This document shows, piece by piece, positions 1-64,000 of a DNA stretch of 64,000 nucleotides. The DNA comes from Promethearchaeota archaeon. Lineage in GTDB: Archaea; Asgardarchaeota; Lokiarchaeia; Sigyniarchaeales; SOKP01. Numbering within the stretch: the stretch's first letter is position 1; each line of letters starts with the position of its first letter. The DNA lies in assembly GCA_019058245.1 (NCBI GenBank), contig JAHPZJ010000013.1, positions 41,166 to 105,165 on the forward strand, in the 5' to 3' direction. The notes beneath the pieces are model-generated. The model had not been told where the DNA came from. It saw nothing but the letters and a program-made list of their open reading frames with translations, and searched no databases. Both the position numbers and the translations under genes were made by a program.

Positions 1-140
1 TCCAGAATGCATTAGATAAAAATGTAATTAAAAATTTAAGACTTGATAAAAATTCAAAAGAAACTATGCAGAATCTAATCTCTAAGTTTTCAGAATTAAA
101 AATAGAACGTAGAAAAGAATTTATGAAGAACCTAAAATAA
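1..140 (+). CDS. 3' end of a gene truncated by the window edge, possibly an FrhB-like subunit of the hdr operon
   Basis: Frame 3 is open from position 3 (QNALDKNVIKNLRLDK...RRKEFMKNLK) to TAA at 138-140, 4 nt before the next gene. Product is guessed only from operon context. Confidence 0.55.
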   Translation, partial: QNALDKNVIKNLRLDKNSKETMQNLISKFSELKIERRKEFMKNLK

Positions 141-144
141 GGAA

Positions 145-1422
145 GTGAATCCTATAACAGAGATAAAAGAATCTAAAGATATAAAACAAAAAGAAAATGA
201 AAGAGATTTATATTTAAGAAAAATATTTGATCCAGATTTAACAAATTTATTAAAGAAATGCTATCAATGTGCCCGTTGTTCAGGTGTATGCCAAATTAGT
301 AAAGTACAAAAATTTACACCTAGTAGAATTATTCAAATGATATTAGAAGGCTTTGAAGATGAGATAATTAATAGTCGAGTCTTATGGGATTGTTTAATGT
401 GCAATAGTTGTCTGCAACATTGTCCTAAAGATATTAATTTTGCTGACATTGTCAGAATTGCGAGATATAAGATGAAACTAAAAGATATTCAAAATCCTAA
501 TCGCTCTATTGCTCATAAAGGTATCTATTCTTTAATGTCTGAAATGATGGCTCAAGAGAATTTAACAGTTGAGAGACCTCTAGATTGGATTCCAAATGGA
601 TGTAATACTTCAGATAAAGGAAATATATTATATTATGTAGGATGCCTCCCTTTTTTTAATTATGAATTTCAAGATTCTCTATCAATAGCAAAAAGCACTC
701 TGAAGATTATTTGTCAATTGGAAAAAGAGCCTATAGTAGTTCTTAAAGATGAGGTATGTTGTGGACATGATTTATATTGGGGTCAAGCAAAATTCGAAAG
801 TTTTATTGAATTAGCTAAGAAAAATGTAAACCGATTTGAAAATGCAGGAATCACAAAAATTATTACTGCCTGTGCTGAATGTTATAGAACCTTTAAAATT
901 GATTATCCAAAGCTATTTGAGGATTTCGATGTGAAATTTGAAGTTAACCATATTATTGAGTATATCTATGATAAATGGAAGCAAGGTAGAGTTCAATTTG
1001 ATAATCCAAATGAATCTAATGATATTATTCCCTTTACTTATCATGATCCTTGTAGATTAAGTAGATTCTTACCTAAACATAATAAAATAAATGAGAAAGT
1101 CCGAGAAATTTTTAGATATTTGAAGAAAATAGGATTTAATTTTAAAGAAATGGAGCATAATAAGGAAAATTCTTATTGTTGTGGAGTTAATTCTTGGATG
1201 AATTGTAATGAAAAATCTAAAGCTTTACGGTATAAACGTCTTTTAGAAGCTAAAGCTGTTGGAACAAAAATGATTACTTCATGTCCAAAATGTCGAATGC
1301 ACTTGACATGTCTAAGAAATGATTATGATGATTTTTCTTCTATTGATATTTTGGACTTTTCGGAGTTTTTGGTTGATATTATAAAAGTAATAGAACCTAA
1401 TCAAAGTATTGAGGAGAAATAA
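145..1422 (+). CDS. hdrD: HdrD-like Fe-S oxidoreductase (2x[4Fe-4S] plus two CCG domains)
   Basis: CYQCARCSGVC and CLMCNSCLQHCP ferredoxin motifs; CCG domains YYVGC..CCGH..TACAEC and YHDPC..CCGV..TSCPKC; stop overlaps the hdrA start (TAATG). Confidence 0.85.
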   Translation: MNPITEIKESKDIKQKENERDLYLRKIFDPDLTNLLKKCYQCARCSGVCQISKVQKFTPSRIIQMILEGFEDEIINSRVLWDCLMCNSCLQHCPKDINFADIVRIARYKMKLKDIQNPNRSIAHKGIYSLMSEMMAQENLTVERPLDWIPNGCNTSDKGNILYYVGCLPFFNYEFQDSLSIAKSTLKIICQLEKEPIVVLKDEVCCGHDLYWGQAKFESFIELAKKNVNRFENAGITKIITACAECYRTFKIDYPKLFEDFDVKFEVNHIIEYIYDKWKQGRVQFDNPNESNDIIPFTYHDPCRLSRFLPKHNKINEKVREIFRYLKKIGFNFKEMEHNKENSYCCGVNSWMNCNEKSKALRYKRLLEAKAVGTKMITSCPKCRMHLTCLRNDYDDFSSIDILDFSEFLVDIIKVIEPNQSIEEK

Positions 1423-4400
1423 TGGCGAAAGTCGGAGCTGTCCTTGTTATTGGTGGAGGAATTGCTGGCATTCAGGCTTCAATAGACCTAGCGGATTCAG
1501 GCTATAAAGTATACCTTGCTGAATCTACAACCAGTATTGGGGGAGTTATGTCTCAATTAGATAAAACTTTTCCAACTAATGACTGTGCAATATGTATTCT
1601 TGCCCCTAAATTAGTACAAACTGGGCGACATGAAAATATCGAAATTCTAATCAATTCATCAATTGAAAAAATCGAAGGTGCTCCAGGTCATTTTAAAGTA
1701 GATTTAACTCAAAGAACACTTCGTTTGGACCAAGAAAAATGTACAGGGTGCGGTTTATGTGCTCAACAATGTCCCATAGAAGCTATTGATCTCTTTAATG
1801 AGAAACTTTCTAATATTGCAGCAATTTCTGTAAAATTTCCTCAAGCAGTTCCGCTAGTTTTCTCAATTAATAAAGATAAATGTATAGGATGTGGTATTTG
1901 CAAAGGAATATGTAAAGCAAAAGCGATAGATTATGATCTTCAAGATAAATTAATAACTCTAGATGTGGGAGCTGTAGTACTCGCAATTGGATTTGACGAA
2001 TATGATCCTACTCCTTTGACTGAATTAGGTTACGGTAAACATTTAAATGTGATTACTAGTATTGAATTTGAACGTATCCTAAGTGCCAGTGGGCCACATT
2101 CCGGTTTAATACTTCGCCCTTCTGATGGAACTATCCCTAAAAAAATTGCCTTTCTACATTGTGTTGGCTCAAGAGATAGAAAACATAGAAAAGATTATTG
2201 TTCTTCTGTATGTTGTATGTATACTACCAAAGAAGCAGTAATAGCAAAAGAACATATGAATATTATTGAACCAACAATTTTTACGATGGATATCAGAGCA
2301 TACGGTAAAGATTTTGACAAATATATTGACCGAGCAAAGGATGAGTATGGTGTAAGATATATTAGACGTAGAATTTCTTCCATTAAAGAGATTCCTGACT
2401 CTAAAGATTTAATAGTTTGTTATGAAACAAAAAACGGTAAAATAATTAAAGAAATTTTTAATTTAGTCGTGCTCTCTGTAGGGATGGAACCTAATCAAAA
2501 AGCAAATGAATTAGCACAAAAATTAGATATACAGTTAAATGAATATGGATTTTGTAAAACTTGTACTTTTAGCCCAGTAGAAACGTCAAGATCGGGAATT
2601 TATGTGTGCGGATCTTTCGCAACTCCTAAAGATATTCCAGAAACTGTGATTGAAGCTAGTGCTGCTGCTGGGTGCGTCAATATTCTTTTATCAGAAGCAA
2701 GAAATAAATTGGTTACTAAAAAAGAACTACCAGAAGAGTTAGATGTAAGTGATCAACCACCACGTATAGGTGTATTTATATGTCATTGTGGTATAAATAT
2801 TGGTGGGGTTGTCGATGTTCCTAATGTAGTTGAATATGTTAAAACCTTACCCAATGTTGTCTATGCTGAACATAATTTATATACATGTTCAGCAGATACC
2901 CAAACCAATATCAAAGAAAAAATTAAAAAAAATAATCTTAATAGAGTCATCGTTGCATCATGCACTCCAAGAACACATGAACCGTTATTTCAAGCAACAA
3001 TCCGGGAGGTTGGTTTAAATAAGTATCTTTTTGAAATGGTTAATATTCGAGATCAATGTTCATGGGTCCATATGCATGAACCTGAAAAAGCAACAGCAAA
3101 ATCAAAAGACCTATTACGTATGTCAGTAGCAAAGGCTAGTCAATTAATCCCATTACAAGAACAGGAAATCTCTGTAATAAATAAAGGTTTAGTAATTGGA
3201 GGAGGTGTTTCAGGAATGACAGCAGCATTAAATCTCGCCTCTCAAGGTTATGAAATCTTTTTAGTTGAAAAGGAAGATTCTTTGGGGGGAATTGCTAAAA
3301 ATATATATAGAACCCTTGAAAATGATGACGTTCAAGAATATCTTAAAATCCTAATCAAAAATATAGAAAGTAATCAACTTATTCATGTATTTAAGAATGC
3401 TCAAATTAATGGAATTTCAGGATATATTGGTAATTTTTCTACAAACATAAGCTATGGAAATAATGGTAAAATTATCGATCTTGAACATGGAATAATAATT
3501 GTGGCAACTGGAGCAAAAGAATATCAACCTAAGGAATATCATTTCGGAAAAGATCAAAGAATTATAACCCAAACTCAATTTGAAAAAGATCTTTTTACTT
3601 CAGATAAAATAAAAGGATTGAAATCAATAGTTATGATTCAATGCGTTGGATCTAGAAATGATGATTTCCCATATTGTAGTCGAGTTTGCTGTTCAGAAGC
3701 TATAAAGAACGCTTTAAAAGCGAAAGAAATTAATCCTAACATAGAAATTATCATTCTATATCGCGATATCAGAACATATGGTTTTAAAGAAAAATATTAT
3801 AACTTTGCTCGAGATAAAAAGGTTATTTTCATTAGATATGAGGAAGTTGAACCTCCAGAATTAAAAATTAAAAATAAAGAATTAAAAATTATAGTAACTA
3901 ATCCAGATTTGGGAAAGCTTGAAATAAATCCGGATTTAATTGTATTAAGTACAGGTCTCGTAGCACCTATAAAAGAAAATGAAGAATTAGCAAAAATGTT
4001 AAAAGTTCCACTTAATGAGGATAAATTTTTTTTGGAAGCTCATGTTAAATTGAGACCAATTGATTTTGCAACAGATGGTATATACTTATGTGGATGTGCA
4101 CATTCACCAAAAGATATCCGAGAATCAATTGCACAATCCAATGGAGCTGCTGCTCAGGCAGTCAAAATTCTAAGTTCTGAAAAGCTTGTAACATCTGGGC
4201 TTGTAGCTGTCGTGATAGAAGAAAATTGTATTGGTTGTGGAAGTTGTGTTGAAGTCTGTCAATTTAATGCGATAGAATTAATAGAGAAAGAAAGAGCGTT
4301 CGAAGATTTTACAATGCCTATAATGAAATCTTATGTTAATCCTGCGCTTTGTAAGGGATGTGGTACTTGTGGTGCTCAATGTCCTAATTCGACAATAGTA

Positions 4401-4463
4401 ATAAAACATTTTGGTTTTGAGCAAATTCATGCTATGATTTCTGCACTTTTAATTCAAAGTTAA
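1422..4463 (+). CDS. hdrA: Heterodisulfide reductase subunit A family, long form with two FAD domains
   Basis: VIGGGIAG and second VIGGGVSG motifs, QLDKTFPTNDCAIC, CVGSR..CSSVCC, central GVFICHCG..SCTPRTHE..NIRDQCSWVH, C-terminal 2x[4Fe-4S]. Confidence 0.95.
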   Translation: MAKVGAVLVIGGGIAGIQASIDLADSGYKVYLAESTTSIGGVMSQLDKTFPTNDCAICILAPKLVQTGRHENIEILINSSIEKIEGAPGHFKVDLTQRTLRLDQEKCTGCGLCAQQCPIEAIDLFNEKLSNIAAISVKFPQAVPLVFSINKDKCIGCGICKGICKAKAIDYDLQDKLITLDVGAVVLAIGFDEYDPTPLTELGYGKHLNVITSIEFERILSASGPHSGLILRPSDGTIPKKIAFLHCVGSRDRKHRKDYCSSVCCMYTTKEAVIAKEHMNIIEPTIFTMDIRAYGKDFDKYIDRAKDEYGVRYIRRRISSIKEIPDSKDLIVCYETKNGKIIKEIFNLVVLSVGMEPNQKANELAQKLDIQLNEYGFCKTCTFSPVETSRSGIYVCGSFATPKDIPETVIEASAAAGCVNILLSEARNKLVTKKELPEELDVSDQPPRIGVFICHCGINIGGVVDVPNVVEYVKTLPNVVYAEHNLYTCSADTQTNIKEKIKKNNLNRVIVASCTPRTHEPLFQATIREVGLNKYLFEMVNIRDQCSWVHMHEPEKATAKSKDLLRMSVAKASQLIPLQEQEISVINKGLVIGGGVSGMTAALNLASQGYEIFLVEKEDSLGGIAKNIYRTLENDDVQEYLKILIKNIESNQLIHVFKNAQINGISGYIGNFSTNISYGNNGKIIDLEHGIIIVATGAKEYQPKEYHFGKDQRIITQTQFEKDLFTSDKIKGLKSIVMIQCVGSRNDDFPYCSRVCCSEAIKNALKAKEINPNIEIIILYRDIRTYGFKEKYYNFARDKKVIFIRYEEVEPPELKIKNKELKIIVTNPDLGKLEINPDLIVLSTGLVAPIKENEELAKMLKVPLNEDKFFLEAHVKLRPIDFATDGIYLCGCAHSPKDIRESIAQSNGAAAQAVKILSSEKLVTSGLVAVVIEENCIGCGSCVEVCQFNAIELIEKERAFEDFTMPIMKSYVNPALCKGCGTCGAQCPNSTIVIKHFGFEQIHAMISALLIQS

Positions 4464-4481
4464 ATTATATGGTGTTAATAT

Positions 4482-4913
4482 ATGTCTAAGTCAAAAAAAA
4501 AAGTAGATAAAAAGAATTTTCATCCTAATATTTTATGTTTTTGTTGTAACTGGTGCAGCTATGCCGGAGCTGATTTAGCTGGTGTATCTCGTTTTCAATA
4601 TCCTTCCACAATTAGAATTTTAAGGGTAATGTGCTCAGGTAGAGTAGATCCTGCTTTCATTTTGGAAGCTTTTAAAGATGGCATTGATGGAGTCATTGTA
4701 ACAGGATGTCACATAGGAGATTGTCATTATTTGAAAGGAAATGAATTTGCGAGGGATAGATTTGAACGCTTTAAAGAGGTGCTAAAAATATTTAATCTTG
4801 ATAAAAGATTTAAACTTGAATGGGTAAGTGCTTCTGAAGGGAAACGATTCGCTGAAGTTATAACAGAATTTACTAATAAAATAAAGAATTTAGGACCATT
4901 GCAAGCTTTATAA
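4482..4913 (+). CDS. mvhD: MvhD/FlpD [2Fe-2S] subunit
   Basis: [37 protein letters not shown]. Confidence 0.95.
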   Translation: MSKSKKKVDKKNFHPNILCFCCNWCSYAGADLAGVSRFQYPSTIRILRVMCSGRVDPAFILEAFKDGIDGVIVTGCHIGDCHYLKGNEFARDRFERFKEVLKIFNLDKRFKLEWVSASEGKRFAEVITEFTNKIKNLGPLQAL

Positions 4914-5049
4914 AATTATTTAATTTTATTCATTTTTATTTATATGTATGGAAAGATAAATTCAGTGTCTAATTTCAATGAAAATTTAATGAATAATAAC
5001 GAATTTGTTCAGTAGATTTTACAGTGTCTTGAAAATTCTTTTTTTTATA

Positions 5050-5601
5050 TTAATAATATTCTGGTATCGGCCGAAGTAGGGTTATTGGAACAATAATACT
5101 AAAAATCAATCCTATTGTATTTATAATAATTCCAAAGATTCCGATTATACTTCCAGCTTTTTCCATATCATTATAAGGCTCGAGTTTTACTGCTTTTGAG
5201 TCACTCATTCTAGAATAAATACCCAAGATTAATCCTCCCGCACGCAAAAATAAAATAACAAAAAATGCAACTAAACGCAATCTAAGATTATAATAAGAAT
5301 CAATATACATATACATGTAAGGAAAACCAAAATTAATACCCATATAAAATGTTGCTATTCCTATACTAATAGAAACTAAGGCGAACCAAAAACTCATATA
5401 AGAATATTTTCCCGGAACCCCCTTTTGTAAAGTAGTTTGTGGTTTAACAGGAACATAATATATTTGAGGTGATGGTTCATTTCGAAATCTCTCACTTTTG
5501 GACTCAGACGTTTTAGAAGCAGTTACAATTTCAGCTCCACAATTATGACAGAATTTTTGATTTGGCGCAATTAAATCTTTACCACATTCAGGACAAAACA
5601 T
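5050..5601 (-). CDS. Zinc-ribbon membrane protein with about 3 TM helices, copy 1
   Basis: N-terminal MFCPECG...FCHNCG double CxxC, low-complexity linker, three hydrophobic segments. Confidence 0.8.
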   Translation of the reverse strand: MFCPECGKDLIAPNQKFCHNCGAEIVTASKTSESKSERFRNEPSPQIYYVPVKPQTTLQKGVPGKYSYMSFWFALVSISIGIATFYMGINFGFPYMYMYIDSYYNLRLRLVAFFVILFLRAGGLILGIYSRMSDSKAVKLEPYNDMEKAGSIIGIFGIIINTIGLIFSIIVPITLLRPIPEYY

Positions 5602-5855
5602 AAAATGTTACCTAATTTAATCTACTATTTTATAATTCACTATGGATTACTTAATAATATTTCTTAGCATACCTTTTAAACTTTCTCCATTATTGATAGA
5701 CTATTTGGAAAATCTCACTAGTTTTAAATTGATATCATTAAAGCATTTTATGCTGATTGAAAAAGATAATTTCTAATCTGATTTTTTTACAATTTCCTTT
5801 AAAAAAAAATAAATTTGTTCATTAGAATTCAACAAAAAATTAATTTTACTACCCT

Positions 5856-6383
5856 TTAATAATAATATTCTGATAATGGTAGATGTAGGGAGATTAGAAC
5901 AATAGTTGAAATAACAATTCCAATTGCATTTATAACAATGGCAATGACACTAGAAACACTTCCAGATTTTTCAAGATCATTATGAGGCTCGAGTTTTAAA
6001 GCTTTAAAGCTACTAATTTTAGAATAAATACCTAAGATTAATCCTACCACACGTAATAACAAGATAATAGAATTTAAAACTATAGACCCTCTAATATTAT
6101 AATATACATTAAAAAAGTATCTAAAAAAATACGTTCCTACTCCTATTACGAAAGAAACAAATGCAAACCAAAAGCATATATAAGAATATTTCCCAGGGGG
6201 ACCCTTTTGTAAAGTAGTTTGTGGTTTAACAGGAACATAACATATTTGAGGTGATGGTTCATTTTGAAATCTCTCACTTTTGGACTCAGATATTTTAGAA
6301 GCAGCTATAACTTCAGTTCCACAATTATGACAGAATTTTTGATTTGGCGCAATTAAATCTATACCACATTCAGGACAAAACAT
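5856..6383 (-). CDS. Zinc-ribbon membrane protein with about 3 TM helices, copy 2
   Basis: Paralog of 5050..5601 with a near-identical first ~70 aa. Confidence 0.8.
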   Translation of the reverse strand: MFCPECGIDLIAPNQKFCHNCGTEVIAASKISESKSERFQNEPSPQICYVPVKPQTTLQKGPPGKYSYICFWFAFVSFVIGVGTYFFRYFFNVYYNIRGSIVLNSIILLLRVVGLILGIYSKISSFKALKLEPHNDLEKSGSVSSVIAIVINAIGIVISTIVLISLHLPLSEYYY

Positions 6384-7019
6384 AAAATGTTACCTAATTT
6401 AATCTACTATTTTATAATTCACTATGGATTTGTTAATAATATTTCTTGGCATACCTTTTAAACTTTCTCCATTATTGATAAACCATTTGGAAAATAACAC
6501 TAGTTTGATTTGAAATAATAAGAAATGATTTTATAAGAAAAAATAATGATAAAAATATTTTTTTTTGGATGTATAGTTTTTTCATTATCTATAAAAATTA
6601 CTTTTTTCTTGATCAATTTCATAATTCTTAAAGGAATTTCTGTAGGGAATGGATCATGGAATCTTGTCTTATTATCATAAAGAGTCAAAATGAAGGTAAT
6701 CAGCAATATAGGAAAGAAAAAACGCCGATATCAGGCATAATCAGAGAGAAACTTATCGATCATGATCTCGAAGTAAGGAAATTTTGACCTAAACAGACAA
6801 AATGTTCGTAAAGGTACAGAAATGGAGGATGATCTGATTGAATAGGAATAGTCTGACTCGAAAAAAGCTTGGGATTGATCATCTTCAAAGCAAAAAGTGT
6901 AGGATTCTGATCATTTTTTATAAAAATATTTATATAATTACATTTCTTTTATTCTTATTCAACGAAAGAAAAATGTGGAAAACTAACATTTATCAAAAAA
7001 AAATAAAAAGTGTTAAATA

Positions 7020-10000
7020 ATGGAAGGATCAGTCTTAGTTATTGGTGGTGGGATAGCAGGGATACAATGTTCATTAGATTTAACTGAATTAGGGTTTAAA
7101 GTTTATTTAGTAGAAAAAACACCTTCGATTGGAGGTAGAATGGCTCAGCTTGATAAAACTTTTCCTACAAATGATTGTAGTTTATGTATTCTTGCTCCTA
7201 AAATGGTAGAAGTATTTAGAAATCCAAATATTGAATTAATGACTTATCATGAAGTTCAAAAAGTCTCAGGAAAATCAGGAAATTTCGCAGTTACCATTAT
7301 AAAAAAACCTCGATATATTGATGAGACAAAATGTAAAGGTTGTGGTGACTGTGCTGGTAGATGTCCGAAAATTGAAGCTCCTAATATTTTTGATATGAAT
7401 TTAGGTAAAAGAAAGTCTATTTATATTCCTTTTCCTCAAGCAGTTCCTCCAGTTTATTTAATAGATCCCGAATTATGCTTAAAACTTACTAAAGGTGTAT
7501 GTGGGGTTTGTGAGAAAGTATGTAAGGCAGAAGCAATAGATTATGATCAACAACCACAAGAAATAAAATTGAAAGTTGGTGCTGTCGTTGTTGCTACAGG
7601 TTATGACATGTTAGGAGCAGACTTAACCTCAAGATGGGGTTATAATTATAAAAATGTTGTAACAGCTCTAGAATATGAACGAATGCTATCTGCTTCTGGA
7701 CCTTTTGGAGGTCATTTATTACGTCCAAGTGATGAGAAGGAACCAAATGTAATTGCGTTTATACAATGTGCCGGTTCGAGAGATATACGGGAGGGAATTC
7801 CATATTGTTCTTCTGTTTGTTGCATGTATACTGCTAAAGAAGCTATTATTACTAAAGAGCACTCTGAAAATTCAAAGTGTTTTGTTTTTAGACACGATGT
7901 TAGAGCCTATGGTAAAAACTTTTATGAATTTACTCAGAGAGCTCAAGAAGAATATGGAGTAAAATATTTCCAAACTAAAATTAGTAGAATATTAGAAGAT
8001 CCAGAGACAAATGATTTAGTAATTCATTATGAAGATCTAAAAAGGGGTAAATTTAAGGATTTTAAAGCAAATTTAGTAGTATTAGCTACACCTTTAGTTC
8101 CTTCAGCAGGTACTAAGGAATTAGCAAAAATTTTAGGTATCGAATTGGATGATTATAATTTCTTTAAAGAAAAATCATATTATACTAAATCTTTATCCTC
8201 TAAGGAAGGTATTTTTCTAGCTGGATTTTGTCAAGGTCCAATGGATATACCAGAAACAGTTGCTGATGCTAGTGGGGTAGCGGCACAAGTAGCAACTTTA
8301 CTTAATTCCTACAAATTTACAGAAACAAAAGAAAAGATTATCGAGATACCAGAAAAAATTGTCAAAGAAACGGATACACCTAGAATTGGAGTTCTTATTT
8401 GTCATTGTGGTATTAATATTGGAAAGTATATTGATATTCCTCAAGTTATAGAACATATAAAATTATTACCTAATGTAATTTTTTGCGAAGATAACTTATA
8501 CTCTTGTAGTTCAGATTCCCAAAAACGAATCAAAGAAGTGATAAGCGAATATAATTTAAATAGATTTATTGTAGCATCTTGTACTCCAAGAACGCATGAA
8601 TCTTTATTCCAAGAGACATGTCAAGAAGCGGGTTTAAATAAATATTTATTTGATATGGTGAATATCCGTGATCAATGTTCATGGGTACATATGACGGAAA
8701 AAGAGCTTGCCACGGAAAAAGCAATTGATTTAATAAGAATGGGAATTGCTAAATCAAGATTATTAAAATCACAAGTAGAAAAAAAATTGAAAATAACTCA
8801 AACTGCATTGGTAATCGGTGGGGGAATATCTGGGATGACTGCCGCTTTAAATATTGCACATCAAGGCTTTACTGTTTATCTTATAGAAAAAGAGAAGTAC
8901 TTGGGTGGAAATTTAAGATACTTAAATATGCTATATCCTACTCAAGAGGATGCTTCAGTCTTATTAAATGAGACCATAGTTAAGGTTGAAAAGAATAAAA
9001 GCATTCAACTCTTTTTAAATTCCAAATTAGATGATATTAACGGATATCTTGGTAATTATAATGTTTATATTATCGATTCAGATAATCAGATCCATGAGTT
9101 AAAAATTGGTACAATTATTGTTGCTACTGGTGGACAAGAATTAAAACCTAATGAATTTTTTAACTATACATATACAAACCACAATGTAATTACACAACTA
9201 CAACTAGAGCAGAGACTAAAGGATGAAGATCAATCATGGTTACGTAAACTAAATCATATTACTACTCTATTATGTGTAAATGCTAGGCAAGAAGAGGGGA
9301 TAACTTATTGTTCAAACATATGTTGTGAAAGTGCTATAAAGAATATTAATCTGTTAAAAGAATTAAAGCAAGACCTAAAATTAATAGTTCTCTATAGGGA
9401 TCTTCAGATGGCAAAGAAAGAATTTGAAAGATATTATCGCGAACGAAGAAAAGATGCTATTTTTTTGAGATATGATTTAGATAATCCCCCTTCAATTAAA
9501 GAGATAAATGGTGGAACAAGTAAATTTGAAATTGAAGTTTTTGACACCAATTTGCAAGATAACCTCAAATTTAATACAGATTTAATAGTACTTTCGACCC
9601 CTATGGTTCCAGCAGACAATTTAGATGAGCTAGCTAAGATGCTCAAGGTACCCCTAGATAAAAATGGTTTTTTTCTCGAGGCTCACGTCAAATTAAGACC
9701 ATTAGATTTTGCGACTGACGGAATCTTCTTGTGTGGGTGTGCCCATTGGCCAAAAAATATACAAGATTCAATATCACAAGCAAATGGCGCAGCAGGAAGA
9801 GCGTGTAGATTTTTAAGTGCTGAAGAAATAACCACATCTGGATTAGTAGCAGAAGTAGATCAAGAAAGGTGTATAGGATGTGGAACATGTGAAGAAGCAT
9901 GCTCGTATAACGCAATAGAAATCACAGAAATCATAAAAGAATTCGAAGAGGTAAGTTTACCTGTAAAAAAATTTTCTGTAAATGCTGGTTTATGTAAAGG

Positions 10001-10100
10001 ATGTGGAACTTGTGCGGTGAATTGTCCCTCTGGAGCCATTTCTATTAAACATTATGATTTTGAACAAATTAGTGCTATGATTAAGACATTGGCAATGTAA
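7020..10100 (+). CDS. hdrA: HdrA family, long form with two FAD domains
   Basis: Same motif set as 1422..4463; very similar to 11532..14639. Confidence 0.95.
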   Translation: MEGSVLVIGGGIAGIQCSLDLTELGFKVYLVEKTPSIGGRMAQLDKTFPTNDCSLCILAPKMVEVFRNPNIELMTYHEVQKVSGKSGNFAVTIIKKPRYIDETKCKGCGDCAGRCPKIEAPNIFDMNLGKRKSIYIPFPQAVPPVYLIDPELCLKLTKGVCGVCEKVCKAEAIDYDQQPQEIKLKVGAVVVATGYDMLGADLTSRWGYNYKNVVTALEYERMLSASGPFGGHLLRPSDEKEPNVIAFIQCAGSRDIREGIPYCSSVCCMYTAKEAIITKEHSENSKCFVFRHDVRAYGKNFYEFTQRAQEEYGVKYFQTKISRILEDPETNDLVIHYEDLKRGKFKDFKANLVVLATPLVPSAGTKELAKILGIELDDYNFFKEKSYYTKSLSSKEGIFLAGFCQGPMDIPETVADASGVAAQVATLLNSYKFTETKEKIIEIPEKIVKETDTPRIGVLICHCGINIGKYIDIPQVIEHIKLLPNVIFCEDNLYSCSSDSQKRIKEVISEYNLNRFIVASCTPRTHESLFQETCQEAGLNKYLFDMVNIRDQCSWVHMTEKELATEKAIDLIRMGIAKSRLLKSQVEKKLKITQTALVIGGGISGMTAALNIAHQGFTVYLIEKEKYLGGNLRYLNMLYPTQEDASVLLNETIVKVEKNKSIQLFLNSKLDDINGYLGNYNVYIIDSDNQIHELKIGTIIVATGGQELKPNEFFNYTYTNHNVITQLQLEQRLKDEDQSWLRKLNHITTLLCVNARQEEGITYCSNICCESAIKNINLLKELKQDLKLIVLYRDLQMAKKEFERYYRERRKDAIFLRYDLDNPPSIKEINGGTSKFEIEVFDTNLQDNLKFNTDLIVLSTPMVPADNLDELAKMLKVPLDKNGFFLEAHVKLRPLDFATDGIFLCGCAHWPKNIQDSISQANGAAGRACRFLSAEEITTSGLVAEVDQERCIGCGTCEEACSYNAIEITEIIKEFEEVSLPVKKFSVNAGLCKGCGTCAVNCPSGAISIKHYDFEQISAMIKTLAM

Positions 10101-10251
10101 TTTTGAATTAATAGTAATCAATGATTATCATAATCTTAATTTCTTATTTGACATTTGAGTTATGAAATCTAATCAGAAAAAATAAATTATTTCCTTTTTT
10201 TTCCTATTCATCATTAGTTCAAATTAATTAAAGTTCCATTAATCAAAAAAA

Positions 10252-11532
10252 GTGAATATTATTACTGAAACTTCAAAAGTAGATGATTCGAAAGAACTTA
10301 AAGATAATATCGAACCTTTTTTAGAAAAAATTTATGAACCTGATATAAGAAAATTATTATTAAGATGTTATCAGTGTGTTCGTTGTAGTGGTGTTTGTCA
10401 GCTTAGTAAGGTTCAGACATTTGAACCAAGTAGAATAATTCAAATGATATTAGAGGGTTTTGAAAATAAGATCATTGAAAGTGGTGTTTTGTGGGATTGT
10501 TTAACATGTAACGCTTGTCTACAGAACTGTCCTGAGGGAATAAATTTTGCAGACATAGTGAGAATGGCAAAATACAAAATGCGAGAATCTTATAATCAAA
10601 ATCCAGAGGATATTATTGCTCATAAGGGTGTATATACTACAATATCAGAAATAATGAGTGAATCTCATATAAATCCAGATAGATCTATGGAATGGGTTCC
10701 TAAGGACTGTGAGATTTCAAGACAAGGAAATATTATGTATTATGTAGGATGCTTACCATATTTTAATTTTGAGTTTGAAAATTCAGATTCTATAGCGCAA
10801 AGCACATTAAAAATATTATATCAGATTGAAAAAGAACCAATAGTAGTTCTTCAAGATGAAATATGCTGTGGACATGATCTATATTGGGGTCAAGGTAAAC
10901 TTAAAGAATTTATTAATTTAGCAAGGAGAAATATAAAAAAAATCGAAGAAACTGGAGTTAAAACAATCATAACTGCCTGTGCTGAATGTTATAGAACATT
11001 AAAAGTTGATTATCCAAAGATTTTTGAAGATTTTGATAAAAAATTTGCTATAAAACATTTAATTGAGTATATTTATGAAAATTGGAAAGCTAATAAAATT
11101 GAATTTAAGAATCCCTCTCAAAAGGAAGAGCCTATCCCATTTACTTATCATGATCCATGTCGACTAAGTCGTTTTTTACCTAAAGATAGTAGTATAATAG
11201 ATAATGTCCGTGAAATTTTCTCTCATTTAAAAAATCTAGGATATAAGTTCAATGAAATGCTACATAATAAAACTGATGCTTTATGTTGTGGTGTGAGTTC
11301 TTGGATGAATTGTAATGATCGTTCAAAAGCTTTACGATACAAAAGGCTATTAGAAGCTAAAGATGCCGGAGATATTATGGTCACATCATGTCCCAAATGC
11401 AAAATGCATTTATCATGTTTACAAAAAGATTATGAGGATATATCCTCTATCGAAATTGTAGATTTTTCTGAATTTTTAGTCAATTTAATATCTATTGTTG
11501 ATTCTACTCAAGAAAAGGAGGTAGAGCAATAA
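10252..11532 (+). CDS. hdrD: HdrD-like Fe-S oxidoreductase (2x[4Fe-4S] plus two CCG domains)
   Basis: Paralog of 145..1422 with all Cys motifs kept; TAATG overlap with hdrA. Confidence 0.85.
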   Translation: MNIITETSKVDDSKELKDNIEPFLEKIYEPDIRKLLLRCYQCVRCSGVCQLSKVQTFEPSRIIQMILEGFENKIIESGVLWDCLTCNACLQNCPEGINFADIVRMAKYKMRESYNQNPEDIIAHKGVYTTISEIMSESHINPDRSMEWVPKDCEISRQGNIMYYVGCLPYFNFEFENSDSIAQSTLKILYQIEKEPIVVLQDEICCGHDLYWGQGKLKEFINLARRNIKKIEETGVKTIITACAECYRTLKVDYPKIFEDFDKKFAIKHLIEYIYENWKANKIEFKNPSQKEEPIPFTYHDPCRLSRFLPKDSSIIDNVREIFSHLKNLGYKFNEMLHNKTDALCCGVSSWMNCNDRSKALRYKRLLEAKDAGDIMVTSCPKCKMHLSCLQKDYEDISSIEIVDFSEFLVNLISIVDSTQEKEVEQ

Positions 11533-14500
11533 TGGAAGGAGCAGTGTTAGTAATTGGAGGAGGTATAGCAGGTATCCAAATTTCTCTAGATCTTACAGAA
11601 TTAGGATTTAAAGTGTATTTAGTAGAAAAATCACCTTCCATCGGAGGGAGAATGGCTCAATTAGATAAAACTTTTCCAACATTAGATTGTTCATTATGTA
11701 TCTTAGCCCCAAAAATGGTTGAAGTATTTCGGAATCCAAATGTTGAATTGATGACGTATCATGAGGTATTAAACATTGATGGTGAACCAGGTGATTTTAC
11801 AGCAAAAATTTTAAAGAAACCAAGATATATTGATGAATCTAAATGTAAAGGATGTGGAGAATGTGCCAATAAATGTCCTAAAATCTTAGCTCCAAATCTT
11901 TTTGAAATGAATATTGGGAAAAGAAAGTCAGTATATATTCCTTTTCCTCAAGCGGTACCCCCTATCTACTTAATTGATTCCGAAATGTGTTTGTATTTAA
12001 AAAAGGGGGTATGTCAAGTGTGTAAAAAAGTATGTCCTGCTGATGCAATAGATTTTGAACAAAAAGCTGAAGAATTCGAAATTAAAGTTGGAGCAGTTGT
12101 AGTTGCTACCGGTTTTGAAATGCCTGCTGATAAGTTATCTTCAAGATGGGGTTATAGATTCGAAAATGTTGTAAGTGCTCTTGAATATGAAAGGATATTA
12201 TGTGCATCTGGACCATTTGGAGGTCATGTTACTCGATTAAGTGATGAAAAGGAACCTGAAGTAATTGCATTTATTCAATGTGCGGGTTCTAGAGATCTTC
12301 ATGAAAATGTACCTTTTTGTTCCAGCGTTTGTTGCACTTATACAGCAAAACAAGCAATAATAACACAAGAACATTCAGAGAATTCAGAATGTTATGTTTT
12401 TCGACATGATATTCGAGCTTATGGTAAAAATTTCTATGAATTCACACAAAGAGCTCAGAATGAATATGGAGTAAAATACTTTCAATCAAAAATAAGTAAA
12501 ATTGAAGAAGATTCAGAGACAAAAGATCTAATTATACATTATGAAGATTTAAAGTCTGGAGAATTTAAAGATTTCCGAGCAAATTTAGTTGTTTTAGCAT
12601 CGCCCTTAGTTCCATCTAAAGGTGTTCAAGAATTATCGAATTCTCTAGGTATTGAACTAGATAAGTATAATTTCTTTCAAGAAAAATCATATTTTGACAA
12701 ATTAAAATCCTCTAGGAATGGAGTTTATTTATGTGGATTTTGTCAAGGACCAATGGACATTCCAGAAACAGTTGCTGATGCTAGTGGAGTAGCAGCTCAA
12801 ATTGCTGATTTATTAAGTTCTGTTAAATATACACAAATGAAAGAAAAAACAGTAGATGTGCCTGAAAAAGAAGTAAAAATCACAGATGAACCAAGAATTG
12901 GAGTAATGGTCTGTCATTGCGGAATCAATATTGCAAATTATGTAGATGTGCCAAAAGTTGTAGAATATATCAAGGAATTACCAAATGTTGTGGTATGCGA
13001 ATCCAATTTATATTCATGTTCTTCTGACTCTCAAATTAGGATTAAAGAATTAATTGCTGAACACAATTTAAATCGTTTTATCGTAGCCTCATGCACGCCT
13101 AGAACTCATGAATCTTTATTTCAAGAAACATGTCAGGAAGCAGGATTAAATAAATATCTGTTTGAGCTTGTTAATATTAGAGATCAGTGCTCATGGGTTC
13201 ATATGACAGAAAAAGACGCAGCAACAGAAAAAGCTATTGATTTAATTAGAATGCATGTAGCTAAATCAAAATTATTAAAACCCCAGAGAGAAGATAAAAT
13301 AGATATTACCCATACAGCATTAGTCATTGGTGGTGGTGTTTCCGGTATGACTGCAGCACTTAATATCGCAAATCAAGGATTTAAAACTTTTCTTGTAGAA
13401 AAAGAAGATGAATTAGGTGGAAACCTAAAATTCCTAAACGTTTTATATCCCGTTCATAAAAATGCTTTAGAACTTTTAAATGAATTAAAAGAGAAAATAA
13501 ATAAGAACAACAACATTCAAGTTTATCTAAATGCTGGATTAAGCAATATTAAGGGATATGTTGGCAATTATGACGTAGTTATAACTGATTCAAATAATGA
13601 AATCCATGATGTAAAAATTGGAACAATAATAGTTGCTACTGGAGGTAAGGAACTTAAACCAACAGGATTGTTTGGATACAATGATAAGAGTAAGAATGTT
13701 ATGACTCAATTAGAGTTAGAGCAAAAATTAAAAAATAAAGATACAAAATGGTTAGAGGGAATAAACCGAGTAACCATAATTCTATGTGTAAACGCAAGAC
13801 AAAAGGAAGGTATTACTTACTGTTCTAACATATGTTGTGCAACGGCTTTAAAAAATGTTAGAATCTTAAAAGAATTGAAACCCGAATTAGAAATTGTTGT
13901 AATATATAGAGATTTACAAATGGCTAAGAAAGAATTCGAAGAATATTATCGTGAAAGAAGAAAAGATGCTATATTTTTAAGATACGATTTAGAAAATTTG
14001 CCAGAAGTAAAGTTGAAAAAAGGTACTTCTGAAAAATATCAGATAAAAGTATATGATACTAATTTAAAAGATAATATCGAATTTGAATCAGATTTAGTAA
14101 TACTTTCAACACCTATGGTTCCAGCAGAAAATTTAAAAGAATTAGCTATGATGTTGAAAGTTCCATTAGATAAGAATGGGTTCTTCTTGGAAGCACATGT
14201 TAAATTGCGACCATTGGATTTTGCTACTGACGGAATTTTCCTATGTGGATGTGCTCAATGGCCAAAAAATATTCAAGATTCAATTTCTCAAGCTAATGGT
14301 GCTGCTGGGAGAGCAAGTAGATTTCTCAGTGCAGATAAAATAACTACCTCTGGATTAGTTGCAGAAGTTTCAGAAGAAAAATGCATTGGATGTGGAGAAT
14401 GCGAGGATGTTTGTCCTTATAAAGCAATAACCCTCATAGAAATTGAAAAAGAATTTGAGGATATTACCATTAAAGTCAAAAAATCTAATATCAATGCTGC

Positions 14501-14639
14501 TGTATGTAAAGGATGTGGAACATGTGCTGCAACATGTAAGGTTGGTGCTATAATGGTTAAACATTATGATTTTGATCAAATTTCCACAATGATTGATTCA
14601 TATTTATTAGAAAAGGAGGAAATTAAAAACGGTCTATAG
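11532..14639 (+). CDS. hdrA: HdrA family, long form with two FAD domains
   Basis: VIGGGIAG, QLDKTFPTLDCSLC, CAGSR..CSSVCC, CHCG..NIRDQCSWVH, second FAD domain, C-terminal ferredoxin. Confidence 0.95.
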   Translation: MEGAVLVIGGGIAGIQISLDLTELGFKVYLVEKSPSIGGRMAQLDKTFPTLDCSLCILAPKMVEVFRNPNVELMTYHEVLNIDGEPGDFTAKILKKPRYIDESKCKGCGECANKCPKILAPNLFEMNIGKRKSVYIPFPQAVPPIYLIDSEMCLYLKKGVCQVCKKVCPADAIDFEQKAEEFEIKVGAVVVATGFEMPADKLSSRWGYRFENVVSALEYERILCASGPFGGHVTRLSDEKEPEVIAFIQCAGSRDLHENVPFCSSVCCTYTAKQAIITQEHSENSECYVFRHDIRAYGKNFYEFTQRAQNEYGVKYFQSKISKIEEDSETKDLIIHYEDLKSGEFKDFRANLVVLASPLVPSKGVQELSNSLGIELDKYNFFQEKSYFDKLKSSRNGVYLCGFCQGPMDIPETVADASGVAAQIADLLSSVKYTQMKEKTVDVPEKEVKITDEPRIGVMVCHCGINIANYVDVPKVVEYIKELPNVVVCESNLYSCSSDSQIRIKELIAEHNLNRFIVASCTPRTHESLFQETCQEAGLNKYLFELVNIRDQCSWVHMTEKDAATEKAIDLIRMHVAKSKLLKPQREDKIDITHTALVIGGGVSGMTAALNIANQGFKTFLVEKEDELGGNLKFLNVLYPVHKNALELLNELKEKINKNNNIQVYLNAGLSNIKGYVGNYDVVITDSNNEIHDVKIGTIIVATGGKELKPTGLFGYNDKSKNVMTQLELEQKLKNKDTKWLEGINRVTIILCVNARQKEGITYCSNICCATALKNVRILKELKPELEIVVIYRDLQMAKKEFEEYYRERRKDAIFLRYDLENLPEVKLKKGTSEKYQIKVYDTNLKDNIEFESDLVILSTPMVPAENLKELAMMLKVPLDKNGFFLEAHVKLRPLDFATDGIFLCGCAQWPKNIQDSISQANGAAGRASRFLSADKITTSGLVAEVSEEKCIGCGECEDVCPYKAITLIEIEKEFEDITIKVKKSNINAAVCKGCGTCAATCKVGAIMVKHYDFDQISTMIDSYLLEKEEIKNGL

Positions 14640-14648
14640 GTGATATTC

Positions 14649-15083
14649 ATGTCAAAATCTAAAAATCAAACAAAAAGCAAAGGATTTGAGCCAAATATTT
14701 TGGTTTTTTGCTGCAATTGGTGTAGTTATGCCGGAGCTGATTTAGCAGGTGTTTCAAGATTTCAATATCCTCCAAATATAAGAATTATACGAGTAATGTG
14801 CTCTGGAAGAGTTGATCCCTCCTTCGTCTTAAAAGCATTAAAAAATGGTGCTGATGGTGTTCTTATAAGTGGATGTCATATAGGTGATTGCCATTATATT
14901 ACTGGGAATGAATATACTCGAGAGAGATTTGAACGTTTACATAATATTTTAATCAAACAACTGGGAATAGATCCAAAACGAGTACGATTAGAATGGGTAA
15001 GCGCCTCTGAAGGAAAGAGATTTGCTGAGGTAATTACAGAATTTACAAATCAAATAAAAGAATTGGGTCCCTTCAAAAGATAA
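14649..15083 (+). CDS. mvhD: MvhD/FlpD [2Fe-2S] subunit
   Basis: [28 protein letters not shown]. Start moved to ATG 14649 because GGTGA (14639-14643) lies just upstream and the paralog also begins MSKSK. Confidence 0.95.
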
Positions 15084-15233
15084 AATCTTTAAATTATCAT
15101 TTAAAAACCTGCTTTTTATCCTGAATTCTTAATGTTTCTTAAAAAATTCATTTAACTAAAATTGATATAATTAATCAAAATCAGTAATTTTCGCATTAAA
15201 ATTTATAAATAATAAATAGACTAGGATAATATT

Positions 15234-15575
15234 ATGGTTATGCAAGAAATTGAAGAAGAACCAGAAAAAAGAATCAAAAAATGGTTAGAACAACTTCAAA
15301 CATTTCGAAATCCAACTCCTATACTTGAAAAAAAAGTACCAGAAGAATCCAAAATTGAAGCTCAAATAAGAGAAGCCGCCTATTATTTATCATTAAAAAA
15401 AACCTCTTATAAGGATTTGTGTTGGGCTTTAGCAGAAAGAATTCAAATAAAGAATTTTCGTAGTCCAAAAGTAGAAGATATTAGAAAAACAGCAGAAGAA
15501 ATCTCCAACTCATCAAAAACTTATGATGAATTGTGTTGGTTAATTGCTGAATTCGACATTTCAAACAAAAAATGA
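15234..15575 (+). CDS. Small hypothetical protein with two internal repeats (DUF2934-like)
   Basis: IREAAYYLS..SYKDLCWALAE and IRKTAEEIS..TYDELCWLIAE; paralog at 45230..45517. Confidence 0.7.
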   Translation: MVMQEIEEEPEKRIKKWLEQLQTFRNPTPILEKKVPEESKIEAQIREAAYYLSLKKTSYKDLCWALAERIQIKNFRSPKVEDIRKTAEEISNSSKTYDELCWLIAEFDISNKK

Positions 15576-15623
15576 TAGCTTAAGATAATTTTTTGATTAA
15601 TAGTGTTAGGAATTTTATCCAAT

Positions 15624-15881
15624 TCAGATTAAGCTTTCAAAAATACTTACCCGTTTATCATAATTATCTTTTGATTTTCTAATAAAATTCATTTCAAGGA
15701 GTTTTTTTAAAGCGTAAGCGATCGTTCGTTTTGGTAATAGAGTTTTTTTAATAATATCTTTTTCTTTTAAAGGACCTCTTTGTTTTAATATATATAAAAC
15801 AAATTTACTTGAAGGAGATAGAGTGATAAGGTTCATCTTCTCTTTATAGTCATTGACAGAATAAAAATTTTCAATAATCAT
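15624..15881 (-). CDS. Small MarR-like winged-helix DNA-binding protein
   Basis: LSPSSKFVLYILKQRGPL..DIIKKTLLPKRTIAYALKKLLEMNFI..DKRVSIF wHTH pattern. Confidence 0.75.
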   Translation of the reverse strand: MIIENFYSVNDYKEKMNLITLSPSSKFVLYILKQRGPLKEKDIIKKTLLPKRTIAYALKKLLEMNFIRKSKDNYDKRVSIFESLI

Positions 15882-16086
15882 ATATTTCTTCCTTTTAAAA
15901 AAATTAAAAAGTTTGTTGATATCTTCAATTTATATTAAACTCTTTTCTTATATAAGATTAATGGAATTCTATTTATTTAATCAATTGAACTAATGTTGGT
16001 TTCATTTTAAAACAAGATCAACATTTTTAGTTTCAAATTCTAACTATTTTAAAACAAATAATATATCTCTGCTAAAAAGAATAACA

Positions 16087-16650
16087 TTAAAAATTCCCAC
16101 AACCATCACATTTACCATCTAAAAATGCTTCACAATCCCTGCAGACATTTTTACATTTAATTTCTTGACTTTTACTACTGAATAGATTTATGGGAAGATA
16201 TTCTGGACACTTTAAACTTGATACAAATAGAATTTCAGAATGTAATAATCCTTTCTTATTAGTTGGTCCACAATAATTAATATATCTATGTAAAACTTCA
16301 ATACTTTGTCCAATTATTCCTATGATTAAGTTAAATCTTCCAGTAATTTGAGCTAACATAAAAACTCTAGGGCATTCTGAATATGCATCGATTATTTTTT
16401 TAACTTCATCAAAATTTTTCATTTCAAGAAGTATAAAGCAAGTTTTATAGTTTAGGGCACTGAGATTGATGTTACCTTGAACTCTAAGTATTTTTGAATC
16501 CTCTAATTTTTTAATTCTTTTTCTCACTCCAGTATGACTCATGATATCTTGATCTGATTTGAACACTTTTTCCCCTATAGAGATTAAACTTTCACGTCCT
16601 TTTTTATATAAAGCATTAATAACTTGTTTATCTATATTATCTAATTCCAT
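16087..16650 (-). CDS. Lrp/AsnC family regulator with Cys-rich C-terminal tail
   Basis: MELDNIDKQVINAL..SHTGVRKRIKKLE HTH, ITGRFNL RAM-domain motif, tail CKNVCRDCEAFLDGKCDGC. Start moved to ATG 16650. Confidence 0.85.
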   Translation of the reverse strand: MELDNIDKQVINALYKKGRESLISIGEKVFKSDQDIMSHTGVRKRIKKLEDSKILRVQGNINLSALNYKTCFILLEMKNFDEVKKIIDAYSECPRVFMLAQITGRFNLIIGIIGQSIEVLHRYINYCGPTNKKGLLHSEILFVSSLKCPEYLPINLFSSKSQEIKCKNVCRDCEAFLDGKCDGCGNF

Positions 16651-16727
16651 AATTAATATGCAAGAATACTTAACATAAAAAGATACAATTATAGAATTAT
16701 AAGCAATGATATACAATTCTAAATGTT

Positions 16728-17669
16728 TTAGTAGTGAACAGGTTCGGGATGCACTTTATTTACAAATTTAGAGTCAAATATCTCTCCAACTTTAAGTTTT
16801 CGGGAAATATACTTTAAGTTATAAAGCGTTTTTACAAATCTCATTGTTGATTTAACATAACCTTCTGATAGAGCTATACAGTATTTAGGGGATATCCTTA
16901 AAACAGATTCAGCGTATTTTTTATTAATGATTCCAAATGTTTTAACTATTTTTTCAGCTGCTAATGATGGATCATTTCTAAGTAAATATGAAGCACTTTT
17001 ATGATGATACAAAAATTTTAATAAAATTGTAGAATCATTTTTAAAAATATAATCACGAATAAATAATCCATAGCTAGGATTATTTGACCATAATTCTTTT
17101 GCTTTAATAATTAATTGAGATTTTAATATTGTTGACACAAAAATTGCTAGGGCTGGAGTTCCAACTCCTGCTTCTAAAATACCATCTCTCATATCTTTTG
17201 CTATAAATTCTGCCTGTTCATAATTCTTAACTTTAATATCATCTAATAAATTGAATTTTTCTAAATAATACATTAATATAACATCATGAATAGATCCCTT
17301 ACTCGGAACCCCTATTGTTTTTCCTTTAAACTGGGAAATCGTTTTTTTTAAATTATCATCCAATTGCTCTTTTGTTTTGTATTCCTTCTTTGCAACCATA
17401 ATCGTTCCTTCAACATGACCTCCCGCTATACATTTGATATTAACACCTCGATCTATACCGATAATTGCAGGTGGTAATCCCATATAACCTATATCAAGTT
17501 TTTCTTCTCTAAATGCTTTAACCATAGCGGGACCAGTCCCGAACAGAATCCAGTTTACATGAATTTTTAAATCTTTTGTTAATTCTTCAGAATCCATTAA
17601 TACGTAATTTGTATGATAAAGAGTTGAAAGATGTCCAATATTTAATTTTGTTTTATTGATATTAATCAC
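16728..17669 (-). CDS. SsuA/NMT1(THI5)-like substrate-binding-fold protein with no signal peptide
   Basis: FGTGPAMVKAF..LDIGYMGLPPAI, FKGKTIGVPSKGSIHDVIL; no hydrophobic N-terminus; no permease or ATPase gene adjacent. Confidence 0.75.
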   Translation of the reverse strand: MININKTKLNIGHLSTLYHTNYVLMDSEELTKDLKIHVNWILFGTGPAMVKAFREEKLDIGYMGLPPAIIGIDRGVNIKCIAGGHVEGTIMVAKKEYKTKEQLDDNLKKTISQFKGKTIGVPSKGSIHDVILMYYLEKFNLLDDIKVKNYEQAEFIAKDMRDGILEAGVGTPALAIFVSTILKSQLIIKAKELWSNNPSYGLFIRDYIFKNDSTILLKFLYHHKSASYLLRNDPSLAAEKIVKTFGIINKKYAESVLRISPKYCIALSEGYVKSTMRFVKTLYNLKYISRKLKVGEIFDSKFVNKVHPEPVHY

Positions 17670-17688
17670 TTAGCTAGGTCTATGATAT

Positions 17689-17703
17689 ATGCAATAATTG
17701 CTA
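17689..17703. promoter_or_regulatory. Candidate operator ATGCAA-N3-TTGCAT, copy 1
   Basis: ATGCAA-TAA-TTGCTA between the divergent ssuA-like and moaD genes. Confidence 0.45.
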
Positions 17704-17791
17704 TAATTTTTAAATTTTATAATCCAAATAGATAAATGCAATATTTTTTTAGAATTTAATAATATTCAATTGAATTTGGATTTTAATTTTA

Positions 17792-18091
17792 ATGGGTTAT
17801 AATGTGATAAATATAAAAACCTCATTCTTTTCTTTATTAGAGGATATTATCGGTAAACAAGAAATTTCATTAACATTTGAAAACGAGTTAACAATTAGAG
17901 ATATTCTAGTGAAATTAAATTCACTAATTGGAAGAAAATTTGAAGAAAATCTATTTAACACCAGAGGAGCGCTAAATAAATACATTATTATTGGAATTAA
18001 TGGAAAGGATATTCGTAAACTCGAAGGATTGGATACCATGATTAAAGATGGTGATGAAATCTCTTTTTTACCTGCTATTGCTGGAGGGTAG
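17792..18091 (+). CDS. MoaD/ThiS/SAMP-like ubiquitin-fold sulfur carrier
   Basis: C-terminus LDTMIKDGDEISFLPAIAGG-stop. Confidence 0.9.
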   Translation: MGYNVINIKTSFFSLLEDIIGKQEISLTFENELTIRDILVKLNSLIGRKFEENLFNTRGALNKYIIIGINGKDIRKLEGLDTMIKDGDEISFLPAIAGG

Positions 18092-18114
18092 TTATAATTG
18101 TTTTTTAAAAATAG

Positions 18115-18129
18115 ATGAAAAAATTGCAC
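18115..18129. promoter_or_regulatory. Candidate operator ATGCAA-N3-TTGCAT, copy 2
   Basis: ATGAAA-AAA-TTGCAC about 60 nt upstream of cysE. Confidence 0.35.
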
Positions 18130-18191
18130 TTAATTTTTTATTTTAGTTTATCATTTTCCCTCTAATAGAACTTATGAAGATATAATACAAA

Positions 18192-19031
18192 ATGGAAGAT
18201 TCTTTAAACTGTTTAAGTTGTGGTAAAACTCTAGGATACAAAGAGAGAAATCATTATAACTATTGTGCTGAGTGTATGTTAAATTTAGAGTTTCGATTAG
18301 AATTGTTGGATCGTGAAGAGATAGATCAAAATTTACAGAAAATTTTAAATTTTTTTATATCTGATGTAAGTGCAGCATTTAATAAGGATCCAGCGGCTCA
18401 ATCTTTATTAGAAGTTTTGACAAGTTATCCAGGAATTAAAGCAATTTTATTACATCGTATTGCTCATTTTTTCTGGAAATTAATGATGCCTTTTGTACCA
18501 AGGTATATATCTGAGATTGCTAGGGAGCTAACCGGTATTGAAATTCATCCTGGTGCTGAAATTGGAAGAGATTTTTTTATAGATCATGGAGGTGGAGTCG
18601 TTATTGGAGAGACAGCAAAAATAGGAGATAATGTAACCATTTATCAGGGAGTTGTTCTAGGAGGAACAATGATGAATCCGATTAAAAGACATCCAACACT
18701 AGGTAACAATATCGTTGTTGGTACTGGGGCGAAAATATTAGGACCAATAACAATTGGAAATAATGTGAAAATAGGCGCGAACTCTGTGGTCGTTAAGGAT
18801 ATTCCTCCAAATTCAGTAGTAGTGGGAGTTCCTGGAAGGATAATCTCTCGAGATGGGGGAAAAATAAAAAAAATTGACCTCTCTCATGGTGATTTACCCG
18901 ATCCATTAACAATAACTATTTCTTCTATAAATCAAAGAATCGAATTCCTTGAAAAAAGGTTTAAAATTGAACCCGAAAGGAAAGAAAGTAATTTTGAGAT
19001 TTATTTTGGTTTAGATGGAGGGGGTATTTAG
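18192..19031 (+). CDS. cysE: Serine O-acetyltransferase with N-terminal Cys4 finger
   Basis: DPAA..YPG, TGIEIHPGAEIG, FIDHGGGVVIGETA, KRHPTLG, VVGVPGR; N-terminal CLSC..CAEC. Confidence 0.92.
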   Translation: MEDSLNCLSCGKTLGYKERNHYNYCAECMLNLEFRLELLDREEIDQNLQKILNFFISDVSAAFNKDPAAQSLLEVLTSYPGIKAILLHRIAHFFWKLMMPFVPRYISEIARELTGIEIHPGAEIGRDFFIDHGGGVVIGETAKIGDNVTIYQGVVLGGTMMNPIKRHPTLGNNIVVGTGAKILGPITIGNNVKIGANSVVVKDIPPNSVVVGVPGRIISRDGGKIKKIDLSHGDLPDPLTITISSINQRIEFLEKRFKIEPERKESNFEIYFGLDGGGI

Positions 19032-19118
19032 ATAATTGAAAATCTATAAAGGAGGTTAAAAAATTTTGGAAAGGATATATAATAAAATTAATGATAGAGG
19101 GAGGTTCTTATTAAAAAA

Positions 19119-20336
19119 GTGTATTTAGACTATGCGGCTTCTACACCGATGGATCCAGAAGTAGTAAACGAGATGATGTTTCATTTAAAAGGTACATTTG
19201 GAAATGCTTCTAGCTTACATTCTTATGGACAAACCGCACATCAAATTCTAGAGCAGTCCAGGGAAAATGTAGCTTTATTTTTGAATGCAAAACCGAATGA
19301 AATCTATTTCACGTCTTCTGGAACAGAATCAGATAATTTAGCAATAAAAGGAGTTGTATTCAAACAAAAAAGAACAGGTGGCCATATAATAACTTCAAAA
19401 ATTGAACATCATGCAGTTTTTCATACATGTCAATATTTAGAAAAATTAGGATTCGATGTAACTTATTTAGATGTAGATAAATATGGGGTCGTTGATTTGA
19501 ATGAATTAGAAGATGCAATAACAGATGAAACAATGTTAATCTCAATTATGTTCGCTAACAATGAAATTGGGACAATAGAACCTATTAAGGAAATTGGAAA
19601 AATTGCAAAAAACCATGATATTATTTTTCACACAGACGCAGTTCAAGCATTTGGAAAATTACCTATTTTTGTTGGAGAGATGAACATTGACTTGCTTTCT
19701 GCCAGTGCTCATAAGGTATATGGACCTAAGGGAGTGGGATTGCTTTATATAAGAGAGAAAGGTGAAAAATTGGGAAGTAAAAAGTATGTTGAACCAATAC
19801 TCCATGGGGGGGGTCATGAACGGGGTTTAAGGTCAAGTACAGAAAATATCCCGGGAATTGCAGGATTTTCAAAAGCCGTGGAATTATGTAGACAAAATAT
19901 GTCTAAAGAAGCAAAAAAATTGACTGGATTTAGAGATCATATTATTAAGGAAATTACTGAAAACATTGAGGATGTTTATTTAAACGGACATCCAACTCAA
20001 AGACTCCCTAATAATGTTAATTTGGGTTTTAGATACATTGAAGGTGAATCGATAGTATTAAGTTTAAATGAAGAAGGAATCGCTGTCTCAACAGGATCAG
20101 CATGTTCTTCAAAATCTTTACAACCTTCACATGTTTTATTATCAATAGGCCAAAAACCTGAAGAAGCCCATGGTTCATTGAGAATCACAACAGGAAGATT
20201 TACTACTGAAGATGATATTGAATATTTCTTAGAAAAAATCCCCCCAGTAATTACTCGTCTTAGGGAAATGTCACCTCTAAAAAAAGGAAGAAACTATATG
20301 TTCAATAAGAAGAATCTGAAACCTCAATTTCATTAA
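19119..20336 (+). CDS. iscS: Cysteine desulfurase, IscS/NifS group I
   Basis: YLDYAASTP, SGTESDN, IEHHAV, HTDAVQ, SAHKVYGPKG, STGSACSS. Confidence 0.95.
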   Translation: MYLDYAASTPMDPEVVNEMMFHLKGTFGNASSLHSYGQTAHQILEQSRENVALFLNAKPNEIYFTSSGTESDNLAIKGVVFKQKRTGGHIITSKIEHHAVFHTCQYLEKLGFDVTYLDVDKYGVVDLNELEDAITDETMLISIMFANNEIGTIEPIKEIGKIAKNHDIIFHTDAVQAFGKLPIFVGEMNIDLLSASAHKVYGPKGVGLLYIREKGEKLGSKKYVEPILHGGGHERGLRSSTENIPGIAGFSKAVELCRQNMSKEAKKLTGFRDHIIKEITENIEDVYLNGHPTQRLPNNVNLGFRYIEGESIVLSLNEEGIAVSTGSACSSKSLQPSHVLLSIGQKPEEAHGSLRITTGRFTTEDDIEYFLEKIPPVITRLREMSPLKKGRNYMFNKKNLKPQFH

Positions 20337-20375
20337 ATCAAAAGTAATAAATTATTATTTGAAAAAGGTAATAAT

Positions 20376-20744
20376 ATGTACTCTGAAAAAGTATTGGAAC
20401 ATTTTAACAACCCTAAAAATATGGGTGAAATGGAGGATGCTGATGCGGTGGGAATTGTTGGAAATCCAGTATGTGGGGATTTAATGCATATATATATTAA
20501 AGTAAAAAAAAATAAGATAGAAGATATATCTTTCCAAACATTTGGATGTGCTGCTGCAATTGCAACATCGTCTATGATAACAGAACTAGCAAAAGGAAAA
20601 AAAATAGAGGATGCAATGAATATAACTAGAAAAGATGTAGCAGATGCATTAGATGGTTTACCTCCTATTAAAATGCATTGTTCAAATCTTGCAGCAGAGG
20701 GACTTCACGAAGCAATTAGGATATATAAATCACATCAGAAATAA
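20376..20744 (+). CDS. iscU: Fe-S scaffold IscU/NifU-N
   Basis: GNPVCGD, FGCAAAIA, LPPIKMHCSNLA. Confidence 0.95.
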   Translation: MYSEKVLEHFNNPKNMGEMEDADAVGIVGNPVCGDLMHIYIKVKKNKIEDISFQTFGCAAAIATSSMITELAKGKKIEDAMNITRKDVADALDGLPPIKMHCSNLAAEGLHEAIRIYKSHQK

Positions 20745-20830
20745 TAATTTAATAATTATTTGAAATTGATTTCATTGTTGTAGTAAAATCCATATCTTAC
20801 TTATACACAAATTGCGGAAATTGGTGATTT

Positions 20831-21244
20831 TTAAATTTGAAAAAATAGGCGATTATGAATTTTATTTTCTTCGTTTATGAGATCTTCTAAAGTAGTATAA
20901 AACAATTCACTAAATTTATCTTCAATACCTTTCCAATAATCTCTTAAAACTTCAGAGGTCCCAAAACGATCGAATGTTGATATTTTACCTTCTAAACCTA
21001 TTAATAGATCGAGTACTGTTATGGAATCTGCAGAACGTTTTAGTTGATAGCCACCTTTTATACCTCTTACACTATCCACCAAGTCTGCATTTTTTAGCTT
21101 AATTAATAAATGCTCTAAGTAATTCTGGGGTATATTTTGCGATATTGCTATATTTTCAATTTTAATTGGGCCTTTAGTATAATTTTTAGCTAACTCAAAT
21201 AGTGCAGCAAGGCCATATTTTATTTTTTCAGAAAATAACTTCAT
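20831..21244 (-). CDS. Rrf2 family regulator without Fe-S cysteines (CymR-like)
   Basis: YGLAALFELA, IPQNYLEHLLIKLK..VDSVRGIKGGYQL; protein has no Cys; divergent from cysK. Confidence 0.88.
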   Translation of the reverse strand: MKLFSEKIKYGLAALFELAKNYTKGPIKIENIAISQNIPQNYLEHLLIKLKNADLVDSVRGIKGGYQLKRSADSITVLDLLIGLEGKISTFDRFGTSEVLRDYWKGIEDKFSELFYTTLEDLINEENKIHNRLFFQI

Positions 21245-21280
21245 TTAAAAATATGAATTTAGTTTTTTTAGAGATTCGAT

Positions 21281-21330
21281 TAATAAATAAAAGTAAGATT
21301 TAAAATAAAAAAGTAAGATTTATAAATCTT
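21281..21330. promoter_or_regulatory. rrf2/cysK divergent promoter with direct repeat and palindrome
   Basis: aaaagtaagattta at 21289-21302 and 21309-21322 (20-nt period); perfect palindrome aagatttataaatctt at 21315-21330 centred on TATA-like tttataaa. Confidence 0.55.
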
Positions 21331-21390
21331 GTCTTCTTGACTAGACATTAAAAGATTTGAATACAATTTTTAAAAATAAATGATGAATTT

Positions 21391-22320
21391 ATGGAAAAAA
21401 CGTATAATAATATCATAGAAACAATTGGAAATACTCCATTAGTAAAATTGAATAGAATCACGGAAGATATAAAGCCAAATATTTATGCAAAGGTTGAAGC
21501 GTTTAATCCAGGTGCTAGTGTTAAAGACAGAATATGTATGGCAATGATCGAAGTAGCAGAAAACGCTGGAATAATTAATAATCAAACAACAATAGTTGAA
21601 CCCACATCCGGGAATACTGGTATTGGTTTAGCTTTAGTATGTGCGGTAAAAGGATATAGATTGATACTTACAATGCCAGAGAGTATGTCCGTTGAAAGAC
21701 GGAAAATTCTAAAAGCGTATGGGGCTGAGTTAGTTTTAACACCTGCCTCAGGAGGGATGAAAGGTGCGATTAGTAAGGCTGAGGAACTCGCCAAAGATAA
21801 TGATAAGGTATTTATACCTCAACAATTTAAAAATTTAGCAAATCCTGAAATACATCGAACAACAACAGCTGAGGAAATTATCAGAGATCTTGATGGTAAA
21901 ATAGATGTATTTGTCTCAGGGATTGGAACTGGTGGAACAATTACTGGAGTCGGAGAAGTCTTAAGACAAAAAGTTGGAGACCATGTAAAAATTTATGCAG
22001 TAGAGCCTAAAGACTCACCAGTATTATCTGGAGGTAATCCGGGACCTCATAAAATTCAAGGGATTGGAGCGGGATTTATACCGGATGTGCTTAATACTAA
22101 AATATACGACAAAATTATTCAAGTTGAATATGAGAACGCTGTGGAGACGTCAAGAAACTTAGCTAAACTGGAAGGGATATTTGTAGGGGTTTCTGCTGGT
22201 GCCGCAGTATGGGCTACTATCAATGTAGCATCAAAAGATTTTAAAGAAGGGCAAAATATTGTCGTAATTTTACCAGATACAGGGGAAAGATATCTTACAA
22301 CCAATTTATTTGAAGCTTAA
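21391..22320 (+). CDS. cysK: Cysteine synthase A (O-acetylserine sulfhydrylase)
   Basis: IGNTPLV, SVKDRI (PLP Lys), EPTSGNTGIG, GTGGT, PHKIQGIGAGF, PDTGERY. Confidence 0.96.
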   Translation: MEKTYNNIIETIGNTPLVKLNRITEDIKPNIYAKVEAFNPGASVKDRICMAMIEVAENAGIINNQTTIVEPTSGNTGIGLALVCAVKGYRLILTMPESMSVERRKILKAYGAELVLTPASGGMKGAISKAEELAKDNDKVFIPQQFKNLANPEIHRTTTAEEIIRDLDGKIDVFVSGIGTGGTITGVGEVLRQKVGDHVKIYAVEPKDSPVLSGGNPGPHKIQGIGAGFIPDVLNTKIYDKIIQVEYENAVETSRNLAKLEGIFVGVSAGAAVWATINVASKDFKEGQNIVVILPDTGERYLTTNLFEA

Positions 22321-22412
22321 ACCTTTCTTTTTTATTTTTGAAATAAAATACTAGACAATAATAATTCAGATTAATTTCATTTGTACAATAAATCTTATAC
22401 TAAGATTAAAAG

Positions 22413-23540
22413 GTGATAAATGAGCTGTTTGAGTATATTTTGAATAAAATACCTGAATTAAAGTATTTTAAATATGATAAGATTTTTAAGCTCGAATCGG
22501 GAAAAACATTACCTAAATTTCAATTAGCTTATGAAACCTATGGACAATTAAATTCAACTAAATCAAACGCGATATTAATTTTTCATGCGTTGTCTGGTAG
22601 TTCACATGTTTTCAAAGATAATAGCGAAATTGGTGGTTGGTGGGATGAGATGGTTGGACCAAATAAACCATTTGATACAAATGAATATTTTATAATTTGT
22701 GCTAATATTTTAGGTAGTTGTTATGGTTCTACTGGACCAAATTCCCTCAATCCATTAAATGGAAAAATTTATGGGCTAGATTTTCCTATCATAACAATTC
22801 ATGATATTGTAAAAGCAATAAAAATGTTAATAGACCATTTAGGTGTTCAAAAATTGTTGACAGTAACAGGAAGTAGTATGGGTGGTATGCAAGTTTTGGA
22901 TTGGGTTATTAATTTTTCAGGAATAACCTTATCTGCAATTCCAATGGCTACTGCAGCTTATGCAACTACCTTTAATATTGCATTTAATGAAGTACAACGA
23001 CAAGCAATTTATTCAGATTCTTTTTGGAATAATGGAAATTATTATTCAGGATTTGCACCAAATAAAGGATTAAGACTAGCGAGAGAAATAGGTCATATTA
23101 CTTATTTAAGTGAAGATATTATGAGAGAAAAATTCGGTCGTTCTTTACAAAATAATCCAAAATTACTTTTTCAATTTACTGAAGAATTTGAAGTCGAAAG
23201 TTATTTGCAGTATAAGGGGACAACTTTCACTAAACGTTTTGATGCAAATTCTTATTTGTATATTACAAAAGCAATTGATTATTTCGACATTCGCCAAAAT
23301 GGAAACCTAATTCCGACATTCTCCCACCTGGAGAATAACAAATTCTTGGTAATCTCTTTTTCTTCTGATTGGTTATATCCCACAAGTAAATTGAAGGAAA
23401 TAGTTTTTGCCTTAAAATCAAATTCTTTAGACGTTAGTTTTGTAGAGATTGATGTTAATTATGGGCATGATTCATTTTTAATAGATTGTAAAGATTTACG
23501 AGAAGTAGTTTCAAATTTTTTAACAAATATAGAGGTTTGA
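22413..23540 (+). CDS. metX: Homoserine O-acetyltransferase
   Basis: AYETYG, HALSG, GWWD, GSCYGSTGP, GSSMGG, RFDANSY, SDWLYP, GHDSFL. Confidence 0.92.
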   Translation: MINELFEYILNKIPELKYFKYDKIFKLESGKTLPKFQLAYETYGQLNSTKSNAILIFHALSGSSHVFKDNSEIGGWWDEMVGPNKPFDTNEYFIICANILGSCYGSTGPNSLNPLNGKIYGLDFPIITIHDIVKAIKMLIDHLGVQKLLTVTGSSMGGMQVLDWVINFSGITLSAIPMATAAYATTFNIAFNEVQRQAIYSDSFWNNGNYYSGFAPNKGLRLAREIGHITYLSEDIMREKFGRSLQNNPKLLFQFTEEFEVESYLQYKGTTFTKRFDANSYLYITKAIDYFDIRQNGNLIPTFSHLENNKFLVISFSSDWLYPTSKLKEIVFALKSNSLDVSFVEIDVNYGHDSFLIDCKDLREVVSNFLTNIEV

Positions 23541-23553
23541 ATTAATTTAAATT

Positions 23554-24147
23554 ATGTTAAAAAGAAAAGATCTACAAATAATATGTGAATATGTTACTGA
23601 TTCAAGTAGAGTATTGGATTTAGGTTGCGGAGATGGGCAATTACTTCATGAATTGGTTAAAGAAAAAAAAGTTAAGGGATTAGGAATTGAAATTTCTATT
23701 GATTGTATCAAAAATTGCCTGAAAAAAGGACTCTCCGTGATACAAGAAGATTTAAATGAGGGTTTAAAGGATTTTAAAGATAACTCATTTGATTACATCA
23801 TCTTAAGTCAAACTTTAGAATATATATCATCACCTGATAATCTTATAAAAGAAATGTTAAGAGTCGGAAAACGTTCTTATATTAGTTTTGAAAATTTAGC
23901 TTATTGGAGAAATCGCTTATCTTTTCTCTTTAAAGGCAGAATAAAAAGTTCTAAAAATGGAGGGTCAATTATAAATGGGAAAAAGCAACAACTCTTAACA
24001 GTAAAATCATTCCAAGAACTCTGTAAGAAGAAGGGATTTATAATTTCCTCAAGGATATACCTTCCTAAAAGACAATTCAATCTTACTAAAATTTTTCCAA
24101 ATCTTTTCAGCAGAACAGCAATTTTTATTTTAAAATGCAAATCATAA
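23554..24147 (+). CDS. metW: Methionine biosynthesis protein MetW
   Basis: RVLDLGCGDG, DLNEGL..F.DNSFDYIILSQTL; directly after metX. Confidence 0.9.
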   Translation: MLKRKDLQIICEYVTDSSRVLDLGCGDGQLLHELVKEKKVKGLGIEISIDCIKNCLKKGLSVIQEDLNEGLKDFKDNSFDYIILSQTLEYISSPDNLIKEMLRVGKRSYISFENLAYWRNRLSFLFKGRIKSSKNGGSIINGKKQQLLTVKSFQELCKKKGFIISSRIYLPKRQFNLTKIFPNLFSRTAIFILKCKS

Positions 24148-24169
24148 CAAAAAAAATTTAATCATTAGT

Positions 24170-25342
24170 ATGAATGTAAATTGGAATAAAATAAGAAAGG
24201 AACAGTTTCCTGCCCTTGAAAATTCAATATATCTGAAAGCAGCCGGAGGGTCTCCAATGAGTAAAGTAGGATATGACGCTTCTTTAAAGTACCTAACTGA
24301 ATTACATATAGTTGGAGATTTATTTTGGGATCAATATTTTGATGATGCTGAACTTACAAGGCAGTTAATTGCGAACTATATTAATTGTAAACCTCATGAA
24401 ATTGCTTTTCTTATGAATACATCTTCTGGAATGAATGTAATTGCTCATATACTTGAAAGAGGAAGAATATTATATCCCGAGGGTGAATTTCCCACATCAA
24501 TACTGATTTTTAAAAAATTAGGGTTTAAATGTGATAAGTATCCTTTGGAATCTGATAATTCATATCCCTTAGATAAAATTTCTAATTATGTAAAGGAAGA
24601 TACCAAATATATTATCCATAGTCATGTTCAATATCTAACTGGTTTTAAACAAAATTTAGGTGGATTAGGGAATTTTTGTAAAAAAAATAAATATATAAGT
24701 ATAATAAATGCTACCCAATCATTTGGCGCTTTTCCTATTGATACAACCCAAGAGAAGATTGATATTTTAGTGGCATCTGGGTTGAAATGGGCCTGCAGCG
24801 GATATGGGTTGGGAATTCTATATCTCAATGATAGACTTATTCCTAAGGAAGGATTATCTTTTTCAAGTTGGCTAAGTGTCAAAGATTCATTTTCAATGGA
24901 TAATGATAATCTTAATTTCATTAATCAAACAAAAGCCATGGACGGCTTAGGAGGTACTCCAAATTTTGCTTCAATTATTGCTTTAAAAGCAAACCTTCTA
25001 TTAATAAAGGAGATTGGAAATGGTAATATTAGAGAAGGCATTAAACGAATACGAAAAAGAATAATTAATCTCACTCAGAGTTTCATAGAGCAACTTAAGG
25101 AGACTAATTTAAAAATTATCACTCCTTTAGATATAGAATATCGCTCAGGTATAATTACAATTGAGAGTGAAAATGCTAAGTCAATATTTTCGGACCTTTC
25201 AGCAAAAAATATCCAAATTTCACTTAGGAACTATCCTAAAACAAAAAATAAGACTCTTCTAAGGTTTGCTTTCAACTATTATAATAATGAAGATGATATT
25301 GAAGAAACAATTTCAATCTTAAAATCAAACCAAAAAAGATAA
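24170..25342 (+). CDS. Class V PLP-dependent enzyme (C-S lyase/desulfurase-like)
   Basis: IRKEQFP, NTSSGMN, EFPT, NATQSFG, ASGLKW, GTPNF, LRFAFNYYN. Confidence 0.75.
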   Translation: MNVNWNKIRKEQFPALENSIYLKAAGGSPMSKVGYDASLKYLTELHIVGDLFWDQYFDDAELTRQLIANYINCKPHEIAFLMNTSSGMNVIAHILERGRILYPEGEFPTSILIFKKLGFKCDKYPLESDNSYPLDKISNYVKEDTKYIIHSHVQYLTGFKQNLGGLGNFCKKNKYISIINATQSFGAFPIDTTQEKIDILVASGLKWACSGYGLGILYLNDRLIPKEGLSFSSWLSVKDSFSMDNDNLNFINQTKAMDGLGGTPNFASIIALKANLLLIKEIGNGNIREGIKRIRKRIINLTQSFIEQLKETNLKIITPLDIEYRSGIITIESENAKSIFSDLSAKNIQISLRNYPKTKNKTLLRFAFNYYNNEDDIEETISILKSNQKR

Positions 25343-25349
25343 AAAAGAA

Positions 25350-26993
25350 ATGCAATTACCAGAATTAAAATACCTTAAAATTATCGGGGGTTTTCATGGG
25401 ATTTCTGCAGTATTTCCTAAACTACAAGATGTCATTGATTATGAAGAAGGAAACATATATGTTAATCAAGCTTATCCCCGCTTTGTTAGTCATCCAACCG
25501 TAAAAATTCTTGAATTAAAATATAAAAAAAAAACTAAGTCGCTTGAATCGATTAGTTGCCATAGTTTTGAGAGTGCAATATTTTTAGTATTTGACTATTT
25601 CTATGAAAAAGGCTGTAAAATCTATATTGATGAGGAATTAACTAAGATTCTTTCTATTTATTTCAAAGAAAAATTTCCTGATATTATTGTTGAAGTTGAG
25701 CCAAATGAAGCGGAAGTACTTTTTATCAGTAAATTAGAAGATTTCAACGAAAACAAAATAGTTATAGGGATATTTAACGAGAAAGACCTTTCAGAAATAA
25801 TAGATTCAATAAAATTCAACATTATAATTATTAATGAAAAAACATTTGATATTGGAATTATATTAATTTTTAATTCTAGATACGTAATACTAGAAACCCT
25901 GAGAAGACATTGTGGTTTCAATGTAAGTTCTCGTAAATTTTTAAAAGTTTACATCAATAAGCAAAAAGAAGCGAAACTTGAATATAAACTTAAATCTACC
26001 ATTTCCAAACTCGAACACTTGAAATCAAATCATTGTTATTTGTATTCTTCAGGGATGGCTGCTGTATTTTCGTCCATTTTTTCACTAATGTCAGTAGAAC
26101 GACCAAAAATTATTATATTAGGATCTTTATACGTTGATACTTTCCGAATTTTAGAAAAATGGCCAAAAAAATTTGGACTTAAAAAACCTATATTTATCAG
26201 GGCTGATATTGATAATAATTTGCAAAAATGTATTGATGATGAAGTAACTGCTGTTATTATCGAGTTTCCTAGTAATCCCTTAATTCAGCTTGTAGATATT
26301 AGTAAAATAGTAAGAATTGCACACTCTCATGGATCAAAGGTGTTAGTGGATAATACAATTGCTACTCCTTATAATTTCAATCCACTTGATTATGATGTGG
26401 ACATCGTTGTTCATAGTACGACCAAATTTCTAAGTGGAAAAAATAATCATATTGGAGGTGCTATTTTAACTAATAATGAAAAGATTGGTGAAAACATTAA
26501 AGGACTTAATAATTTGCTTCAATTAAAGATGCACATCAATGATATAAAAACACTTAGCCGAAATATAAAAACTTTTGAAGAAAGAATGGCAAAAATAAAT
26601 AGAAATGCTGAAATCGTTGCCAATTTCCTAAATAACCATGAATTTATTGAAAAAGTGTACTATCCTAGTCTTAAAAATAGTCCGAATCGTAAACTTAAGG
26701 AAAAATATCTGAGAGCTGGTGGAGGATTATTAAGTTTTGTATTAAAAGATTCTTCAGCAGAAAATGCAATGAAATTTTATGATAATCTTCTACCTCCGAT
26801 TTTAAAAGGACCAAGTTTAGGATCCGAGAAAACCTTATTATCCCCATACGTTATGATGGCACATTATAATGACGCAAAACAAGAATTAGAACGCTTAGGT
26901 TTTGATTTTTATTTAATGAGACTTTCTGTTGGAATAGAAAAAATTAACTTAATTCTAAAAAGCCTTGAAAATGGATTAAGTCAATTAAAATAA
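25350..26993 (+). CDS. Cystathionine gamma-synthase, long fungal Str2-like type
   Basis: N-terminal YEEG..YPRFVSHP; SSGMAA, EFPSNP, VDNT, HSTTKFLSG, KGPSLG..PY..AHY, RLSVGIE. Confidence 0.8.
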   Translation: MQLPELKYLKIIGGFHGISAVFPKLQDVIDYEEGNIYVNQAYPRFVSHPTVKILELKYKKKTKSLESISCHSFESAIFLVFDYFYEKGCKIYIDEELTKILSIYFKEKFPDIIVEVEPNEAEVLFISKLEDFNENKIVIGIFNEKDLSEIIDSIKFNIIIINEKTFDIGIILIFNSRYVILETLRRHCGFNVSSRKFLKVYINKQKEAKLEYKLKSTISKLEHLKSNHCYLYSSGMAAVFSSIFSLMSVERPKIIILGSLYVDTFRILEKWPKKFGLKKPIFIRADIDNNLQKCIDDEVTAVIIEFPSNPLIQLVDISKIVRIAHSHGSKVLVDNTIATPYNFNPLDYDVDIVVHSTTKFLSGKNNHIGGAILTNNEKIGENIKGLNNLLQLKMHINDIKTLSRNIKTFEERMAKINRNAEIVANFLNNHEFIEKVYYPSLKNSPNRKLKEKYLRAGGGLLSFVLKDSSAENAMKFYDNLLPPILKGPSLGSEKTLLSPYVMMAHYNDAKQELERLGFDFYLMRLSVGIEKINLILKSLENGLSQLK

Positions 26994-27020
26994 TAAAAAC
27001 ACAAATAAAAGCTCAATAAA

Positions 27021-27710
27021 TTGAGAGAAATTGCTGAACAAATAGAAGGAAGACTTTTAGAAAAAGGAATTATTGTAAAAGTAGAATTTAGAGATGATGA
27101 AAACCTCAAGAGTACATATTTAATTTCAACTCCTAGTGCCTTTAAAAAGAAGTATCTCTTTATAATTGTTCCAGGATACCCTGAAATCGCGGGGGTTTGG
27201 TCATTTACTTTATTAAGTCAAGATAAACTAACTGAGTCAAGCATGGAATCATATTTTATAGAATTTGATAGAGAAAATTGGGGATTGGTTGCTTTAAATC
27301 CTCATTATATTAATGGTGATTTAGAAGGTATTAATTATTTTAACCAATTAGCCTATATAACTCAAAATCTAAAACCTAAGACCAAGTTTGGATTTATTGG
27401 GTTCTCTATGGGAGGTAGAATTATCTATGATTATCTTAATAAAAATAAAAAAATATTGGAGAATTTAATTGGTATTGTTCAAATAGATCCTGTAATTCAA
27501 AGTCTAAATTATGATAGTAACTTTATGCGTTCTTTAGTAGATAGAACAATCTTGTTCGCTTCGAGTACTGATAAATATCAATTTGGATTGAAGGCTTCAA
27601 TTCTACTTAATATCCCAAATATTCCTATAGAGGGAATACATGGCATTCTTCCTAGCAAATGTCTAGGGAAAATAATTGATTACTTTAAAAATCAGGTTAA
27701 AAAAGAGTAA
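27021..27710 (+). CDS. Alpha/beta hydrolase, Arb2/FAM172-like
   Basis: LFIIVPG..AGVW..WGLVALNP, nucleophile elbow GFSMGG, QIDPV, C-terminal GIHG. Confidence 0.65.
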   Translation: MREIAEQIEGRLLEKGIIVKVEFRDDENLKSTYLISTPSAFKKKYLFIIVPGYPEIAGVWSFTLLSQDKLTESSMESYFIEFDRENWGLVALNPHYINGDLEGINYFNQLAYITQNLKPKTKFGFIGFSMGGRIIYDYLNKNKKILENLIGIVQIDPVIQSLNYDSNFMRSLVDRTILFASSTDKYQFGLKASILLNIPNIPIEGIHGILPSKCLGKIIDYFKNQVKKE

Positions 27711-27903
27711 GGATTAAGTTCAGTATTAATCCTCAATATTGATTAAATCCAAGAGAAATTAACGGTCATTTCAGTTAAGAGATCGACTAAATCTACATAT
27801 TCAAGCTGAATTATCTTCCAATGAAGAAAAGTAGGTCTTTTCTTTTAGGGGAAGAATGATAATTAGAATAAAAATTGTGATTTTTCTAAAAACTGAAGGA
27901 TTT

Positions 27904-28920
27904 TCATAAAATATGCTGTTCTATTTTTTCTTTCTTTATTTTATCAACATCGATGAAATTTTTTAATGCATGTATCTTTGTACCATAAACAATTCTTCCA
28001 TTAATATCATTGTTATCTGAATATCTTAAAGTTAGTTCCGCGGCAAACTTCATTACTTCATTATCTCTTTTTCCTTGAATAATAGTAATTGGACCTGTCA
28101 CATTTTCAGCTTGCATTATTAAATCATTAGTATATTTCAATTGAAGTAATAACTTATTTTCTAACTCATTTCTTCCTACTATAATTTTTGATTGATTATA
28201 CCTAAAATGGCGTCCATATTTTAGAATATTCACATCCTTCATGTTAAGATTCTCATGATATTTAATACAATCTTTCATTCGATTCGAAAATCCCTTATCA
28301 GTTAATAAACATCCACCACATGCATAATATGAATTTAATAATCCATATTTCTGAGCAATTTCGAGTTGAATCTTTCTGCTTCGTCCATTGATACCAAATA
28401 ATTTAGATCTATCAATATATCCTTGTTTTTCAAGAATAGTAGGTTCCAATAATAAAGCAGATAAGGGTCTTAGTAATTTTCCTTTTAGCCCTGCTTCACG
28501 TTCAATGATCTTTAAAGCTCGTTTATTTTGAGATTTAGGTCTTTGATTTAAAACTTCTCCTGTAAAAATAAAATCAGCCTTGATTTTTTCTGCAAATTTC
28601 TTGGCTTTTTTTAAAATGTATATTCTGCAATCGATACATGGATTTAAATTTCTCCCATAACCGAATATTGGACTACGGATTATTTTTAGGTAATCTTCTT
28701 TCTTATATTGGTAATATGTTGTAATTCCCAATTTTTCATAATATAAATTTAAACCACATTCTGAATTTTTTAAGGCTTTATCACAATTACAAAATGGCGA
28801 TTTAAAATTGAGTCCCACAATTTCAATATCTTGTAATTTTAGCATTAAAGTAGCAATTAAACTGTCCAATCCTCCCGAAATTAATCCAAGTCCTAAGAGG
28901 CTATTGTTAGTATATCTCAT
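27904..28920 (-). CDS. ThiI/MnmA-like tRNA sulfurtransferase (PP-loop)
   Basis: ISGGLDS PP-loop, NPCIDCR, TGEVLNQRPKSQ, LLRPLSA, GGCLLTD, GRHFR..VGRNELEN. Confidence 0.85.
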   Translation of the reverse strand: MRYTNNSLLGLGLISGGLDSLIATLMLKLQDIEIVGLNFKSPFCNCDKALKNSECGLNLYYEKLGITTYYQYKKEDYLKIIRSPIFGYGRNLNPCIDCRIYILKKAKKFAEKIKADFIFTGEVLNQRPKSQNKRALKIIEREAGLKGKLLRPLSALLLEPTILEKQGYIDRSKLFGINGRSRKIQLEIAQKYGLLNSYYACGGCLLTDKGFSNRMKDCIKYHENLNMKDVNILKYGRHFRYNQSKIIVGRNELENKLLLQLKYTNDLIMQAENVTGPITIIQGKRDNEVMKFAAELTLRYSDNNDINGRIVYGTKIHALKNFIDVDKIKKEKIEQHIL

Positions 28921-28939
28921 TTGAATTTAATATTGAAAT

Positions 28940-29209
28940 TTAAAGCTTTTTTAGTTTCAAAAACCATATGCCTTCTTCTGGGTCAATTTCCTTTTTTTCC
29001 ATTAACTCTGCGAGGTTTTGACGGTTACAATTTTCAGGTATATTTTTTGCCGCAGGAGGAAAATCTAAAATAACTTCTAAAATATCACCTTGATCCAATT
29101 CTTCAAGAGATAATTTAGTATAGACGAATGTCATAGGGCATACTTTTCCTTTAATATCCAGGTTTTTTAACATAATTCTCAAATCTTTTTTTGAACTTTT
29201 TACTAACAT
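28940..29209 (-). CDS. tusA: TusA/SirA family sulfur carrier
   Basis: LDIKGKVCPM..GDILEVILDFPPAAKNIP. Confidence 0.88.
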   Translation of the reverse strand: MLVKSSKKDLRIMLKNLDIKGKVCPMTFVYTKLSLEELDQGDILEVILDFPPAAKNIPENCNRQNLAELMEKKEIDPEEGIWFLKLKKL

Positions 29210-30015
29210 ATATCTTCTATCCTATAGTTATAGGTTCCAACTAAATCGACTGCATTTTCTCCACATGCAATACAATTATCATCTCTATGAATATCTATAA
29301 AATTAAATGTATTTCGTAAGAGATCTACATATAATATCTTATTTGTGATTAAATCACCTACATTCAGAATGTATTTGATTGCTTCATTTGCTTCTATACA
29401 ACCTAGGATCCCTGGAATTAATCCAATGACTCCTGCTTCTGAACATGACATCCCCGTGCCCATATCAGAGACATCGCCAAAAATGCATCTATAACAAGCA
29501 GTTTTTTTCTCTGGAACCGTTGTCATAATCTGTCCATGGAATCTTAATACTCCTGCTATTGTAAATGGGATCTGTAAATAGATACATGTATCATTAACTA
29601 ACATCTTGGTAGGAAAGTTGTCAGAACCTTCTATCACAAAATCTGATCCTTTAATAAATTTTTTAGCATTTAGAGGGGTAATCTTATCGGAAATAACCTC
29701 AATGCTGCAATCTGGATTTAAAAGATTCAGCTTTTCAATAGCACTCTCTGTTTTTTTTCGATTAATATCTTTTGTGAAATGGAGAATCTGTCTATGCAAA
29801 TTTGAAGGTTCGACTATATCATAATCAATCACTTTTAAATGACCAATTCCTGCGGCAACTAAATAATATGCGACAGGTGATCCAAGTGCTCCTAATCCAA
29901 TTAAAGAAACTTTTGAATTCAATAATTTTTTTTGTCCAATTCCTCCAATTTCCTTAAGGACAATTTGACGTGAATATCTATTGATCTGTTCTTCTGTTAA
30001 ATTCATCTTCTTCAA
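29203..30015 (-). CDS. moeB: MoeB/ThiF/UbaA E1-like adenylyltransferase
   Basis: RYSRQI, IGLGALG, SNLHRQ, DNFPT, CYRC, SCSEAGV, CIAC. True start may be ATG 30006. Confidence 0.9.
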   Translation of the reverse strand: MKKMNLTEEQINRYSRQIVLKEIGGIGQKKLLNSKVSLIGLGALGSPVAYYLVAAGIGHLKVIDYDIVEPSNLHRQILHFTKDINRKKTESAIEKLNLLNPDCSIEVISDKITPLNAKKFIKGSDFVIEGSDNFPTKMLVNDTCIYLQIPFTIAGVLRFHGQIMTTVPEKKTACYRCIFGDVSDMGTGMSCSEAGVIGLIPGILGCIEANEAIKYILNVGDLITNKILYVDLLRNTFNFIDIHRDDNCIACGENAVDLVGTYNYRIEDIC

Positions 30016-30065
30016 TTCTAAGTGTAAAACTTAAGATATTAAAATTTTATATTTATATAAAATAA

Positions 30066-30082
30066 AATGCAAAAATTGCATT
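30066..30082. promoter_or_regulatory. Candidate operator ATGCAA-N3-TTGCAT, copy 3 (perfect)
   Basis: AATGCAA-AAA-TTGCATT just upstream of the TATA-like box (30051-30060) of the moeB-tusA-thiI operon. Confidence 0.55.
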
Positions 30083-30293
30083 AACCTATTTATACGATAC
30101 TGAATGATTAATTCGAAAGGAACTAAATTTAATCATAATTGGATTTCGCCCTATAATGAATCATTATAGTTTTTTTATCTATCCCCTAATTTCTTAAAAA
30201 AAATTGATTTAATTTTTCCTTTTGTTCTTTTTTTTAATTTTATTAAGTAATCTTTAATTAATATTTAAATAAACTAAAAGATGTAAAGAATCT

Positions 30294-31274
30294 ATGAAAG
30301 CAGCAGTTATTGAAGACATTAATAAAATTATATATAAGAAAAATTATCCTAAACCTATTCCTGGTCCAGACGAGGCATTAGTTAAAGTACATTATTGTGG
30401 AATTTGTGGGAGTGATATAACTAATTTTAAATATAAATTATACAAAATGCCTCTAATAGGGGGACATGAAATTACTGGGGAAATTAAAGAAATTGGTGAG
30501 AATGTTTTTGAGGCAAGTGTAGGAGATAAAGTTCTTTGTGTTAATGTATCGCTTGATTTTACTCAAGATGAATTGAGTGGTTTAGGAATATTTCAAGATG
30601 GAGGATTTGCTGAGTATGTGAAAGTACCTAAAAACTCAATATTTCCCCTTCCTAAAAATATTTCTACTAAAGATGCTGCATTGATTGAAACATTTGCGTT
30701 AATAATGCGAGCGTTTAAATTATCAAGAATTGAAAAGAATGAAAATATTCTTATTATTGGAGGAGGAAATGTTGGATTAGCAACTTTAAAATCAGTATTA
30801 ATTGAAAAAGATCCCAATTACGTTATTGTGGTTGAACCTCAAGAATTTTTACGCAAAAAAGCAATTGAAATAGGTGCAACAAAAGCAGTTGATACAAGCA
30901 GAGCCAAAATAAAAAAAATAACAAAAAATCTGGGAATACCAACATTTATTTTTGATTGTGTTGGAAATGAAGAAACACTTTCCAATGCGGTTTACTTTAT
31001 TAAAAAAGGAGGGACTATTTTATTAGAAGGTATACATAAAGGAACTATAACATTTCCTATATTCATGTTAAATTCCAAAGAGGTAACTTTGAAAGGAAGT
31101 TTAGGTCATGATCGAGATGACATTCTAGCGGCAATCGATTTATTTGCTGAGGGAATAGTTGATGCTAATGAATTTATTTCTAAAGTGATTCGTTTAGAAG
31201 ATATGCAGAAAACCTTCGAAAGATTTTTAGAGCCATCAGGAAGGGATTTTATAAAAATTTTAGTAAAAATTTAA
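30294..31274 (+). CDS. Zn-dependent medium-chain alcohol dehydrogenase
   Basis: CGICGSD, GHEITG, GGFAEY, IIGGGNVG, DCVG; lacks the four-Cys structural Zn loop. Confidence 0.88.
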   Translation: MKAAVIEDINKIIYKKNYPKPIPGPDEALVKVHYCGICGSDITNFKYKLYKMPLIGGHEITGEIKEIGENVFEASVGDKVLCVNVSLDFTQDELSGLGIFQDGGFAEYVKVPKNSIFPLPKNISTKDAALIETFALIMRAFKLSRIEKNENILIIGGGNVGLATLKSVLIEKDPNYVIVVEPQEFLRKKAIEIGATKAVDTSRAKIKKITKNLGIPTFIFDCVGNEETLSNAVYFIKKGGTILLEGIHKGTITFPIFMLNSKEVTLKGSLGHDRDDILAAIDLFAEGIVDANEFISKVIRLEDMQKTFERFLEPSGRDFIKILVKI

Positions 31275-31553
31275 TTTTTCATTATAATATTTATTTCTTT
31301 TAGAAAAGATACAATTTCATTTAGATTAAATTTAACGGAAAGCAAAATAATAAAAACTCTACAATCATACAAGTGATCTAATTTTTTAGACAATTTTCTC
31401 TTTATTTTTAACTAATTTCATATTTTATTGAAAGAATTTTCTCGAAATAATTGTTTTTTAAGAGAGAAAACAAAAAAACTTAAATACAATATTAAGTAAG
31501 ATAAATGCAATATCAATATTTGCTATTTTGAATTTTTATAAAGAGAGAGGGTT

Positions 31554-32552
31554 ATGCACGAAGAAATCGAACAAGAAGATGAAGAGCTAGAAAAATGGGA
31601 AAAAAAGGAATAGTTTGTTTATACAGAAAAACCAAAGCCATATAATAAAAAAGGTTATAGAAAGTTCGCATCCGCATATGGTACTCTAATTTTAAAAGCC
31701 GAAAGTCTTTTAATTGGAGATTTTGCTTTAAAATATTTAAATATTCTTAACATCGAAAGATTTAGAAAAAGACCACGTATTATAATACATAGTAAAGAAG
31801 GAATGACTTACTGGCTTTTAGGGTATCCTCCAAAATTTAATGATGTAGATCAAGTAATTTCATTACTTAGGGAGAAGTTAAAAGAATATGACAAAATAAA
31901 AATTGAAAATGCAAAGAAATTCATTATTGATCTTCCAAATTTATACAGAGAAATTAATCTGGATGATTTGGTTTTACGAACAGGTTTAAAAAAGGCTGAT
32001 ATATTAAAAATCATAGAAACCTTAATCTTAAATGGAGAACTCAAAGCTGAAATTAGAGGGGATATTCTTAAACTCAAAAGAGAACCAGAAATCATAACAT
32101 CAGCTGAAGGATATATATCTGAAACCTCTACAATTCAAGAAATAGAAAAAAAAGAAGGAATGCAGATATTTGTAAGTTATGCCACCAGGGATGCTGATTT
32201 ATATAAAATACCTGATCTTGCCAGAAAACTTGAAGAATTTAATGAAATTGGAGAGGTTCTTTATTGGCAGGAAGATATGCATGATAGTATAATAGAATAT
32301 ATGAATGATAATCTTAAGAGAAGTGATGTGGTTCTTTTATTTTGCTCCCCAAATGCTTTAGATTCCGTACCTGTTAAGAAAGAATGGATGGCTGCGGAGG
32401 CAATACAAAAACCGATAGTTCCTGTTTTTATTAAACCAGAACATATCCCCACACTATTAAGTGACAGATTAGGTATTGAATTTGACAGTTTTGATCTTCA
32501 AAAAAATGTGCAAGAAATCTATGAACTTATTCTTAAAAAAAAACAAAATTAA
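31554..32552 (+). pseudogene. N-terminal domain-PCI-TIR protein with an in-frame TAG at 31611-31613 (or a shorter CDS 31803..32552)
   Basis: ATG 31554 after gagaggg; frame continuous with the 31803 ORF except for one TAG. PCI-like YREINLDDL..IETLILNGELKAEI; TIR IFVSYA..WQEDM..SVPVKKEW..IPTLL. Confidence 0.7.
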
Positions 32553-32710
32553 TTGTAAAGACTTGCTATCATATCTGAAGAAATTAAGCCAGAAAAGTAG
32601 GAGTATTATCTAAACGATAAAAACCACTGTATATTTTTAAATTTTCTATATCCTTTTAATTCTAAAATAATTCATATGATATAACCAATCAATTGAAAAT
32701 TTAATTATAA

Positions 32711-33667
32711 ATGTTATTTCGAGGAATAGAAGAAGCTTATTATAGAATTAGCAACGTCGCAAATAAGACTCCTATTATGACTTCAAGAACTTTAGATCGC
32801 CTCTTGAAATTAAAAATTTTTTTTAAATGTGAGAATTTCCAAAGAGGCGGAGCCTTTAAATTCCGAGGAGCTTATAACACATTATCTTTACTTTCAGAAA
32901 AACAAAAGAAAAAAGGGGTTATAACTCATTCAAGTGGTAATCATTCTCAAGCTATCGCTCTATCTGCCTCATTATTGGGAATTAAGGCAACAATAGTAAT
33001 GCCAAAAGGAGCACCTATAAATAAGATCAATGCCACAAAAAGTTATAACGCAAAAGTTGTATTTTGTGACAACACCCTTGAGGCGAGAATTAACACTACA
33101 GAAGGTATAATTAAAGAAGAAAATTTGATCTTAATTCATCCTTATGATAATGATAATATAATTAATGGAGCAGGAACAGCGGCTTATGAATTAATTAAAG
33201 AAATTGGGCTATTAGATATCGTTATTGCTTCTATAGGTGGGGGTGGTCTAATAAGTGGAACTGCTCTTGCTACTAAAGGTTTATGTCCTTATGCTCGTAT
33301 TATTGGTGTTGAACCATCTTTAGCAGATGATGCATTTAGATCACTTAAAGCGGGTCATATCATACCTAGTACTTATCCAAAGACAATAGCAGATGGTTTA
33401 CGGACTTCTCTATGTGAAAGAACATTTAATATTATTCGCACATATGTTGATGAAATAATAACTGTTTCAGAAATTGAAATAGTCAATGCTATGAAATTTC
33501 TCTGGGAACGGATGAAAATAATAGTAGAACCTTCAGGAGCGGTTCCTTTAGCAGCTATTCTATCGAAAAAAATTGTTTTAGAGAACAAGAAGGTTGGTGT
33601 TATTTTAAGTGGGGGAAATATTGATGTAGAACCCTTTTTTCAATTATTAGAAAAAAAATTGGAATAG
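32711..33667 (+). CDS. Serine/threonine dehydratase or serine racemase family
   Basis: KCENFQRGGAFKFRGA, HSSGNH, GGGGL, TIADGL, VEPSGA, LSGGN. Confidence 0.9.
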   Translation: MLFRGIEEAYYRISNVANKTPIMTSRTLDRLLKLKIFFKCENFQRGGAFKFRGAYNTLSLLSEKQKKKGVITHSSGNHSQAIALSASLLGIKATIVMPKGAPINKINATKSYNAKVVFCDNTLEARINTTEGIIKEENLILIHPYDNDNIINGAGTAAYELIKEIGLLDIVIASIGGGGLISGTALATKGLCPYARIIGVEPSLADDAFRSLKAGHIIPSTYPKTIADGLRTSLCERTFNIIRTYVDEIITVSEIEIVNAMKFLWERMKIIVEPSGAVPLAAILSKKIVLENKKVGVILSGGNIDVEPFFQLLEKKLE

Positions 33668-33670
33668 ATT

Positions 33671-34945
33671 ATGTTAGAATCGCTAAAAGATTTATTTAAA
33701 AATATAAAGCTTTCATGGATTGATTCCATAGCTGATATTGATGTATCCAGTGAGTTTTATACATTAATATCAATATTCCCGAATTTAAAGAAAATCTTTC
33801 AAGAAGCTAGAGAGGAAAATAAAGACGAAATTCAAAGAACAATTAGACATATATTCAGATCTTTTAAGATATTCTTTTTGATAGAAAGCGGAAAATTTTA
33901 TCATGAAACACTTTCAGAAGAATCAGTATTTATGATCAGAGAAAAAGTTTTAGAGCAGCACAATCAGAATAAATTAATCATACCAATACTCTTAATGTAT
34001 CATGATATTGGTAGATATATTGATAATAAAAATCATCCATATCATAGTTATCACCTAATTTCGACAATGAAACTGCTTGAAACTTTTGAACTTGCAAAAA
34101 ACGAAAAACTTCTCGTGAGAAAATTAATTCACTATCATTTATTAATTGCTACAATATTTACTGGTGAATCTACCTTCTATGGAATTTATTCATTATTGAA
34201 TGATCCAGAATTTACCACACTTATTTCTGAAAAAAAGGAAATTGATAGATTCCTTGGTTTGTTAGAAGTTTTTACTTATATTGATATTCTTGGTTATTTT
34301 TACACTAAAATTTATGACCATTATATTAAATATTACGAGGAGATAAGTTCAAAATTAAAAATTATTTTAAATATATGGCCAAATAGGGAATTAGCATTAG
34401 AAAAAGCAATAGCTTATTCACAAGAATGGTTGGAGTGGAGACTTGCTAGCGCTCTTAGAATATTCCAATTTGTTGAAACACAACCACATTTAACAAAGGA
34501 ATTTTATTACAGTAAACTAAAGGAAAGTATAAAAGAAATTAATTTTCAATTACTTAAAGATCTTAATTGGGATTCATTAAAAGATCACTACTTAATAAAT
34601 AATTATAAAATACAGTTGAGATATTCTTTAGCATTTTTAATGATTTTAGCATTTGGGGGTCTTCAACGTATGGGATTAAAAATAAATACTGGTATCTCAT
34701 ACAAATTAATGTTTTTTTGGATTTTACTTTCTAAAGAAATTGAAATAAGGTCTAAAAATAATTCAAAACCTTTATGGAATGTCTATTTAGAAGGGATGCC
34801 TCATTGGTCGAAATTTGATAAAAATTTAATTGAAAAGATAAATACAGATAAAATAGAATTTATTATTCATAACGCAAACCATAAGTTTGATGGTACTAAA
34901 GAAGAATTTACTCTTTACTTGGATTTTAATCTTCTTTTTGATTAA
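33671..34945 (+). CDS. Hypothetical protein, probable HD-domain
   Basis: LLMYHDIG..HPYHS..IHYH..YIDI pattern. Confidence 0.6.
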   Translation: MLESLKDLFKNIKLSWIDSIADIDVSSEFYTLISIFPNLKKIFQEAREENKDEIQRTIRHIFRSFKIFFLIESGKFYHETLSEESVFMIREKVLEQHNQNKLIIPILLMYHDIGRYIDNKNHPYHSYHLISTMKLLETFELAKNEKLLVRKLIHYHLLIATIFTGESTFYGIYSLLNDPEFTTLISEKKEIDRFLGLLEVFTYIDILGYFYTKIYDHYIKYYEEISSKLKIILNIWPNRELALEKAIAYSQEWLEWRLASALRIFQFVETQPHLTKEFYYSKLKESIKEINFQLLKDLNWDSLKDHYLINNYKIQLRYSLAFLMILAFGGLQRMGLKINTGISYKLMFFWILLSKEIEIRSKNNSKPLWNVYLEGMPHWSKFDKNLIEKINTDKIEFIIHNANHKFDGTKEEFTLYLDFNLLFD

Positions 34946-35156
34946 ATAATTCAATTCATTACTTTGGATAAAAAATTACTCTCATTATCCGAAATTGTCA
35001 AAATTTTGCTGTGATATATTATTAAAAAGAAGAAGAGAATTAGAAAAAAATGAGAAGAGAAGCTGATCTATAAGTTCCTAATAAATACATAAGACTAATA
35101 TCTTAATTGAGTCATAGAAAGGTTAAATTGTCAATTTTCTAATTTTACGATAAAAA

Positions 35157-37055
35157 TTATTGAATATCAATTTTACGAAAATAAAGTGTTGATATAACTA
35201 AACAAGCTAAAGAAATAAATGATGATATTAAAACAATACTTACAGGTGTTAATTTTATTGAAGTAATAGTGAAACCGAGTGACTCACTTAAAGGACCTGC
35301 AATTGAACTTAATCCTCCAACTGTATTAGATATCCAAGTCCTTCCTAATTGTTCATAATAATAAGAACTTGTTAAGAGGAGGGGCCATTCATGCCGAACT
35401 AGGATTGGTAAAAAGCTAACTAATGTAGGAACCATCAAAAACAATAATATTGGTATGAAAATAGATAACCCCATTTTTTTGAACAATGTTGAACATAAAA
35501 TACCTATAGCAAGTAATGGAATTAGTGTAATTATACCTATAAGAAAAACAAATCCTCCAATAGAAAATAAATCATTATAATATATTTTATCCACATATAC
35601 CATTCCACTTAGTGTAATTGAAATTGATATAGTCACCATTATTATAATAACAATGAAAATATAAGCTAAAATTTTTCCCCAAAGAAACTCCCAACGTCTT
35701 ACAGGTTTACTAAAGAACCAAGATAAAGATCCACTACTTCTTTCTCCTATAATACTACTCGAGCCAAAAGCAATAGAAAATGCTACTCCAAAATATATAA
35801 GATAAAAACCAAGGAAGATATTTGTTATACTTCGAATCTGATCAATACCAATACTACCTAACATTCGATTTATCATTCTAAATATTAAATTTAGTATGAT
35901 TCCAGGAACAATTCCAATACCCACAAAAACGATAATCTTGATTTTACTCTTAACTAATTCATTTTTAAAAATAATTCCTAACGAACTAAAATACCCACGA
36001 TTTTGTCGATAATGTAATAATATACCAAAAAGGAGTACGAAAATTATTAGTATACCAACCCCTAATCCAAAAAAATTCCATTTAAAAGAAGGGTATTCAG
36101 ATATTTTTATTGTAATTGTGGATGTAAAATTATTTCTTAAACTATCAATACTTAATACAGAAATATTGTGAATACCAGATGAACTAAAATTAATGGGTAA
36201 ACTACCAACAAAATATTTATAAAATCCTGAACCATTTAGTTCATAATAAAATTGTCCATCTATCAAAATTTGGAAAGAAATATTAAGGAATCCATCTATT
36301 ATTGGGCTATCCCATCCTATCCAAGTTAGATTTATAGATCTTAATGCTGTTTGATACATAATACCTTCTCCTGATAAGCCAAACCTAGCTGGGGTTGGAC
36401 CTGTAATGTAATTAAGTGGTTTTGCTAAATCATTAAGGAATGATATATTTGAACTATTAATATATACTTCCGAAGAAGATAATCCATTTACACTAACAAA
36501 ATTTATCGAAGAATCTAAAATCAGAATTTGTCCTTCTATTCCAAATTCATTTAGTTGAAAAAATGAACTATTTGTGATTGTGATGTTCGCAGAATCAAAT
36601 TTCCATATAGTTGTAGAGATAGTTTGACTTGAAACCATATCTAAAGAAGAAGAATCACGACATTCAATGTTTCTATTAATTGTTGAATTATAAATATTCA
36701 CTACTGAAAAATCTGAAAGAATAATATTATCAGATATGCTTGACCCCTGTTGAATATTTAAAATACCTGTATTAAATAAATATATGCTATCTTTAACAGT
36801 AGTATTGATAAGCGTAATTTCTGCATTTTCCATTATAAAAATGGTTTCATTGATAAATGAATCTTCAAAAAGTATAACATCATTATCGTCATAAACTAAA
36901 CTCATATTTGGAGAATTTTTTAGATATTTTGAATAAGATTTATTTTGATCTCGGAATGTTGAGATATTTTGAATTATTGAGAAGAATATTGAAAATGTAA
37001 TTAATAAAATAACTAGAATAGCATATTTTTTAAATCTAAAATATTCAATCTTCAA
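35157..37055 (-). CDS. ABC-2 type permease with large extracellular beta-rich domain
   Basis: N-terminal TM, Ser/Asn/Ile beta-helix-like repeats, C-terminal multi-TM domain with GERSSGSL..SKPVRRWEFLWGK. Confidence 0.8.
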   Translation of the reverse strand: MKIEYFRFKKYAILVILLITFSIFFSIIQNISTFRDQNKSYSKYLKNSPNMSLVYDDNDVILFEDSFINETIFIMENAEITLINTTVKDSIYLFNTGILNIQQGSSISDNIILSDFSVVNIYNSTINRNIECRDSSSLDMVSSQTISTTIWKFDSANITITNSSFFQLNEFGIEGQILILDSSINFVSVNGLSSSEVYINSSNISFLNDLAKPLNYITGPTPARFGLSGEGIMYQTALRSINLTWIGWDSPIIDGFLNISFQILIDGQFYYELNGSGFYKYFVGSLPINFSSSGIHNISVLSIDSLRNNFTSTITIKISEYPSFKWNFFGLGVGILIIFVLLFGILLHYRQNRGYFSSLGIIFKNELVKSKIKIIVFVGIGIVPGIILNLIFRMINRMLGSIGIDQIRSITNIFLGFYLIYFGVAFSIAFGSSSIIGERSSGSLSWFFSKPVRRWEFLWGKILAYIFIVIIIMVTISISITLSGMVYVDKIYYNDLFSIGGFVFLIGIITLIPLLAIGILCSTLFKKMGLSIFIPILLFLMVPTLVSFLPILVRHEWPLLLTSSYYYEQLGRTWISNTVGGLSSIAGPLSESLGFTITSIKLTPVSIVLISSFISLACLVISTLYFRKIDIQ

Positions 37056-38001
37056 TATTTTTCAGCTCCACATTTTTGTTATCTTTTTCGAGTGCTTTCA
37101 TAAAAATATTTTCAATTTCTAATCCAGTTAAACGAAATTCTTTAATAACCACATTATTTTTTAATGAAATTTGAGCGACAGTTGTCCAAACTTGCTTTAA
37201 ATCATTGGCTTCAATAATTAAAGAATCAGCGTCTTCTTCAATTTTTGAAACAATTGGTTTAAGAGAATTACGAAATAGATCATTATTAGGGGTTATTCTT
37301 ATCACTTTTGTACCCAATCTTTCATTTAATTCTTGAATTGATCCTTCCATAATAAGATTACCTTGGTTAATAATCCCAATTGAATCTGCACTCATCTTTT
37401 GAACTTCTGGAAGTATATGTGTTGAAATTAACATTGTTTTTCCCTGTTGCCGTAATTCTTTAAGTAAATCAATCATTTGATTTCGACCAAGTGGATCAAG
37501 ATTAGCCGTTATTTCATCAAGTATTAATAATTCGGGGTCATTCATTAAAGCTTGAGCAATCCCAATTCTTTGCTTCATTCCCGCTGAGAATTTAGCAATT
37601 TTCCGAGATTTCACATTTGATAATTCAACTAGTTTTAATAAATTTGATATACGACTTTTTATTTCTTGTTTTGGCATATGAAAAATAGAACCGATATGTT
37701 TAAGTAATTTTTCCGCTGTCATTTCCATAAAATAAATAGGATTTTCTGGTACATAACCTATAAGTTTATGGATATTAATTTTTTCATTGGAATTAATATT
37801 TTTTCCGAATATTTCTATTTCCCCCGAAGATGGCTTAAGTGATCCAATAAGCATCTTTATTGTAGTAGTCTTTCCAGCTCCATTTGGTCCTAAAAATCCA
37901 TAAATTCCTTCATGGACTATTATATTTAATTTGTTAACAGCAATAGTTTTACTATTAAATATCTTAGTTAACTCGAAAGTTTGAATTATAGGATTCTTCA
38001 T
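37045..38001 (-). CDS. ABC-2 type transporter ATPase
   Basis: GPNGAGKTT, FSAGMKQR, LILDE, ISTH. Confidence 0.93.
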   Translation of the reverse strand: MKNPIIQTFELTKIFNSKTIAVNKLNIIVHEGIYGFLGPNGAGKTTTIKMLIGSLKPSSGEIEIFGKNINSNEKINIHKLIGYVPENPIYFMEMTAEKLLKHIGSIFHMPKQEIKSRISNLLKLVELSNVKSRKIAKFSAGMKQRIGIAQALMNDPELLILDEITANLDPLGRNQMIDLLKELRQQGKTMLISTHILPEVQKMSADSIGIINQGNLIMEGSIQELNERLGTKVIRITPNNDLFRNSLKPIVSKIEEDADSLIIEANDLKQVWTTVAQISLKNNVVIKEFRLTGLEIENIFMKALEKDNKNVELKNIED

Positions 38002-38320
38002 TGTAAAAAAAAATTCTTCTTTCTTTAAATAATATACTATTCAGAAATCTTAATCATTATAAGAATACTATGATTGTATGGTATATTTCGTTATAAACTT
38101 CAGTGTTTATGCCCAATTGACCAAGACTCACTCAAATTCGAACATAACACAAAAAAAGGATATGATGTAAAAAATGGTAAATATTGAAAAAATGTTAAAG
38201 GTCGCCCTTTTTGACGGGATTTTTTACCTCTAAATTTTAAAAAAGAATACATTTTTAGAATAAGAAGGATTTTTTTCTCATGAATAAAAAACTATAATCA
38301 TCCTTTGAAATATTCTTGAA

Positions 38321-39370
38321 TTGGTTGCTGTGTCTGATATTTTTGATAAAACAGTCAAAAAAAAACCCAAGGAAGATTTATGTGTTGTATATGTCATGTT
38401 TTTCGATGAAAAGCGTGGTCAGGTACCATTATTAATGTATCCCGATGATCGACTTAGAAGTGATAAAAGATATATGCGTCCAATAAATTTTCATCCAGTT
38501 TGGTTTTTAGAAACTGAAGATCTTGACCATATTGATTTAGAATATAAAGGATATACATTTTTTGGTAAAAAATTTCTGGCAAAATCAAAAAGGCAAAAAA
38601 GGAGAGCAGGATTAGAGGAAGAAACTCCAGAAACGATAGTAATAATAGTCTCAATTCCAGTTGAAATTGATATTTTTGGAGATGAATTAATAAAAAGATT
38701 AACAGAAGAACTGCGAGAAAATTTCGATGATCAATTATCTGAGGTTATAGAAAGTGAAATTGCATCTGAAGCTGTAATAAAAACACCAAAGATTCATGAA
38801 TGTATTTCCAAAGGAACAAAAATTAAGGTTTTTATGAGGGAACTAATTGATAAAACCATTAAAGATTACTTTTCAAAAGCTATTGAAAATAGAGCAGAAT
38901 CTACCTCTCTCAAGACACAAAAAGCAATAGCGTATTTTTCTCTTAAAGGTTTTGAGTTTTCTCCTCTTAGTAGTTTAAAAGGAGATGGTAGTTTTGCAAA
39001 TTTAGAACTCTTTGAAACATCGAAAAAACCAATAGAACTTATTGGACCAAAATCTATTCTATCAATTACACACCTTAATTTTATTGAAAACAGCCAAGAG
39101 CTTGAGATTACTATCCAAAACAATACAGATAAGGATCTAACAAATATGTCTGTTACAATTACTCATGTTAAAGAATTTTTTGAAAAGGTCATAATGACTC
39201 AAAAAGTTGAATTTTGGTTTTCTCTAGAAGAACTCTTATTTGTTTCTCCAATTGTTCCTCATATTAATGAATATTTAGTTTCTATTAAACAAGAAGATGA
39301 TCATGGTAATAGTAATAAAATTCTCACTCATAAAATTGATTTAAAATTAATAAATAAAATATCTAGTTAA
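38321..39370 (+). CDS. Hypothetical protein, longin/uDENN-like N-terminus and Ig-like C-terminus
   Basis: YVMFFDEKRGQVPLLMYP resembles the FDxxxG..YP start of longin/uDENN folds; LEITIQNNTDKDLTNMSVTI is Ig-like. Confidence 0.5.
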   Translation: MVAVSDIFDKTVKKKPKEDLCVVYVMFFDEKRGQVPLLMYPDDRLRSDKRYMRPINFHPVWFLETEDLDHIDLEYKGYTFFGKKFLAKSKRQKRRAGLEEETPETIVIIVSIPVEIDIFGDELIKRLTEELRENFDDQLSEVIESEIASEAVIKTPKIHECISKGTKIKVFMRELIDKTIKDYFSKAIENRAESTSLKTQKAIAYFSLKGFEFSPLSSLKGDGSFANLELFETSKKPIELIGPKSILSITHLNFIENSQELEITIQNNTDKDLTNMSVTITHVKEFFEKVIMTQKVEFWFSLEELLFVSPIVPHINEYLVSIKQEDDHGNSNKILTHKIDLKLINKISS

Positions 39371-39384
39371 AAAAGGTTATAAGA

Positions 39385-39861
39385 ATGTCAATTGAGCAAA
39401 TTCAAGAAGAAGATATCATTATAAGAAATTATAGAACTTCAGATTATGAAGCAACTCTTGAAATTCTAAAAGATCTAAATGAATTATTTGATATCGGTTT
39501 TAATGAAAAACAATGGAGAGAATCTTCAGGTTTAAGACAATTTAAACCTAATCTTAAAAGAATTACATTAATCGCAGAATTGAAATCAACAGGGCAAGTA
39601 GTAAGTATGGGAATGATAGAGGGTGTAAAAAATACTCTCGGACAATATATTGGTTATCTAGATAATTGGGCAACTAAAAAAGAATTTATTGGAAAGGGAG
39701 TAGGTAAACTCTTAGCAGATAGGGCAATTCAAATTTTAGAATCTTGGGGCACTGATTCCATACGTATTAACCTTGCCTACACTACTGACGAAAAATTAAT
39801 TAATATTTTTAGTAAATTAGGTTTTCAGCCAATTATTACTGTACTTGAAAAAAGATTTTAG
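39385..39861 (+). CDS. GNAT family acetyltransferase
   Basis: IIRNYRTSDY, YLDNWATKKEFIGKGVGKLL, FSKLGF. Confidence 0.85.
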   Translation: MSIEQIQEEDIIIRNYRTSDYEATLEILKDLNELFDIGFNEKQWRESSGLRQFKPNLKRITLIAELKSTGQVVSMGMIEGVKNTLGQYIGYLDNWATKKEFIGKGVGKLLADRAIQILESWGTDSIRINLAYTTDEKLINIFSKLGFQPIITVLEKRF

Positions 39862-40076
39862 TCTTTTAGAGAAATATTAGACTAAATCAAAAAATATAAA
39901 CTTATAATAAATTTGTAAATTCTACATATAATTATACATTTTTGAAAAAAGAGTTTTCTAATTTATTTTTTAATTTAAATTAGAAGAAATATATTTAATT
40001 AGAAGTATACAAATTTATGCATATCATAAATTTATTTTTAAAATATAAAATTCACAAAAGAGAAAAAAATATAAAA

Positions 40077-41516
40077 ATGATTGGAATTAAATCATATGGA
40101 GTATATTTACCAAAATATCTGTTACCAAGGGAATTGATAGGTAAAGCGTGGGATTTTCCGATTGTTCCTGGTACAAGATCCGTAGCTATGGCTGATGAAG
40201 ATAGTCTTACAATGTCTGTGGAAGCGGGATTAGATTGTTTAATAGGATTTGATCCAAAAAGTATTGATGGGCTATTCTTTGCATCAACAACGCAAGTGTA
40301 TACTGAAAAAGATTCTGCTTCTTTAATTGCAACTGTTCTTGATATGAGAGAAGATATTATCACAGCAGATTTTACGGATTCATTGAAAGCGGGAACAACG
40401 GCAGTATCACGCGCAGTAGATACAATTAAAGCCAATAAAGATATAAAAAGTATTCTAGTAGTTGCAGCGGATACTAGAATCCCAGAACCCTCAACAATTT
40501 GGGAATATGGTTTTGCAGATGGTGCAGCTGCATTATTAATAGCAGAAGAAGATACTCTTCCATTATCAATTGATGATTATTATTCCATTTCTGCTAATGT
40601 TACGGGACCATGGAAAAGGACAGATAAAGATAAATATATAAGAACTTTTGAAGTAAAGATGGATACAAAATTCTATTTTGAGAGTATCACTAAAGTAATG
40701 TCTGAAATCTTGAAAAGAAACAATTTAAAACCAGAAGATATCAGTGCTGCAGCATATTATTATAATAATCCTAGAATGCATGGTACAGTTGCAAAAATGA
40801 TGAAATTTACTAGTGGTGTAGCTCAAAATAGCGTGTTTTTCCAGCTTGGTGATTTAGGAACTCCAATGCCATTTATCTTATTAATCGGGGCGTTAAGAAG
40901 GCCTAAACCAGAGGCGAAAATAATTATGACTGGCTTCGGGGATGGAGCAGATGCAATATTAATGCAAATTCAGAATAGAGATGCTCTAAGAAGCCTTGGA
41001 AAAACTCGGATGGGCTTTACTGGACATCAGAAGTCAATGGCATCTCTAAAAAATTACAATAAGTATCTTGACTTTAAGGAAATTTTTGAAAAAGATAGAT
41101 ATATAAGAAAAAGTTCCGCAGTTACAATTTGGCGTGATACGGCATCGGTATATAAATGGTATGGAGTAAAATGTAAAAATTGTGGATCGATTCAATATCC
41201 TGATATGTATCGTTCTTGTTATGTGTGTAGAGTAGATGATCAACTTGAGAGAGTAAAACTCGCATTAAAAGGTACTATCTTTACTTATACTTTAGATCAT
41301 TTAGTTGGTGGAACATACTCAAATATACCTATACCTCGATGTGTAATTGATCTAGATGGTGGGGGAAGAGTACTTCTTAATATGACAGAAATAGAGAAAC
41401 CCGAAGAAAACGTTCAAATAGGTATGCGAGTCGAAATAACATTTAGAAAAGAACATGAAGGAGCTGAATTTATAAATTATTATTGGAAATGCAGGCCTGA
41501 AAGGGGGAGACTATAA
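40077..41516 (+). CDS. HMG-CoA synthase-like domain fused to DUF35 (Zn ribbon plus OB fold)
   Basis: MIGIKSYGVYLP, DEDSLTM, DGAAA, GFGDGAD; C-terminal CKNCG..CYVC, GTIFTYT, IGMRVEITFRK, YYWK. Start moved to ATG 40077. Confidence 0.85.
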   Translation: MIGIKSYGVYLPKYLLPRELIGKAWDFPIVPGTRSVAMADEDSLTMSVEAGLDCLIGFDPKSIDGLFFASTTQVYTEKDSASLIATVLDMREDIITADFTDSLKAGTTAVSRAVDTIKANKDIKSILVVAADTRIPEPSTIWEYGFADGAAALLIAEEDTLPLSIDDYYSISANVTGPWKRTDKDKYIRTFEVKMDTKFYFESITKVMSEILKRNNLKPEDISAAAYYYNNPRMHGTVAKMMKFTSGVAQNSVFFQLGDLGTPMPFILLIGALRRPKPEAKIIMTGFGDGADAILMQIQNRDALRSLGKTRMGFTGHQKSMASLKNYNKYLDFKEIFEKDRYIRKSSAVTIWRDTASVYKWYGVKCKNCGSIQYPDMYRSCYVCRVDDQLERVKLALKGTIFTYTLDHLVGGTYSNIPIPRCVIDLDGGGRVLLNMTEIEKPEENVQIGMRVEITFRKEHEGAEFINYYWKCRPERGRL

Positions 41517-41530
41517 AGAGGTGAAAAAAA

Positions 41531-42715
41531 GTGCGTAAAGGAATAAAAGATAAAGTTGCTATAATTGGATGTGATATGACCAAGTATGGTGAATTATGGG
41601 ATAAAAATCAATATGATTTGCTTTTTGAAGCAGTACAAAATGCTACAAAAGATGCAGGAATTACTAAAGACGATATTGATAGTACTTGGATTGGAATTTT
41701 TTACTATTTCACTGGACTTTCAGGTGCTATGGTAGAAGATATTTTAAGATTAGATGGTAAACCAGCAACTAGAGTTGAAAATTATTGCGCTAGCGGGATG
41801 GATGCCTTTAGAAATGCATCATTTGCGGTCGCTTCAGGTGCTTATGATATCGTACTTGCATGCGGAGTAGAAAAATTAATGGATGAAGGAGGCAGTGGAC
41901 TTCCAGGTTTTACACAGTTTGGACACCCTTTATATCCAATGCCATCTGCACCAGCTATGTTTTCTATGGCAGCAACAAGATCTTTTCATGAATATGGATG
42001 GACAAAAGAAGATCTGGCTAGGGTTGCTGTTAAAAACCATGAAAATGGAGCAGAGCATCCTAAAGCTCATTTTAGAAGCAGAATAACAATTGATCAAGCA
42101 ATAAAAGCACCTATGATTGCAGATCCTCTAGGTCGTTTTGATTGTTGTGCTATGAGTGATGGGGCAGCTGCTCTTATTTTAACGACACCAGAATTAGCTG
42201 AAAGTTATGCTCATTCAGATGATTATATCCTGGTTAAAGCAAATGCAATCTCATGCAGAACTAACTTTCCATGGTATATTCCTCCCAATGGTCCAGGAGC
42301 AGATTTTACCAGTTTTCCAGCAACCGTTAAGGCCGCTGAATATGCCTATAAAGAAGCGGGTGTTATAGATCCTCGAAAAGAAATTGATTGTGCAGAAGTT
42401 CATGACTGCTTTACTATTACAGAATTAATAAACTGTCAAGATTTAAAATTCTGCGATCGTGGTCAAGCTGCTGAAGAATTAAAAAATGGAACATTCAATT
42501 GGGATGGAGAAACAGCAGTTAATCCATCAGGTGGGCTAAAATCATTTGGACATCCAATAGGTTCCACAGGCTGTCGAATGCTAACCGAAATTACTAAACA
42601 ACTTCAAGGGCGAGCAGAAGGAAGACAAGTTCCAGATGCTAAATTAGGCTTATGTCATAACCTTGGAGGTGCATTTAGCGTTTGTTCCACTACTATTTTA
42701 AGTCAGAGAGACTAA
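41531..42715 (+). CDS. Thiolase (SCP2/archaeal-type acetyl-CoA acyltransferase)
   Basis: VENYCASG, DGAAA, EVHDCFT, NPSGGLKSFGHPIGSTG, HNLGG. Confidence 0.92.
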   Translation: MRKGIKDKVAIIGCDMTKYGELWDKNQYDLLFEAVQNATKDAGITKDDIDSTWIGIFYYFTGLSGAMVEDILRLDGKPATRVENYCASGMDAFRNASFAVASGAYDIVLACGVEKLMDEGGSGLPGFTQFGHPLYPMPSAPAMFSMAATRSFHEYGWTKEDLARVAVKNHENGAEHPKAHFRSRITIDQAIKAPMIADPLGRFDCCAMSDGAAALILTTPELAESYAHSDDYILVKANAISCRTNFPWYIPPNGPGADFTSFPATVKAAEYAYKEAGVIDPRKEIDCAEVHDCFTITELINCQDLKFCDRGQAAEELKNGTFNWDGETAVNPSGGLKSFGHPIGSTGCRMLTEITKQLQGRAEGRQVPDAKLGLCHNLGGAFSVCSTTILSQRD

Positions 42716-42839
42716 AATTTATTCAAATAAATTAAATAATTTCCTTTTTTTTTTTAATTTTTTTTTAGATATTTCTAAATTATAGGAAAACAAAAAAAAA
42801 GAATTTTAATTAAGAATTTAAAAAATTCTTATTTATTTA

Positions 42840-43214
42840 TTAATCTAATCCTATTTTAGAAGCATATTTGATTATTAGGAAAAGTATAAACGCAATAATA
42901 AAGAAATTGATGACAGCAGCAATAAATTTTCCTACACCAAACGGTCCTGCTTTAATATCCTGAATGTCTTCAAAATTTGGAATAAAAATACCTATGATTG
43001 GTGTTATTATATCTTCTGCTAATGACATAATCAATGCATTTACGGCAAGACCTAGAATAAATGCTGAGGCTAATCCAAGGATTTTATATTTCTTAATAAA
43101 TTGTAAAAATTCTTCTCCTAGATTTTTGGGTTTTTTTGGCTCTGGTTCTGGTTTAGGAGTTAAAATCTCACGAATCTTTTTTAATTCTTCTAGCATCTCA
43201 CTTTCTTTTGACAT
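42840..43214 (-). CDS. mscL: Large-conductance mechanosensitive channel
   Basis: EEFLQFI..LASAFILG..SLAEDIITP..GKFIAAVINFFIIAFILF. Confidence 0.88.
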   Translation of the reverse strand: MSKESEMLEELKKIREILTPKPEPEPKKPKNLGEEFLQFIKKYKILGLASAFILGLAVNALIMSLAEDIITPIIGIFIPNFEDIQDIKAGPFGVGKFIAAVINFFIIAFILFLIIKYASKIGLD

Positions 43215-43403
43215 CTTTATTTTCCCTTTTTTTTTTTAACAGAGATTTATTTTAAAATAATTAGAAAGATAATAAAATTTGATGATGACTATTAAAAAAC
43301 AATTTCTATTATAAATTATATAAATTAGATAATATTAACAAATTTCTTAATAGGACCAATTGGAATATAGTATTTTCAATAAATACTAGTTGTAAAATAA
43401 TAT

Positions 43404-44039
43404 CTAAAAAAAGAAATCCATAATATCGTATATTTCTATGAGTTTTTCTACTATGAGGTTAGCTTCTGCTTTCAAATCATCTACAGTCTTACTTAAAATA
43501 TCTTTTTGTTCTTTCCAGAATAATGTATAGATTAATCCAAGATATTTTCCATATACTAATAACCCACCTTCAAAAATCGTATCTTTTTCAATTGTGATTG
43601 TACCAAAAGTAGTATCCTCTTCATAGGCAGTTAAAAAATCTACGATCAATTTATATACTCTAGAACTCATAAAAGGTCTATCTGACACACTAGCAACCTT
43701 ATGCTCAAATCCTCTCCCTCCTTTCCGAGGTACCTTTAGATGGTAAAATCTAATATCATTTGATATTTCATTTATCCTATCTCGAGCACTTTCAAGGAAC
43801 TGACTATTAATGGAAAGCTCTTCTTCAGCACCAACGTCATCTATCTTTTGAGAACCTCGATGCTTTCCATTATTGTCTATAAAAGCAATAAAAGGTGGGC
43901 ATTCGCTATTATCAGAATGATTTTTTATTAAAATTGTAAAGAGTCCAGTTTTTTTTTGATAATCTACTTGTCTTTGAAAGCTTTGTTTGCAATAAGGACA
44001 AATCATATTTATTAATGTCGAATCGTCGTTATTATTCAT
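43404..44039 (-). CDS. Hypothetical protein with N-terminal Cys/His metal-binding motif
   Basis: CPYC..H..C..FIAFIDNNG; 211-aa open frame with gaggag RBS. Confidence 0.65.
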   Translation of the reverse strand: MNNNDDSTLINMICPYCKQSFQRQVDYQKKTGLFTILIKNHSDNSECPPFIAFIDNNGKHRGSQKIDDVGAEEELSINSQFLESARDRINEISNDIRFYHLKVPRKGGRGFEHKVASVSDRPFMSSRVYKLIVDFLTAYEEDTTFGTITIEKDTIFEGGLLVYGKYLGLIYTLFWKEQKDILSKTVDDLKAEANLIVEKLIEIYDIMDFFF

Positions 44040-44218
44040 GTCTCCTCAAAACTATAATCAAATGAGAGTTTTTAAATTTTAGCATATAAATAATGAATCA
44101 TAGTTTTCAGTTATTCCTAGCAGTATAAAATCACTCGATTCAACAATTTATTTTTTCGATTGAAATAGGTAAGAAATATATGATAAAATATTTAATTTTA
44201 AAATAATTTCAGTTAATT

Positions 44219-45073
44219 ATGAGTAATATGGGTTTTAATAAATTTCAAGGAGACGTTAAAACTAAAAATATTAAATATCTTGCAGACCCACAACTTAAAA
44301 ATATAGTTAATGTGTCAATAGCGCTTCAAAGACCATTGTTAGTTAAAGGAGAACCAGGAACGGGAAAGACAATGCTGGCATATGCTATTGCAGAAAGTTT
44401 GGGAAAAAAATTAATAATTTGGAATATTAAAAGTACAACTGAAGCAATTGATGGGTGTTATATGTATGATACAGTTCAAAGATTAAATGATAGTCGATTT
44501 GGTTGTGAAGATCGAGATGTAAATAATATTCATGATTATATAACTTTAGGTCCATTAGGGGAGGCTTTTGTATCCGAAGAACAAGTTGTTATTTTATTAG
44601 ATGAGATTGATAAAGCAGATATTGAATTTCCTAATGATTTATTACAAGAACTAGATGTAATGGAATTTTACATTAAAGAAACCAAAGAATTTGTGAAAGC
44701 CAAAACCAGACCTATCGTAATTATCACTTCTAATAATGAAAAAGAACTCCCTGATGCTTTCTTAAGAAGATGTGTATTTCACTGGATAGAGTTTCCCTCA
44801 AAAGAATTTATGGCTGATATTTGTAAATTACATTATCCCAATTTGAGAGAAAATCTATTAGATCAGTGTTTAAAACATTTTTATGCATTGCGAGCTATCA
44901 CAAAATTAAGAAAAATGCCATCAACTTCGGAGCTCCTTGATTGGATCGGTGTATTACTAAAAAGTGGTATTACTATGGATGAATTAAGCAAAAATATACC
45001 ATTTTTAGGCGTGCTTATAAAGAAAGAGAAAGATTTCGAGGTAGCTTCAGATAAGCTCAAGTTTCCAACCTGA
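44219..45073 (+). CDS. MoxR/CoxD-type AAA+ ATPase
   Basis: LLVKGEPGTGKT, LLDEIDKAD, FPNDLL, ITSNNEKELPDAFLRRC. Confidence 0.92.
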   Translation: MSNMGFNKFQGDVKTKNIKYLADPQLKNIVNVSIALQRPLLVKGEPGTGKTMLAYAIAESLGKKLIIWNIKSTTEAIDGCYMYDTVQRLNDSRFGCEDRDVNNIHDYITLGPLGEAFVSEEQVVILLDEIDKADIEFPNDLLQELDVMEFYIKETKEFVKAKTRPIVIITSNNEKELPDAFLRRCVFHWIEFPSKEFMADICKLHYPNLRENLLDQCLKHFYALRAITKLRKMPSTSELLDWIGVLLKSGITMDELSKNIPFLGVLIKKEKDFEVASDKLKFPT

Positions 45074-45229
45074 ATAATTAATTTTTCTAATTATTATAAA
45101 CTTTTCTCTGAATTTTTCTCCCAAATCTCTAATAATTCTATCGATTATTCTCTATATATCAAATTATTTTATTGTTCTTATTAACCACCTCAATTATTGA
45201 ATTGCAATATTGTTATAAATCAATATTAA

Positions 45230-45517
45230 TTATGGAATTAATTTAATTACTTCGAGGTAAGATTTAAAACGTGAAATAAGTAAGCACAGTGTATCATATT
45301 TAATATCTGAGTCAATAATTTCCTCAGCTCTTTTTATTACATCTTTTTCAGAATATTTTTTTGAACCATTTTCAAAAATTAATTCAAGTTCTGCTAGAGC
45401 CCAACATAACGCATCAAAAGGAAAATTACTCTCTAACAAATGTTGATAATATTTTTCTATCTTTAATTTGAATTTATCAGATATTTCAATAATTTCCAAT
45501 GGTTTTATTTCTAACAT
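45230..45517 (-). CDS. Small hypothetical protein, paralog of 15234..15575
   Basis: FDALCWALAE and YDTLCLLIS repeats. Start moved to ATG 45517 after GGAGGTGG. Confidence 0.7.
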   Translation of the reverse strand: MLEIKPLEIIEISDKFKLKIEKYYQHLLESNFPFDALCWALAELELIFENGSKKYSEKDVIKRAEEIIDSDIKYDTLCLLISRFKSYLEVIKLIP

Positions 45518-45634
45518 TTTTTTTTCCACCTCCTTTTTTTTTATTTGAATAAATTTCAATATTATTTTTTTTATTAAATTGTTTTTTTTCTTTTCTTAAC
45601 ATATAATATATGTAAAACAAACTATTTAAATGCT

Positions 45635-45680
45635 CTGAATGATGTTCGGACTATTACGAGCTCTGCCGAATATAGTTCGG
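45635..45680. promoter_or_regulatory. Two 15-bp palindromes CYGAA-N5-TTCGG spaced 31 bp apart
   Basis: CTGAA-TGATG-TTCGG (45635-45649) and CCGAA-TATAG-TTCGG (45666-45680), GC-rich within an AT-rich divergent promoter region. Confidence 0.65.
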
Positions 45681-45792
45681 GGGAATGATTGATTTTTAAT
45701 AAATCATAAGTTTTAAATAATAAGCATTCATTACGAGTAATTATTGATAATGATACTTAATTATATCTAATTATAGATACATATTATTTAAA

Positions 45793-46752
45793 ATGACATT
45801 AGATTGGGAAATTGGAAAGGAAGCCCGAGAATTAGATGAAAAGCCAATATTAGAACGCGCAAAGATTGAAAAAAGTTCTCTTAAAAAAATTATTATCGCT
45901 TTAATCTATTATTCTATAACAATGTTATTATTTTACTTTTTATTATGAGTGCTAAAACCCATGGAATTGATATTAATTATCATTTTAATTGCATTTATCT
46001 TTGAATCTATGGATAGTATGGCGGGAATGGGATTTGGCACAGCTCTATCACCACTACTATTCTTATTTGGTTATTCTCCTCTCCAAGTTGTTCCTACTAT
46101 CTTAATTTCAGAGGCAGTATCAGGAGCAATCGATACAATTTTTGATCATGAATTTAAAAATATTCGATATTCATTTCGACCATTAAATGATGCTACTAAA
46201 ATTTCCTTAATCATGGCTTTTTTTGGTTGTATTGCTATTTTCTCATCAATTCTCCTTACTTACTATGCAATTAAATTTCCTGCTATAATAATAAAGACAT
46301 ATGTGGCAATTTTAGTTATTTTCATGGGCATATCCGGCTTTCTAGGATCAAAATTAAGAAAACTAGAATATTTAAAACCACACCCAAAAATGTTAATCGG
46401 TTTTTCTGCATTAGCAGGATTCAATAAGGGGATAGGAGGAGGAGGGTATGGACCAGTTATTACAATGGGGCAAATAATTTCTGGAGTTTATGAAAAGAGT
46501 GCAACTGCAATGGTATCCTTTGCAGAATCTATTGTCTCAATATTAGGTATTTTCACATTTTTTCTAATAAGCTTTGCTGGTGTTGGTATCGATCTTGTTC
46601 TTCTTCCATCATTATTTACAGGAGGGTTCTTTGCTGCTCTTACGGCACCCTATTTAGTCAGAGTTATTCCTAATAAAATTTGGAGATATTTTATACCAAT
46701 ATATGCAATTGGAATTGGAATATTTTCTATTATAGTAATTTTTGCATTTTAA
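45793..46752 (+). pseudogene. TauE/SafE sulfite-exporter family protein with an in-frame TGA at 45946-45948 (or a shorter CDS from 45949/45961)
   Basis: ATG 45793 opens 51 codons, then TGA, then the same frame continues into DSMAGMGFGT..KGIGGGGYGP. Confidence 0.7.
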
Positions 46753-47216
46753 TATAAAATCTCTATTAAAGTATCTCTATTATATTAAAGAGAAGTAGGG
46801 CTTTATTATAGTTTAAGATGGATTAGTGTGAGTTAAGTTTATCAGTTTTGAATTATTTGAAGATATTAAGTAGAGATCCTTAAAATTAAATAATTAAAGT
46901 TAAGACTATATGCTTTTTTATTCATATAAATATTATAATGAATTTTTTTATTAATTAAGAATAATATTCAACATTAGATAAATTTTACCGAACAAAAATA
47001 TCATTGTCTTAAATTAGTTAAATAAGAATTTATCAAATAATTTTTAAGTTTATTAATCATGCTTTTATCGTCTAAAAAATACCAAAAAAAAATGCATAAT
47101 TGAACTATTGATGAAATAATTATAAATATTAAAATGAATATTATTCAGTATAAGGAATTAAGATTATGAAAAATTATTTATAAGTAAGAGAAATAATTTT
47201 TCTCCGGTGAATAAAT

Positions 47217-48092
47217 ATAGCAGAAAAAAAGATAGATATCCTCTTAATTGAAGATAATAAAGCTGATGTACGTCTTATTGAAGAATTTTTGAAAAAATCT
47301 GAAGAATTCAAATTTAATTTAGAATCAAAACCTAGACTTTATGAAGGTATGAATTATCTTAAGTCTAGAGACTTTGATATTATTTTATTAGATTTAACCT
47401 TACCGGATAGTGATAAAGAGAATACTCTAGAAATTGTTTTAAACAATACTACCTCTATTCCTATAATTATTTTAACTGGATTAGATGATAAGGATATAGC
47501 ATTAAAATCTCTTCAAAAAGGTGCTCAAGACTATATACTAAAGGATGAATTAAATCAAGGAAATTTAACAAGAGCTATAATATATGCTATTGAAAGACAT
47601 AAAAGTAAAACTGAAAAGATAATAGAGAGAGCTTTAAAAACGCAATTTGATGAAAAAGATAAAGAAATTCTTAATTATCTACAAGACAATTATAAAATCT
47701 CATATAAAGATTTAAGTAAAAAAGTGAATTTAGCTGCCAGCACTATTCATAATCGAGTACAAAATATGATAAAAGAGGGAATAATAAAGAAATTTGATAC
47801 GTTTGTAGATCCTTTTAAAGTTGGATATACATCTATAGCCATTCTTGGTCTTTCTGTAGATCCGTTGAAATCTGAGAATATTGCTAGAAAACTCTCAAAA
47901 TATGATGAAATACAATTAGTTGCCTCCTCTACGGGAGATCATAATTTATTATTGAAAATTATTGCGAAAAACGAAAAATATCTTTGGAGATTTATAAATG
48001 AAGAAATTAAAACTCTAGATGGTATCCAATCACCAATACATGTTTCAAGCTTTTTAGATATCTTTAAAATGTCTCATAAAATTACCTTTTAA
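47217..48092 (+). CDS. Response regulator: REC domain fused to Lrp/AsnC HTH and RAM domain; apparent ATA start
   Basis: Frame extends 5' of the called TTG to include IDILLIEDN; phospho-Asp LLDLTLPD, ILTG, QDYILK; then FDEKDKEIL..LAASTIHNRV..STGDHNL. GGTGA at 47206-47210 precedes ATA 47217. Confidence 0.85.
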   Translation: MAEKKIDILLIEDNKADVRLIEEFLKKSEEFKFNLESKPRLYEGMNYLKSRDFDIILLDLTLPDSDKENTLEIVLNNTTSIPIIILTGLDDKDIALKSLQKGAQDYILKDELNQGNLTRAIIYAIERHKSKTEKIIERALKTQFDEKDKEILNYLQDNYKISYKDLSKKVNLAASTIHNRVQNMIKEGIIKKFDTFVDPFKVGYTSIAILGLSVDPLKSENIARKLSKYDEIQLVASSTGDHNLLLKIIAKNEKYLWRFINEEIKTLDGIQSPIHVSSFLDIFKMSHKITF

Positions 48093-48207
48093 TATAGAAA
48101 TAAATTGAACAAATTATCAGCTATATATGATTCTTCTAACAATTAAAGATCCTGGATTTTTCCGATGAATTTTTTTATGTTCATTTAACTTTAATTTTAC
48201 TCAAATT

Positions 48208-49263
48208 TTATTCAAAAGCTTGAGGAATTAACATAATGAAATTACTTCCTTTTGAATAATCTCCAGCTACTTTATCCTCAACCCAAATTTTCCCGCTATA
48301 TTTTTTAAGTATTCTTTTAACGATTGATAATCCAATTCCCATACCTTTAGAATACTTATCTTTATGATTTCTTCTCTTAAAAATAATTTCTTTACGTTCA
48401 TCGGGAATTCCAATTCCGTTATCTTTAATTTCGATTTTTAAATAATTTATATCATTTATTTTTTCATTTGAGAGATTTATTTTAATTTCTACTAAAGAGC
48501 TATCATTATATTTCACAGCATTAATAAATAAATTAAAAAATACTTCATATAATAATTCATTTGCATTAATCCAAATGGTTTTATTTGGGATCTCTATATT
48601 GAAAGTTATTTCTTTATTCTGGTAATAATTTTTAATGTTTACAATTGACTCCTCAAGTATTTCTTTTATACTAATTTTTTTTAAATAAAATTGAGAATCT
48701 TCTAGTTTTGTTAGATTTTGTACATTTAAAGTTAATCTTACACCCCTAAGACATTGATCTCTTATTATTTCAATTAATTCATCTTGTTTATAGACCTTAT
48801 TGCCATTTTTTCTTAAAATTGTATAGAGTTCTGTAGAAGATAAAATATTTTGAAAGATATTATTCATATCATGGCTAATTAAATCTCTATAAAAAAGAAT
48901 GTTACGATATGCTTTAGTTAGTTCTTTAGTTTTTGAAATATTTTCACTTAAAGCAGTAACAATAATACCAACAATTATAATCATTATAGCCCTAAGAATT
49001 TGTTCTAAGTTCTGTAAATAATCAATAATTATACCAAAAAAGAAAGGAAATAAAATTAGTGAGAGTGCCAAATATATAGGGATAAATAAACCATACTTTT
49101 TCCACCAAAAACAAGCTAAAATTGTTGGAATATAGAAGAGATGTGAAAAAAAGATGTTAATTTTTAAAATTATTTGAAATAAATAATTCAAAACGGATGA
49201 AATAATTAAAAGTATGATTATAATGGCATACTTTATTTTTTTAGTGTAATTTTTAATCTTCAT
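48208..49263 (-). CDS. Membrane sensor histidine kinase
   Basis: About 4 N-terminal TMs, H box ISHDMNN, N box NLFINAVKY, DNGIGIP, GMGIGLSIV, GSNF. Confidence 0.92.
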   Translation of the reverse strand: MKIKNYTKKIKYAIIIILLIISSVLNYLFQIILKINIFFSHLFYIPTILACFWWKKYGLFIPIYLALSLILFPFFFGIIIDYLQNLEQILRAIMIIIVGIIVTALSENISKTKELTKAYRNILFYRDLISHDMNNIFQNILSSTELYTILRKNGNKVYKQDELIEIIRDQCLRGVRLTLNVQNLTKLEDSQFYLKKISIKEILEESIVNIKNYYQNKEITFNIEIPNKTIWINANELLYEVFFNLFINAVKYNDSSLVEIKINLSNEKINDINYLKIEIKDNGIGIPDERKEIIFKRRNHKDKYSKGMGIGLSIVKRILKKYSGKIWVEDKVAGDYSKGSNFIMLIPQAFE

Positions 49264-49342
49264 CTCATTCCCCCTTAAAAGAGAGATTATTTTCCTTAGT
49301 TTTTCATAAAATTGAATTTATCTGAATTCAAACATTATAAGC

Positions 49343-50644
49343 TTAATGCGTGGCACATGAAATACAAGGATCAAATGCTCTAATTATCATCTGTACTTCT
49401 TTTTCTACTAATTTAATATCACCAGTTTTATCAAATAGTTCTTGAGCATATTTAGTTATCATTTGATTAAGAAGTGGAATATTAAACTCCGTAGCAATGA
49501 ATAGTTTTATTTCATCAATAATGTTGTTTTTATTTATGTGATAATTATGTATTAAAGTTCCTCTTGGTGCTTCAATAACACCAATACCCTCATTCTTTTT
49601 AATAGATTTAAAAGAAGGAAGATACTTTCTAACATTTAATGAAGGTTCTCCCAATATCTGTATACATTTATATGATTCAATATATATTTCCAGTAATCGT
49701 AAAAAATTAATGAATAGTAAATTATTTGTCCATGATTTATTAAAATATTCAAGATATGTATTAATTTTATCAAAATCATACTTTTCAATAATTTTATAAC
49801 GTGAAAAAGGTCCAACTATTACATTTTTTTTATTTTCAAAAAAGAAATCAATACCTCTTAAATTTATCTCTTTATTAAAATATCTTGTATAGTTTTGAGC
49901 TTCAAATTCTATTAGATTTTTGTCTTCTTTAAGGCTTAAAGAACCAGAATATCGATCATAAATACCATGATTATTTTTCGCTAAACAAATAGTATTTGGT
50001 AAATTAAAATCTTCTGGAGGGATTTGATTACCAAATAATTTAATGAAATCTTCTATAATCCATTCTACAATCGTTAAGGCTTTTTGAAGATATTTTTGAG
50101 ATAATAAAATTAATTTTCCAGAAGGAGAATAAATAACACCTCCGGGAACAATTGAAATCAAGTGAACAGACCTACCACCAAAAATCTCATTGATTTCATT
50201 TCCAAATTTAATTAGATCGTATAAATTTGATGTTAATTGAGGATTAAATTTGATTAATTCATAGGGAGATAAAGTATTTTTACTAATATTAAAAATTTTT
50301 AAAAGATCTGGCAAAGTTTGAAAGAAAAAGTTCATTGAATGGGATTTTATTAATTCTGCTGTCATTAATAGGCGTCTTAAATAAATACTTTGTTCTGAAA
50401 TTTCTATATTGTAAATATCTTCTAAAGTTTTACAACTTGCAATTGCTTGAGAAGCATAACATAAACCACATATTCGAGATACAAATTTAGGAATATCAAG
50501 TAGCCTTTTACCTATTAGGAATTTTTCAAATCCCCTATATACGTTAAATTCAAAATTTGCTAATGAAACTTCATCATTTTGAAGCATAATTTTAACTTCT
50601 CCATGTCCTTCAACACGTGTACATACATTAACAATTTTTTGCAA
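49343..50644 (-). CDS. mvhA: [NiFe]-hydrogenase large subunit (group 3-like) with no C-terminal extension
   Basis: TRVEGHG, RGFEKF, SRICGLCYASQ, EAPRGTLIH; ends RAFDPCISCATH-stop. Confidence 0.9.
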   Translation of the reverse strand: MQKIVNVCTRVEGHGEVKIMLQNDEVSLANFEFNVYRGFEKFLIGKRLLDIPKFVSRICGLCYASQAIASCKTLEDIYNIEISEQSIYLRRLLMTAELIKSHSMNFFFQTLPDLLKIFNISKNTLSPYELIKFNPQLTSNLYDLIKFGNEINEIFGGRSVHLISIVPGGVIYSPSGKLILLSQKYLQKALTIVEWIIEDFIKLFGNQIPPEDFNLPNTICLAKNNHGIYDRYSGSLSLKEDKNLIEFEAQNYTRYFNKEINLRGIDFFFENKKNVIVGPFSRYKIIEKYDFDKINTYLEYFNKSWTNNLLFINFLRLLEIYIESYKCIQILGEPSLNVRKYLPSFKSIKKNEGIGVIEAPRGTLIHNYHINKNNIIDEIKLFIATEFNIPLLNQMITKYAQELFDKTGDIKLVEKEVQMIIRAFDPCISCATH

Positions 50645-50649
50645 TAATA

Positions 50650-51408
50650 TTACCTATTAATCTTTGGTTTTGAAAATCGATTATAAATTCCAGTATATTT
50701 TTGCAATTCTTGAGAAAGTTCTATTAAACTCAAAAAATTTACAACATTAGATGTAAAATCTTTTGATACAGGCCCCATGCATCCTTCGCATGGAAGTCCC
50801 ATTTTTATACATTTATGCTCACAACCATCACGAGTTATTGGTCCCAAACATAAAATACCATTATTTAAAAAACATTCAGAGTTTTCTTCACCTAATCTAA
50901 TTTCTTCGGGATTAGGATTAATTTTAGTTATTTTTATATGGGAATTAATTTCTATACTTCCTCTTAATGGACAATTTGCACACATATTTTTTTCGGATAA
51001 AATTATATCTTTATTTCCAACCAAATTGATTAAACAATTTCCAAAAAATTTAGATGGAGGAGGACAACCAGGAATCATACCATCAATTTCAATATGATTA
51101 GATAAAGGCTCTGCTTTCTTTGAATTAGAAAGGCTTAAAATTCCACCAAAGCAAGCACATGTTCCTAATGCAAAAACTCTTTTAGCACGTTTTCTTATTT
51201 TTCTAATAAGATTTATTTGTGTTTCTTCAGAAATACATCCTTCTACTAATGCAATTTCGCATTCTTCTATATCATCTGAATCTAAAATAAATAGAAAATA
51301 GTTTATTTTTATTCTTTCAAGAAATTGGGGGAAAATATCTAAAGATATAAGAGTCGATATACATCCAGTACATGATGTAAGAGAAATTATATTGAATCTA
51401 GGCTTCAT
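50650..51408 (-). CDS. mvhG: [NiFe]-hydrogenase small subunit
   Basis: SCTGC, VEG, GTCACFGG, PGCPP, CANC, CFL..CLGPITRDGC..C..PCEGCMGP. Start moved to ATG 51408, overlapping the upstream stop. Confidence 0.9.
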   Translation of the reverse strand: MKPRFNIISLTSCTGCISTLISLDIFPQFLERIKINYFLFILDSDDIEECEIALVEGCISEETQINLIRKIRKRAKRVFALGTCACFGGILSLSNSKKAEPLSNHIEIDGMIPGCPPPSKFFGNCLINLVGNKDIILSEKNMCANCPLRGSIEINSHIKITKINPNPEEIRLGEENSECFLNNGILCLGPITRDGCEHKCIKMGLPCEGCMGPVSKDFTSNVVNFLSLIELSQELQKYTGIYNRFSKPKINR

Positions 51409-53947
51409 ACTTAATCTCCTCCAATAGGTTATTATACAATTTATTAGCAGTATCAGCAAATTTATTTCCTTCAACAGCATTCAAATGTTTAAGGATTATT
51501 CGATCTTTATATTTTGGATCTATTACATTTTTTAATAGTCTGATTTTGTTTTCTATCTTTTTTACTCCATCTATATATCGACAAGCATCTTGTCTACATC
51601 CAACTATCATAACTCCATCGAAACCAAGTTCAAATGATTTAATAATAAAGTTTGTATCAATACGTCCTGTACAAGGAACTCTTACAATGAAAACATTAGG
51701 AGTATATGAAATCTTTTTTAGTCCAGCATTATCAGCTGCAGCATATCCACATGATGCACAACAGAAGGCAATGATTTTTGGATTTGATCTGAATTTTGAG
51801 AAAATCTTAATTGTCCTTAAAATTTTCTTAGAAGTATCTATATTTAGGTCTATAGCATTAGTAGGACAAATACTAGCACAAGTGCCACCCCCTTTACATT
51901 TGAATTTATCTATACTAATTTTATCCCTCTCTATTGTAATTGCATTATATGGACAAATTTTTAAACATAAACCACATAAACCACATTTATTTTCATCTAT
52001 TTCAATTCCAGTAAATTCTGCTATTAAATAATCCTTAGAAAGTAATGAAATGACTTTTAAAGCAACATTATTAGCTGTTGAAATAGTAGAATTATAATTT
52101 AAAGGACCGAAAATAGTTCCAACACCATAAATTCCGGATGCTAATGTGTCTACACTCATAAATCCGTTATTATCTAATGTAAAATCCATATATTGTCTAA
52201 GATTTTTTAAATCCTCATTTGGGATATATTTTATATTTAATACTATCAAATCGCTTTGAAATTCTATATTATCCGCAATAACATAATTTATATCTTTAGA
52301 AGATTTAATGCTAATTTTATTTGCATAAATAAATTTAGGGTTTGTAGATCTTAACAAAATCTCATCCTTATCCTTTAACCTACTTAAATCATAAAAAACA
52401 TTTACTTCACAATGAGGATTTCTTATTTTAACATCCTCAATATATTTTTCTGCTAAAATTTCAGAAAAATCTGATAGATATTTTGAAGGACCAACTTCTT
52501 GAATTATTGAAATGGAAATTATGGGCTTTTTATCTGATATCTTTACAAGTTTCCCATCAGTTAGGCCATCAGACGATAAAAGACGCTCAAATTCAGGTGA
52601 TGTTATTATATTTTTTTTTGGATTATAATTATATTCTTCTAAATCTTTATAAAAATCAGATCCAATAGCAATAACTTTAGTACCAACTTTTATTTCAATT
52701 CTTTCTTCTTTTTGATCCAAATCTATTGCTTTATTTATGCAAGCACGTTCACAAATCCTACAATTAAGACAATTCTTTAAATCTTCCTCATCTATCAAAG
52801 GAGCATAAGGATAAGAATGTATGAATGGAATATAAATTAATTTTCGATTACTTAAACCAAATTCATATTGATTTGGTTTTTCTATACTACAAACAGAAAT
52901 ACATTGTTTACATCCTGTACATTTTTTTACATCAACATATCTAGGTTTTTTAATCATATTAATTGTGAAATTTCCAACTTCTCCTGTTACGTTTTCGATT
53001 TCTGTATTTGTGAATATTTTTATATTTTTTTCATTAACTAACTCTGCTATTAATTCAGAAATAAAACATATTGAACAATCACCCATATTATGAATTCTGT
53101 GCCATCTAGCTACCTTACCTCCTAAGGTTGGTGATTTTTCAATAAGATATACTTTTATTCCTGCTCGTGCTAAATTTAAAGATAAAGTTATACCAGCAAT
53201 TCCTCCACCTAAAACAGCACAACTTTTCTCAATTTCAACTCTCTTTACTTTTATTTTTTTTTGAAAACTTACACGTTCAACAGCTGCCTCAATTAATAAC
53301 TTCCCTTTTTCTAGAGGAAGTGATAGATTGTTTTGTTCATCATTTGGTTGATGTACCCAACAACATTGTTCTCTAATATTAGCAATTTCAATATTAGTAT
53401 GATCAATAATATCTTCAAAAATTCTTTCAAAAAGATTTTGGTGAGTTTTAGGAGAACAAGCAGCTATAACTATTTTATTTATAAAATTATCTTTTACCCA
53501 ATTACGAATTTTCTCAAAGTTTTTTTGCTGACAAAGGTTTTCAAATACTTTTACCGAAACTACTTTTTTTAATTTATTTACGTAATTTTCAAGTGCTTTT
53601 ATATTAATTACATTTGAAATTTCTGTATTACAATTACAAATAATTACTCCAACACGACTTATTTCGCTTCTCTTTGAATCAAAATACTCGTCAATAAATT
53701 CTCCTGCTAAAATTCTCTTATTAAGATTAATAATTTTTAAAACACGTTTACCATCTTCTGTGAGAAAATATGCTTTATTGTCCTTACCTATTAATGAACC
53801 AATCTTTTTAAGGTGAAAATTTAATTGTCCAGTCGTATCTAAATTGAGTTTTTCCATTAATTCGGTATATGGAATATATCCTTCTTTTTCTAAAAGAAAT
53901 AAAATCTTTCGTCTAAACGGATGAGATAATATTGAATATATATCCAT
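51398..53947 (-). CDS. ArsR-like wHTH fused to a divergent HdrA and MvhD
   Basis: aa ~1-80 LSHPFRRKILFLL..YTELM..TGQLNFHLKKI..YFLTEDG; HdrA GVIICNC..AACSP..NIREQCCWVH, VLGGGIAG, ferredoxin motifs; MvhD FCCASCGYAAAD..VPCTGRID..GCRQDACRY. Confidence 0.9.
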   Translation of the reverse strand: MDIYSILSHPFRRKILFLLEKEGYIPYTELMEKLNLDTTGQLNFHLKKIGSLIGKDNKAYFLTEDGKRVLKIINLNKRILAGEFIDEYFDSKRSEISRVGVIICNCNTEISNVINIKALENYVNKLKKVVSVKVFENLCQQKNFEKIRNWVKDNFINKIVIAACSPKTHQNLFERIFEDIIDHTNIEIANIREQCCWVHQPNDEQNNLSLPLEKGKLLIEAAVERVSFQKKIKVKRVEIEKSCAVLGGGIAGITLSLNLARAGIKVYLIEKSPTLGGKVARWHRIHNMGDCSICFISELIAELVNEKNIKIFTNTEIENVTGEVGNFTINMIKKPRYVDVKKCTGCKQCISVCSIEKPNQYEFGLSNRKLIYIPFIHSYPYAPLIDEEDLKNCLNCRICERACINKAIDLDQKEERIEIKVGTKVIAIGSDFYKDLEEYNYNPKKNIITSPEFERLLSSDGLTDGKLVKISDKKPIISISIIQEVGPSKYLSDFSEILAEKYIEDVKIRNPHCEVNVFYDLSRLKDKDEILLRSTNPKFIYANKISIKSSKDINYVIADNIEFQSDLIVLNIKYIPNEDLKNLRQYMDFTLDNNGFMSVDTLASGIYGVGTIFGPLNYNSTISTANNVALKVISLLSKDYLIAEFTGIEIDENKCGLCGLCLKICPYNAITIERDKISIDKFKCKGGGTCASICPTNAIDLNIDTSKKILRTIKIFSKFRSNPKIIAFCCASCGYAAADNAGLKKISYTPNVFIVRVPCTGRIDTNFIIKSFELGFDGVMIVGCRQDACRYIDGVKKIENKIRLLKNVIDPKYKDRIILKHLNAVEGNKFADTANKLYNNLLEEIKYEA

Positions 53948-54033
53948 TTTATTAATTCACCTTTTTTTCTGATATAAGAGACCTATTTTAATATTTCCTT
54001 TTATGATAATTTTAATAATTTTTTTTTTCCCTA

Positions 54034-54056
54034 TGATTAATATTATTGTCAGATTA
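54034..54056. promoter_or_regulatory. Candidate operator TGACAA-N6-TTGTCA, copy 1
   Basis: TGATTA-ATATTA-TTGTCA-GATTA, 87 nt upstream of the wHTH-hdrA start; the 16-mer tattattgtcagatta is identical to 61542-61557. Confidence 0.55.
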
Positions 54057-54453
54057 TTTAAATATGATCTATTTGGTCTATCTGATTATCAATATTGATA
54101 GAGTAATATGTACCAATACTCTATATTATATTATGTGAATGCTAAATATGGTTTCGGAAAAGGATCAAATAGAGATCAGATCAATAAAAATAGTAAATAA
54201 ATAATAAACAAATTTGTCAAAATAATTATAACTTTTTAATTAAAATTCCTTGAATTGTTATTCTCTGGTTGGATAATAGGAACATATTCTTAGAAAAAAT
54301 TATAATTACTTTTATGTAAATCTTCTTAATAAATTAGTATTCAAAATTTCAATAACAAAATGTGGTGATTTCTTTAAAATATTAAGAATAATTTCCTTGA
54401 ATTATAGATATGATACCCATAATAAATTTTGATTAAGATTTCTTAATCTAAAT

Positions 54454-55569
54454 TTAATTCTTAGTTTTTAAGGAAATTAATTTTTTAAACCACTCTAATT
54501 TTTGGTTCTTCCACTGAATAGTCTTGTCAAATGGAACAATAAATTGTTCGATTATATCTTTTGAAAACATGCTATTTATTACTTTTTCACCACGTTCACT
54601 CCGAATTAATATCATAGAATATCCTTCTGGAGCACCAGATGCCCCAACGCTGATATCTGTAAATCGCCCTGTGAATTCATCACACTCAAGGCAATTACTT
54701 CTGACAGCGGGATTTAGAGTTTTTATGTCAATTTCATATTGTTTTTTGTCTTTGGTTTGGAGAAAAAAATTCTTTTTTATCCATGTTTTTTTGATATTGG
54801 TTGGATCAACATTAGTTTCTCTTTCTATAATATCATATAATTGAGAATGATTAAAATTTTCAAAGCAGAAAAGACCAATATTATATTTAATTATGTGAGC
54901 AGGTTTAACATCTAGGAATTTCATTTTACTTATAGCCCTACATTGGCAGGGAGTACCGATAAATGCTATTCTAAGCTGGTCAGTATTAAATATCTCCTTT
55001 TTCTTAAGAATTTCCTGTGGTAATTTATTTATATTTTTTAATGGAAATATTTGAGGAGAAATGGAATATCGTGTACCTGCTGATTTAAATAAATCTTCTT
55101 TATTAAATATAATTTTTGGAATAGGTTCAAAATTATCATTGAACTCTGAAACAATAGCGGCATCAATTTTATGCTTCTCAAAAAGATAAATAAGAATTGC
55201 TGATACTATTCCTCCGTTTTGTCCAATTTCTTTTAATGTTGAATTTGTTGTTTTAGCAGCCAGGATTTTTCTAATATGTCCTATTTTATCGTGAACATAA
55301 TAATTATTATTTAATTCCTTCATTAATGTTTTAGTTTGAGGACATATATAATAACAAATACCACATTTATTGCAATTATCAATACTCTTTTTAGATTTAA
55401 ACCTAGGCGTATTATCAATCATCTCGATAACATCAAAACCTTGACTTTCGCAATAAGCTATACATGCTCCGCATGCACAACATTTTTCATTTTGAATTAT
55501 TTCATTTTCAAGATCCTCAAAAGTGGGTATATTACTTCTTATTACTTTTTGAAATTCTGATTCAGTCAT
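54454..55569 (-). CDS. FrhB/FpoF family F420-binding subunit with N-terminal ferredoxin
   Basis: CCACGACIAYC, CNKCGICYYICP, GQNGGIVS, AGTRY, GTPCQ, IGLFCFENF, CLEC..DISVG. Confidence 0.9.
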   Translation of the reverse strand: MTESEFQKVIRSNIPTFEDLENEIIQNEKCCACGACIAYCESQGFDVIEMIDNTPRFKSKKSIDNCNKCGICYYICPQTKTLMKELNNNYYVHDKIGHIRKILAAKTTNSTLKEIGQNGGIVSAILIYLFEKHKIDAAIVSEFNDNFEPIPKIIFNKEDLFKSAGTRYSISPQIFPLKNINKLPQEILKKKEIFNTDQLRIAFIGTPCQCRAISKMKFLDVKPAHIIKYNIGLFCFENFNHSQLYDIIERETNVDPTNIKKTWIKKNFFLQTKDKKQYEIDIKTLNPAVRSNCLECDEFTGRFTDISVGASGAPEGYSMILIRSERGEKVINSMFSKDIIEQFIVPFDKTIQWKNQKLEWFKKLISLKTKN

Positions 55570-55584
55570 TTTTTTTTCCTCTTT

Positions 55585-56064
55585 TTAATTTTTTTTGATA
55601 TTATAATCTAATTCAATTATTCCAGATTTTTTTGGAATTTTCAATTCTCCTAAATCAATAATTTTATTTGTAAAATCTGTAATTAGCTCAGAAAATTGTT
55701 TTCCTTCACTTGCTGAAATAGAGTATAGTTCAAATCGTTCTTCCTCAATTCCAATATATTTAATTAACTTTTTTAAATGCTCCATTCTATTTTGTGTATA
55801 CTTGAATCCTTTTATATAATGACAGTCACCCATATGACAGCCAATAACTAACACTCCATCTATTCCATTATTAAATGCCCTTAAAACAAACGTGGGCTCA
55901 ACTCTACTAGAACACATAACTCTAATAATCCTAATATTTGGCGGATATTGGAATCTCGAAACCCCCGCTAAGTCAGCTCCCGCATAACTACACCAATTAC
56001 AACAAAATACTAGAATATTAGGTTCATATTCATATTGACTTGCTTTTTTAGTTTTCAACAACAT
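55585..56064 (-). CDS. mvhD: MvhD/FlpD [2Fe-2S] subunit
   Basis: [28 protein letters not shown]. Start moved to ATG 56064 after AGGAGG. Confidence 0.93.
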   Translation of the reverse strand: MLLKTKKASQYEYEPNILVFCCNWCSYAGADLAGVSRFQYPPNIRIIRVMCSSRVEPTFVLRAFNNGIDGVLVIGCHMGDCHYIKGFKYTQNRMEHLKKLIKYIGIEEERFELYSISASEGKQFSELITDFTNKIIDLGELKIPKKSGIIELDYNIKKN

Positions 56065-59000
56065 AATTCCTCCTAAATTTAATAGATTCATATTCTAATA
56101 GATCTATATTGGACATTAAATCAATCATTTTATTAATTTGGAACTTACTAAAATGATTCTGATCAATAGCTCCAACGGAACATTCTGTAACACATGATCC
56201 ACATCCTTTACAAAGTGCTTTAATTATATGCGCTTTTCTTAACTTCATGCTATATAGACCCATTTGTTTATTACTCTCAATTATTTCTATTGCATTGTAT
56301 GGGCAAACTTCAATACATTTACCACATCCAATGCATTTTTCTTCATTTATATGAGAAGTAATGCATTCTGTTTCTATTTCACCTTTCACCATTATTATTG
56401 CGGCTCTCCCTGCTGCGCCATATGCTTGGATGATACTCTCTTGAATCCATTTGGGCCAATGAGCACCACCACAAAGAAAGATTCCTTCTGTAGCAAAATC
56501 TATTGGCCTGAGTTTCGCATCAGCTTCTAAGAAAAATCCATCTTTATTTGTTGTTACTTTTAACATTTTTGATAATCTTTTAGTATCTTTAGTAGGAACG
56601 TTAGGAGTTGCTAATATTAATAAATCGGTATCGTACTCAATATCCGTTTGAGCACTTATATTTTTATACTTAATATGAAAGTGATTATTTATACTATTAA
56701 TTTTGATATCATCAATCGATTGATATCTTTCATAAGTAGCTTTATTTCGAAGCCCTCGACATAGATTTTCTGCATTTAAATCTGAAAATTGAAGTTCTCT
56801 ATATAAAATATGAATTTGCGCATCAGGATTAATTTTCAATAATTTTTCTATATTTTTTAAGGCTACTCCACAACATATATTTGAGCAATATGTTTTTGTA
56901 TAACTTGCGTTATTATATTTATCTTTTCTTTGATCTACGCATAATATTATAGTGGCATCTTTAAACTTAGGAACTTCCTCATCTTTCATTCCAGTCAGTT
57001 CTGTTTGAGTAAATACACGATTGGGATGCTTTTCTGCTAAATCTTTCCATTTGATTGTTTTAATCTGCTTAGTTCCTGTAGCAATTATTATAGTGCCAAC
57101 CTTTATTATTTGTTCTTCAGAATTGTCTTTTGTATTTTTAACTTTTACATGATAATTTCCCACATAACCTTGAACATCAATAATTTCTGTGTTAAATAAA
57201 ATTTTGACATTTGAATTATTTTTTAAATCATCAATTTGCTGCAAAATTTCATTTTTAGTAATAGCTATATAATATAGATCAACAAATTCTAGTGCACTAC
57301 CACCAAGAGTAGCTTTATTGTCGATAAGATACACTTTGAATCCTTGATTTGCTAAATTATGAGCAGCAGTTATACCTGATAGTCCAGCACCGATTACCAT
57401 TGTTGATTTTTCAACTTTGACTTTAATAGTTTCTAATGGTTTTAAATTAATTACTTTGGCTAAATACATTCTAATTAAATCACAAGCCTTTCTAGTAGCC
57501 TTTTCAGGTTCCTTCATATGTACCCAAGAAGCTTGATTTCTTATATTAACTAATTCAAATAAATATGGGTTCAATCCAACCTCTCTGAGAGTATTTTTAA
57601 AAAGTTGTTCATGTGTTCGAGGAGTACAAGATGCAACAATGAATCTATTGAGTTTATGTTTCAAAATTAATTTTTTAATTAGTTCTTGGGAATCAGAACT
57701 ACATGAATACATATTTTCTTCAACATGGACTACATATGGTAATTTAGAGACATACTCTACTACTTTAGGAACATCGACAATACCTCCGATATTTATCCCA
57801 CATTGGCAGACTAATACACCTACGCGAGGCTCATCTTCTAAACTTACTGGTATTTCAGGAGGATACTTAACTTTCTGTATATTTTTAAATCTTAGAGAAT
57901 AAAATTTTTCACTTATTTTAGCGGCGCAAGCAGAACCTTCTGCAACAGCCATTTGAATATCATTAGGTTTACGTGAATTACCAGTTACAAATACATTCTT
58001 TTTCTCAAGTAACTTTATATCTTCTTCACGAATATATCCTAAATGATTCTTATCTAAATTGAGTTGTTTTAAAAATTCATAATAAGATGGAGCTGGAGAC
58101 AAGGCACTAGCTAATACAGCCATGTCAACTTCAAAATTGTCAACTGTACCTCTATTAATATCTTCATAATATAATCTTAATTTTCCATTATCTAAATTTT
58201 CTTTAATATATGAAACGTGACCATTTATATATTTAACATCATATTCATCTTTACTCTTTTCAATAAATTCATTAAAATTTTTACCTTTTGCTCTTATTTC
58301 TGTATTAAAAATATAACATTCTATATTTGGATCATGTTCCTTACATACAATTGCTTCTTTAGCTGAATTCATACAACATATCGCTGAACAATATTTTTTA
58401 CATTCAGGATGATGAAAATCTCGAGATCCTACACATTGAATAAATGCGATTGAATCAGGGTGCTTTTTATCATCTAATCTTAATATTTGCCCTACAGTAG
58501 GTCCATTTGCGGATAATAGACGTTCAAATTGCATATTAGACAAAACATTGGGAGATTCCCCTGCAAAATTTTTGTATACTTCTGGCATTTGCTGACTTGT
58601 TCCTGTAGCAATAACAATGGCTCCTACATTTAGAGTTATTTCTTCTGGTTTTTGAAAAAAATCTATAGCATCCGCGCTACAAACTTTGGCACAAAGTCCA
58701 CATATTTGATGATTTAGATATAAACATCTTGATTCATCAATAAGATATACTGGAGGTACTGATGATGGAAAAGGAATATATACAGCAGCTCGGGTTTTTA
58801 AATTGGTATCAAAATCACTAGGGATTCCTCTAACTGGACAAATATTTTCACAATCACCACATCCCTTACAAATATTTTCGTTTATATATCTTGGTTTTTT
58901 AATAACCGTAATTTTATAATCTCCAGCAGTTCCATCGATTTTTTTAACGTATGAATAAGTTAACAATTCGATATTCGGATCTCTATACACATCAACCATT

Positions 59001-59191
59001 TTTGGTGCTAGGATACATAAACTACAATCAAGCGTAGGGTATATTTTATCTAATTGTGCCATCGTTCCGCCAATAGTTGGTTTAATTTCAACTAAATATA
59101 CCTTAAATCCTAATTTTGTTAAATCTAGGGATGCTTGTATACCAGAAATTCCTCCTCCTATAACCAAAACATCACTCTGGAAATTTGACAT
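56048..59191 (-). CDS. hdrA: HdrA family, long form with two FAD domains
   Basis: VIGGGISG, QLDKIYPTLDCSLC, CVGSR..CSAICC, CQCG..SCTPRTHE, second VIGAGLSG, C-terminal ferredoxin. Confidence 0.95.
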   Translation of the reverse strand: MSNFQSDVLVIGGGISGIQASLDLTKLGFKVYLVEIKPTIGGTMAQLDKIYPTLDCSLCILAPKMVDVYRDPNIELLTYSYVKKIDGTAGDYKITVIKKPRYINENICKGCGDCENICPVRGIPSDFDTNLKTRAAVYIPFPSSVPPVYLIDESRCLYLNHQICGLCAKVCSADAIDFFQKPEEITLNVGAIVIATGTSQQMPEVYKNFAGESPNVLSNMQFERLLSANGPTVGQILRLDDKKHPDSIAFIQCVGSRDFHHPECKKYCSAICCMNSAKEAIVCKEHDPNIECYIFNTEIRAKGKNFNEFIEKSKDEYDVKYINGHVSYIKENLDNGKLRLYYEDINRGTVDNFEVDMAVLASALSPAPSYYEFLKQLNLDKNHLGYIREEDIKLLEKKNVFVTGNSRKPNDIQMAVAEGSACAAKISEKFYSLRFKNIQKVKYPPEIPVSLEDEPRVGVLVCQCGINIGGIVDVPKVVEYVSKLPYVVHVEENMYSCSSDSQELIKKLILKHKLNRFIVASCTPRTHEQLFKNTLREVGLNPYLFELVNIRNQASWVHMKEPEKATRKACDLIRMYLAKVINLKPLETIKVKVEKSTMVIGAGLSGITAAHNLANQGFKVYLIDNKATLGGSALEFVDLYYIAITKNEILQQIDDLKNNSNVKILFNTEIIDVQGYVGNYHVKVKNTKDNSEEQIIKVGTIIIATGTKQIKTIKWKDLAEKHPNRVFTQTELTGMKDEEVPKFKDATIILCVDQRKDKYNNASYTKTYCSNICCGVALKNIEKLLKINPDAQIHILYRELQFSDLNAENLCRGLRNKATYERYQSIDDIKINSINNHFHIKYKNISAQTDIEYDTDLLILATPNVPTKDTKRLSKMLKVTTNKDGFFLEADAKLRPIDFATEGIFLCGGAHWPKWIQESIIQAYGAAGRAAIIMVKGEIETECITSHINEEKCIGCGKCIEVCPYNAIEIIESNKQMGLYSMKLRKAHIIKALCKGCGSCVTECSVGAIDQNHFSKFQINKMIDLMSNIDLLEYESIKFRRNYVVEN

Positions 59192-59233
59192 ATAAAATAG
59201 TTTTTAAAAATTTTTTTTTAATTTTATTTTAAC

Positions 59234-60439
59234 CTATATAATCATTAACAATTTGCCTATAAAACTGGCTAAATCAATTACTTTTATATTACTAGAAAAT
59301 TCATTATGCTCTTTATTGAGAGACAATTCATTTAAATAACAATTAAAATGTGTTAGACATTTAGGACAAGGAACAATTAAATATTCAGCTCCAGTTTCAA
59401 TCGCTTCATTAATACGATTTTGTCTTATATAACGTGTGTATTCACTACAATTTGTAAATGCTGAAACGCCACAACAATTAGCATCATCTTTAATATTTTC
59501 CATTTCAATTAATTTTACACCTGGAATTTTTTTTATTAATTCTCTAGGAGTATCATACAATTTTCCTCCTAGGCGTCCTAATCGGCAAGAATCGTGATAT
59601 GTTACATTAATCTTAGAATTATGCGTATATTTTATATTTTCAAGAATATTTTCTCTAAGAAAGAATTCGGAAAAATGTAAAACTTCAAAATCAAAGTCTT
59701 TAATAATTTTCGGATAATCATATTTCCATGTTCTATATCCTTCAGCGCATCCAACAATAATAGTCTTTACTCCTGCATTTTTATAAAGTTGAGTATTATA
59801 TTCAGCAAGCTTTCTAAATGTTTCATTATCGCCTCTACCCCATAAAATATCATGTCCACAACATTTTTCATCTAGAACTACTGGATTTATACCATTTTCA
59901 TTAAGTAAATTTATAATTGTTACAGGAATATCCGTATAATTGATATCAAAATTATAGAAAAGATCATCCATTATAGATAAGCATCCAACAAAATATGCAA
60001 TTTCGCCTGAAGTTGTAGTTTTTAATTCATTTTTCTCTAGAAAATCTAACTTATTTGGACTTGAAGGATTATGTGCCATAATTTTAGAAATCAAAGTGAA
60101 AATATCATTATGAGTTTCGCATTTAACAATCTTTTTTATTTCTGAATTGTTTTTATTTGAAATTTTTCTTAATTCTAAAATCAATTCTGGTATTCTCACA
60201 CCCTGATTTTCACGTGTCATAGGACAGTAAATTGAACATTGTCCACAAGTTAGACAATTCCAAATATTATTTTTTGCTATAACTTCTTCCATTGTAAAAA
60301 AGTTTAAATCTGAAACTAAATCTTTAGGATAAAAGACGTCTAAGTGGGAAAGTGGACATACATTAACACAACGATTACAACTATAGCAATAATTAGTAAA
60401 AGAACTTATATTTTTAATTATTTCTTGAGAATCTAACAC
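59234..60439 (-). CDS. hdrD: HdrD-like Fe-S oxidoreductase (2x[4Fe-4S] plus two CCG domains)
   Basis: CYSCNRCVNVCP, CLTCGQCSIYCP, FVGC..CCGH..GCAEG, YHDSC..CCGV..PCPKC. Confidence 0.85.
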   Translation of the reverse strand: MLDSQEIIKNISSFTNYCYSCNRCVNVCPLSHLDVFYPKDLVSDLNFFTMEEVIAKNNIWNCLTCGQCSIYCPMTRENQGVRIPELILELRKISNKNNSEIKKIVKCETHNDIFTLISKIMAHNPSSPNKLDFLEKNELKTTTSGEIAYFVGCLSIMDDLFYNFDINYTDIPVTIINLLNENGINPVVLDEKCCGHDILWGRGDNETFRKLAEYNTQLYKNAGVKTIIVGCAEGYRTWKYDYPKIIKDFDFEVLHFSEFFLRENILENIKYTHNSKINVTYHDSCRLGRLGGKLYDTPRELIKKIPGVKLIEMENIKDDANCCGVSAFTNCSEYTRYIRQNRINEAIETGAEYLIVPCPKCLTHFNCYLNELSLNKEHNEFSSNIKVIDLASFIGKLLMII

Positions 60440-60471
60440 ATTTATAGCCCCGTATTCAAATTATTGAAGAA

Positions 60472-60645
60472 TTATATTCCAGTACCGAAATAGAAATAAC
60501 CACAATTAAAACATTGATATCCGCTTGGTGCCTTATGTCTATAGATGTAACAATCGTCTTCAATTTTAGCCCCACAAATGGGACAAATATCTTCTTTTAC
60601 TTTCTGCTTTATTAAAACTTTTATCTCATCTGCTTTTATCATCAT
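60472..60645 (-). CDS. 57-aa zinc-ribbon/rubredoxin-like protein not in the ORF track
   Basis: MMIKADEIKVLIKQKVKEDICPICGAKIEDDCYIYRHKAPSGYQCFNCGYFYFGTGI; two CxxCG knuckles; ends 32 nt before the hdrD start. Confidence 0.8.
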   Translation of the reverse strand: MMIKADEIKVLIKQKVKEDICPICGAKIEDDCYIYRHKAPSGYQCFNCGYFYFGTGI

Positions 60646-61534
60646 AATATTTCAATTTTTAGAAAATTTCTTTTTTTTTTAATCTTAAAATTTCAATTTC
60701 AAAATTTTATTATAAATTAAATTAATTCTCTTAATTTGGGTTGGTTTTTGTAAAATATTAACAATTCTGAGCGACCTTATCATAAATAAATTTCTTTAAA
60801 AATTTATTTATCATCATGATTAGAATGGTAATCAAACTATAAAAATATTAACTTTTAGTTAATGAAGAAGAAACTTTTATTTAACAAAAATAAAATTGAA
60901 TGTAAAAAATAGATCAATTTGACCATTCTCAATATTTAAAACCATGTTAGATTCACTAGATAAACTTACTTTTTTATTAACAATACCGACAATTCTGGCA
61001 ATTATAACTATCCAATATAATAATTTATTTTCATTTTCCTAATATTAAAATAGAATCTTGTAGAAATCCATCTATAATTATGACTATTATGATAAATAGA
61101 ATATAAAAACATTAATTATTAGTTCTTAAAATGGCAGTTTATATTATCTAAAAGCAAATCTAAGAATAAGAATTAGACCAATTTAATGATTTTCAATAAA
61201 AAGATTATAAAAAACCATAATATATAATACCCTTTCCAAAAGTCTTACTGATATTTCCGAATCTATAACTACTAGAATCTATAAATCTATGCAATTTTTC
61301 TAATAGTGTTTTAAAATTTTATACTATTTTAAAAGTAGTTTTTTATATTATATTCGATAATATCAATTTTGTTTAGAAATTTATTTCAATTTTTTGCATA
61401 TAAAAAAAAAAAAGAATTGAAATTATATGATTATATTTTTTTTCAAATAAAATTTTAAAATATATACAGTTGTCTATAAAATTGAATAAAATCCATTTTT
61501 TCTTATGAATACAAAAATGACAAAAAAAAAATAT

Positions 61535-61557
61535 TGACAACTATTATTGTCAGATTA
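61535..61557. promoter_or_regulatory. Candidate operator TGACAA-N6-TTGTCA, copy 2 (perfect)
   Basis: TGACAA-CTATTA-TTGTCA-GATTA about 160 nt upstream of the operon at 61712. Confidence 0.55.
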
Positions 61558-61711
61558 ATTAAAATAACTCTTATCAAATTATTTAAATCTTTTTTAATTT
61601 ATATTTTAATTAGAATTAAGACAACCTTTTATTTAGGTTAATAGGAAAATATAGTAAAAAATTTAATAAATTTATTGAAATAGATTTAACAAAAATTAAA
61701 CCCGAAGGTGG

Positions 61712-62338
61712 ATGATTAAAATGGAAATATTAGAATTAAAGCCAATAAAGAATAAAAAAATTGTTGTGTATATGTCTTCTAAAGAAAGTGCTAAATATTT
61801 CCAAAATGAAGAACATTCAAAACTAATTGAATTCTTAAAAAAGAATAATATTGACTTTGTTACTGTAGACTTTCAAGTGGATATGAAAGAATTTGGTAAA
61901 ACTCAATTCGCAAAAATATTGAATGAATTAAAAATTCCATATTTTCAAGTAGATATTCCTGATTATGCTATGGGATATTTATATCAAGAAATACTTGAGA
62001 AACAAGAGTTCCAAAATGAATTATTTGAAGAATATGAAAGTATGGAGGATAAGGATTCATATAAGGGTTTGAGTTTAAAAAATTGGATTGATTTATTAAC
62101 AGAAGAAATTCAAGAAAGAGAAATATTTCTTAGTTTAAAGTTAAGACCTCAATGGATTGTTAAGAAAATGCTAGATTTAGCATCATCTTTTGAAAAAGAT
62201 TTAGTTTTTTTTGTTCATTTTGTTCAAGAAGATATATGTGAAGACATTTGTCCACAAATAGTTGAAAATTTAAGAGAATTAGGAATAAAAGTAATATCCT
62301 ATAATAAAAAACATACTATACAAAAAGTTATATTTTAA
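61712..62338 (+). CDS. Hypothetical protein, probable distant paralog of 62364..63092
   Basis: Shared pattern ELKP.KNKK, IP..VD/ADI...A..YL, KLRPQWIVKKML vs KVREAWMMMKIL. Start may be ATG 61721. Confidence 0.75.
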   Translation: MIKMEILELKPIKNKKIVVYMSSKESAKYFQNEEHSKLIEFLKKNNIDFVTVDFQVDMKEFGKTQFAKILNELKIPYFQVDIPDYAMGYLYQEILEKQEFQNELFEEYESMEDKDSYKGLSLKNWIDLLTEEIQEREIFLSLKLRPQWIVKKMLDLASSFEKDLVFFVHFVQEDICEDICPQIVENLRELGIKVISYNKKHTIQKVIF

Positions 62339-62363
62339 TTAAAAAAAGGAGGGGGTTAAAAAA

Positions 62364-63092
62364 ATGCCAGAAGTATTAGAATTAAAACCTTTAAAAAATA
62401 AAAAGCTAAAATTGGTATTGATAGAAAGCGAATTTCCTATCGATTGGTGGTTTGACGTTCCTAAGACTTTAAAGGAAGATCTTTTTTGGAATCTTCGATT
62501 AATTTCTAAGGAATATATTCAATTAATTGATTCGTTAATTGAAAAATATAAGCCCAAAATTGCGTTGGAAGAAAGACCAAATTTTTGGAATACTACAAAT
62601 AATTCAGAGGATCCTTTAAAAAAGTTATTTCAAATGCGAAATATACCATTTGACTACGCTGATATTTCAGAAAATGCTGAATTATATCTATCATCCGCTT
62701 TAGAAGAGCATAGAACAATGATCCAGCATCTTGAGAGAAGGATTAAGGAAGTTATGAAGAGTAGTGGAGGTATTCCTAATAATGACGATACTTTTAATCG
62801 AATTGTATTATGGAAGGATTATTTACAACAAGATTATAAATTTCAAGAAGATGAAGTAAGATACAAAGTTCGAGAAGCATGGATGATGATGAAAATTTTA
62901 AATCTTGCCAAAAAAATAGAAGCAACTAATTTCAAAGCTATGTTTATTTGTGATATTAGCCACTTCAATGGTCTTGAAAAACTTTCAGAAGAATTAGGTA
63001 TTGAAGTCGAACAAGTAAGAATAAAAAGGACAATTAAAACTGAAGATGTTAAGGAAATATTTGAAAAAGATTTAGAAGTTGAAATTTCTTAA
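62364..63092 (+). CDS. Hypothetical protein, possibly TraB/ChaN-like fold
   Basis: Strong RBS ggagggg; KYKPKIALEE and REAWM..AMFICDISHFNGL loosely resemble the TraB/Tiki/ChaN pattern. Confidence 0.7.
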   Translation: MPEVLELKPLKNKKLKLVLIESEFPIDWWFDVPKTLKEDLFWNLRLISKEYIQLIDSLIEKYKPKIALEERPNFWNTTNNSEDPLKKLFQMRNIPFDYADISENAELYLSSALEEHRTMIQHLERRIKEVMKSSGGIPNNDDTFNRIVLWKDYLQQDYKFQEDEVRYKVREAWMMMKILNLAKKIEATNFKAMFICDISHFNGLEKLSEELGIEVEQVRIKRTIKTEDVKEIFEKDLEVEIS

Positions 63093-63136
63093 ATTATTAA
63101 TTTTATTTTTAGATATAAAAAAAAGGGTTGATAAAA

Positions 63137-64000
63137 ATGGTTGAAAGAGAGGTTGAAAGTATTTTAGGAAGAAAATCAATAATAGAATTAACACCTATTA
63201 TCATTAAAAAGAAAGATACAATGGATAAAATTTGTTATTTCTTTGATACTGATGATAATGCGTCTCCTTTTGATATTAATATGGCATATGATGCAGGATT
63301 TGATATTGTTATACCTATCAGTAAAATGAAAGCCGAATACGTACCAAAATTAATACAAGATGCTATCTTTTCTCGTAAACCTAATGCACCCACAACTTTT
63401 TTTATTGGAGGTTCTGATGTTAAGGAAGGTGAGAAGATAGCAAAAGCAGCAAAAAAATCCTTAGTCCCTCCTTTTGAATGTCCTATTATAATTGATCCCC
63501 GAGGATCTCATACTACAGCTTCCGCTGTAGTTGCAATGTCTTTGGATATAGCTAATAGAAAACATGGAATTAAGAATTTAAAGGGTAAAAAAGTAGTTAT
63601 ATTTGGAGCGGGGCCAGTTGGTAGAATAGCAGCGATTTTAGCTTCAAAAATTGGATGTAATACGTTTTTAGTGGAAACATGGGATAAATCTAATGAGGAT
63701 TTTATAAAAAAATTAGCAAAAGACCTCACTCAAGAAGCAGGAGAAGGAGCAACAGAAATTTCTGGTCTTTTTGCTCCTTTAATTAAACAAAGATTTGATA
63801 TTGTAAAGGATGCTGATGTTATATGGTCTTTAGCAGCTGCAGGTGTTGAAATTCTAACTCAAGAATGGATGGAAAAGTTGCCAGGTAAAAAAATAGTTGT
63901 AGATATTAATTTGGTGCCACCATATGGTATTGAAGGTCTTAAGCCAAAACATAAGAATGATGAGATCTATCCTGGGATTTTTGGAATTGGGGCATTAGCT
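63137..64000 (+). CDS. mtd: NAD(P)-dependent methylene-H4MPT/H4F dehydrogenase (MtdA/B/C family), runs off the window
   Basis: Open from ATG 63137 to the window end: FDTDDNASPFDINMAYDAG, QDAIFSR, FIGG, PPFE..DPRGSHTTA, FGAGPVG, AAAGV, DINLVPPYGIEG, GIGALA. Confidence 0.88.
   Translation, partial: MVEREVESILGRKSIIELTPIIIKKKDTMDKICYFFDTDDNASPFDINMAYDAGFDIVIPISKMKAEYVPKLIQDAIFSRKPNAPTTFFIGGSDVKEGEKIAKAAKKSLVPPFECPIIIDPRGSHTTASAVVAMSLDIANRKHGIKNLKGKKVVIFGAGPVGRIAAILASKIGCNTFLVETWDKSNEDFIKKLAKDLTQEAGEGATEISGLFAPLIKQRFDIVKDADVIWSLAAAGVEILTQEWMEKLPGKKIVVDINLVPPYGIEGLKPKHKNDEIYPGIFGIGALA

Follow-up and report, generated by a model that had tools for sequence, protein, structure and literature searches.

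The protein of 229 amino acids encoded at positions 27021-27710 of the window (the whole 64-kb stretch of DNA analysed here) is probably, taken as a whole, a compact, cap-less serine hydrolase of the α/β fold with a predicted catalytic triad, and a prokaryotic homologue of Arb2. That it is a specific, full-length homologue of the Arb2/FAM172A domain can be held with high confidence. The open reading frame is present as originally predicted, on the + strand and starting at a TTG codon; in its translation LLEKGIIVKV, KSTYLISTPSAFKKKYLFIIVPGYPEIAGVWSFTLL, WGLVALNP, GFSMGG and QIDPV follow one another in that order. Since it has 38 homologues with E-values between 1e-44 and 1e-86, and since 36 columns are invariant in the alignment of the hydrolase family (alignment A1), it is no chance ORF. 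An Rfam scan of the 64-kb window gave no match, and a scan of the 3' end of the gene for sigma-70 promoters and intrinsic terminators found nothing above background, the models used being bacterial and the host archaeal.

Sequence relationship to Arb2 and FAM172A

The best Pfam match of the protein is Arb2 (PF22749), with a score of 23.2 bits (E 5.1e-5) that falls below the gathering threshold of 26.8 bits and a match that spans residues 25-95 only; Abhydrolase_1 is matched with E 0.004. When the whole genome was searched with the Arb2 model, ORF 27021-27710 was the single locus found, again with a weak score. Among 22 relatives, Arb2 is matched by 21 (best E 8e-10) and Abhydrolase_1 by 14, and a precomputed PF22749 match is present on most of them.

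A profile of the prokaryotic family was also run with hmmsearch against 1.84 billion proteins (representatives), giving 123 matches of which 74 were remote (E 3e-13 to 1e-3). Pfam Arb2 is found on 72 of these 74, and the named proteins among them include FAM172A-like from Priapulus, ARB2A-like from Sycon and Arb2 domain-containing ones. Alignment by hhalign of the prokaryotic family with FAM172-type proteins, the latter drawn from this same remote set, extended over 228 columns with 99.5% probability and an E-value of 4.9e-23. The FAM172 blocks quoted in the original prediction match a consensus drawn from 21 FAM172-type proteins (LLVLIxGxGxVRAGQWSR, GVxVLNPN, AHSxGG and AFTDSVH).

Among eukaryotic Arb2 proteins, the FAM172A/ARB2A type is the closest to the prokaryotic hydrolase. 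The two share the motifs AGxWS, LNP(N/H), GxSxGG, (I/T)D and H in identical order, Trp60 of the first of these being present in 63 of 63 sequences. They differ in that identity is only about 18%, and in size, the prokaryotic protein having 229 residues and the eukaryotic ones about 290-340 or more. By the hhalign comparison, the insertions of the eukaryotic proteins, among them the NLS-bearing loop described for FAM172A (PMC10205598), are missing from the prokaryotic protein. The eukaryotic proteins also have roles in chromatin, AGO2 or splicing, whereas the archaeal gene lies in a sulfur amino-acid operon.

Fold and structural comparisons

The AF2 model of the protein (pLDDT 88) has no large cap domain. 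On comparison with 48,161 PDB chains using VIA, residues 436-680 of Clr3 ranked first (Z 18.6, rmsd 2.8, 202 residues aligned) and the Arb2 domain of Hda1 second (Z 17.4); the margins are small, the top non-Arb2 chain yielding Z 17.0. Foldseek likewise placed an Hda1 structure (5j8j) at rank 1, with E-values nearly tied with those of generic hydrolases. In the ESM Atlas, TM-scores to four eukaryotic Arb2/FAM172 clusters were 0.82-0.84, the FAM172 CG10038 cluster yielding 0.84. For comparison, generic hydrolases yielded 0.68-0.72.

The matches to the Arb2 domains of Clr3 (5ikk) and Hda1 (5j8j, 6z6f) take in model residues 1-227, the N-terminal helix and hairpin included. In Clr3 and Hda1, however, the Arb2 domain lies C-terminal to a deacetylase domain, whereas the archaeal protein stands alone, and those domains reportedly have no catalytic triad, whereas the archaeal protein keeps the triad residues (PMC5036196, PMC11878206). 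The Clr3 and Hda1 domains are also reported to bear an inserted arm through which they dimerise and bind histones (PMC5036196, PMC11878206). Cap-less α/β hydrolases and thioesterases such as DcsB (7d78), ABHD10 (6ny9) and a CIB-like protein (3bdi) have the core fold in common with the archaeal protein (Z 16-17) and an active site of the Ser-Asp-His type predicted for it, but no specific sequence relationship to it and no AGxWS signature. Thioesterases (DcsB, ABHD10 and a putative one) also come close to the top of the VIA ranking, with scores no better than those of feruloyl esterases or lipases.

These results bear on whether the protein is simply a generic α/β hydrolase with no specific tie to Arb2/FAM172. 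Such a reading would be in keeping with the Pfam score below the gathering value and with Z values of 15-17 for many generic hydrolases. It would also accord with searches of PDB sequences, in which queries with either the protein alone or the profile of its family retrieved only weak generic hydrolase or spurious matches (E no better than 0.08 for the profile), so that solved Arb2 domains are out of reach by sequence alone. Nevertheless, we consider it extremely unlikely: Arb2 proteins make up nearly all of the remote matches retrieved from 1.84 billion, the hhalign match is full length with AGxWS and LNP motifs common to both sides, Arb2 domains take structural ranks 1 and 2, and the Atlas TM-score is 0.83 for Arb2 versus 0.70 for generic hydrolases. 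Arb2, rather than generic hydrolases alone, heads the Pfam, remote-profile and structure searches, contrary to the refuting condition set with the original prediction.

Predicted active site

In the AF2 model, Ser129 sits after strand 122-128 and before helix 130-141; Asp156 follows the sixth strand, not the canonical seventh. The intact Ser nucleophile that had been claimed is borne out by the invariance of Ser129 in alignment A1. The three predicted residues have counterparts in most of the FAM172-type proteins sampled: Ser129 aligns to the Ser of AHSxGG (Ser in 20 of 25), Asp156 to the Asp of TDS (Asp in 24 of 25) and His207 to the His of HE (His in 21 of 25). Conservation within the prokaryotic family is given in Table 1.

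Arb2 domains have been viewed as inactive (PMC11878206). Judging by its conserved residues, the archaeal protein is nonetheless likely to be an active hydrolase. As an alternative, it might resemble the Arb2 domains of Hda1 and Clr3 in binding proteins without catalysis, serving as scaffold or regulator of the PLP (pyridoxal phosphate) enzyme encoded upstream. Those domains are indeed described as inactive modules that dimerise and bind histones (PMC5036196, PMC11878206), and the pairing of the hydrolase and PLP enzyme genes is conserved; but a pure scaffold needs neither the Ser of GxSxG nor the Asp nor the His, and all three are kept near-perfectly across distant prokaryotic phyla, which makes this role very unlikely. 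A complex prediction for the long PLP enzyme and the hydrolase scored 0.00, a value that counts neither for nor against their pairing.

The methionine-type operon and sulfur island

As had been predicted, the hydrolase gene closes a Met-type operon, lying at the 3' end of an array of MetX, MetW, class V aminotransferase and PLP enzyme genes (Table 1). Gaps within the array are 7-27 bp, the largest figure being that between the Cys/Met PLP gene and the hydrolase gene downstream, and these last two are probably co-transcribed. The MetX-like protein is presumably of the homoserine O-acyltransferase type, given its pairing with MetW. IscS and IscU are also encoded in the surrounding sulfur island. 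The ThiS-type carrier at its head is 50% identical to a carrier that, in a sister genome, is encoded directly 3' of the long PLP gene.

Table 1. Positions in the window of the hydrolase gene, its predicted active-site codons and neighbouring genes.
Feature	Position	Strand	Evidence and remarks
ThiS/Urm1-type ubiquitin-fold sulfur carrier	17792..18091	+	Pfam ThiS E 6.6e-12, Urm1; C-terminal AIAGG; head of island
PALP-family enzyme (CysK/CysM type)	21391..22320	+	Pfam PALP E 1.4e-72
MetX-like α/β hydrolase	22413..23540	+	Pfam Abhydrolase_1 (375 aa); immediately 5' of MetW
MetW	23554..24147	+	Pfam MetW E 5.5e-54; TIGR02081 over its cut-off
Class V aminotransferase / cysteine-desulfurase-like PLP enzyme	24170..25342	+	Pfam Aminotran_5, KYNU_C; NCBIfam cysteine desulfurase family
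Long-form Cys/Met-metabolism PLP enzyme	25350..26993	+	547 aa, ~210-aa N-terminal extension; Pfam Cys_Met_Meta_PP, residues 213-543
882-bp segment (hydrolase gene + 191 bp of 3' sequence)	27020..27901	.	Only 37 bp at matching place in L041
Arb2/FAM172-like single-domain α/β serine hydrolase gene	27021..27710	+	229 aa, TTG start
Ser129 codon, predicted nucleophile in GFSMGG	27405..27407	+	Strand-Ser-helix elbow; invariant in A1; Ser in 36/38 prokaryotic members
Asp156 codon (IDP), predicted catalytic acid	27486..27488	+	37 Asp + 1 Glu among 38 prokaryotic members
His207 codon (GIHG), predicted catalytic base	27639..27641	+	His in 38/38 prokaryotic members
ThiI-like PP-loop protein fused to NFACT-R_2	27904..28920	-	Pfam ThiI, tRNA_Me_trans, NFACT-R_2; convergent with hydrolase
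TusA sulfurtransferase	28940..29209	-	Pfam TusA
ThiF/MoeB-type E1-like adenylyltransferase	29203..30015	-	Pfam ThiF E 3.4e-72

The N-terminal extension of the long PLP enzyme was considered as possibly of 'fungal-type' origin, an idea that was rejected: a word-seeded search with the extension found Promethearchaeota proteins only, and Pfam gave no match.

Gene neighbourhood in relatives and gene loss

All six loci of the window's clade have the long PLP gene immediately 5' of the hydrolase gene, and it is the sole conserved neighbour, others varying from locus to locus. Over the same loci, hydrolase identities of 55-62% track PLP enzyme identities of 58-63%. Within this clade, then, we lean towards a functional link between the hydrolase and the PLP enzyme, and in the Lokiarchaeial subclade of the window the two have probably been inherited jointly. 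The link to a Met operon is confined to that one subclade: the association is absent from members at 46% identity or lower and from the Heimdall-type and bacterial ones. Heimdall-type, Kiritimatiellia, Planctomycetota MohnsGC08 and ABR01 members have no recurring neighbour.

One Planctomycetota copy comes after genes for Pyr_redox_2 and C_GCAxxG_C_C proteins, and in SAR324 the gene is flanked by a phosphopantetheinyl transferase region on one side and a class V aminotransferase on the other; both contexts have a sulfur or thioester flavour.

The close relative L041 has an island that is otherwise syntenic, the hydrolase gene alone being missing. By blastn the flanks are 90.7% identical up to position 27019 and 93.2% identical from 27902, the segment between them being the 882 bp listed in Table 1, and tblastn of L041 revealed no trace of the hydrolase gene. 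The long PLP enzyme also occurs without the hydrolase in three genomes (G183, G168 and G019). Since the gene has been lost in close relatives, the operon works without it, and since one of these has the same island, the hydrolase would be an auxiliary component rather than an essential step.

Candidate reactions

Homology to Arb2, the fold, the conserved residues, the order of the genes and the indel are established above; catalysis, substrate and physiological role are inferred, the role being that of a (thio)esterase or deacylase in homocysteine metabolism. The hydrolase would cleave an ester, thioester or acyl-amide arising as a by-product or intermediate of homocysteine synthesis. Candidate substrates are a carrier-protein-homocysteine adduct, homocysteine thiolactone, and acetylated homoserine or homocysteine, and the part played would be an auxiliary one of salvage, release or proofreading. 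Any one of these substrates, named singly, is unlikely to be the right one.

Activity on a small molecule, as thiolactone hydrolase or as deacetylase of O- or N-acetyl-homoserine or -homocysteine in repair or salvage, is rather unlikely but may be entertained tentatively. The α/β hydrolase BPHL is an efficient homocysteine thiolactonase. Dispensability in close relatives would suit repair or salvage, the pairing with a PLP enzyme of homocysteine-forming type is strict, and DcsB, ABHD10 and the putative thioesterase appear near the top of the structural matches; against this, as noted, feruloyl esterases and lipases match just as well as these thioesterases.

Less probable still is the release of homocysteine from an adduct with the ThiS/Urm1-type carrier, the serine hydrolase acting as stand-in for the JAMM enzymes Mec and HcyD. 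The island does encode a GG-ending ThiS/Urm1 carrier, ThiF, TusA, the ThiI-like protein, desulfurases, MetX and the PLP enzyme, and in sister genomes the long PLP gene is immediately followed by the carrier gene, at or near the position taken here by the hydrolase. No Prok-JAB gene is present on the window's contig, and the predicted model, having no large cap domain, would suit a macromolecular substrate. Thiocarboxylate pathways to homocysteine with a dedicated hydrolase are established, according to Table 2 of PMC13759103 and to Krishnamoorthy and Begley 2011 as cited in PMC5764234. Yet each of the five genomes checked carries JAMM (Prok-JAB) genes, always outside the Met cluster and whether or not the hydrolase is present, so there is no complementary pattern. 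Moreover, three other hydrolase-bearing loci have no carrier gene within 6-8 kb, and the close relative's island works without the hydrolase.

The known systems (CysO-CysM-Mec, HcyS-MetY-HcyD and MetO-MetM-Mec) resemble the present island in that a carrier of ThiS type clusters with an E1-like enzyme and a Cys/Met PLP enzyme (PMC13759103), a likeness that may reflect functional analogy at most. Mec and HcyD are JAMM metalloproteases, unrelated in fold and mechanism, and the archaeal protein, an α/β hydrolase, has neither the JAMM/MPN fold nor its motif. The distribution data do not single out carrier-adduct hydrolysis.

A BioC/BioH-like arrangement, with MetW as methyltransferase and the hydrolase as its esterase, was considered and rejected: the conserved partner is the PLP enzyme, which stays paired with the hydrolase even in loci where MetW lies apart or is missing.

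Distribution and phylogeny

Beyond the window's genome and its relatives, which are Promethearchaeia-type, the hydrolase family is found in Planctomycetota, Sedimentisphaerales, Kiritimatiellia and SAR324 MAGs. Its Asgard members are Lokiarchaeial and Heimdall-type, one protein being labelled Heimdallarchaeaceae. Only five of the 301 Asgard genomes searched carry it, as do none of 22 genomes from the same genus, and its ESM Atlas cluster is 72% Bacteria. The prokaryotic family is therefore small and patchily distributed, and in Asgard archaea it is rare and easily lost.

In the maximum-likelihood tree the eukaryotic clade adjoins two Asgard lineages (f7), one of them containing the Heimdallarchaeaceae-labelled protein, with supports of 77/70 and 71/44 and a long-branch warning. 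AU tests leave unrejected the grouping of eukaryotes with a SAR324-type clade (p 0.37) or with a Loki/PVC clade (p 0.35). Between the protein of the window and the eukaryotic clade runs a long branch with full support. This tree does not single out a donor for the eukaryotic Arb2 clade.

The protein had originally been put forward as a possible eukaryotic signature protein. It stands as an Asgard homologue of a eukaryote-typical protein; the stronger sense of the term is not supported, given the bacterial members, the small number of Asgard genomes with the gene and the several placements of the eukaryotic clade left by the AU tests. Near-absence from other prokaryotes, by which such proteins are recognised, is not what is seen here: at least three bacterial phyla carry the family. 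It is possible, if rather doubtful, that eukaryotic Arb2/FAM172A descended vertically from a Heimdall-type copy and that the bacterial copies are secondary transfers. The position of the eukaryotic clade beside the Asgard lineages in a careful tree would fit such a history, as would the wide occurrence of Arb2 in eukaryotes (animals, fungi, oomycetes and a foraminifer). Set against it are the modest backbone supports with their long-branch warning, the two placements kept by the AU tests and the finding of the family in five of 301 Asgard genomes and in at least three bacterial phyla.

Implications for the Arb2 family

Published accounts treat Arb2 as a protein-interaction module of eukaryotes that is catalytically dead (PMC11878206, PMC5036196), and FAM172A/ARB2A, which is mutated in some patients with CHARGE syndrome, has no assigned biochemistry (PMC10205598). 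In the literature we found no paper describing prokaryotic Arb2 homologues, although the Pfam Arb2 model already tags many. The patchy distribution and a tree compatible with several attachments mean that the family is not a clean Asgard-to-eukaryote marker. For eukaryogenesis the outcome is more modest: one more family that Asgard archaea and eukaryotes have in common with a few bacterial phyla.

At its most speculative, and with little credence on our part, the argument could be extended to propose that prokaryotic Arb2-like enzymes are serine hydrolases of acyl adducts at the Gly-Gly C terminus of ThiS/Urm1-type ubiquitin-fold sulfur carriers, here releasing or rescuing homocysteine, that eukaryotic Arb2/FAM172A descends from such a hydrolase of Heimdall-type Asgard archaea, and that FAM172A is still active. 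Were the Gly-Gly adduct reading true, the substrate of FAM172A could be sought along those lines. A stand-alone prokaryotic homologue with conserved Ser, Asp and His suggests that enzymes exist, or at least once existed, within the Arb2 family, and offers a small bacterial or archaeal protein on which the ancestral Arb2 reaction is assayable.

The hydrolase gene and its relationship to Arb2/FAM172A

The ORF encoding the Arb2/FAM172-like hydrolase is a real gene of 229 codons with a TTG start. A TAA at 27006-27008 precedes the open frame, and a 27-bp gap separates the gene from the upstream stop at 26993. All of the motif strings quoted in the original prediction are present in the translation, in the order stated. 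Among 5.8 billion proteins, a word-seeded search identified 38 homologs, the nearest with an E-value of 1e-86 and 63% identity; the alignment of this prokaryotic family contains 36 invariant columns among 22 full-length members.

The hydrolase is related to Arb2/FAM172A, as had been proposed, with five independent lines (Pfam, hmmsearch, profile-profile comparison, PDB structures and the ESM Atlas) in agreement. Arb2 (PF22749) is its top Pfam family, at an E-value of 5e-5 over residues 25-95 only, the score of 23.2 bits lying below the gathering score of 26.8 bits. Among the family members, 21 of 22 match this model (best E 8e-10) and 14 of 22 match Abhydrolase_1. An exhaustive hmmsearch of 1.84 billion representatives with the family profile returned 123 proteins, comprising some 40 close family members or fragments (E up to 1e-10) followed by a remote tail of longer proteins. 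Arb2 is carried by 72 of the 74 tail proteins scanned (best E 5e-86); named examples are 'FAM172A-like' (Priapulus), 'cotranscriptional regulator ARB2A-like' (Sycon), 'Arb2 domain-containing' (Paralvinella) and one foraminiferal protein. Generic alpha/beta hydrolases, although vastly commoner in such a library, are almost missing from the matches. Compared with an alignment of 21 FAM172-type proteins, the family profile gave 99.5% probability and an E-value of 4.9e-23 over 228 columns, spanning essentially the full length of the hydrolase.

The fold tells the same story. The AlphaFold model has high confidence (pLDDT 88, pTM 0.90), and an exhaustive VIA search of 48,161 PDB representatives ranked the Arb2 domain of Clr3 first (5ikk residues 436-680; Z 18.6, rmsd 2.8, 202 aligned) and that of Hda1 second (5j8j; Z 17.4, rmsd 3.2, 208 aligned), by a narrow margin over the top unrelated hydrolase (Z 17.0). 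Foldseek likewise placed 5j8j first, with 5ikk and 6z6f within the top ten and E-values nearly tied. In the ESM Atlas the family's own cluster scored TM 0.92 and four eukaryotic Arb2 clusters (FAM172 CG10038, oomycete kinase-Arb2, Syntaxin18_N-Arb2 and ATG29_N-Arb2) scored 0.82-0.84, against 0.68-0.72 for generic hydrolases. With all five lines favouring Arb2/FAM172, the outcome is not one of generic hydrolase matches only.

A predicted catalytic triad

The profile-profile alignment pairs GFSMGG of the hydrolase with AHSxGG, IDP with TDS and GIHG with GxxxHE. An intact Ser nucleophile had been predicted, and Ser129, aligned with the Ser of AHSxGG, is conserved in 36 of 38 prokaryotic rows and 20 of 25 FAM172-type rows. 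Asp156 is Asp in 37 prokaryotic rows (Glu in the other) and in 24/25 FAM172-type rows, while His207 is present in 38/38 and 21/25, respectively. The model places Ser129 at a classic nucleophile elbow, with strand 122-128 before it and helix 130-141 after it. Asp156 comes after the sixth strand and His207 after the last, and the three residues are predicted to be placed as a triad. All 63 rows keep the Trp of AGxWS, a motif that together with LNP(H/N) forms a family signature.

The Arb2 domains of Hda1 and Clr3 have been described as alpha/beta-hydrolase-like, without the triad and inactive (PMC5036196; PMC11878206). In contrast, the prokaryotic family keeps the predicted Ser/Asp/His and thus is, on prediction, a catalytically equipped form of the Arb2 domain. 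These conserved residues argue against a role for the hydrolase as a non-catalytic partner, which is disfavoured; a complex prediction for the hydrolase and the long PLP enzyme encoded upstream yielded no verdict.

Distribution and phylogeny

By named record, family members come from an uncultured archaeon (62% identity), Promethearchaeia/Promethearchaeota MAGs, one Heimdallarchaeaceae MAG and, among bacteria, Planctomycetota including Sedimentisphaerales, Kiritimatiellia and SAR324. The window comes from a Lokiarchaeota-type Asgard genome, and 89%-identical relatives of its long PLP enzyme are labelled 'Promethearchaeota'. Within the phylum the family is rare: 5 genuine matches were found among 301 genomes searched, and none among 22 other same-genus genomes, many of them 95-100% complete. 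A family-level relative, G040, has a family protein scoring the same as that of Promethearchaeia isolate ABR01.

In an IQ-TREE phylogeny (LG+C20 PMSF, 63 rows, 239 columns), the eukaryotic rows and one unlabelled fragment split from all prokaryotic rows with 100/100 support on a long branch. The prokaryotic lineages nearest to them are two Asgard 'f7' groups, one with the Heimdallarchaeaceae protein, at nodes supported by just 77/70 and 71/44 and subject to a long-branch warning. AU tests did not reject grouping eukaryotes with a SAR324-type clade (p 0.37) or a Loki/PVC clade (p 0.35). The clade of the window hydrolase (99/98) has as its closest neighbour a mixed group in which a second Lokiarchaeial clade is joined by Planctomycetota/Kiritimatiellia, so that transfer between domains has occurred. 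As for a eukaryotic signature protein, the suggested presence of a homolog in Asgard genomes held, whereas near-absence from other prokaryotes, a defining trait of such proteins, did not; bacterial members, patchiness and the weakly supported tree all weaken this angle.

Genomic context

As originally proposed, the hydrolase ends a Met operon, whose other genes precede it on the same strand, spaced 7-27 bp apart (see table). Farther upstream are genes for a PALP enzyme, Rrf2 (minus strand), IscU, IscS, a hexapeptide transferase and a ThiS/Urm1-type carrier.

Features of the sulfur-gene island and the hydrolase locus (window positions)
Feature	Position	Strand	Remarks
ThiS/Urm1-type carrier	17792-18091	+	C-terminal AIAGG; head of island
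MetX-like hydrolase	22413-23540	+	
MetW	23554-24147	+	
Class V aminotransferase / desulfurase-like enzyme	24170-25342	+	
Cys/Met PLP enzyme (long PLP enzyme)	25350-26993	+	547 aa
N-terminal extension of long PLP enzyme	25350-25990	+	~210 aa
Arb2/FAM172-like hydrolase	27021-27710	+	
Inverted repeat GGATTAA … TTAATCC	27711-27735		directly after hydrolase stop codon
ThiI-like PP-loop protein fused to NFACT-R_2 RNA-binding domain, TusA, ThiF E1-like enzyme	27904-30015	-	convergent, downstream; closing island

Together, the carrier, ThiF, TusA, ThiI-like, MetX and PLP genes suggest that this Asgard archaeon makes homocysteine and/or cysteine by way of a protein thiocarboxylate. The hydrolase might then free homocysteine from its carrier adduct, a candidate role for which the island has all other parts. 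In known thiocarboxylate pathways this release is carried out by Mec and HcyD, which are JAMM enzymes (PMC13759103; Krishnamoorthy and Begley 2011, via PMC5764234). No JAMM gene is present on the contig, but the clusters of relatives never contain one either, and at three other loci the carrier is not near the hydrolase.

Across the window's clade, in which hydrolases are 54-63% identical, the long PLP gene lies directly upstream of the hydrolase at 6/6 independent loci, while other neighbours vary. Identities to the same loci are alike (hydrolase 55-62%, PLP enzyme 58-63%), which suggests that the two genes have been inherited together. The pairing is missing in family members at 46% identity or below, among them the Planctomycetota, SAR324 and Heimdall-type copies and one that adjoins a molybdopterin oxidoreductase.

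Several further features of these loci were observed. In Planctomycetota (L013:244-2839 and two further contigs) the hydrolase repeatedly follows, on the same strand, Pyr_redox_2 (pyridine-nucleotide disulfide oxidoreductase) and a C_GCAxxG_C_C protein, neighbours that may point to thiol or thioester chemistry. In a SAR324 MAG (L007:6501-9866), a distant member of 28% identity is part of a co-directional row of phosphopantetheinyl transferase, unknown 252-aa protein, hydrolase and class V aminotransferase. The neighbours of Heimdall-type and other copies were examined and none was informative. Arf-family small GTPase genes, typical of Asgard genomes, occur a few kb from the PLP-hydrolase pair in three relatives (L008:3442-3966, L014:7868-8392 and the P0020 contig). 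The conserved N-terminal extension of the long PLP enzyme (consensus …GYPRF…HP…ISCHSYESAIFLV…) has no Pfam match and, at word-seeded search sensitivity, occurs only in Promethearchaeota proteins; it resembles a degenerate duplicate of the N-terminal portion of the PLP fold to which it is attached.

Relatives lacking the hydrolase

L041 (GCA_048937415.1), a close relative whose PLP enzyme shares 89% identity with that of the window, has the whole island, with gene order kept from NMT1_2 and ThiS through the ThiF, ADH and TIR genes, but no hydrolase. Its flanks show 90.7% and 93.2% nucleotide identity; homology ends at window position 27019, 2 bases short of the TTG start codon, and picks up again at 27902. 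Thus 882 bp in the window, which include the inverted repeat, correspond to 37 bp in L041, where no trace of the gene is left. Since hydrolase and PLP enzyme co-diverge across loci, the more parsimonious reading is that L041 lost the gene recently, rather than that the window acquired it recently. Either way, the island works without the hydrolase. Three further family-level genomes possess the long PLP enzyme with no hydrolase match found. In two sister genomes (L024:3269-3553, L027:1417-1701) a ThiS/Urm1 gene, on the same strand in one and convergent in the other, lies directly downstream of the long PLP gene, occupying or adjoining the slot held by the hydrolase in the window.

The island itself seems accessory, since its PLP enzyme has no match at E 1e-20 in the four same-genus genomes searched (G008, G049, G132 and G150; 94-99% complete), yet it is 91-93% identical in GCA_048937415.1.

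Possible function and significance

The hydrolase would be a serine hydrolase acting, in an auxiliary role, on an ester, thioester or acyl-amide tied to the reaction of the long PLP enzyme. Of the three candidate roles, the one that best fits its dispensability is that of a thioesterase or deacetylase for small molecules, with homocysteine thiolactone or acetylated homoserine/homocysteine as substrate.

In precomputed data, many prokaryotic members bear a match to the Pfam Arb2 model, so the link between prokaryotes and Arb2 already exists in databases. A literature search found no paper joining Arb2 with Asgard, none on bacterial Arb2 homologs and none on hydrolase activity of FAM172A/ARB2A. 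What appears to be new is a stand-alone, operon-embedded prokaryotic form, with a predicted triad, of a domain known in eukaryotes as an inactive chromatin module. The prokaryotic hydrolase offers a tractable way into the chemistry of the Arb2 family.

Follow-up and report, generated by a model that had tools for sequence, protein, structure and literature searches.

Within a 64,000-nucleotide stretch of DNA from a Lokiarchaeia genome (the window), a winged helix-turn-helix (wHTH) domain is fused to HdrA and MvhD, and the genes of a [NiFe] hydrogenase follow directly. Does this hydrogenase serve metabolism, or does it control genes? The original prediction described five open reading frames as an H2-sensing system, and all five were found in the genome in the claimed order and on the claimed strands (Table 1). 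The best reading of the locus, which we hold to be moderately probable, is a one-component, H2/redox-responsive repressor (transcription-factor) complex.

Table 1. Features of the locus, with positions in the window.
Feature	Position	Strand	Basis or remark
REC-Lrp regulator, 291 aa, neighbour outside the unit	47217..48092	+	ATA start
Membrane histidine kinase, neighbour outside the unit	48208..49263	-	3 predicted TM helices, H-box, HATPase
MvhA* [NiFe] large subunit, 433 aa	49343..50644	-	
MvhG* small subunit, 252 aa	50650..51408	-	ligands for three Fe-S clusters
wHTH-HdrA*-MvhD fusion, 849 aa	51398..53947	-	ORF and profile matches, one frame
Winged-helix domain (DUF7347)	53729..53944	-	profile match and residue conservation
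Operator 1 (TGATTAATATTATTGTCA)	54034..54051	.	second-best genome-wide match, 18.3 bits
TATA-like box (TTTAAATA; relatives TTTATATA)	54055..54062	-	putative promoter element
Decayed distal operator	54202..54219	.	13.0 bits
Operator 2 (TGACAACTATTATTGTCA)	61535..61552	.	best genome-wide match, 20.6 bits; outside the training set
Uncharacterised 208-aa protein, paralogous to the 242-aa protein below	61712..62338	+	predicted target
Uncharacterised 242-aa protein	62364..63092	+	predicted target
Mpt_N-type (MtdA/B-like) methylene-H4MPT dehydrogenase	63128..64000	+	predicted target; runs off the window

The true start of mvhG* is an ATG at 51408, which gives an 11-nt overlap with the fusion stop codon; a gap of 5 nt separates mvhG* from mvhA*, which terminates in DPCISCATH-stop. 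As predicted, the run contains neither hdrBC, hdrD nor a maturation protease. hdrD is located 5 kb upstream of it, and hdrB, the HycI protease and HypD are encoded elsewhere in the genome. There, hdrB adjoins a canonical selenocysteine (Sec) VhuGAU operon at a separate site, and this Sec VhuGAU-hdrB operon is available for metabolism.

The conserved unit comprises three genes, wHTH-HdrA-MvhD, mvhG* and mvhA*. Of the 66 loci from named GTDB genomes that offer room to see all of it, 65 have it intact, its range takes in Loki-, Hel-, Hermod-, Freya/Jord- and Bathyarchaeia, and it was also found in other assemblies; the related genomes behind these counts are not independent samples. The fusion is lacking as well in 30 genomes without MvhA*. 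Because the unit is intact across several archaeal lineages, the danger that the fusion might be an assembly chimera, absent from related genomes, is ruled out by its conserved architecture. In one relative (L092), the order hdrA-mvhD, mvhG, mvhA occurs without the wHTH, and in another genome (G057; 99% complete, 320 contigs) operators are present and the unit was not found. Co-transcribed frhB is found directly upstream of the unit in 18/79 loci, where it is a possible electron exit; it is missing from most loci, including the one in the window.

Profile searches placed a DUF7347 wHTH at residues 2-73 of the fusion (E 7e-10; PF24038 above cut-off, best solved match 1Y0U), an HdrA body at residues 98-841 (match to the HdrA2 model) and FlpD/MvhD at residues 725-841 (E 2e-33). 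The order of the domains is an ArsR-like winged helix, a linker at 75-96 (low confidence), the HA3 shuttle-cluster domain, a FAD domain without HA4 ligands, two ferredoxin domains and the MvhD [2Fe-2S] domain. In the recognition helix, T39, G40, N43 and H45 are invariant in 126/126 homologs, and these residues differ in the other DUF7347 proteins of the genome. The wHTH was modelled as three helices, a wing and a C-helix at pLDDT 74-86. In the full-length AlphaFold model (pLDDT 67, pTM 0.48), the domains are seen and their packing is unusable, and a predicted complex with two wHTH copies scored 0.36 against a mark of 0.42. The motif CxGSR...CSxxCC, which we assign, following structure 5ODC, to the HA4 cluster and thus to the high-potential electron route to HdrCB, reads EVGP...LSDFSE in the fusion; it is absent from all 118 Loki/Hel homologs and kept in 8 basal ones. 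The Loki/Hel homologs keep the FAD motif, the Cys291/294 pair and the remaining cluster ligands. Lys501 (equivalent to Lys409) is present in 126/126 homologs and Glu452 (the Glu356 equivalent) in 123/126, GxGxxG is intact, and the MvhD [2Fe-2S] ligands Cys730, 733, 759, 784 and 789 are invariant. Judged by its ligand residues, HdrA* of the Loki/Hel branch has lost the cluster feeding HdrBC.

MvhA* keeps the four Cys, the catalytic Glu12 and the canopy Arg361, and the four Cys, the Glu, the Arg and the C-terminal His are all intact in the Loki/Hel large subunits. The His of the L1 motif is replaced by Gln66, which aligns with the Gln of HoxC; this exchange is found in 54/54 Loki/Hel sequences vs 0/121 other group 3 representatives. 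MvhA* has no C-terminal extension, though the genome encodes a protease, and the tail is absent in 54 of the 65 complete large subunits of the unit, all of Loki/Hel type. The bulky gas-channel pair of HoxC is Ile62/Phe110; the corresponding positions in MvhA* are Leu61 and Gln109, the Phe110 equivalent thus being Gln. The L1 Gln is a hallmark of regulatory hydrogenases, apparently without a role in sensing itself (PMC5665086). The original prediction of a sensor-like group 3 hydrogenase is borne out by a dedicated group 3 lineage in which the Loki/Hel members carry both sensor hallmarks, the L1 Gln and the missing tail. These traits are not family-wide because earlier-branching members retain the His, a short tail and the HA4 motif. 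The combination of HA4 loss and absent tail was rejected as family-defining, as it is confined to the Loki/Hel branch (HA4 loss also occurs in Freya/Jord). The catalytic Glu is missing in 5-6 of 18 basal members, the active-site motifs of some basal large subunits have decayed, and one earlier-branching member faces hdrC/hdrB-like genes. Among five relatives, MvhA* sequences are 63-86% identical, compared to 83-98% for VhuA; the Loki/Hel large subunit diverges about three times faster than the metabolic VhuA of the genome. In a tree built by a quick search without bootstrap and with few named references (both trees were quick), the large subunits of the unit group together in a single clade (SH-aLRT 99), and VhuA, HoxH and HoxC lie outside it. 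This clade is separate within group 3, to which the best solved matches also belong.

An 18-bp palindrome learnt from relatives, TGAYAA-N6-TTRTCA, was predicted to be the operator; a spacing of 10 gave 27 matches, and other spacings gave 0-5. The stretches at 54034 and 61535 had been singled out before, and they are indeed the top two operator matches in the 3.09-Mb genome, which has only two strong sites, both local. The TATA-like box precedes operator 1 by 3 bp, and operator 1 in turn precedes the fusion by 87 bp; operator 2 precedes the mtd operon by 177 bp and is 1.1 kb away from hdrD. Relatives have an intact version of the distal operator opposite a divergent selenocysteine hdrA, a gene that is absent from the window. 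In held-out upstream regions, 20/25 beat shuffled sequences (p<0.05), and 22 of 2670 background promoters reach at least 12 bits; 5-6 of the 25 held-out loci, notably Sigynarchaeota-type ones, have a weak operator or lack it. Near-perfect copies are found at -70 in Freyarchaeia and in a member of only 39% identity. Whole-genome counts of the strict pattern gave 86 raw matches vs 45 control matches in 32 genomes with the unit and 27 vs 19 in 25 genomes without it, a weak contrast that is compatible with a regulon both small and local. The palindrome, a predicted operator, accompanies the fusion across phyla.

Regarding the targets, the original prediction had named both neighbouring operons. 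The mtd operon gained support from the operator at 61535; for the hdrD/hdrA/frhB operon, the window offers no strong site. A search for close orthologs of the 208-aa protein found none in 29 of 30 genomes without the unit. In many relatives, the domain of the 242-aa protein forms a fusion with Mtd, and this mtd fusion is preceded by a separate operator copy in 11/11 Hermod/Thor-labelled loci. The 242-aa protein has no match in Pfam or Foldseek; ChaN/HopBA1 (Z 7.7-8.0) and TraB (0.83) are leads only.

A hydrogenase is here paired with a DNA-binding domain, and the palindrome marks both the unit's own promoter and an operon of C1 metabolism; the unit, which many Asgard archaea carry, therefore probably switches genes directly on H2 or redox state. 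From the architecture, conservation, residue states, operator positions and operator-fusion co-occurrence, we infer how the complex assembles, binds DNA and is controlled by redox state, and in which direction it responds. MvhA*G*, docked on the fusion as in the solved Mvh-Hdr complexes, would oxidise H2, and the [2Fe-2S] cluster of the fused MvhD would relay the electrons to the Fe-S chain and FAD of HdrA*. In the Loki/Hel form, with HA4 gone and no co-encoded hdrBC, the electrons would have no high-potential exit, so that the redox state of the flavoprotein would report H2 pressure. HdrA forms a dimer with its N-terminal domain on a mobile arm, and the wHTH is attached to this domain by the linker of ~20 residues; the 18-bp palindrome could therefore accommodate two wHTHs, whose spacing could change as the arm moves. 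Since the site directly follows the TATA box, the complex would most likely act as a repressor, both of the operon that encodes it and of the mtd operon; in relatives, the divergent Sec-hdrA and frhB would be further targets. Reduction might release the complex from the DNA, as in PutA, a guess by analogy that we place barely above even.

A rather unlikely alternative is that the unit is a trigger enzyme, a non-bifurcating H2:ferredoxin or H2:F420 oxidoreductase whose main role is flux, with secondary, PutA-like autoregulation by the wHTH. The complete set of catalytic residues in the Loki/Hel MvhA*, the intact ferredoxin domains and FAD site, the upstream frhB of some loci and the resemblance of basal members to ordinary processed enzymes would suit such an enzyme. 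However, it would not be expected to diverge faster than VhuA, to acquire the convergent Gln while losing its tail, to dispense with the catalytic Glu in basal members or with frhB in most loci, or to be needed beside the canonical Vhu-Hdr system. Sensing of a signal other than H2, i.e., the F420H2/ferredoxin pool, oxygen damage or the supply of nickel, Fe-S or selenium via cofactor loading, is improbable. The hydrogenase genes stay with the fusion in 65/66 loci, and the active-site residues of the Loki/Hel enzymes are intact, although the divergent selenocysteine hdrA target in many relatives, possible electron entry from ferredoxin or FrhB and the decayed motifs of some basal large subunits would fit a DNA-binding sensor of this kind. 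The idea of a selenium-free backup of the Vhu enzyme was rejected, as it leaves the wHTH, the operator and the HA4 loss unexplained.

The kinase and the REC-Lrp regulator had originally been counted as possible parts of the system. The hydrogenase would then also signal via the kinase to REC-Lrp in the manner of HoxBC-HoxJ-HoxA, which is very improbable. The kinase is indeed co-oriented and starts 79 nt after mvhA*, with its own ribosome-binding site, and REC-Lrp, which begins at the ATA codon that the original prediction had implied, behind a conserved GGTGA, is often located within 5-30 kb of the unit in the source genus. Yet the kinase directly follows the unit in only 4/64 loci, two of them orthologous, is of a membrane type in which no PAS domain match was found and is one of many paralogs (17 tblastn matches in the genome), and MvhG* lacks the HoxB-like C-terminal kinase-binding extension. 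REC-Lrp does not track the unit: it is paired with its own divergent kinase in relatives, occurs in 5/25 genomes that lack the unit, and in many unit-bearing genomes it was not found. On synteny, architecture and co-occurrence, both were rejected as partners, and we regard them as bystanders. Least probable of all is that a different regulator recognises the palindrome, the wHTH being no more than a structural element or a vestige: the sites in G057 and the weak sites in some unit-bearing lineages would be explained, but neither the invariant, distinctive recognition helix nor the way in which the palindrome follows the fusion across phyla, with both strong sites of the genome local.

The repressor complex favoured here has several known counterparts. 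It resembles the group 2b system HoxBC-HoxJ-HoxA of Cupriavidus necator (and HupUV-HupT-HupR) in that a cytoplasmic [NiFe] enzyme is linked to transcription, a link that is predicted in the present unit, and HoxC and the Loki/Hel MvhA* share the L1 Gln and end at the last His. MvhA*, however, is archaeal, belongs to a group 3 lineage distant from group 2b in the tree and lacks the channel Phe110, and the unit has no conserved PAS kinase, its output domain being inside the enzyme complex itself. With MvhAGD-HdrABC of methanogens (group 3c; PDB 5ODC, 8RVU, 9SW2), the unit has in common the HdrA/MvhD folds, most cofactor ligands and MvhG/MvhA-like partners; it differs by the N-terminal wHTH, the lost HA4 ligands (Loki/Hel), a replaced xKTFPT stretch, the lack of hdrBC and a separate, faster-evolving large-subunit clade. 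PutA is likewise a flavoprotein joined to a DNA-binding domain, but the proteins are unrelated: PutA has a ribbon-helix-helix domain and a proline/membrane switch, whereas the present unit has a winged helix and a [NiFe]/Fe-S wire. In enteric bacteria, PutA represses its own locus (PMC6978683). Asgard genomes have yielded the new group 3 [NiFe] subgroups 3e-3l (Appler et al., bioRxiv 10.1101/2024.07.04.601786), one of which the MvhA* clade may represent; the main text of that study gives no description of the subgroups, of a DNA-binding partner or of a sensory role. In agreement with the claim that no system of this design had been described, a search of openly available full texts found none, nor any archaeal H2-sensing transcription factor. 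The parts are all known; the wiring is new.

In methanogens, H2-dependent control of mtd, hmd and frh is known; we know of no sensor for such control in archaea, and to our knowledge, the characterised [NiFe] sensors signal through a kinase. We lean narrowly towards a dedicated archaeal H2 sensor that would unite a group 3 hydrogenase and a disarmed bifurcating flavoprotein in one DNA-binding complex, without a kinase or second messenger and with a small C1/redox regulon. The family would preserve the steps from a processed enzyme (with His, tail and HA4) to a sensor that gained the group 2b hallmarks independently, and the natural variants with and without HA4, tail and Gln provide a ready comparison series. 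If this is true, a one-component sensor has been derived from the Mvh-Hdr bifurcation machine in a group of archaea for which models of eukaryote origin assign a central role to H2 exchange with partners.

The 849-amino-acid ORF of the genome under study (3.09 Mb, 76% complete) joins, in a single frame, a winged-helix domain (wHTH, DUF7347, residues 2 to 73) to an HdrA body followed by an MvhD domain. Among solved structures it is closest to HdrA and MvhD of methanogens, and its residues 1 to 85 match an ArsR-type repressor. The positions of the five ORFs of the original prediction were borne out in the window, and the expected recurrence of the wHTH-HdrA-MvhD architecture beside mvhGA in other genomes was confirmed. 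The fusion is present at full length in 15 further genomes of the genus (74-91% identity) and in another family (53-54%), and 120 homologs stand among the matches listed in a protein search, nearly all of about 850 amino acids with DUF7347 and FlpD; the closest homologs carry Promethearchaeota/Lokiarchaeota labels. Of 80 named GTDB loci examined, 66 have room for the neighbouring genes, and in 65 of these the fusion is followed by mvhG* and mvhA*; this three-gene arrangement recurs in Helarchaeales, Hermodarchaeia, Freya/Jordarchaeia and one Bathyarchaeia assembly. As the fusion was also not found in any of 30 genomes without MvhA*, synteny and joint absence define a unit of three genes. In the Bathyarchaeia-like loci L106, L108 and L109, the unit and DUF2096 genes are divergently oriented, and membrane-bound hydrogenase genes flank the unit; in L108, hdrC/hdrB-like genes lie beside DUF2096, divergent from the unit. 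Loci L168 and L181, titled Nanopelagicaceae and Deferrimicrobium, hold a Loki-type unit (68-70% identity), and their bacterial titles probably reflect mislabelled or misbinned records. Homologs of a 349-amino-acid protein, encoded 10 kb away in the window, lie directly 3' of mvhA* in 19 of 64 loci, and this is a possible accessory gene of the unit. Large HdrA-like genes that have been duplicated form two clusters in the window, and HdrA paralogs are numerous in the genome, TGA occurring in frame in some of them.

Features of the window (C13:41166-105165) and of loci of relatives (L-numbers)
Feature	Position	Remarks
mvhG*	start 51408	overlaps stop of fusion
mvhA*		5 nt after mvhG*
kinase gene		79 nt after mvhA*
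REC-Lrp	ATA start 47217-47219	convergent on kinase end of run
codon 687 of fusion	51887-51889	C-terminal ferredoxin motif
predicted operator, fusion promoter	54034	18.3 bits, rank 2 genome-wide
predicted operator, before mtd operon	61535	20.6 bits, rank 1 genome-wide
two paralogs of mtd operon	61712-63092	
HdrA-like clusters	145-15083; 54454-60439	partners hdrD-, mvhD-, frhB-like
349-aa protein	38321-39370	no Pfam match
VhuU peptide	L042:11900-12130 (G000:C13 ~323.9-324.1 kb, contig of genome under study)	selenocysteine; 3' of split VhuA
CDC48-side sites	L079:3561; L084:12031; L088:2062; L089:3793; L090:3638; L091:3405; L093:16358	operator-like

The proposal that the hydrogenase also feeds the adjacent kinase and REC-Lrp regulator is unsupported by synteny, kinase type and REC-Lrp distribution. 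The gene after mvhA* encodes a kinase in 4 of 64 loci, an ortholog of the window's kinase in two; the latter has three predicted membrane helices, 17 tblastn matches in the genome under study and no PAS match. REC-Lrp adjoins its own divergent kinase in relatives and is distributed independently of the unit, being found in 5 of 25 genomes without it and not found in many that bear it. The genes, the fusion, the candidate operator stretches and the probable mtd target of the original prediction are supported, the two-component pair is not. The apparent ATA start of REC-Lrp, preceded by a conserved GGTGA ribosome-binding site, also occurs in loci L023, L028 and L029; standard gene callers would drop the first REC strand.

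Across 126 homologs, the fusion shows little or no variation at the GxGxxG motif, at Lys501 (Lys409 of 5ODC, contacting FAD N5), at the Cys291/Cys294 pair, in either ferredoxin domain or at the ligands of MvhD. The CxGSR...CSxxCC motif, known to bind the HA4 cluster leading to HdrBC, is lost in all 118 proteins of the main branch (Loki/Hel) and retained in eight earlier-branching ones, so that the Loki form cannot bifurcate in the known manner. In HdrA, HA4 hands the high-potential electron to HdrB (PMC13580544). Cys687 is replaced by Gly in the genome under study only (Cys in 125 of 126), and since a single base within a G run is changed, this is either a recent private mutation or an assembly error. 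The predicted recognition helix has T39, G40, N43 and H45 in every one of the 126 homologs; the four remaining DUF7347 proteins of the genome have other residues at these positions.

In the Loki/Hel branch, the large subunit MvhA* retains all four Cys as well as Glu12, Arg361 and the terminal His. In a quick tree search with midpoint root, the unit's large subunits and three further proteins form one clade (SH-aLRT 99), set apart from the genome's metabolic VhuA and from a canonical MvhA, HoxH and HoxC. Following the L1 cysteines, 54/54 Loki/Hel proteins have Gln and 18/18 basal (earlier-branching) ones His; Gln occurs there in 0/121 other group 3 representatives. This Gln falls in the same alignment column as that of C. 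necator HoxC, which is a named mark of regulatory hydrogenases and apparently has no part in sensing itself (PMC5665086). HoxC likewise lacks the C-terminal tail, which is absent from 54 of 65 complete large subunits of the unit and 5-13 residues long in the remainder; the channel Phe of HoxC, however, is unmatched in MvhA* (Gln109). MvhA* shares 86, 70, 69, 67 and 63% identity with five relatives, compared to 98, 89, 89, 87 and 83% for VhuA, and this difference points to relaxed constraint on the MvhA* sequence. Several basal large subunits (L120-L122, L132, L105, L108) lack the catalytic Glu or terminal His, as if catalysis were decaying independently across these branches. Metabolism and maturation are covered without the unit, since the genome encodes elsewhere a selenocysteine VhuGAU operon with processed tail and adjoining hdrB, HycI protease and HypD. 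The VhuU peptide at L042 has a processed tail and the unusual motif DCULSCAAH, with Cys for the usual Pro.

The predicted operator, TGAY-N10-RTCA, occurs in 27 copies in upstream regions of relatives, other spacings in 0-5. There, a conserved TTTATATA box is followed after 3 bp by one copy, and a second stands about 168 bp away, on the side where a selenocysteine hdrA is encoded divergently. With sites of the genome under study left out of its construction, a matrix places the two stretches named earlier at the top genome-wide. Of 25 held-out loci, 20 carry a site no more than 300 bp from the fusion (p<0.05 vs shuffles), 18 of these at >=11 bits, against 22 of 2670 promoters of the genome under study at >=12 bits. 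As related genomes are not independent, the weight rests on the cross-phylum cases: near-perfect copies are found 70 bp upstream of the fusion in Freyarchaeia and in a member of only 39% identity, and an mtd fusion located 3' of mvhA*, and thus not divergent, has its own copy in 11/11 Hermod/Thor-labelled loci. Exceptions are Sigynarchaeota-type loci and two Hel loci, in which the operator is weak, and G057, another genome (99% complete, 320 contigs) with sites and no detected unit. In seven loci, the CDC48 gene closing the mtd operon has an operator-like site (14-20 bits) 50-150 bp beyond its 3' end, possibly for looping or as an antisense promoter; L089 also has an F420-dependent mtd convergent on this site.

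Two conserved targets are predicted: the unit, and an operon that combines an Mpt_N-type methylene-H4MPT dehydrogenase with one or two uncharacterised paralogs and is divergent from the fusion in 34/79 loci and directly downstream in 10/64. Of 30 unit-lacking genomes, 29 yielded no close ortholog of the operon's first gene. The window's two paralogs have an N-terminal MEVLELKP-type motif common to the domain fused to Mtd in relatives; the paralog model is confident (pLDDT 84), and its weak fold match to ChaN/TraB is a lead only. In the genus under study, the unit shares its promoter with frhB and a divergent Sec-hdrA, both lost from the window by two deletions (~2.1 and 1.2 kb vs the nearest relative) that spared the promoter. 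Of the hdr/F420 and mtd operons originally proposed as targets, mtd is supported, but the hdrD-hdrA-mvhD-frhB operon lacks a strong site in the window and has one of 14-16 bits in a few relatives.

Group 2b regulatory hydrogenases work alike in predicted role, but the unit differs in clade, kinase and channel; the Mvh-Hdr bifurcating complex supplies its parts, but the unit departs from it in HA4 and HdrBC. The nearest precedent in design is PutA, although the proteins are unrelated. Appler et al. (bioRxiv 10.1101/2024.07.04.601786) name groups 3e-3l, without description in the text covered, and the large-subunit clade may be one of these. Full-text searches of the open literature turned up neither a description of the fusion nor a report of a transcription factor that senses H2 in archaea.

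The main rival, an active enzyme that also autoregulates, appears unlikely for the unit as a whole; it may well hold for the basal members, which keep the His, the tail and HA4. We consider it rather probable that the unit is a sensor in which H2 would reduce MvhA*G* and electrons would pass via MvhD into the Fe-S chain and FAD of an HdrA* dimer that offers no HdrBC exit. Redox-coupled motion of the arm bearing the N-terminal domain would then shift the tethered wHTHs on the palindrome; such states of the HdrA arm have been described (PMC13580544). The operator position implies that the complex would act by repression and, as a guess by analogy with PutA, reduction would release it from DNA.

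Follow-up and report, generated by a model that had tools for sequence, protein, structure and literature searches.

A winged-helix HdrA-MvhD fusion lacking the HA4 cluster, encoded with two [NiFe] hydrogenase subunits in Loki-type archaea, may report H2/redox state to DNA

An ArsR-type DNA-binding domain is fused to HdrA and MvhD

The DNA analysed here, a stretch of 64,000 nucleotides (the window), belongs to a MAG that is 76% complete, and carries on its minus strand a three-domain fusion gene next to genes for small and large subunits of a [NiFe] hydrogenase:

51398..53947, minus strand: wHTH-HdrA*-MvhD fusion gene (P0001), an uninterrupted ORF translating into 849 aa
53708..53947, minus strand: ArsR-type winged helix-turn-helix (wHTH), residues 1-80 of the fusion protein (DUF7347 match, 1y0u likeness, AF2 topology)
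50650..51408, minus strand: MvhG*-type [NiFe] small subunit (translation, Pfam Oxidored_q6)
49343..50644, minus strand: MvhA*-type [NiFe] large subunit with four Ni-Fe Cys

The N-terminal domain of the fusion protein shows the fold and sequence signature of ArsR/SmtB winged helices, as residues 2-73 match DUF7347 (Pfam, 39.5 bits, cut-off 27.6), the domain resembles the ArsR-like repressor 1y0u (E 0.003), and its AF2 model has the topology H-H-b-H-H-b-b-H, with a wing and a C-terminal helix. A flexible linker (residues 87-94, AF2 pLDDT <50) leads to an HdrA core (residues 94-712), which aligns with 8rvu and 5odc at E values of 1e-108 to 1e-103, and the C-terminus is formed by an MvhD/FlpD domain (FlpD, PF02662, residues 725-841, Pfam E 2e-33) that also matches 5odc_D. 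The AF2 model of the fusion protein (pLDDT 87.5) was compared with solved structures using Foldseek, giving TM-scores of 0.82-0.84 to 5odc_A / 8rvu_A, normalised to the HdrA chains. Both NCBIfam HdrA models score the protein under their cut-offs (HdrA2 NF040770, 581.6 bits against 1100; HdrA NF041778, 364.4 bits against 1400).

The initial annotation, made from the sequence of this stretch, had described the N-terminal cluster, the inserted ferredoxin and the MvhD ligands as intact, and all of their cysteines are indeed present: Cys 104, 106, 139 and 164 of the N-domain cluster, eight out of eight in the inserted ferredoxin domain, and the five MvhD Cys, which are invariant among 120 homologs. 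The GGGIAG motif of the thioredoxin-reductase-like FAD domain is present as well. The reported change of QLDKTFPT to RWHRIHNM was likewise confirmed by alignment to solved HdrA, whose 'gqldktfptlDCSmC' reads 'arwhrihnmgDCSiC' here, the equivalent of Cys197 being retained as C294.

The fusion gene is intact, full-length and single-copy in 95 of the 151 genomes of the class, and its dN/dS of ~0.1 (0.08-0.15) bears out the suggested purifying selection, which acts across the whole gene. The wHTH is among the most conserved domains (entropy 0.54, dN/dS 0.03-0.13), its conservation equalling that of the FAD domain. The homolog, locus and operator-site counts given throughout are drawn from related genomes and are thus not independent samples.

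The HA4 cluster is lost throughout the Loki-type clade

We then compared the fusion protein with solved HdrA around the following site:

52445..52504, minus strand: vacated HA4 site, residues 482-501 (alignment to 8rvu)

At this site the HA4 motif C-x12-C-x3-CC-x4-K has given way to a stretch six residues shorter, in which no Cys is found and the Lys is kept. In the alignment with 8rvu and 5odc, C386, C399, C403 and C404 correspond to E484, L491, S495 and E496, respectively, K409 to K501, and the Glu of the ELER motif (E356) to E454, confirming the claim that all four HA4 cysteines are gone and that the flavin Glu and Lys are kept. In published structures the high-potential electron leaves FAD through HA4 on its way to HdrC/HdrB (PMC12350162, PMC9012536), in agreement with the earlier proposal that this loss removes one exit route, and E356/K409 are the flavin-flanking pair associated with bifurcating HdrA (PMC12054007).

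The initial annotation had pointed out that orthologs would keep the cysteines if the loss were a decay unique to this genome. The loss was found to be common to all 120 close homologs, 89 of which have no Cys at the four HA4 positions and 31 a single one, and the entire Loki-type clade lacks the cluster that in methanogens connects FAD to HdrC/HdrB. Nowhere in the fusion protein is variability higher than in the HA4 loop (entropy 1.49), whereas E454 and K501 are invariant in the 120 homologs, and the other 25 Cys ligands are 100% conserved; the ligands of the N-terminal cluster with Cys197 and of the inserted and C-terminal 2x[4Fe-4S] domains are invariant in the family, the exception being Gly687 in this genome only (see below). 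An NAD(P)H site regained at the vacated position was considered and rejected, as this highly variable loop (EVGPSK...) lacks any GxGxxG-type motif.

More distant wHTH-HdrA relatives from Bathyarchaeia retain the four HA4 Cys, which indicates that the fusion is older than the HA4 loss and that any regulatory role did not originate with this loss. The proposal of a redox switch finds separate support in the conserved wHTH and the operator-like palindrome described below. The accompanying term 'dead-end' does not hold: the inserted ferredoxin exit, with its eight Cys 100% conserved, is intact, and therefore the protein is not a strict dead end.

The four HdrAs of the window (1013-1047 aa) that had been used as 'ordinary' references do carry the HA4-type motif (C[VA]GSR...CSxxCC...K, in the first half of all four and in both halves of one), but they are tandem double-HdrA (type II) fusions and not single HdrAs.

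The fusion gene is co-encoded with a divergent [NiFe] hydrogenase

The MvhG* gene lies directly 3' of the fusion gene in 15 out of 15 related loci; here its likely start (MKPRF) gives an overlap of 11 nt with the stop of the fusion gene. All cluster Cys of MvhG*, as read from the 5odc_E alignment, are present. The triad of fusion gene, MvhG* and MvhA* is conserved in the same 15 loci and in one Bathyarchaeia locus, and no HdrB or HdrC gene is found in the fusion operon, either here or in any of the 15 related loci.

MvhA* has the four Ni-Fe Cys and the L0 Glu. Its L1 motif reads RICGLCYASQ, with Gln compared to the His of canonical copies, and its C-terminus is DPCISCATH, without a C-terminal extension, as in 13 of the 14 related loci in which a large subunit was detected. 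Among solved structures it is closest to 7t2r_D and 5odc_F, both group 3 enzymes, and it scores 148 bits with the VhuA model compared to 465 bits for the canonical copy of the genome. Within the module MvhA* evolves fastest, and it outpaces the canonical copy, as seen from the identities to the same five genomes (85/69/50/51/32% for MvhA*, 98/89/88/82/55% for the canonical copy). Judged from its sequence, MvhA* therefore looks sensor-like, given the missing C-terminal extension, the Gln in place of the L1 His and the faster evolution. [quoted passage not shown] For a Gln at the L1 His of regulatory hydrogenases we found no support in the literature: no paper with 'Q67H' was retrieved, and neither 'Gln' nor 'glutamine' occurs in PMC8159394. 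Moreover, the Bathyarchaeia relatives have the wHTH and retain both HA4 and the L1 His, so that the 'sensor-like' traits are not all tied to the DNA-binding domain.

Only two Ni-Fe large subunits are found in the genome. The canonical set, MvhG-VhuA-like-HdrC-HdrB and HdrC-HdrB-HdrA-MvhD, lies elsewhere on the same contig, and the HdrBC genes of this genome adjoin canonical HdrA.

Beyond MvhA*, two genes of signal transduction type were evaluated as possible members of the module:

48208..49263, minus strand: neighbouring histidine kinase (NCBIfam)
47289..48092, plus strand: neighbouring REC-Lrp regulator (NCBIfam)

Among the 15 related loci with flanking sequence, the kinase is directly downstream of mvhA* in L017 and L021 and present as a short fragment in L024, the matches in the remaining loci being distant or weak. 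With adjacency this patchy, the pair was rejected as part of the module. On the other side, the window contains an FrhB-like gene 506 nt upstream of the fusion gene; in several genomes of the same genus it is directly upstream and co-oriented, with the palindrome upstream of the FrhB-like gene, and it is missing from most genera.

An operator-like palindrome accompanies the operon

A first screen for palindromes with exact 5-mer half-sites returned AT-rich noise only. Using longer, GC-containing half-sites, a palindrome with the consensus TGAYAA-N6-TTRTCA was found, with the following copies in the window:

54034..54051, minus strand: operator-like TGACAA-N6-TAATCA, 104 nt upstream of the ATG of the fusion gene, one mismatch
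54202..54219, minus strand: second operator-like site, TGACAA-N6-TTATTA, at -272, one mismatch
61535..61552, plus strand: exact palindrome TGACAA-N6-TTGTCA, 159 nt upstream of ORF 61712-62338

Exact palindromes occur upstream at 11 sites in 8 of 27 regions, compared to 0.02 in shuffles. Fifteen copies lie in 7.4 kb of operon-adjacent non-coding DNA, two in the remaining 32 kb of non-coding sequence and none in coding DNA, amounting to a ~33-fold enrichment beside the operon in relatives. In this genome the fusion operon's own promoter has one-mismatch copies only, namely two orthologous sites 168 nt apart; the sequence flanking the proximal site can be aligned with that around exact copies found at -125 in three congeneric genomes (L016, L021 and L029), and a two-site spacing of 168-169 nt is likewise found in L018, L019 and L020. 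The ORF at 61712-62338, downstream of the exact copy, has homologs that in other genera lie next to the fusion operon in divergent orientation and share its operator-bearing intergenic region. Genome-wide, the exact palindrome is at chance level (5 sites here, 3-6 in shuffled genomes) and defines no regulon.

A proposed H2/redox-reporting module

Overall, the three genes provide the full ligand set for an electron wire, comprising the Ni-Fe site, three MvhG clusters, the MvhD [2Fe-2S] cluster, the N- and C-terminal HdrA clusters, FAD and the inserted ferredoxin. We propose with moderate confidence that the three genes make up a self-contained [NiFe] hydrogenase module, to which the fusion gene contributes the flavin/iron-sulfur subunit. 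That fusion protein, MvhG* and MvhA* together constitute an HdrBC-independent hydrogenase module which reports H2/redox state to DNA is a reading we regard as evenly poised.

For such a module we infer DNA binding, redox-dependent switching and a low turnover of the complex. The fusion protein would dimerise as HdrA does, as suggested by the shared N-terminal cluster and the retained Cys197, placing two wHTH domains on the palindrome. H2 would set the redox state of FAD and clusters via MvhA*G*-MvhD, and ferredoxin might possibly do so as well via the inserted ferredoxin domain. Without a high-potential outlet the flavin would be unable to bifurcate and would serve as a redox store, the state of which would alter DNA binding, so that the complex would govern the operon that encodes it as well as the divergently oriented neighbours, no kinase being required. 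The module may additionally carry a low catalytic flux.

In its most specific form, which we put forward tentatively and at somewhat less than even weight, this would be a kinase-free H2/redox sensor, in which a dedicated [NiFe] hydrogenase charges an HdrA-type flavin/Fe-S wire severed from heterodisulfide reductase and this wire acts directly on the fused ArsR-type domain at TGAYAA-N6-TTRTCA, the H2 partial pressure or the H2/ferredoxin balance being read into transcription in Asgard archaea and some Bathyarchaeia. Counting against a sensor, the ferredoxin exit and the E/K pair are strictly conserved, which is an enzyme's need and not obviously a sensor's.

Comparison with known systems

The module resembles methanogen MvhAGD-HdrABC, HdrA2 and type Ia HdrA-MvhD fusions (5ODC, 8RVU, 7BKB; NF040770) in its HdrA fold, FAD motif and E356/K409 pair, in the N-terminal cluster with Cys197, both ferredoxin domains and the fused MvhD, and in the co-encoded MvhG-/MvhA-type subunits. 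In contrast to these complexes, it has an ArsR-type wHTH, neither HA4 nor an HdrBC gene in the operon, and a large subunit with Gln for the L1 His and no C-terminal extension.

Similar to HoxBC-HoxJ-HoxA of Cupriavidus necator (group 2b), a second, divergent hydrogenase stands beside a catalytic one, its large subunit is without a C-terminal extension (PMC8159394), and the proposed role is H2 reporting to transcription. However, no relation exists at the subgroup level, the nearest solved relatives belonging to group 3 (7t2r, 5odc), and the DNA-binding domain here is on the complex itself while the neighbouring kinase is not conserved. PutA, a flavoprotein of proline utilisation with its own DNA-binding domain, offers an analogy, as its flavin redox state is thought to toggle it between repressor and enzyme. 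Its fold, its type of DNA-binding domain (ribbon-helix-helix) and its substrate are unrelated, and it has neither a hydrogenase nor an Fe-S wire.

A three-gene cluster of Helarchaeota, as presented in the part of the account of Seitz et al. 2019 (PMC6478937) considered here, comprises the same trio of genes, in which an Fe-S disulfide reductase bearing FlpD/MvhD accompanies a large subunit of HydB/Nqo4 type and a small subunit of the Oxidored_q6 family. In that part it is called a 'possible energy-transferring complex', with a proposed link to membrane energy transfer, and DNA-binding domain, missing cluster and operator are not mentioned (PMC6478937). Searches for wHTH-HdrA fusions, DUF7347 and Asgard HdrA regulators returned no paper on the system. 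To our knowledge no archaeal H2 sensor has been described, and none was found in our literature searches.

Present-day models of Asgard physiology, and of a syntrophy proposed to have given rise to eukaryotes, place H2 exchange at their centre. If true, the proposed module would explain a route of H2 sensing in Asgard archaea, represent a new coupling of H2/redox state to gene expression by a hydrogenase complex with its own DNA-binding domain, and provide a natural case of HdrA re-purposed by removal of a single cluster.

Alternative explanations

A less likely possibility, though the strongest of the alternatives, is a functional ferredoxin:H+ (or H2:ferredoxin) hydrogenase that does not bifurcate, with electrons moving linearly between the inserted ferredoxin, FAD, the HdrA clusters, MvhD, MvhG* and the Ni-Fe site. 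The absence of an HdrBC partner would then account for the loss of HA4, and the wHTH would either be structural or do no more than autoregulate, in the manner of the moonlighting flavoenzyme PutA. The complete conservation of every wire ligand, ferredoxin-facing clusters included, the Ni-Fe Cys and L0 Glu kept by MvhA*, and the purifying selection over the whole fusion gene would all fit such an enzyme, and syntrophs of the Loki type would require a route that disposes of reduced ferredoxin by evolving H2. However, a canonical Mvh/Hdr set is already present in the genome, MvhA* evolves fastest and has atypical active-site surroundings, and wHTH and palindrome are hard to explain as purely structural.

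It appears improbable that the complex bifurcates or confurcates with another high-potential partner, which would bind directly at the flavin or act via another subunit, for instance an FrhB-like protein with an F420- or NAD(P)-type carrier, and replace HA4-HdrBC. The invariant E454/K501 pair, associated with bifurcating HdrA (PMC12054007), and the FrhB-like gene upstream in the window and in several genomes of the genus speak for such a partner, but the HA4 loop offers no dinucleotide motif amid its variability, most genera have no FrhB-like neighbour, and no acceptor can be named. A decaying paralog or assembly artefact without specific function, to which Gly687 and the incomplete MAG could point, is very improbable, being contradicted by the low dN/dS, the intact single-copy gene in most genomes of the class and the 25 invariant Cys ligands.

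Gly687 itself maps to a single codon:

51887..51889, minus strand: codon GGT (Gly687) at the middle Cys position of the second C-terminal ferredoxin motif (homolog comparison)

The last ferredoxin motif thus reads CKGGGTC in this ORF, as first reported, but this is not a feature of the family, as 119 of 120 homologs have Cys at the position. Either the assembly is in error here, or the substitution is real in this strain, in which case a 3Fe-type or defective cluster would be expected; the codon GGT is one base from TGT.

Domain architecture and fold of the fusion protein

The gene fusing a winged helix-turn-helix (wHTH) to HdrA- and MvhD-type parts comprises the following features:

51398–53947, minus strand: fusion gene, an uninterrupted ORF of 849 aa
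Residues 2–73: DUF7347 winged helix (Pfam, 39.5 bits versus a cut-off of 27.6)
Middle part: FAD/Rossmann and 4Fe-4S ferredoxin motifs (Pfam)
Residues 725–841: FlpD/MvhD domain (Pfam)

Residues 94–712 aligned over their full length to the solved HdrA chains 8rvu, 5odc and 7bkb (E 1e-109 to 1e-90), and the MvhD alignment covered residues 722–841. The top NCBIfam model was HdrA2 (HdrA-MvhD fusion), at 581 bits versus a cut-off of 1100. An AlphaFold2 model built on an alignment of 67 homologs (mean pLDDT 87.5) showed a confident wHTH at residues 3–80 and a disordered linker at 87–94, with TM-scores of 0.82–0.84 when normalised to the same three HdrA chains. Residues 1–95 are similar to the ArsR-like repressor 1y0u, with which they have PxRRkIL and HLK signatures in common.

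Specific loss of the HdrBC outlet

The initial annotation had described the replacement of a four-Cys motif next to a retained flavin Glu/Lys pair, and residue-by-residue alignment to structural homologs bore out both observations. The C-x12-C-x3-CC-x4-K motif, which binds the thioredoxin-reductase-domain [4Fe-4S] cluster HA4, has given way to a stretch six residues shorter, in which the ligands are substituted (C386 by E484, C399 by L491, C403 by S495 and C404 by E496, 8rvu and 5odc residue numbers differing by 8). The flavin-stabilising pair E356/K409 (residue numbers per PMC12054007) is present as E454 and K501. The reported change of QLDKTFPT to RWHRIHNM likewise stands, immediately N-terminal to the kept DCSIC, whose second Cys is equivalent to Cys197, the residue that serves as the final ligand for the N-terminal cluster of the other protomer (PMC9012536).

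A database search with the fusion protein returned at least 120 clusters at 66–87% identity. Among the 120 homologs listed, nearly all are 846–855 aa long and most carry DUF7347, while a minority of roughly 793–830 aa have no DUF7347 match. Where a source is named, it is mostly Promethearchaeota or Lokiarchaeota and in some cases another Asgard label. HA4 loss is common to all 120: none of the four positions is Cys in 89, the first alone is in 31, and no homolog has two or more. The N-terminal cluster, inserted ferredoxin and MvhD ligands, annotated as intact, are Cys in every homolog listed (N-domain Cys, C291, C294, eight inserted-ferredoxin and five MvhD Cys), as are seven of the eight C-terminal-ferredoxin Cys; E454 and K501 are also invariant. 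The last ferredoxin motif does read CKGGGTC, as annotated, but position 687 is Cys in 119 of the 120 homologs listed and Gly solely in this genome. Its codon (GGT, 51887–51889) is a single base from TGT, and Gly687 is best regarded as either strain-specific or a fault in the assembly. ARW-x-R-[IV] in place of DKTFPT is conserved as well, and its Trp also occurs in the nearest HdrA-MvhD proteins without the wHTH.

Pairwise dN/dS among close orthologs was 0.08–0.15 for the whole gene and 0.03–0.13 for the wHTH, indicating purifying selection and excluding decay of the fusion gene. The wHTH is among the best-conserved segments (entropy 0.54), and variability peaks in the former HA4 segment (entropy 1.49), which fits release from constraint rather than gain of a new ligand.

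In published structures, the high-potential electron leaves the flavin for CoM-S-S-CoB by way of HA4 (PMC12350162), and the thioredoxin-reductase-domain cluster is the exit to HdrBC whereas the inserted ferredoxin domain is the exit to ferredoxin (PMC9012536). With the HA4 Cys gone, it is therefore the HdrBC outlet that is specifically lost, in agreement with the proposal that one exit route had been removed. The term 'dead end' is too strong, since the ferredoxin branch is perfectly conserved; judged by its ligands, the protein still has this outlet as well as the cluster that forms the dimer.

A HMMER search of the full library found alignment from residue 1 in just a handful of 50%-identity clusters. 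Four database proteins at 36–41% identity (P0123, P0124, P0125 and P0128) keep all four HA4 Cys in a shortened loop, and therefore the wHTH fusion predates the cluster loss. Members of the P0125 cluster have Bathyarchaeia names and P0128 is named Lokiarchaeia. At the single Bathyarchaeia locus inspected, genes for a small and a large [NiFe] subunit come after the fusion gene, and no HdrBC lies close by. Upstream of this operon lies a NuoE-, NuoF- and NuoG-like gene cluster (L033:3378–8629), which also has a gene joining [NiFe] small-subunit, ferredoxin and [FeFe]-hydrogenase C-terminal domains in a hybrid-hydrogenase-like arrangement.

A divergent hydrogenase encoded with the fusion gene

In the window, the fusion gene is followed by:

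50650–51408, minus strand: MvhG-type small-subunit gene (MvhG*), overlapping the fusion gene
49343–50644, minus strand: MvhA-type large-subunit gene (MvhA*)
47289–49263: histidine kinase and REC-Lrp/AsnC hybrid regulator, directly downstream of mvhA*

All 15 related loci with sufficient flank, from several genera and two further families, contain the fusion-MvhG*-MvhA* triad. Of the 151 genomes sampled from the class, 95 carry the fusion gene as a single copy, as do 26 of the 40 that are of high quality. Adjacency of the two regulatory genes is only occasional, few relatives having such genes adjoining.

Every MvhG* cluster Cys read from the 5odc_E alignment is present, and MvhA* retains the four Ni-Fe Cys. 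Its L1 motif has Gln instead of the canonical His (14 of 14 Loki-type orthologs checked), and it terminates exactly at DPCxSCATH. Absence of the C-terminal extension is a trait of a small subgroup including the H2-sensing regulatory hydrogenase, which MvhA* resembles in this respect (PMC8159394). The only other Ni-Fe large subunit of this genome sits in a canonical MvhG-VhuA-like-HdrC-HdrB cluster, 18 kb from an HdrC-HdrB-HdrA-MvhD cluster. MvhA* scored 148 bits against the VhuA model versus 465 bits for the canonical copy, and its sequence has changed more quickly between the same five genomes (identities of 85, 69, 50, 51 and 32% versus 98, 89, 88, 82 and 55%). The canonical subunit (L001:8133–9440; G000:C13, about 324 kb) is VhuA-like and ends before the C-terminal DPCxxC motif, suggesting a split VhuA/VhuU arrangement.

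An operator-like palindrome near the fusion operon

An initial palindrome screen gave nothing convincing. The pattern TGAYAA-N6-TTRTCA, however, had 11 exact sites in 8 of 27 non-redundant upstream regions (shuffle mean 0.02), the genomes being related and the samples not independent. Across 16 loci of 20 kb, likewise from related genomes, 15 exact sites fell in 7.4 kb of operon-adjacent non-coding DNA, 2 in 32 kb of other non-coding DNA and none in coding DNA. Sites often occur in pairs (spacing 168–234 nt) and lie upstream of the FrhB-like gene in genomes where this gene precedes the fusion gene. In the window we located:

54034–54051: one-mismatch site, −104 in the fusion gene's own promoter, flanks aligning with same-genus exact sites
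54202–54219: one-mismatch site, −272 in the same promoter, 168 nt from the −104 copy
61535–61552: exact palindrome, 159 nt upstream of ORF 61712

In other genera, the counterpart of ORF 61712 lies beside the fusion operon in divergent orientation. Genome-wide, exact palindromes are at chance level (5 versus 3–6 in shuffles), so a wider regulon cannot be claimed here.

ORFs 61712–62338 and 62364–63092, with the exact palindrome upstream, encode two paralogous Asgard-specific proteins of no Pfam family, for which a protein atlas gives a weak TraB/GumN lead only (score 0.82); in other genera, the divergent position of both genes beside the operon is conserved, and here a methylene-H4MPT dehydrogenase-like gene (63128–64000) comes after them. 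In four close relatives (L017–L020, from G053, G131, G094 and G092), the fusion gene is separated from the double-HdrA operon by an extra opposite-strand HdrA and a second FrhB-like gene, at about 6–9.7 kb in each locus; the window is without them, so the promoter region has been remodelled by a deletion or insertion within this genus.

Functional interpretation

The fusion protein is not a heterodisulfide-reductase HdrA: it lacks a defining cluster, has no partner genes in its operon and falls short of the family cut-off. We consider a computationally predicted hydrogenase-wired DNA-binding flavoprotein to be the likeliest reading, with about even confidence. Its flavin, which has no high-potential outlet, would be reduced or oxidised according to H2, and perhaps ferredoxin too, and whether the wHTH dimer binds the palindrome would depend on the resulting redox state. 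The chief alternative is a functional hydrogenase with linear electron flow to or from ferredoxin, which would do no more than autoregulate; it draws on the perfect conservation of the ferredoxin branch, yet we consider it clearly less probable. A bifurcating enzyme with some other second acceptor would be consistent with the invariant Glu/Lys pair and with FrhB-like neighbours in some genomes, and seems improbable.

The same gene trio was termed a 'possible energy-transferring complex' in Helarchaeota (PMC6478937), in a passage that mentions neither the DNA-binding domain, the missing cluster nor an operator. Our search found no literature on DUF7347 or Asgard HdrA regulators.

Other Hdr paralogs

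The 'four ordinary HdrAs' used for comparison in the initial annotation do carry the four-Cys motif but are tandem double-HdrA fusions (1013–1047 aa), as described for ANME and Moorella (PMC9012536, PMC12054007). These type II genes span:

145–4463: double-HdrA
7020–10100: double-HdrA
10252–14639: double-HdrA
56048–60439: double-HdrA

A gene of 400–426 aa comes before at least three of them; the one scanned, at 59234–60439, is HdrD/TfrB-like with CCG-type domains. One of the four double-HdrA genes has MvhD and an FrhB-like gene after it. The Hdr paralog set of the window is unusually dense, with roughly 15 HdrA-like regions in the genome, and in-frame TGA codons in several HdrA and MvhD paralogs of this genome suggest that these may be selenoproteins.
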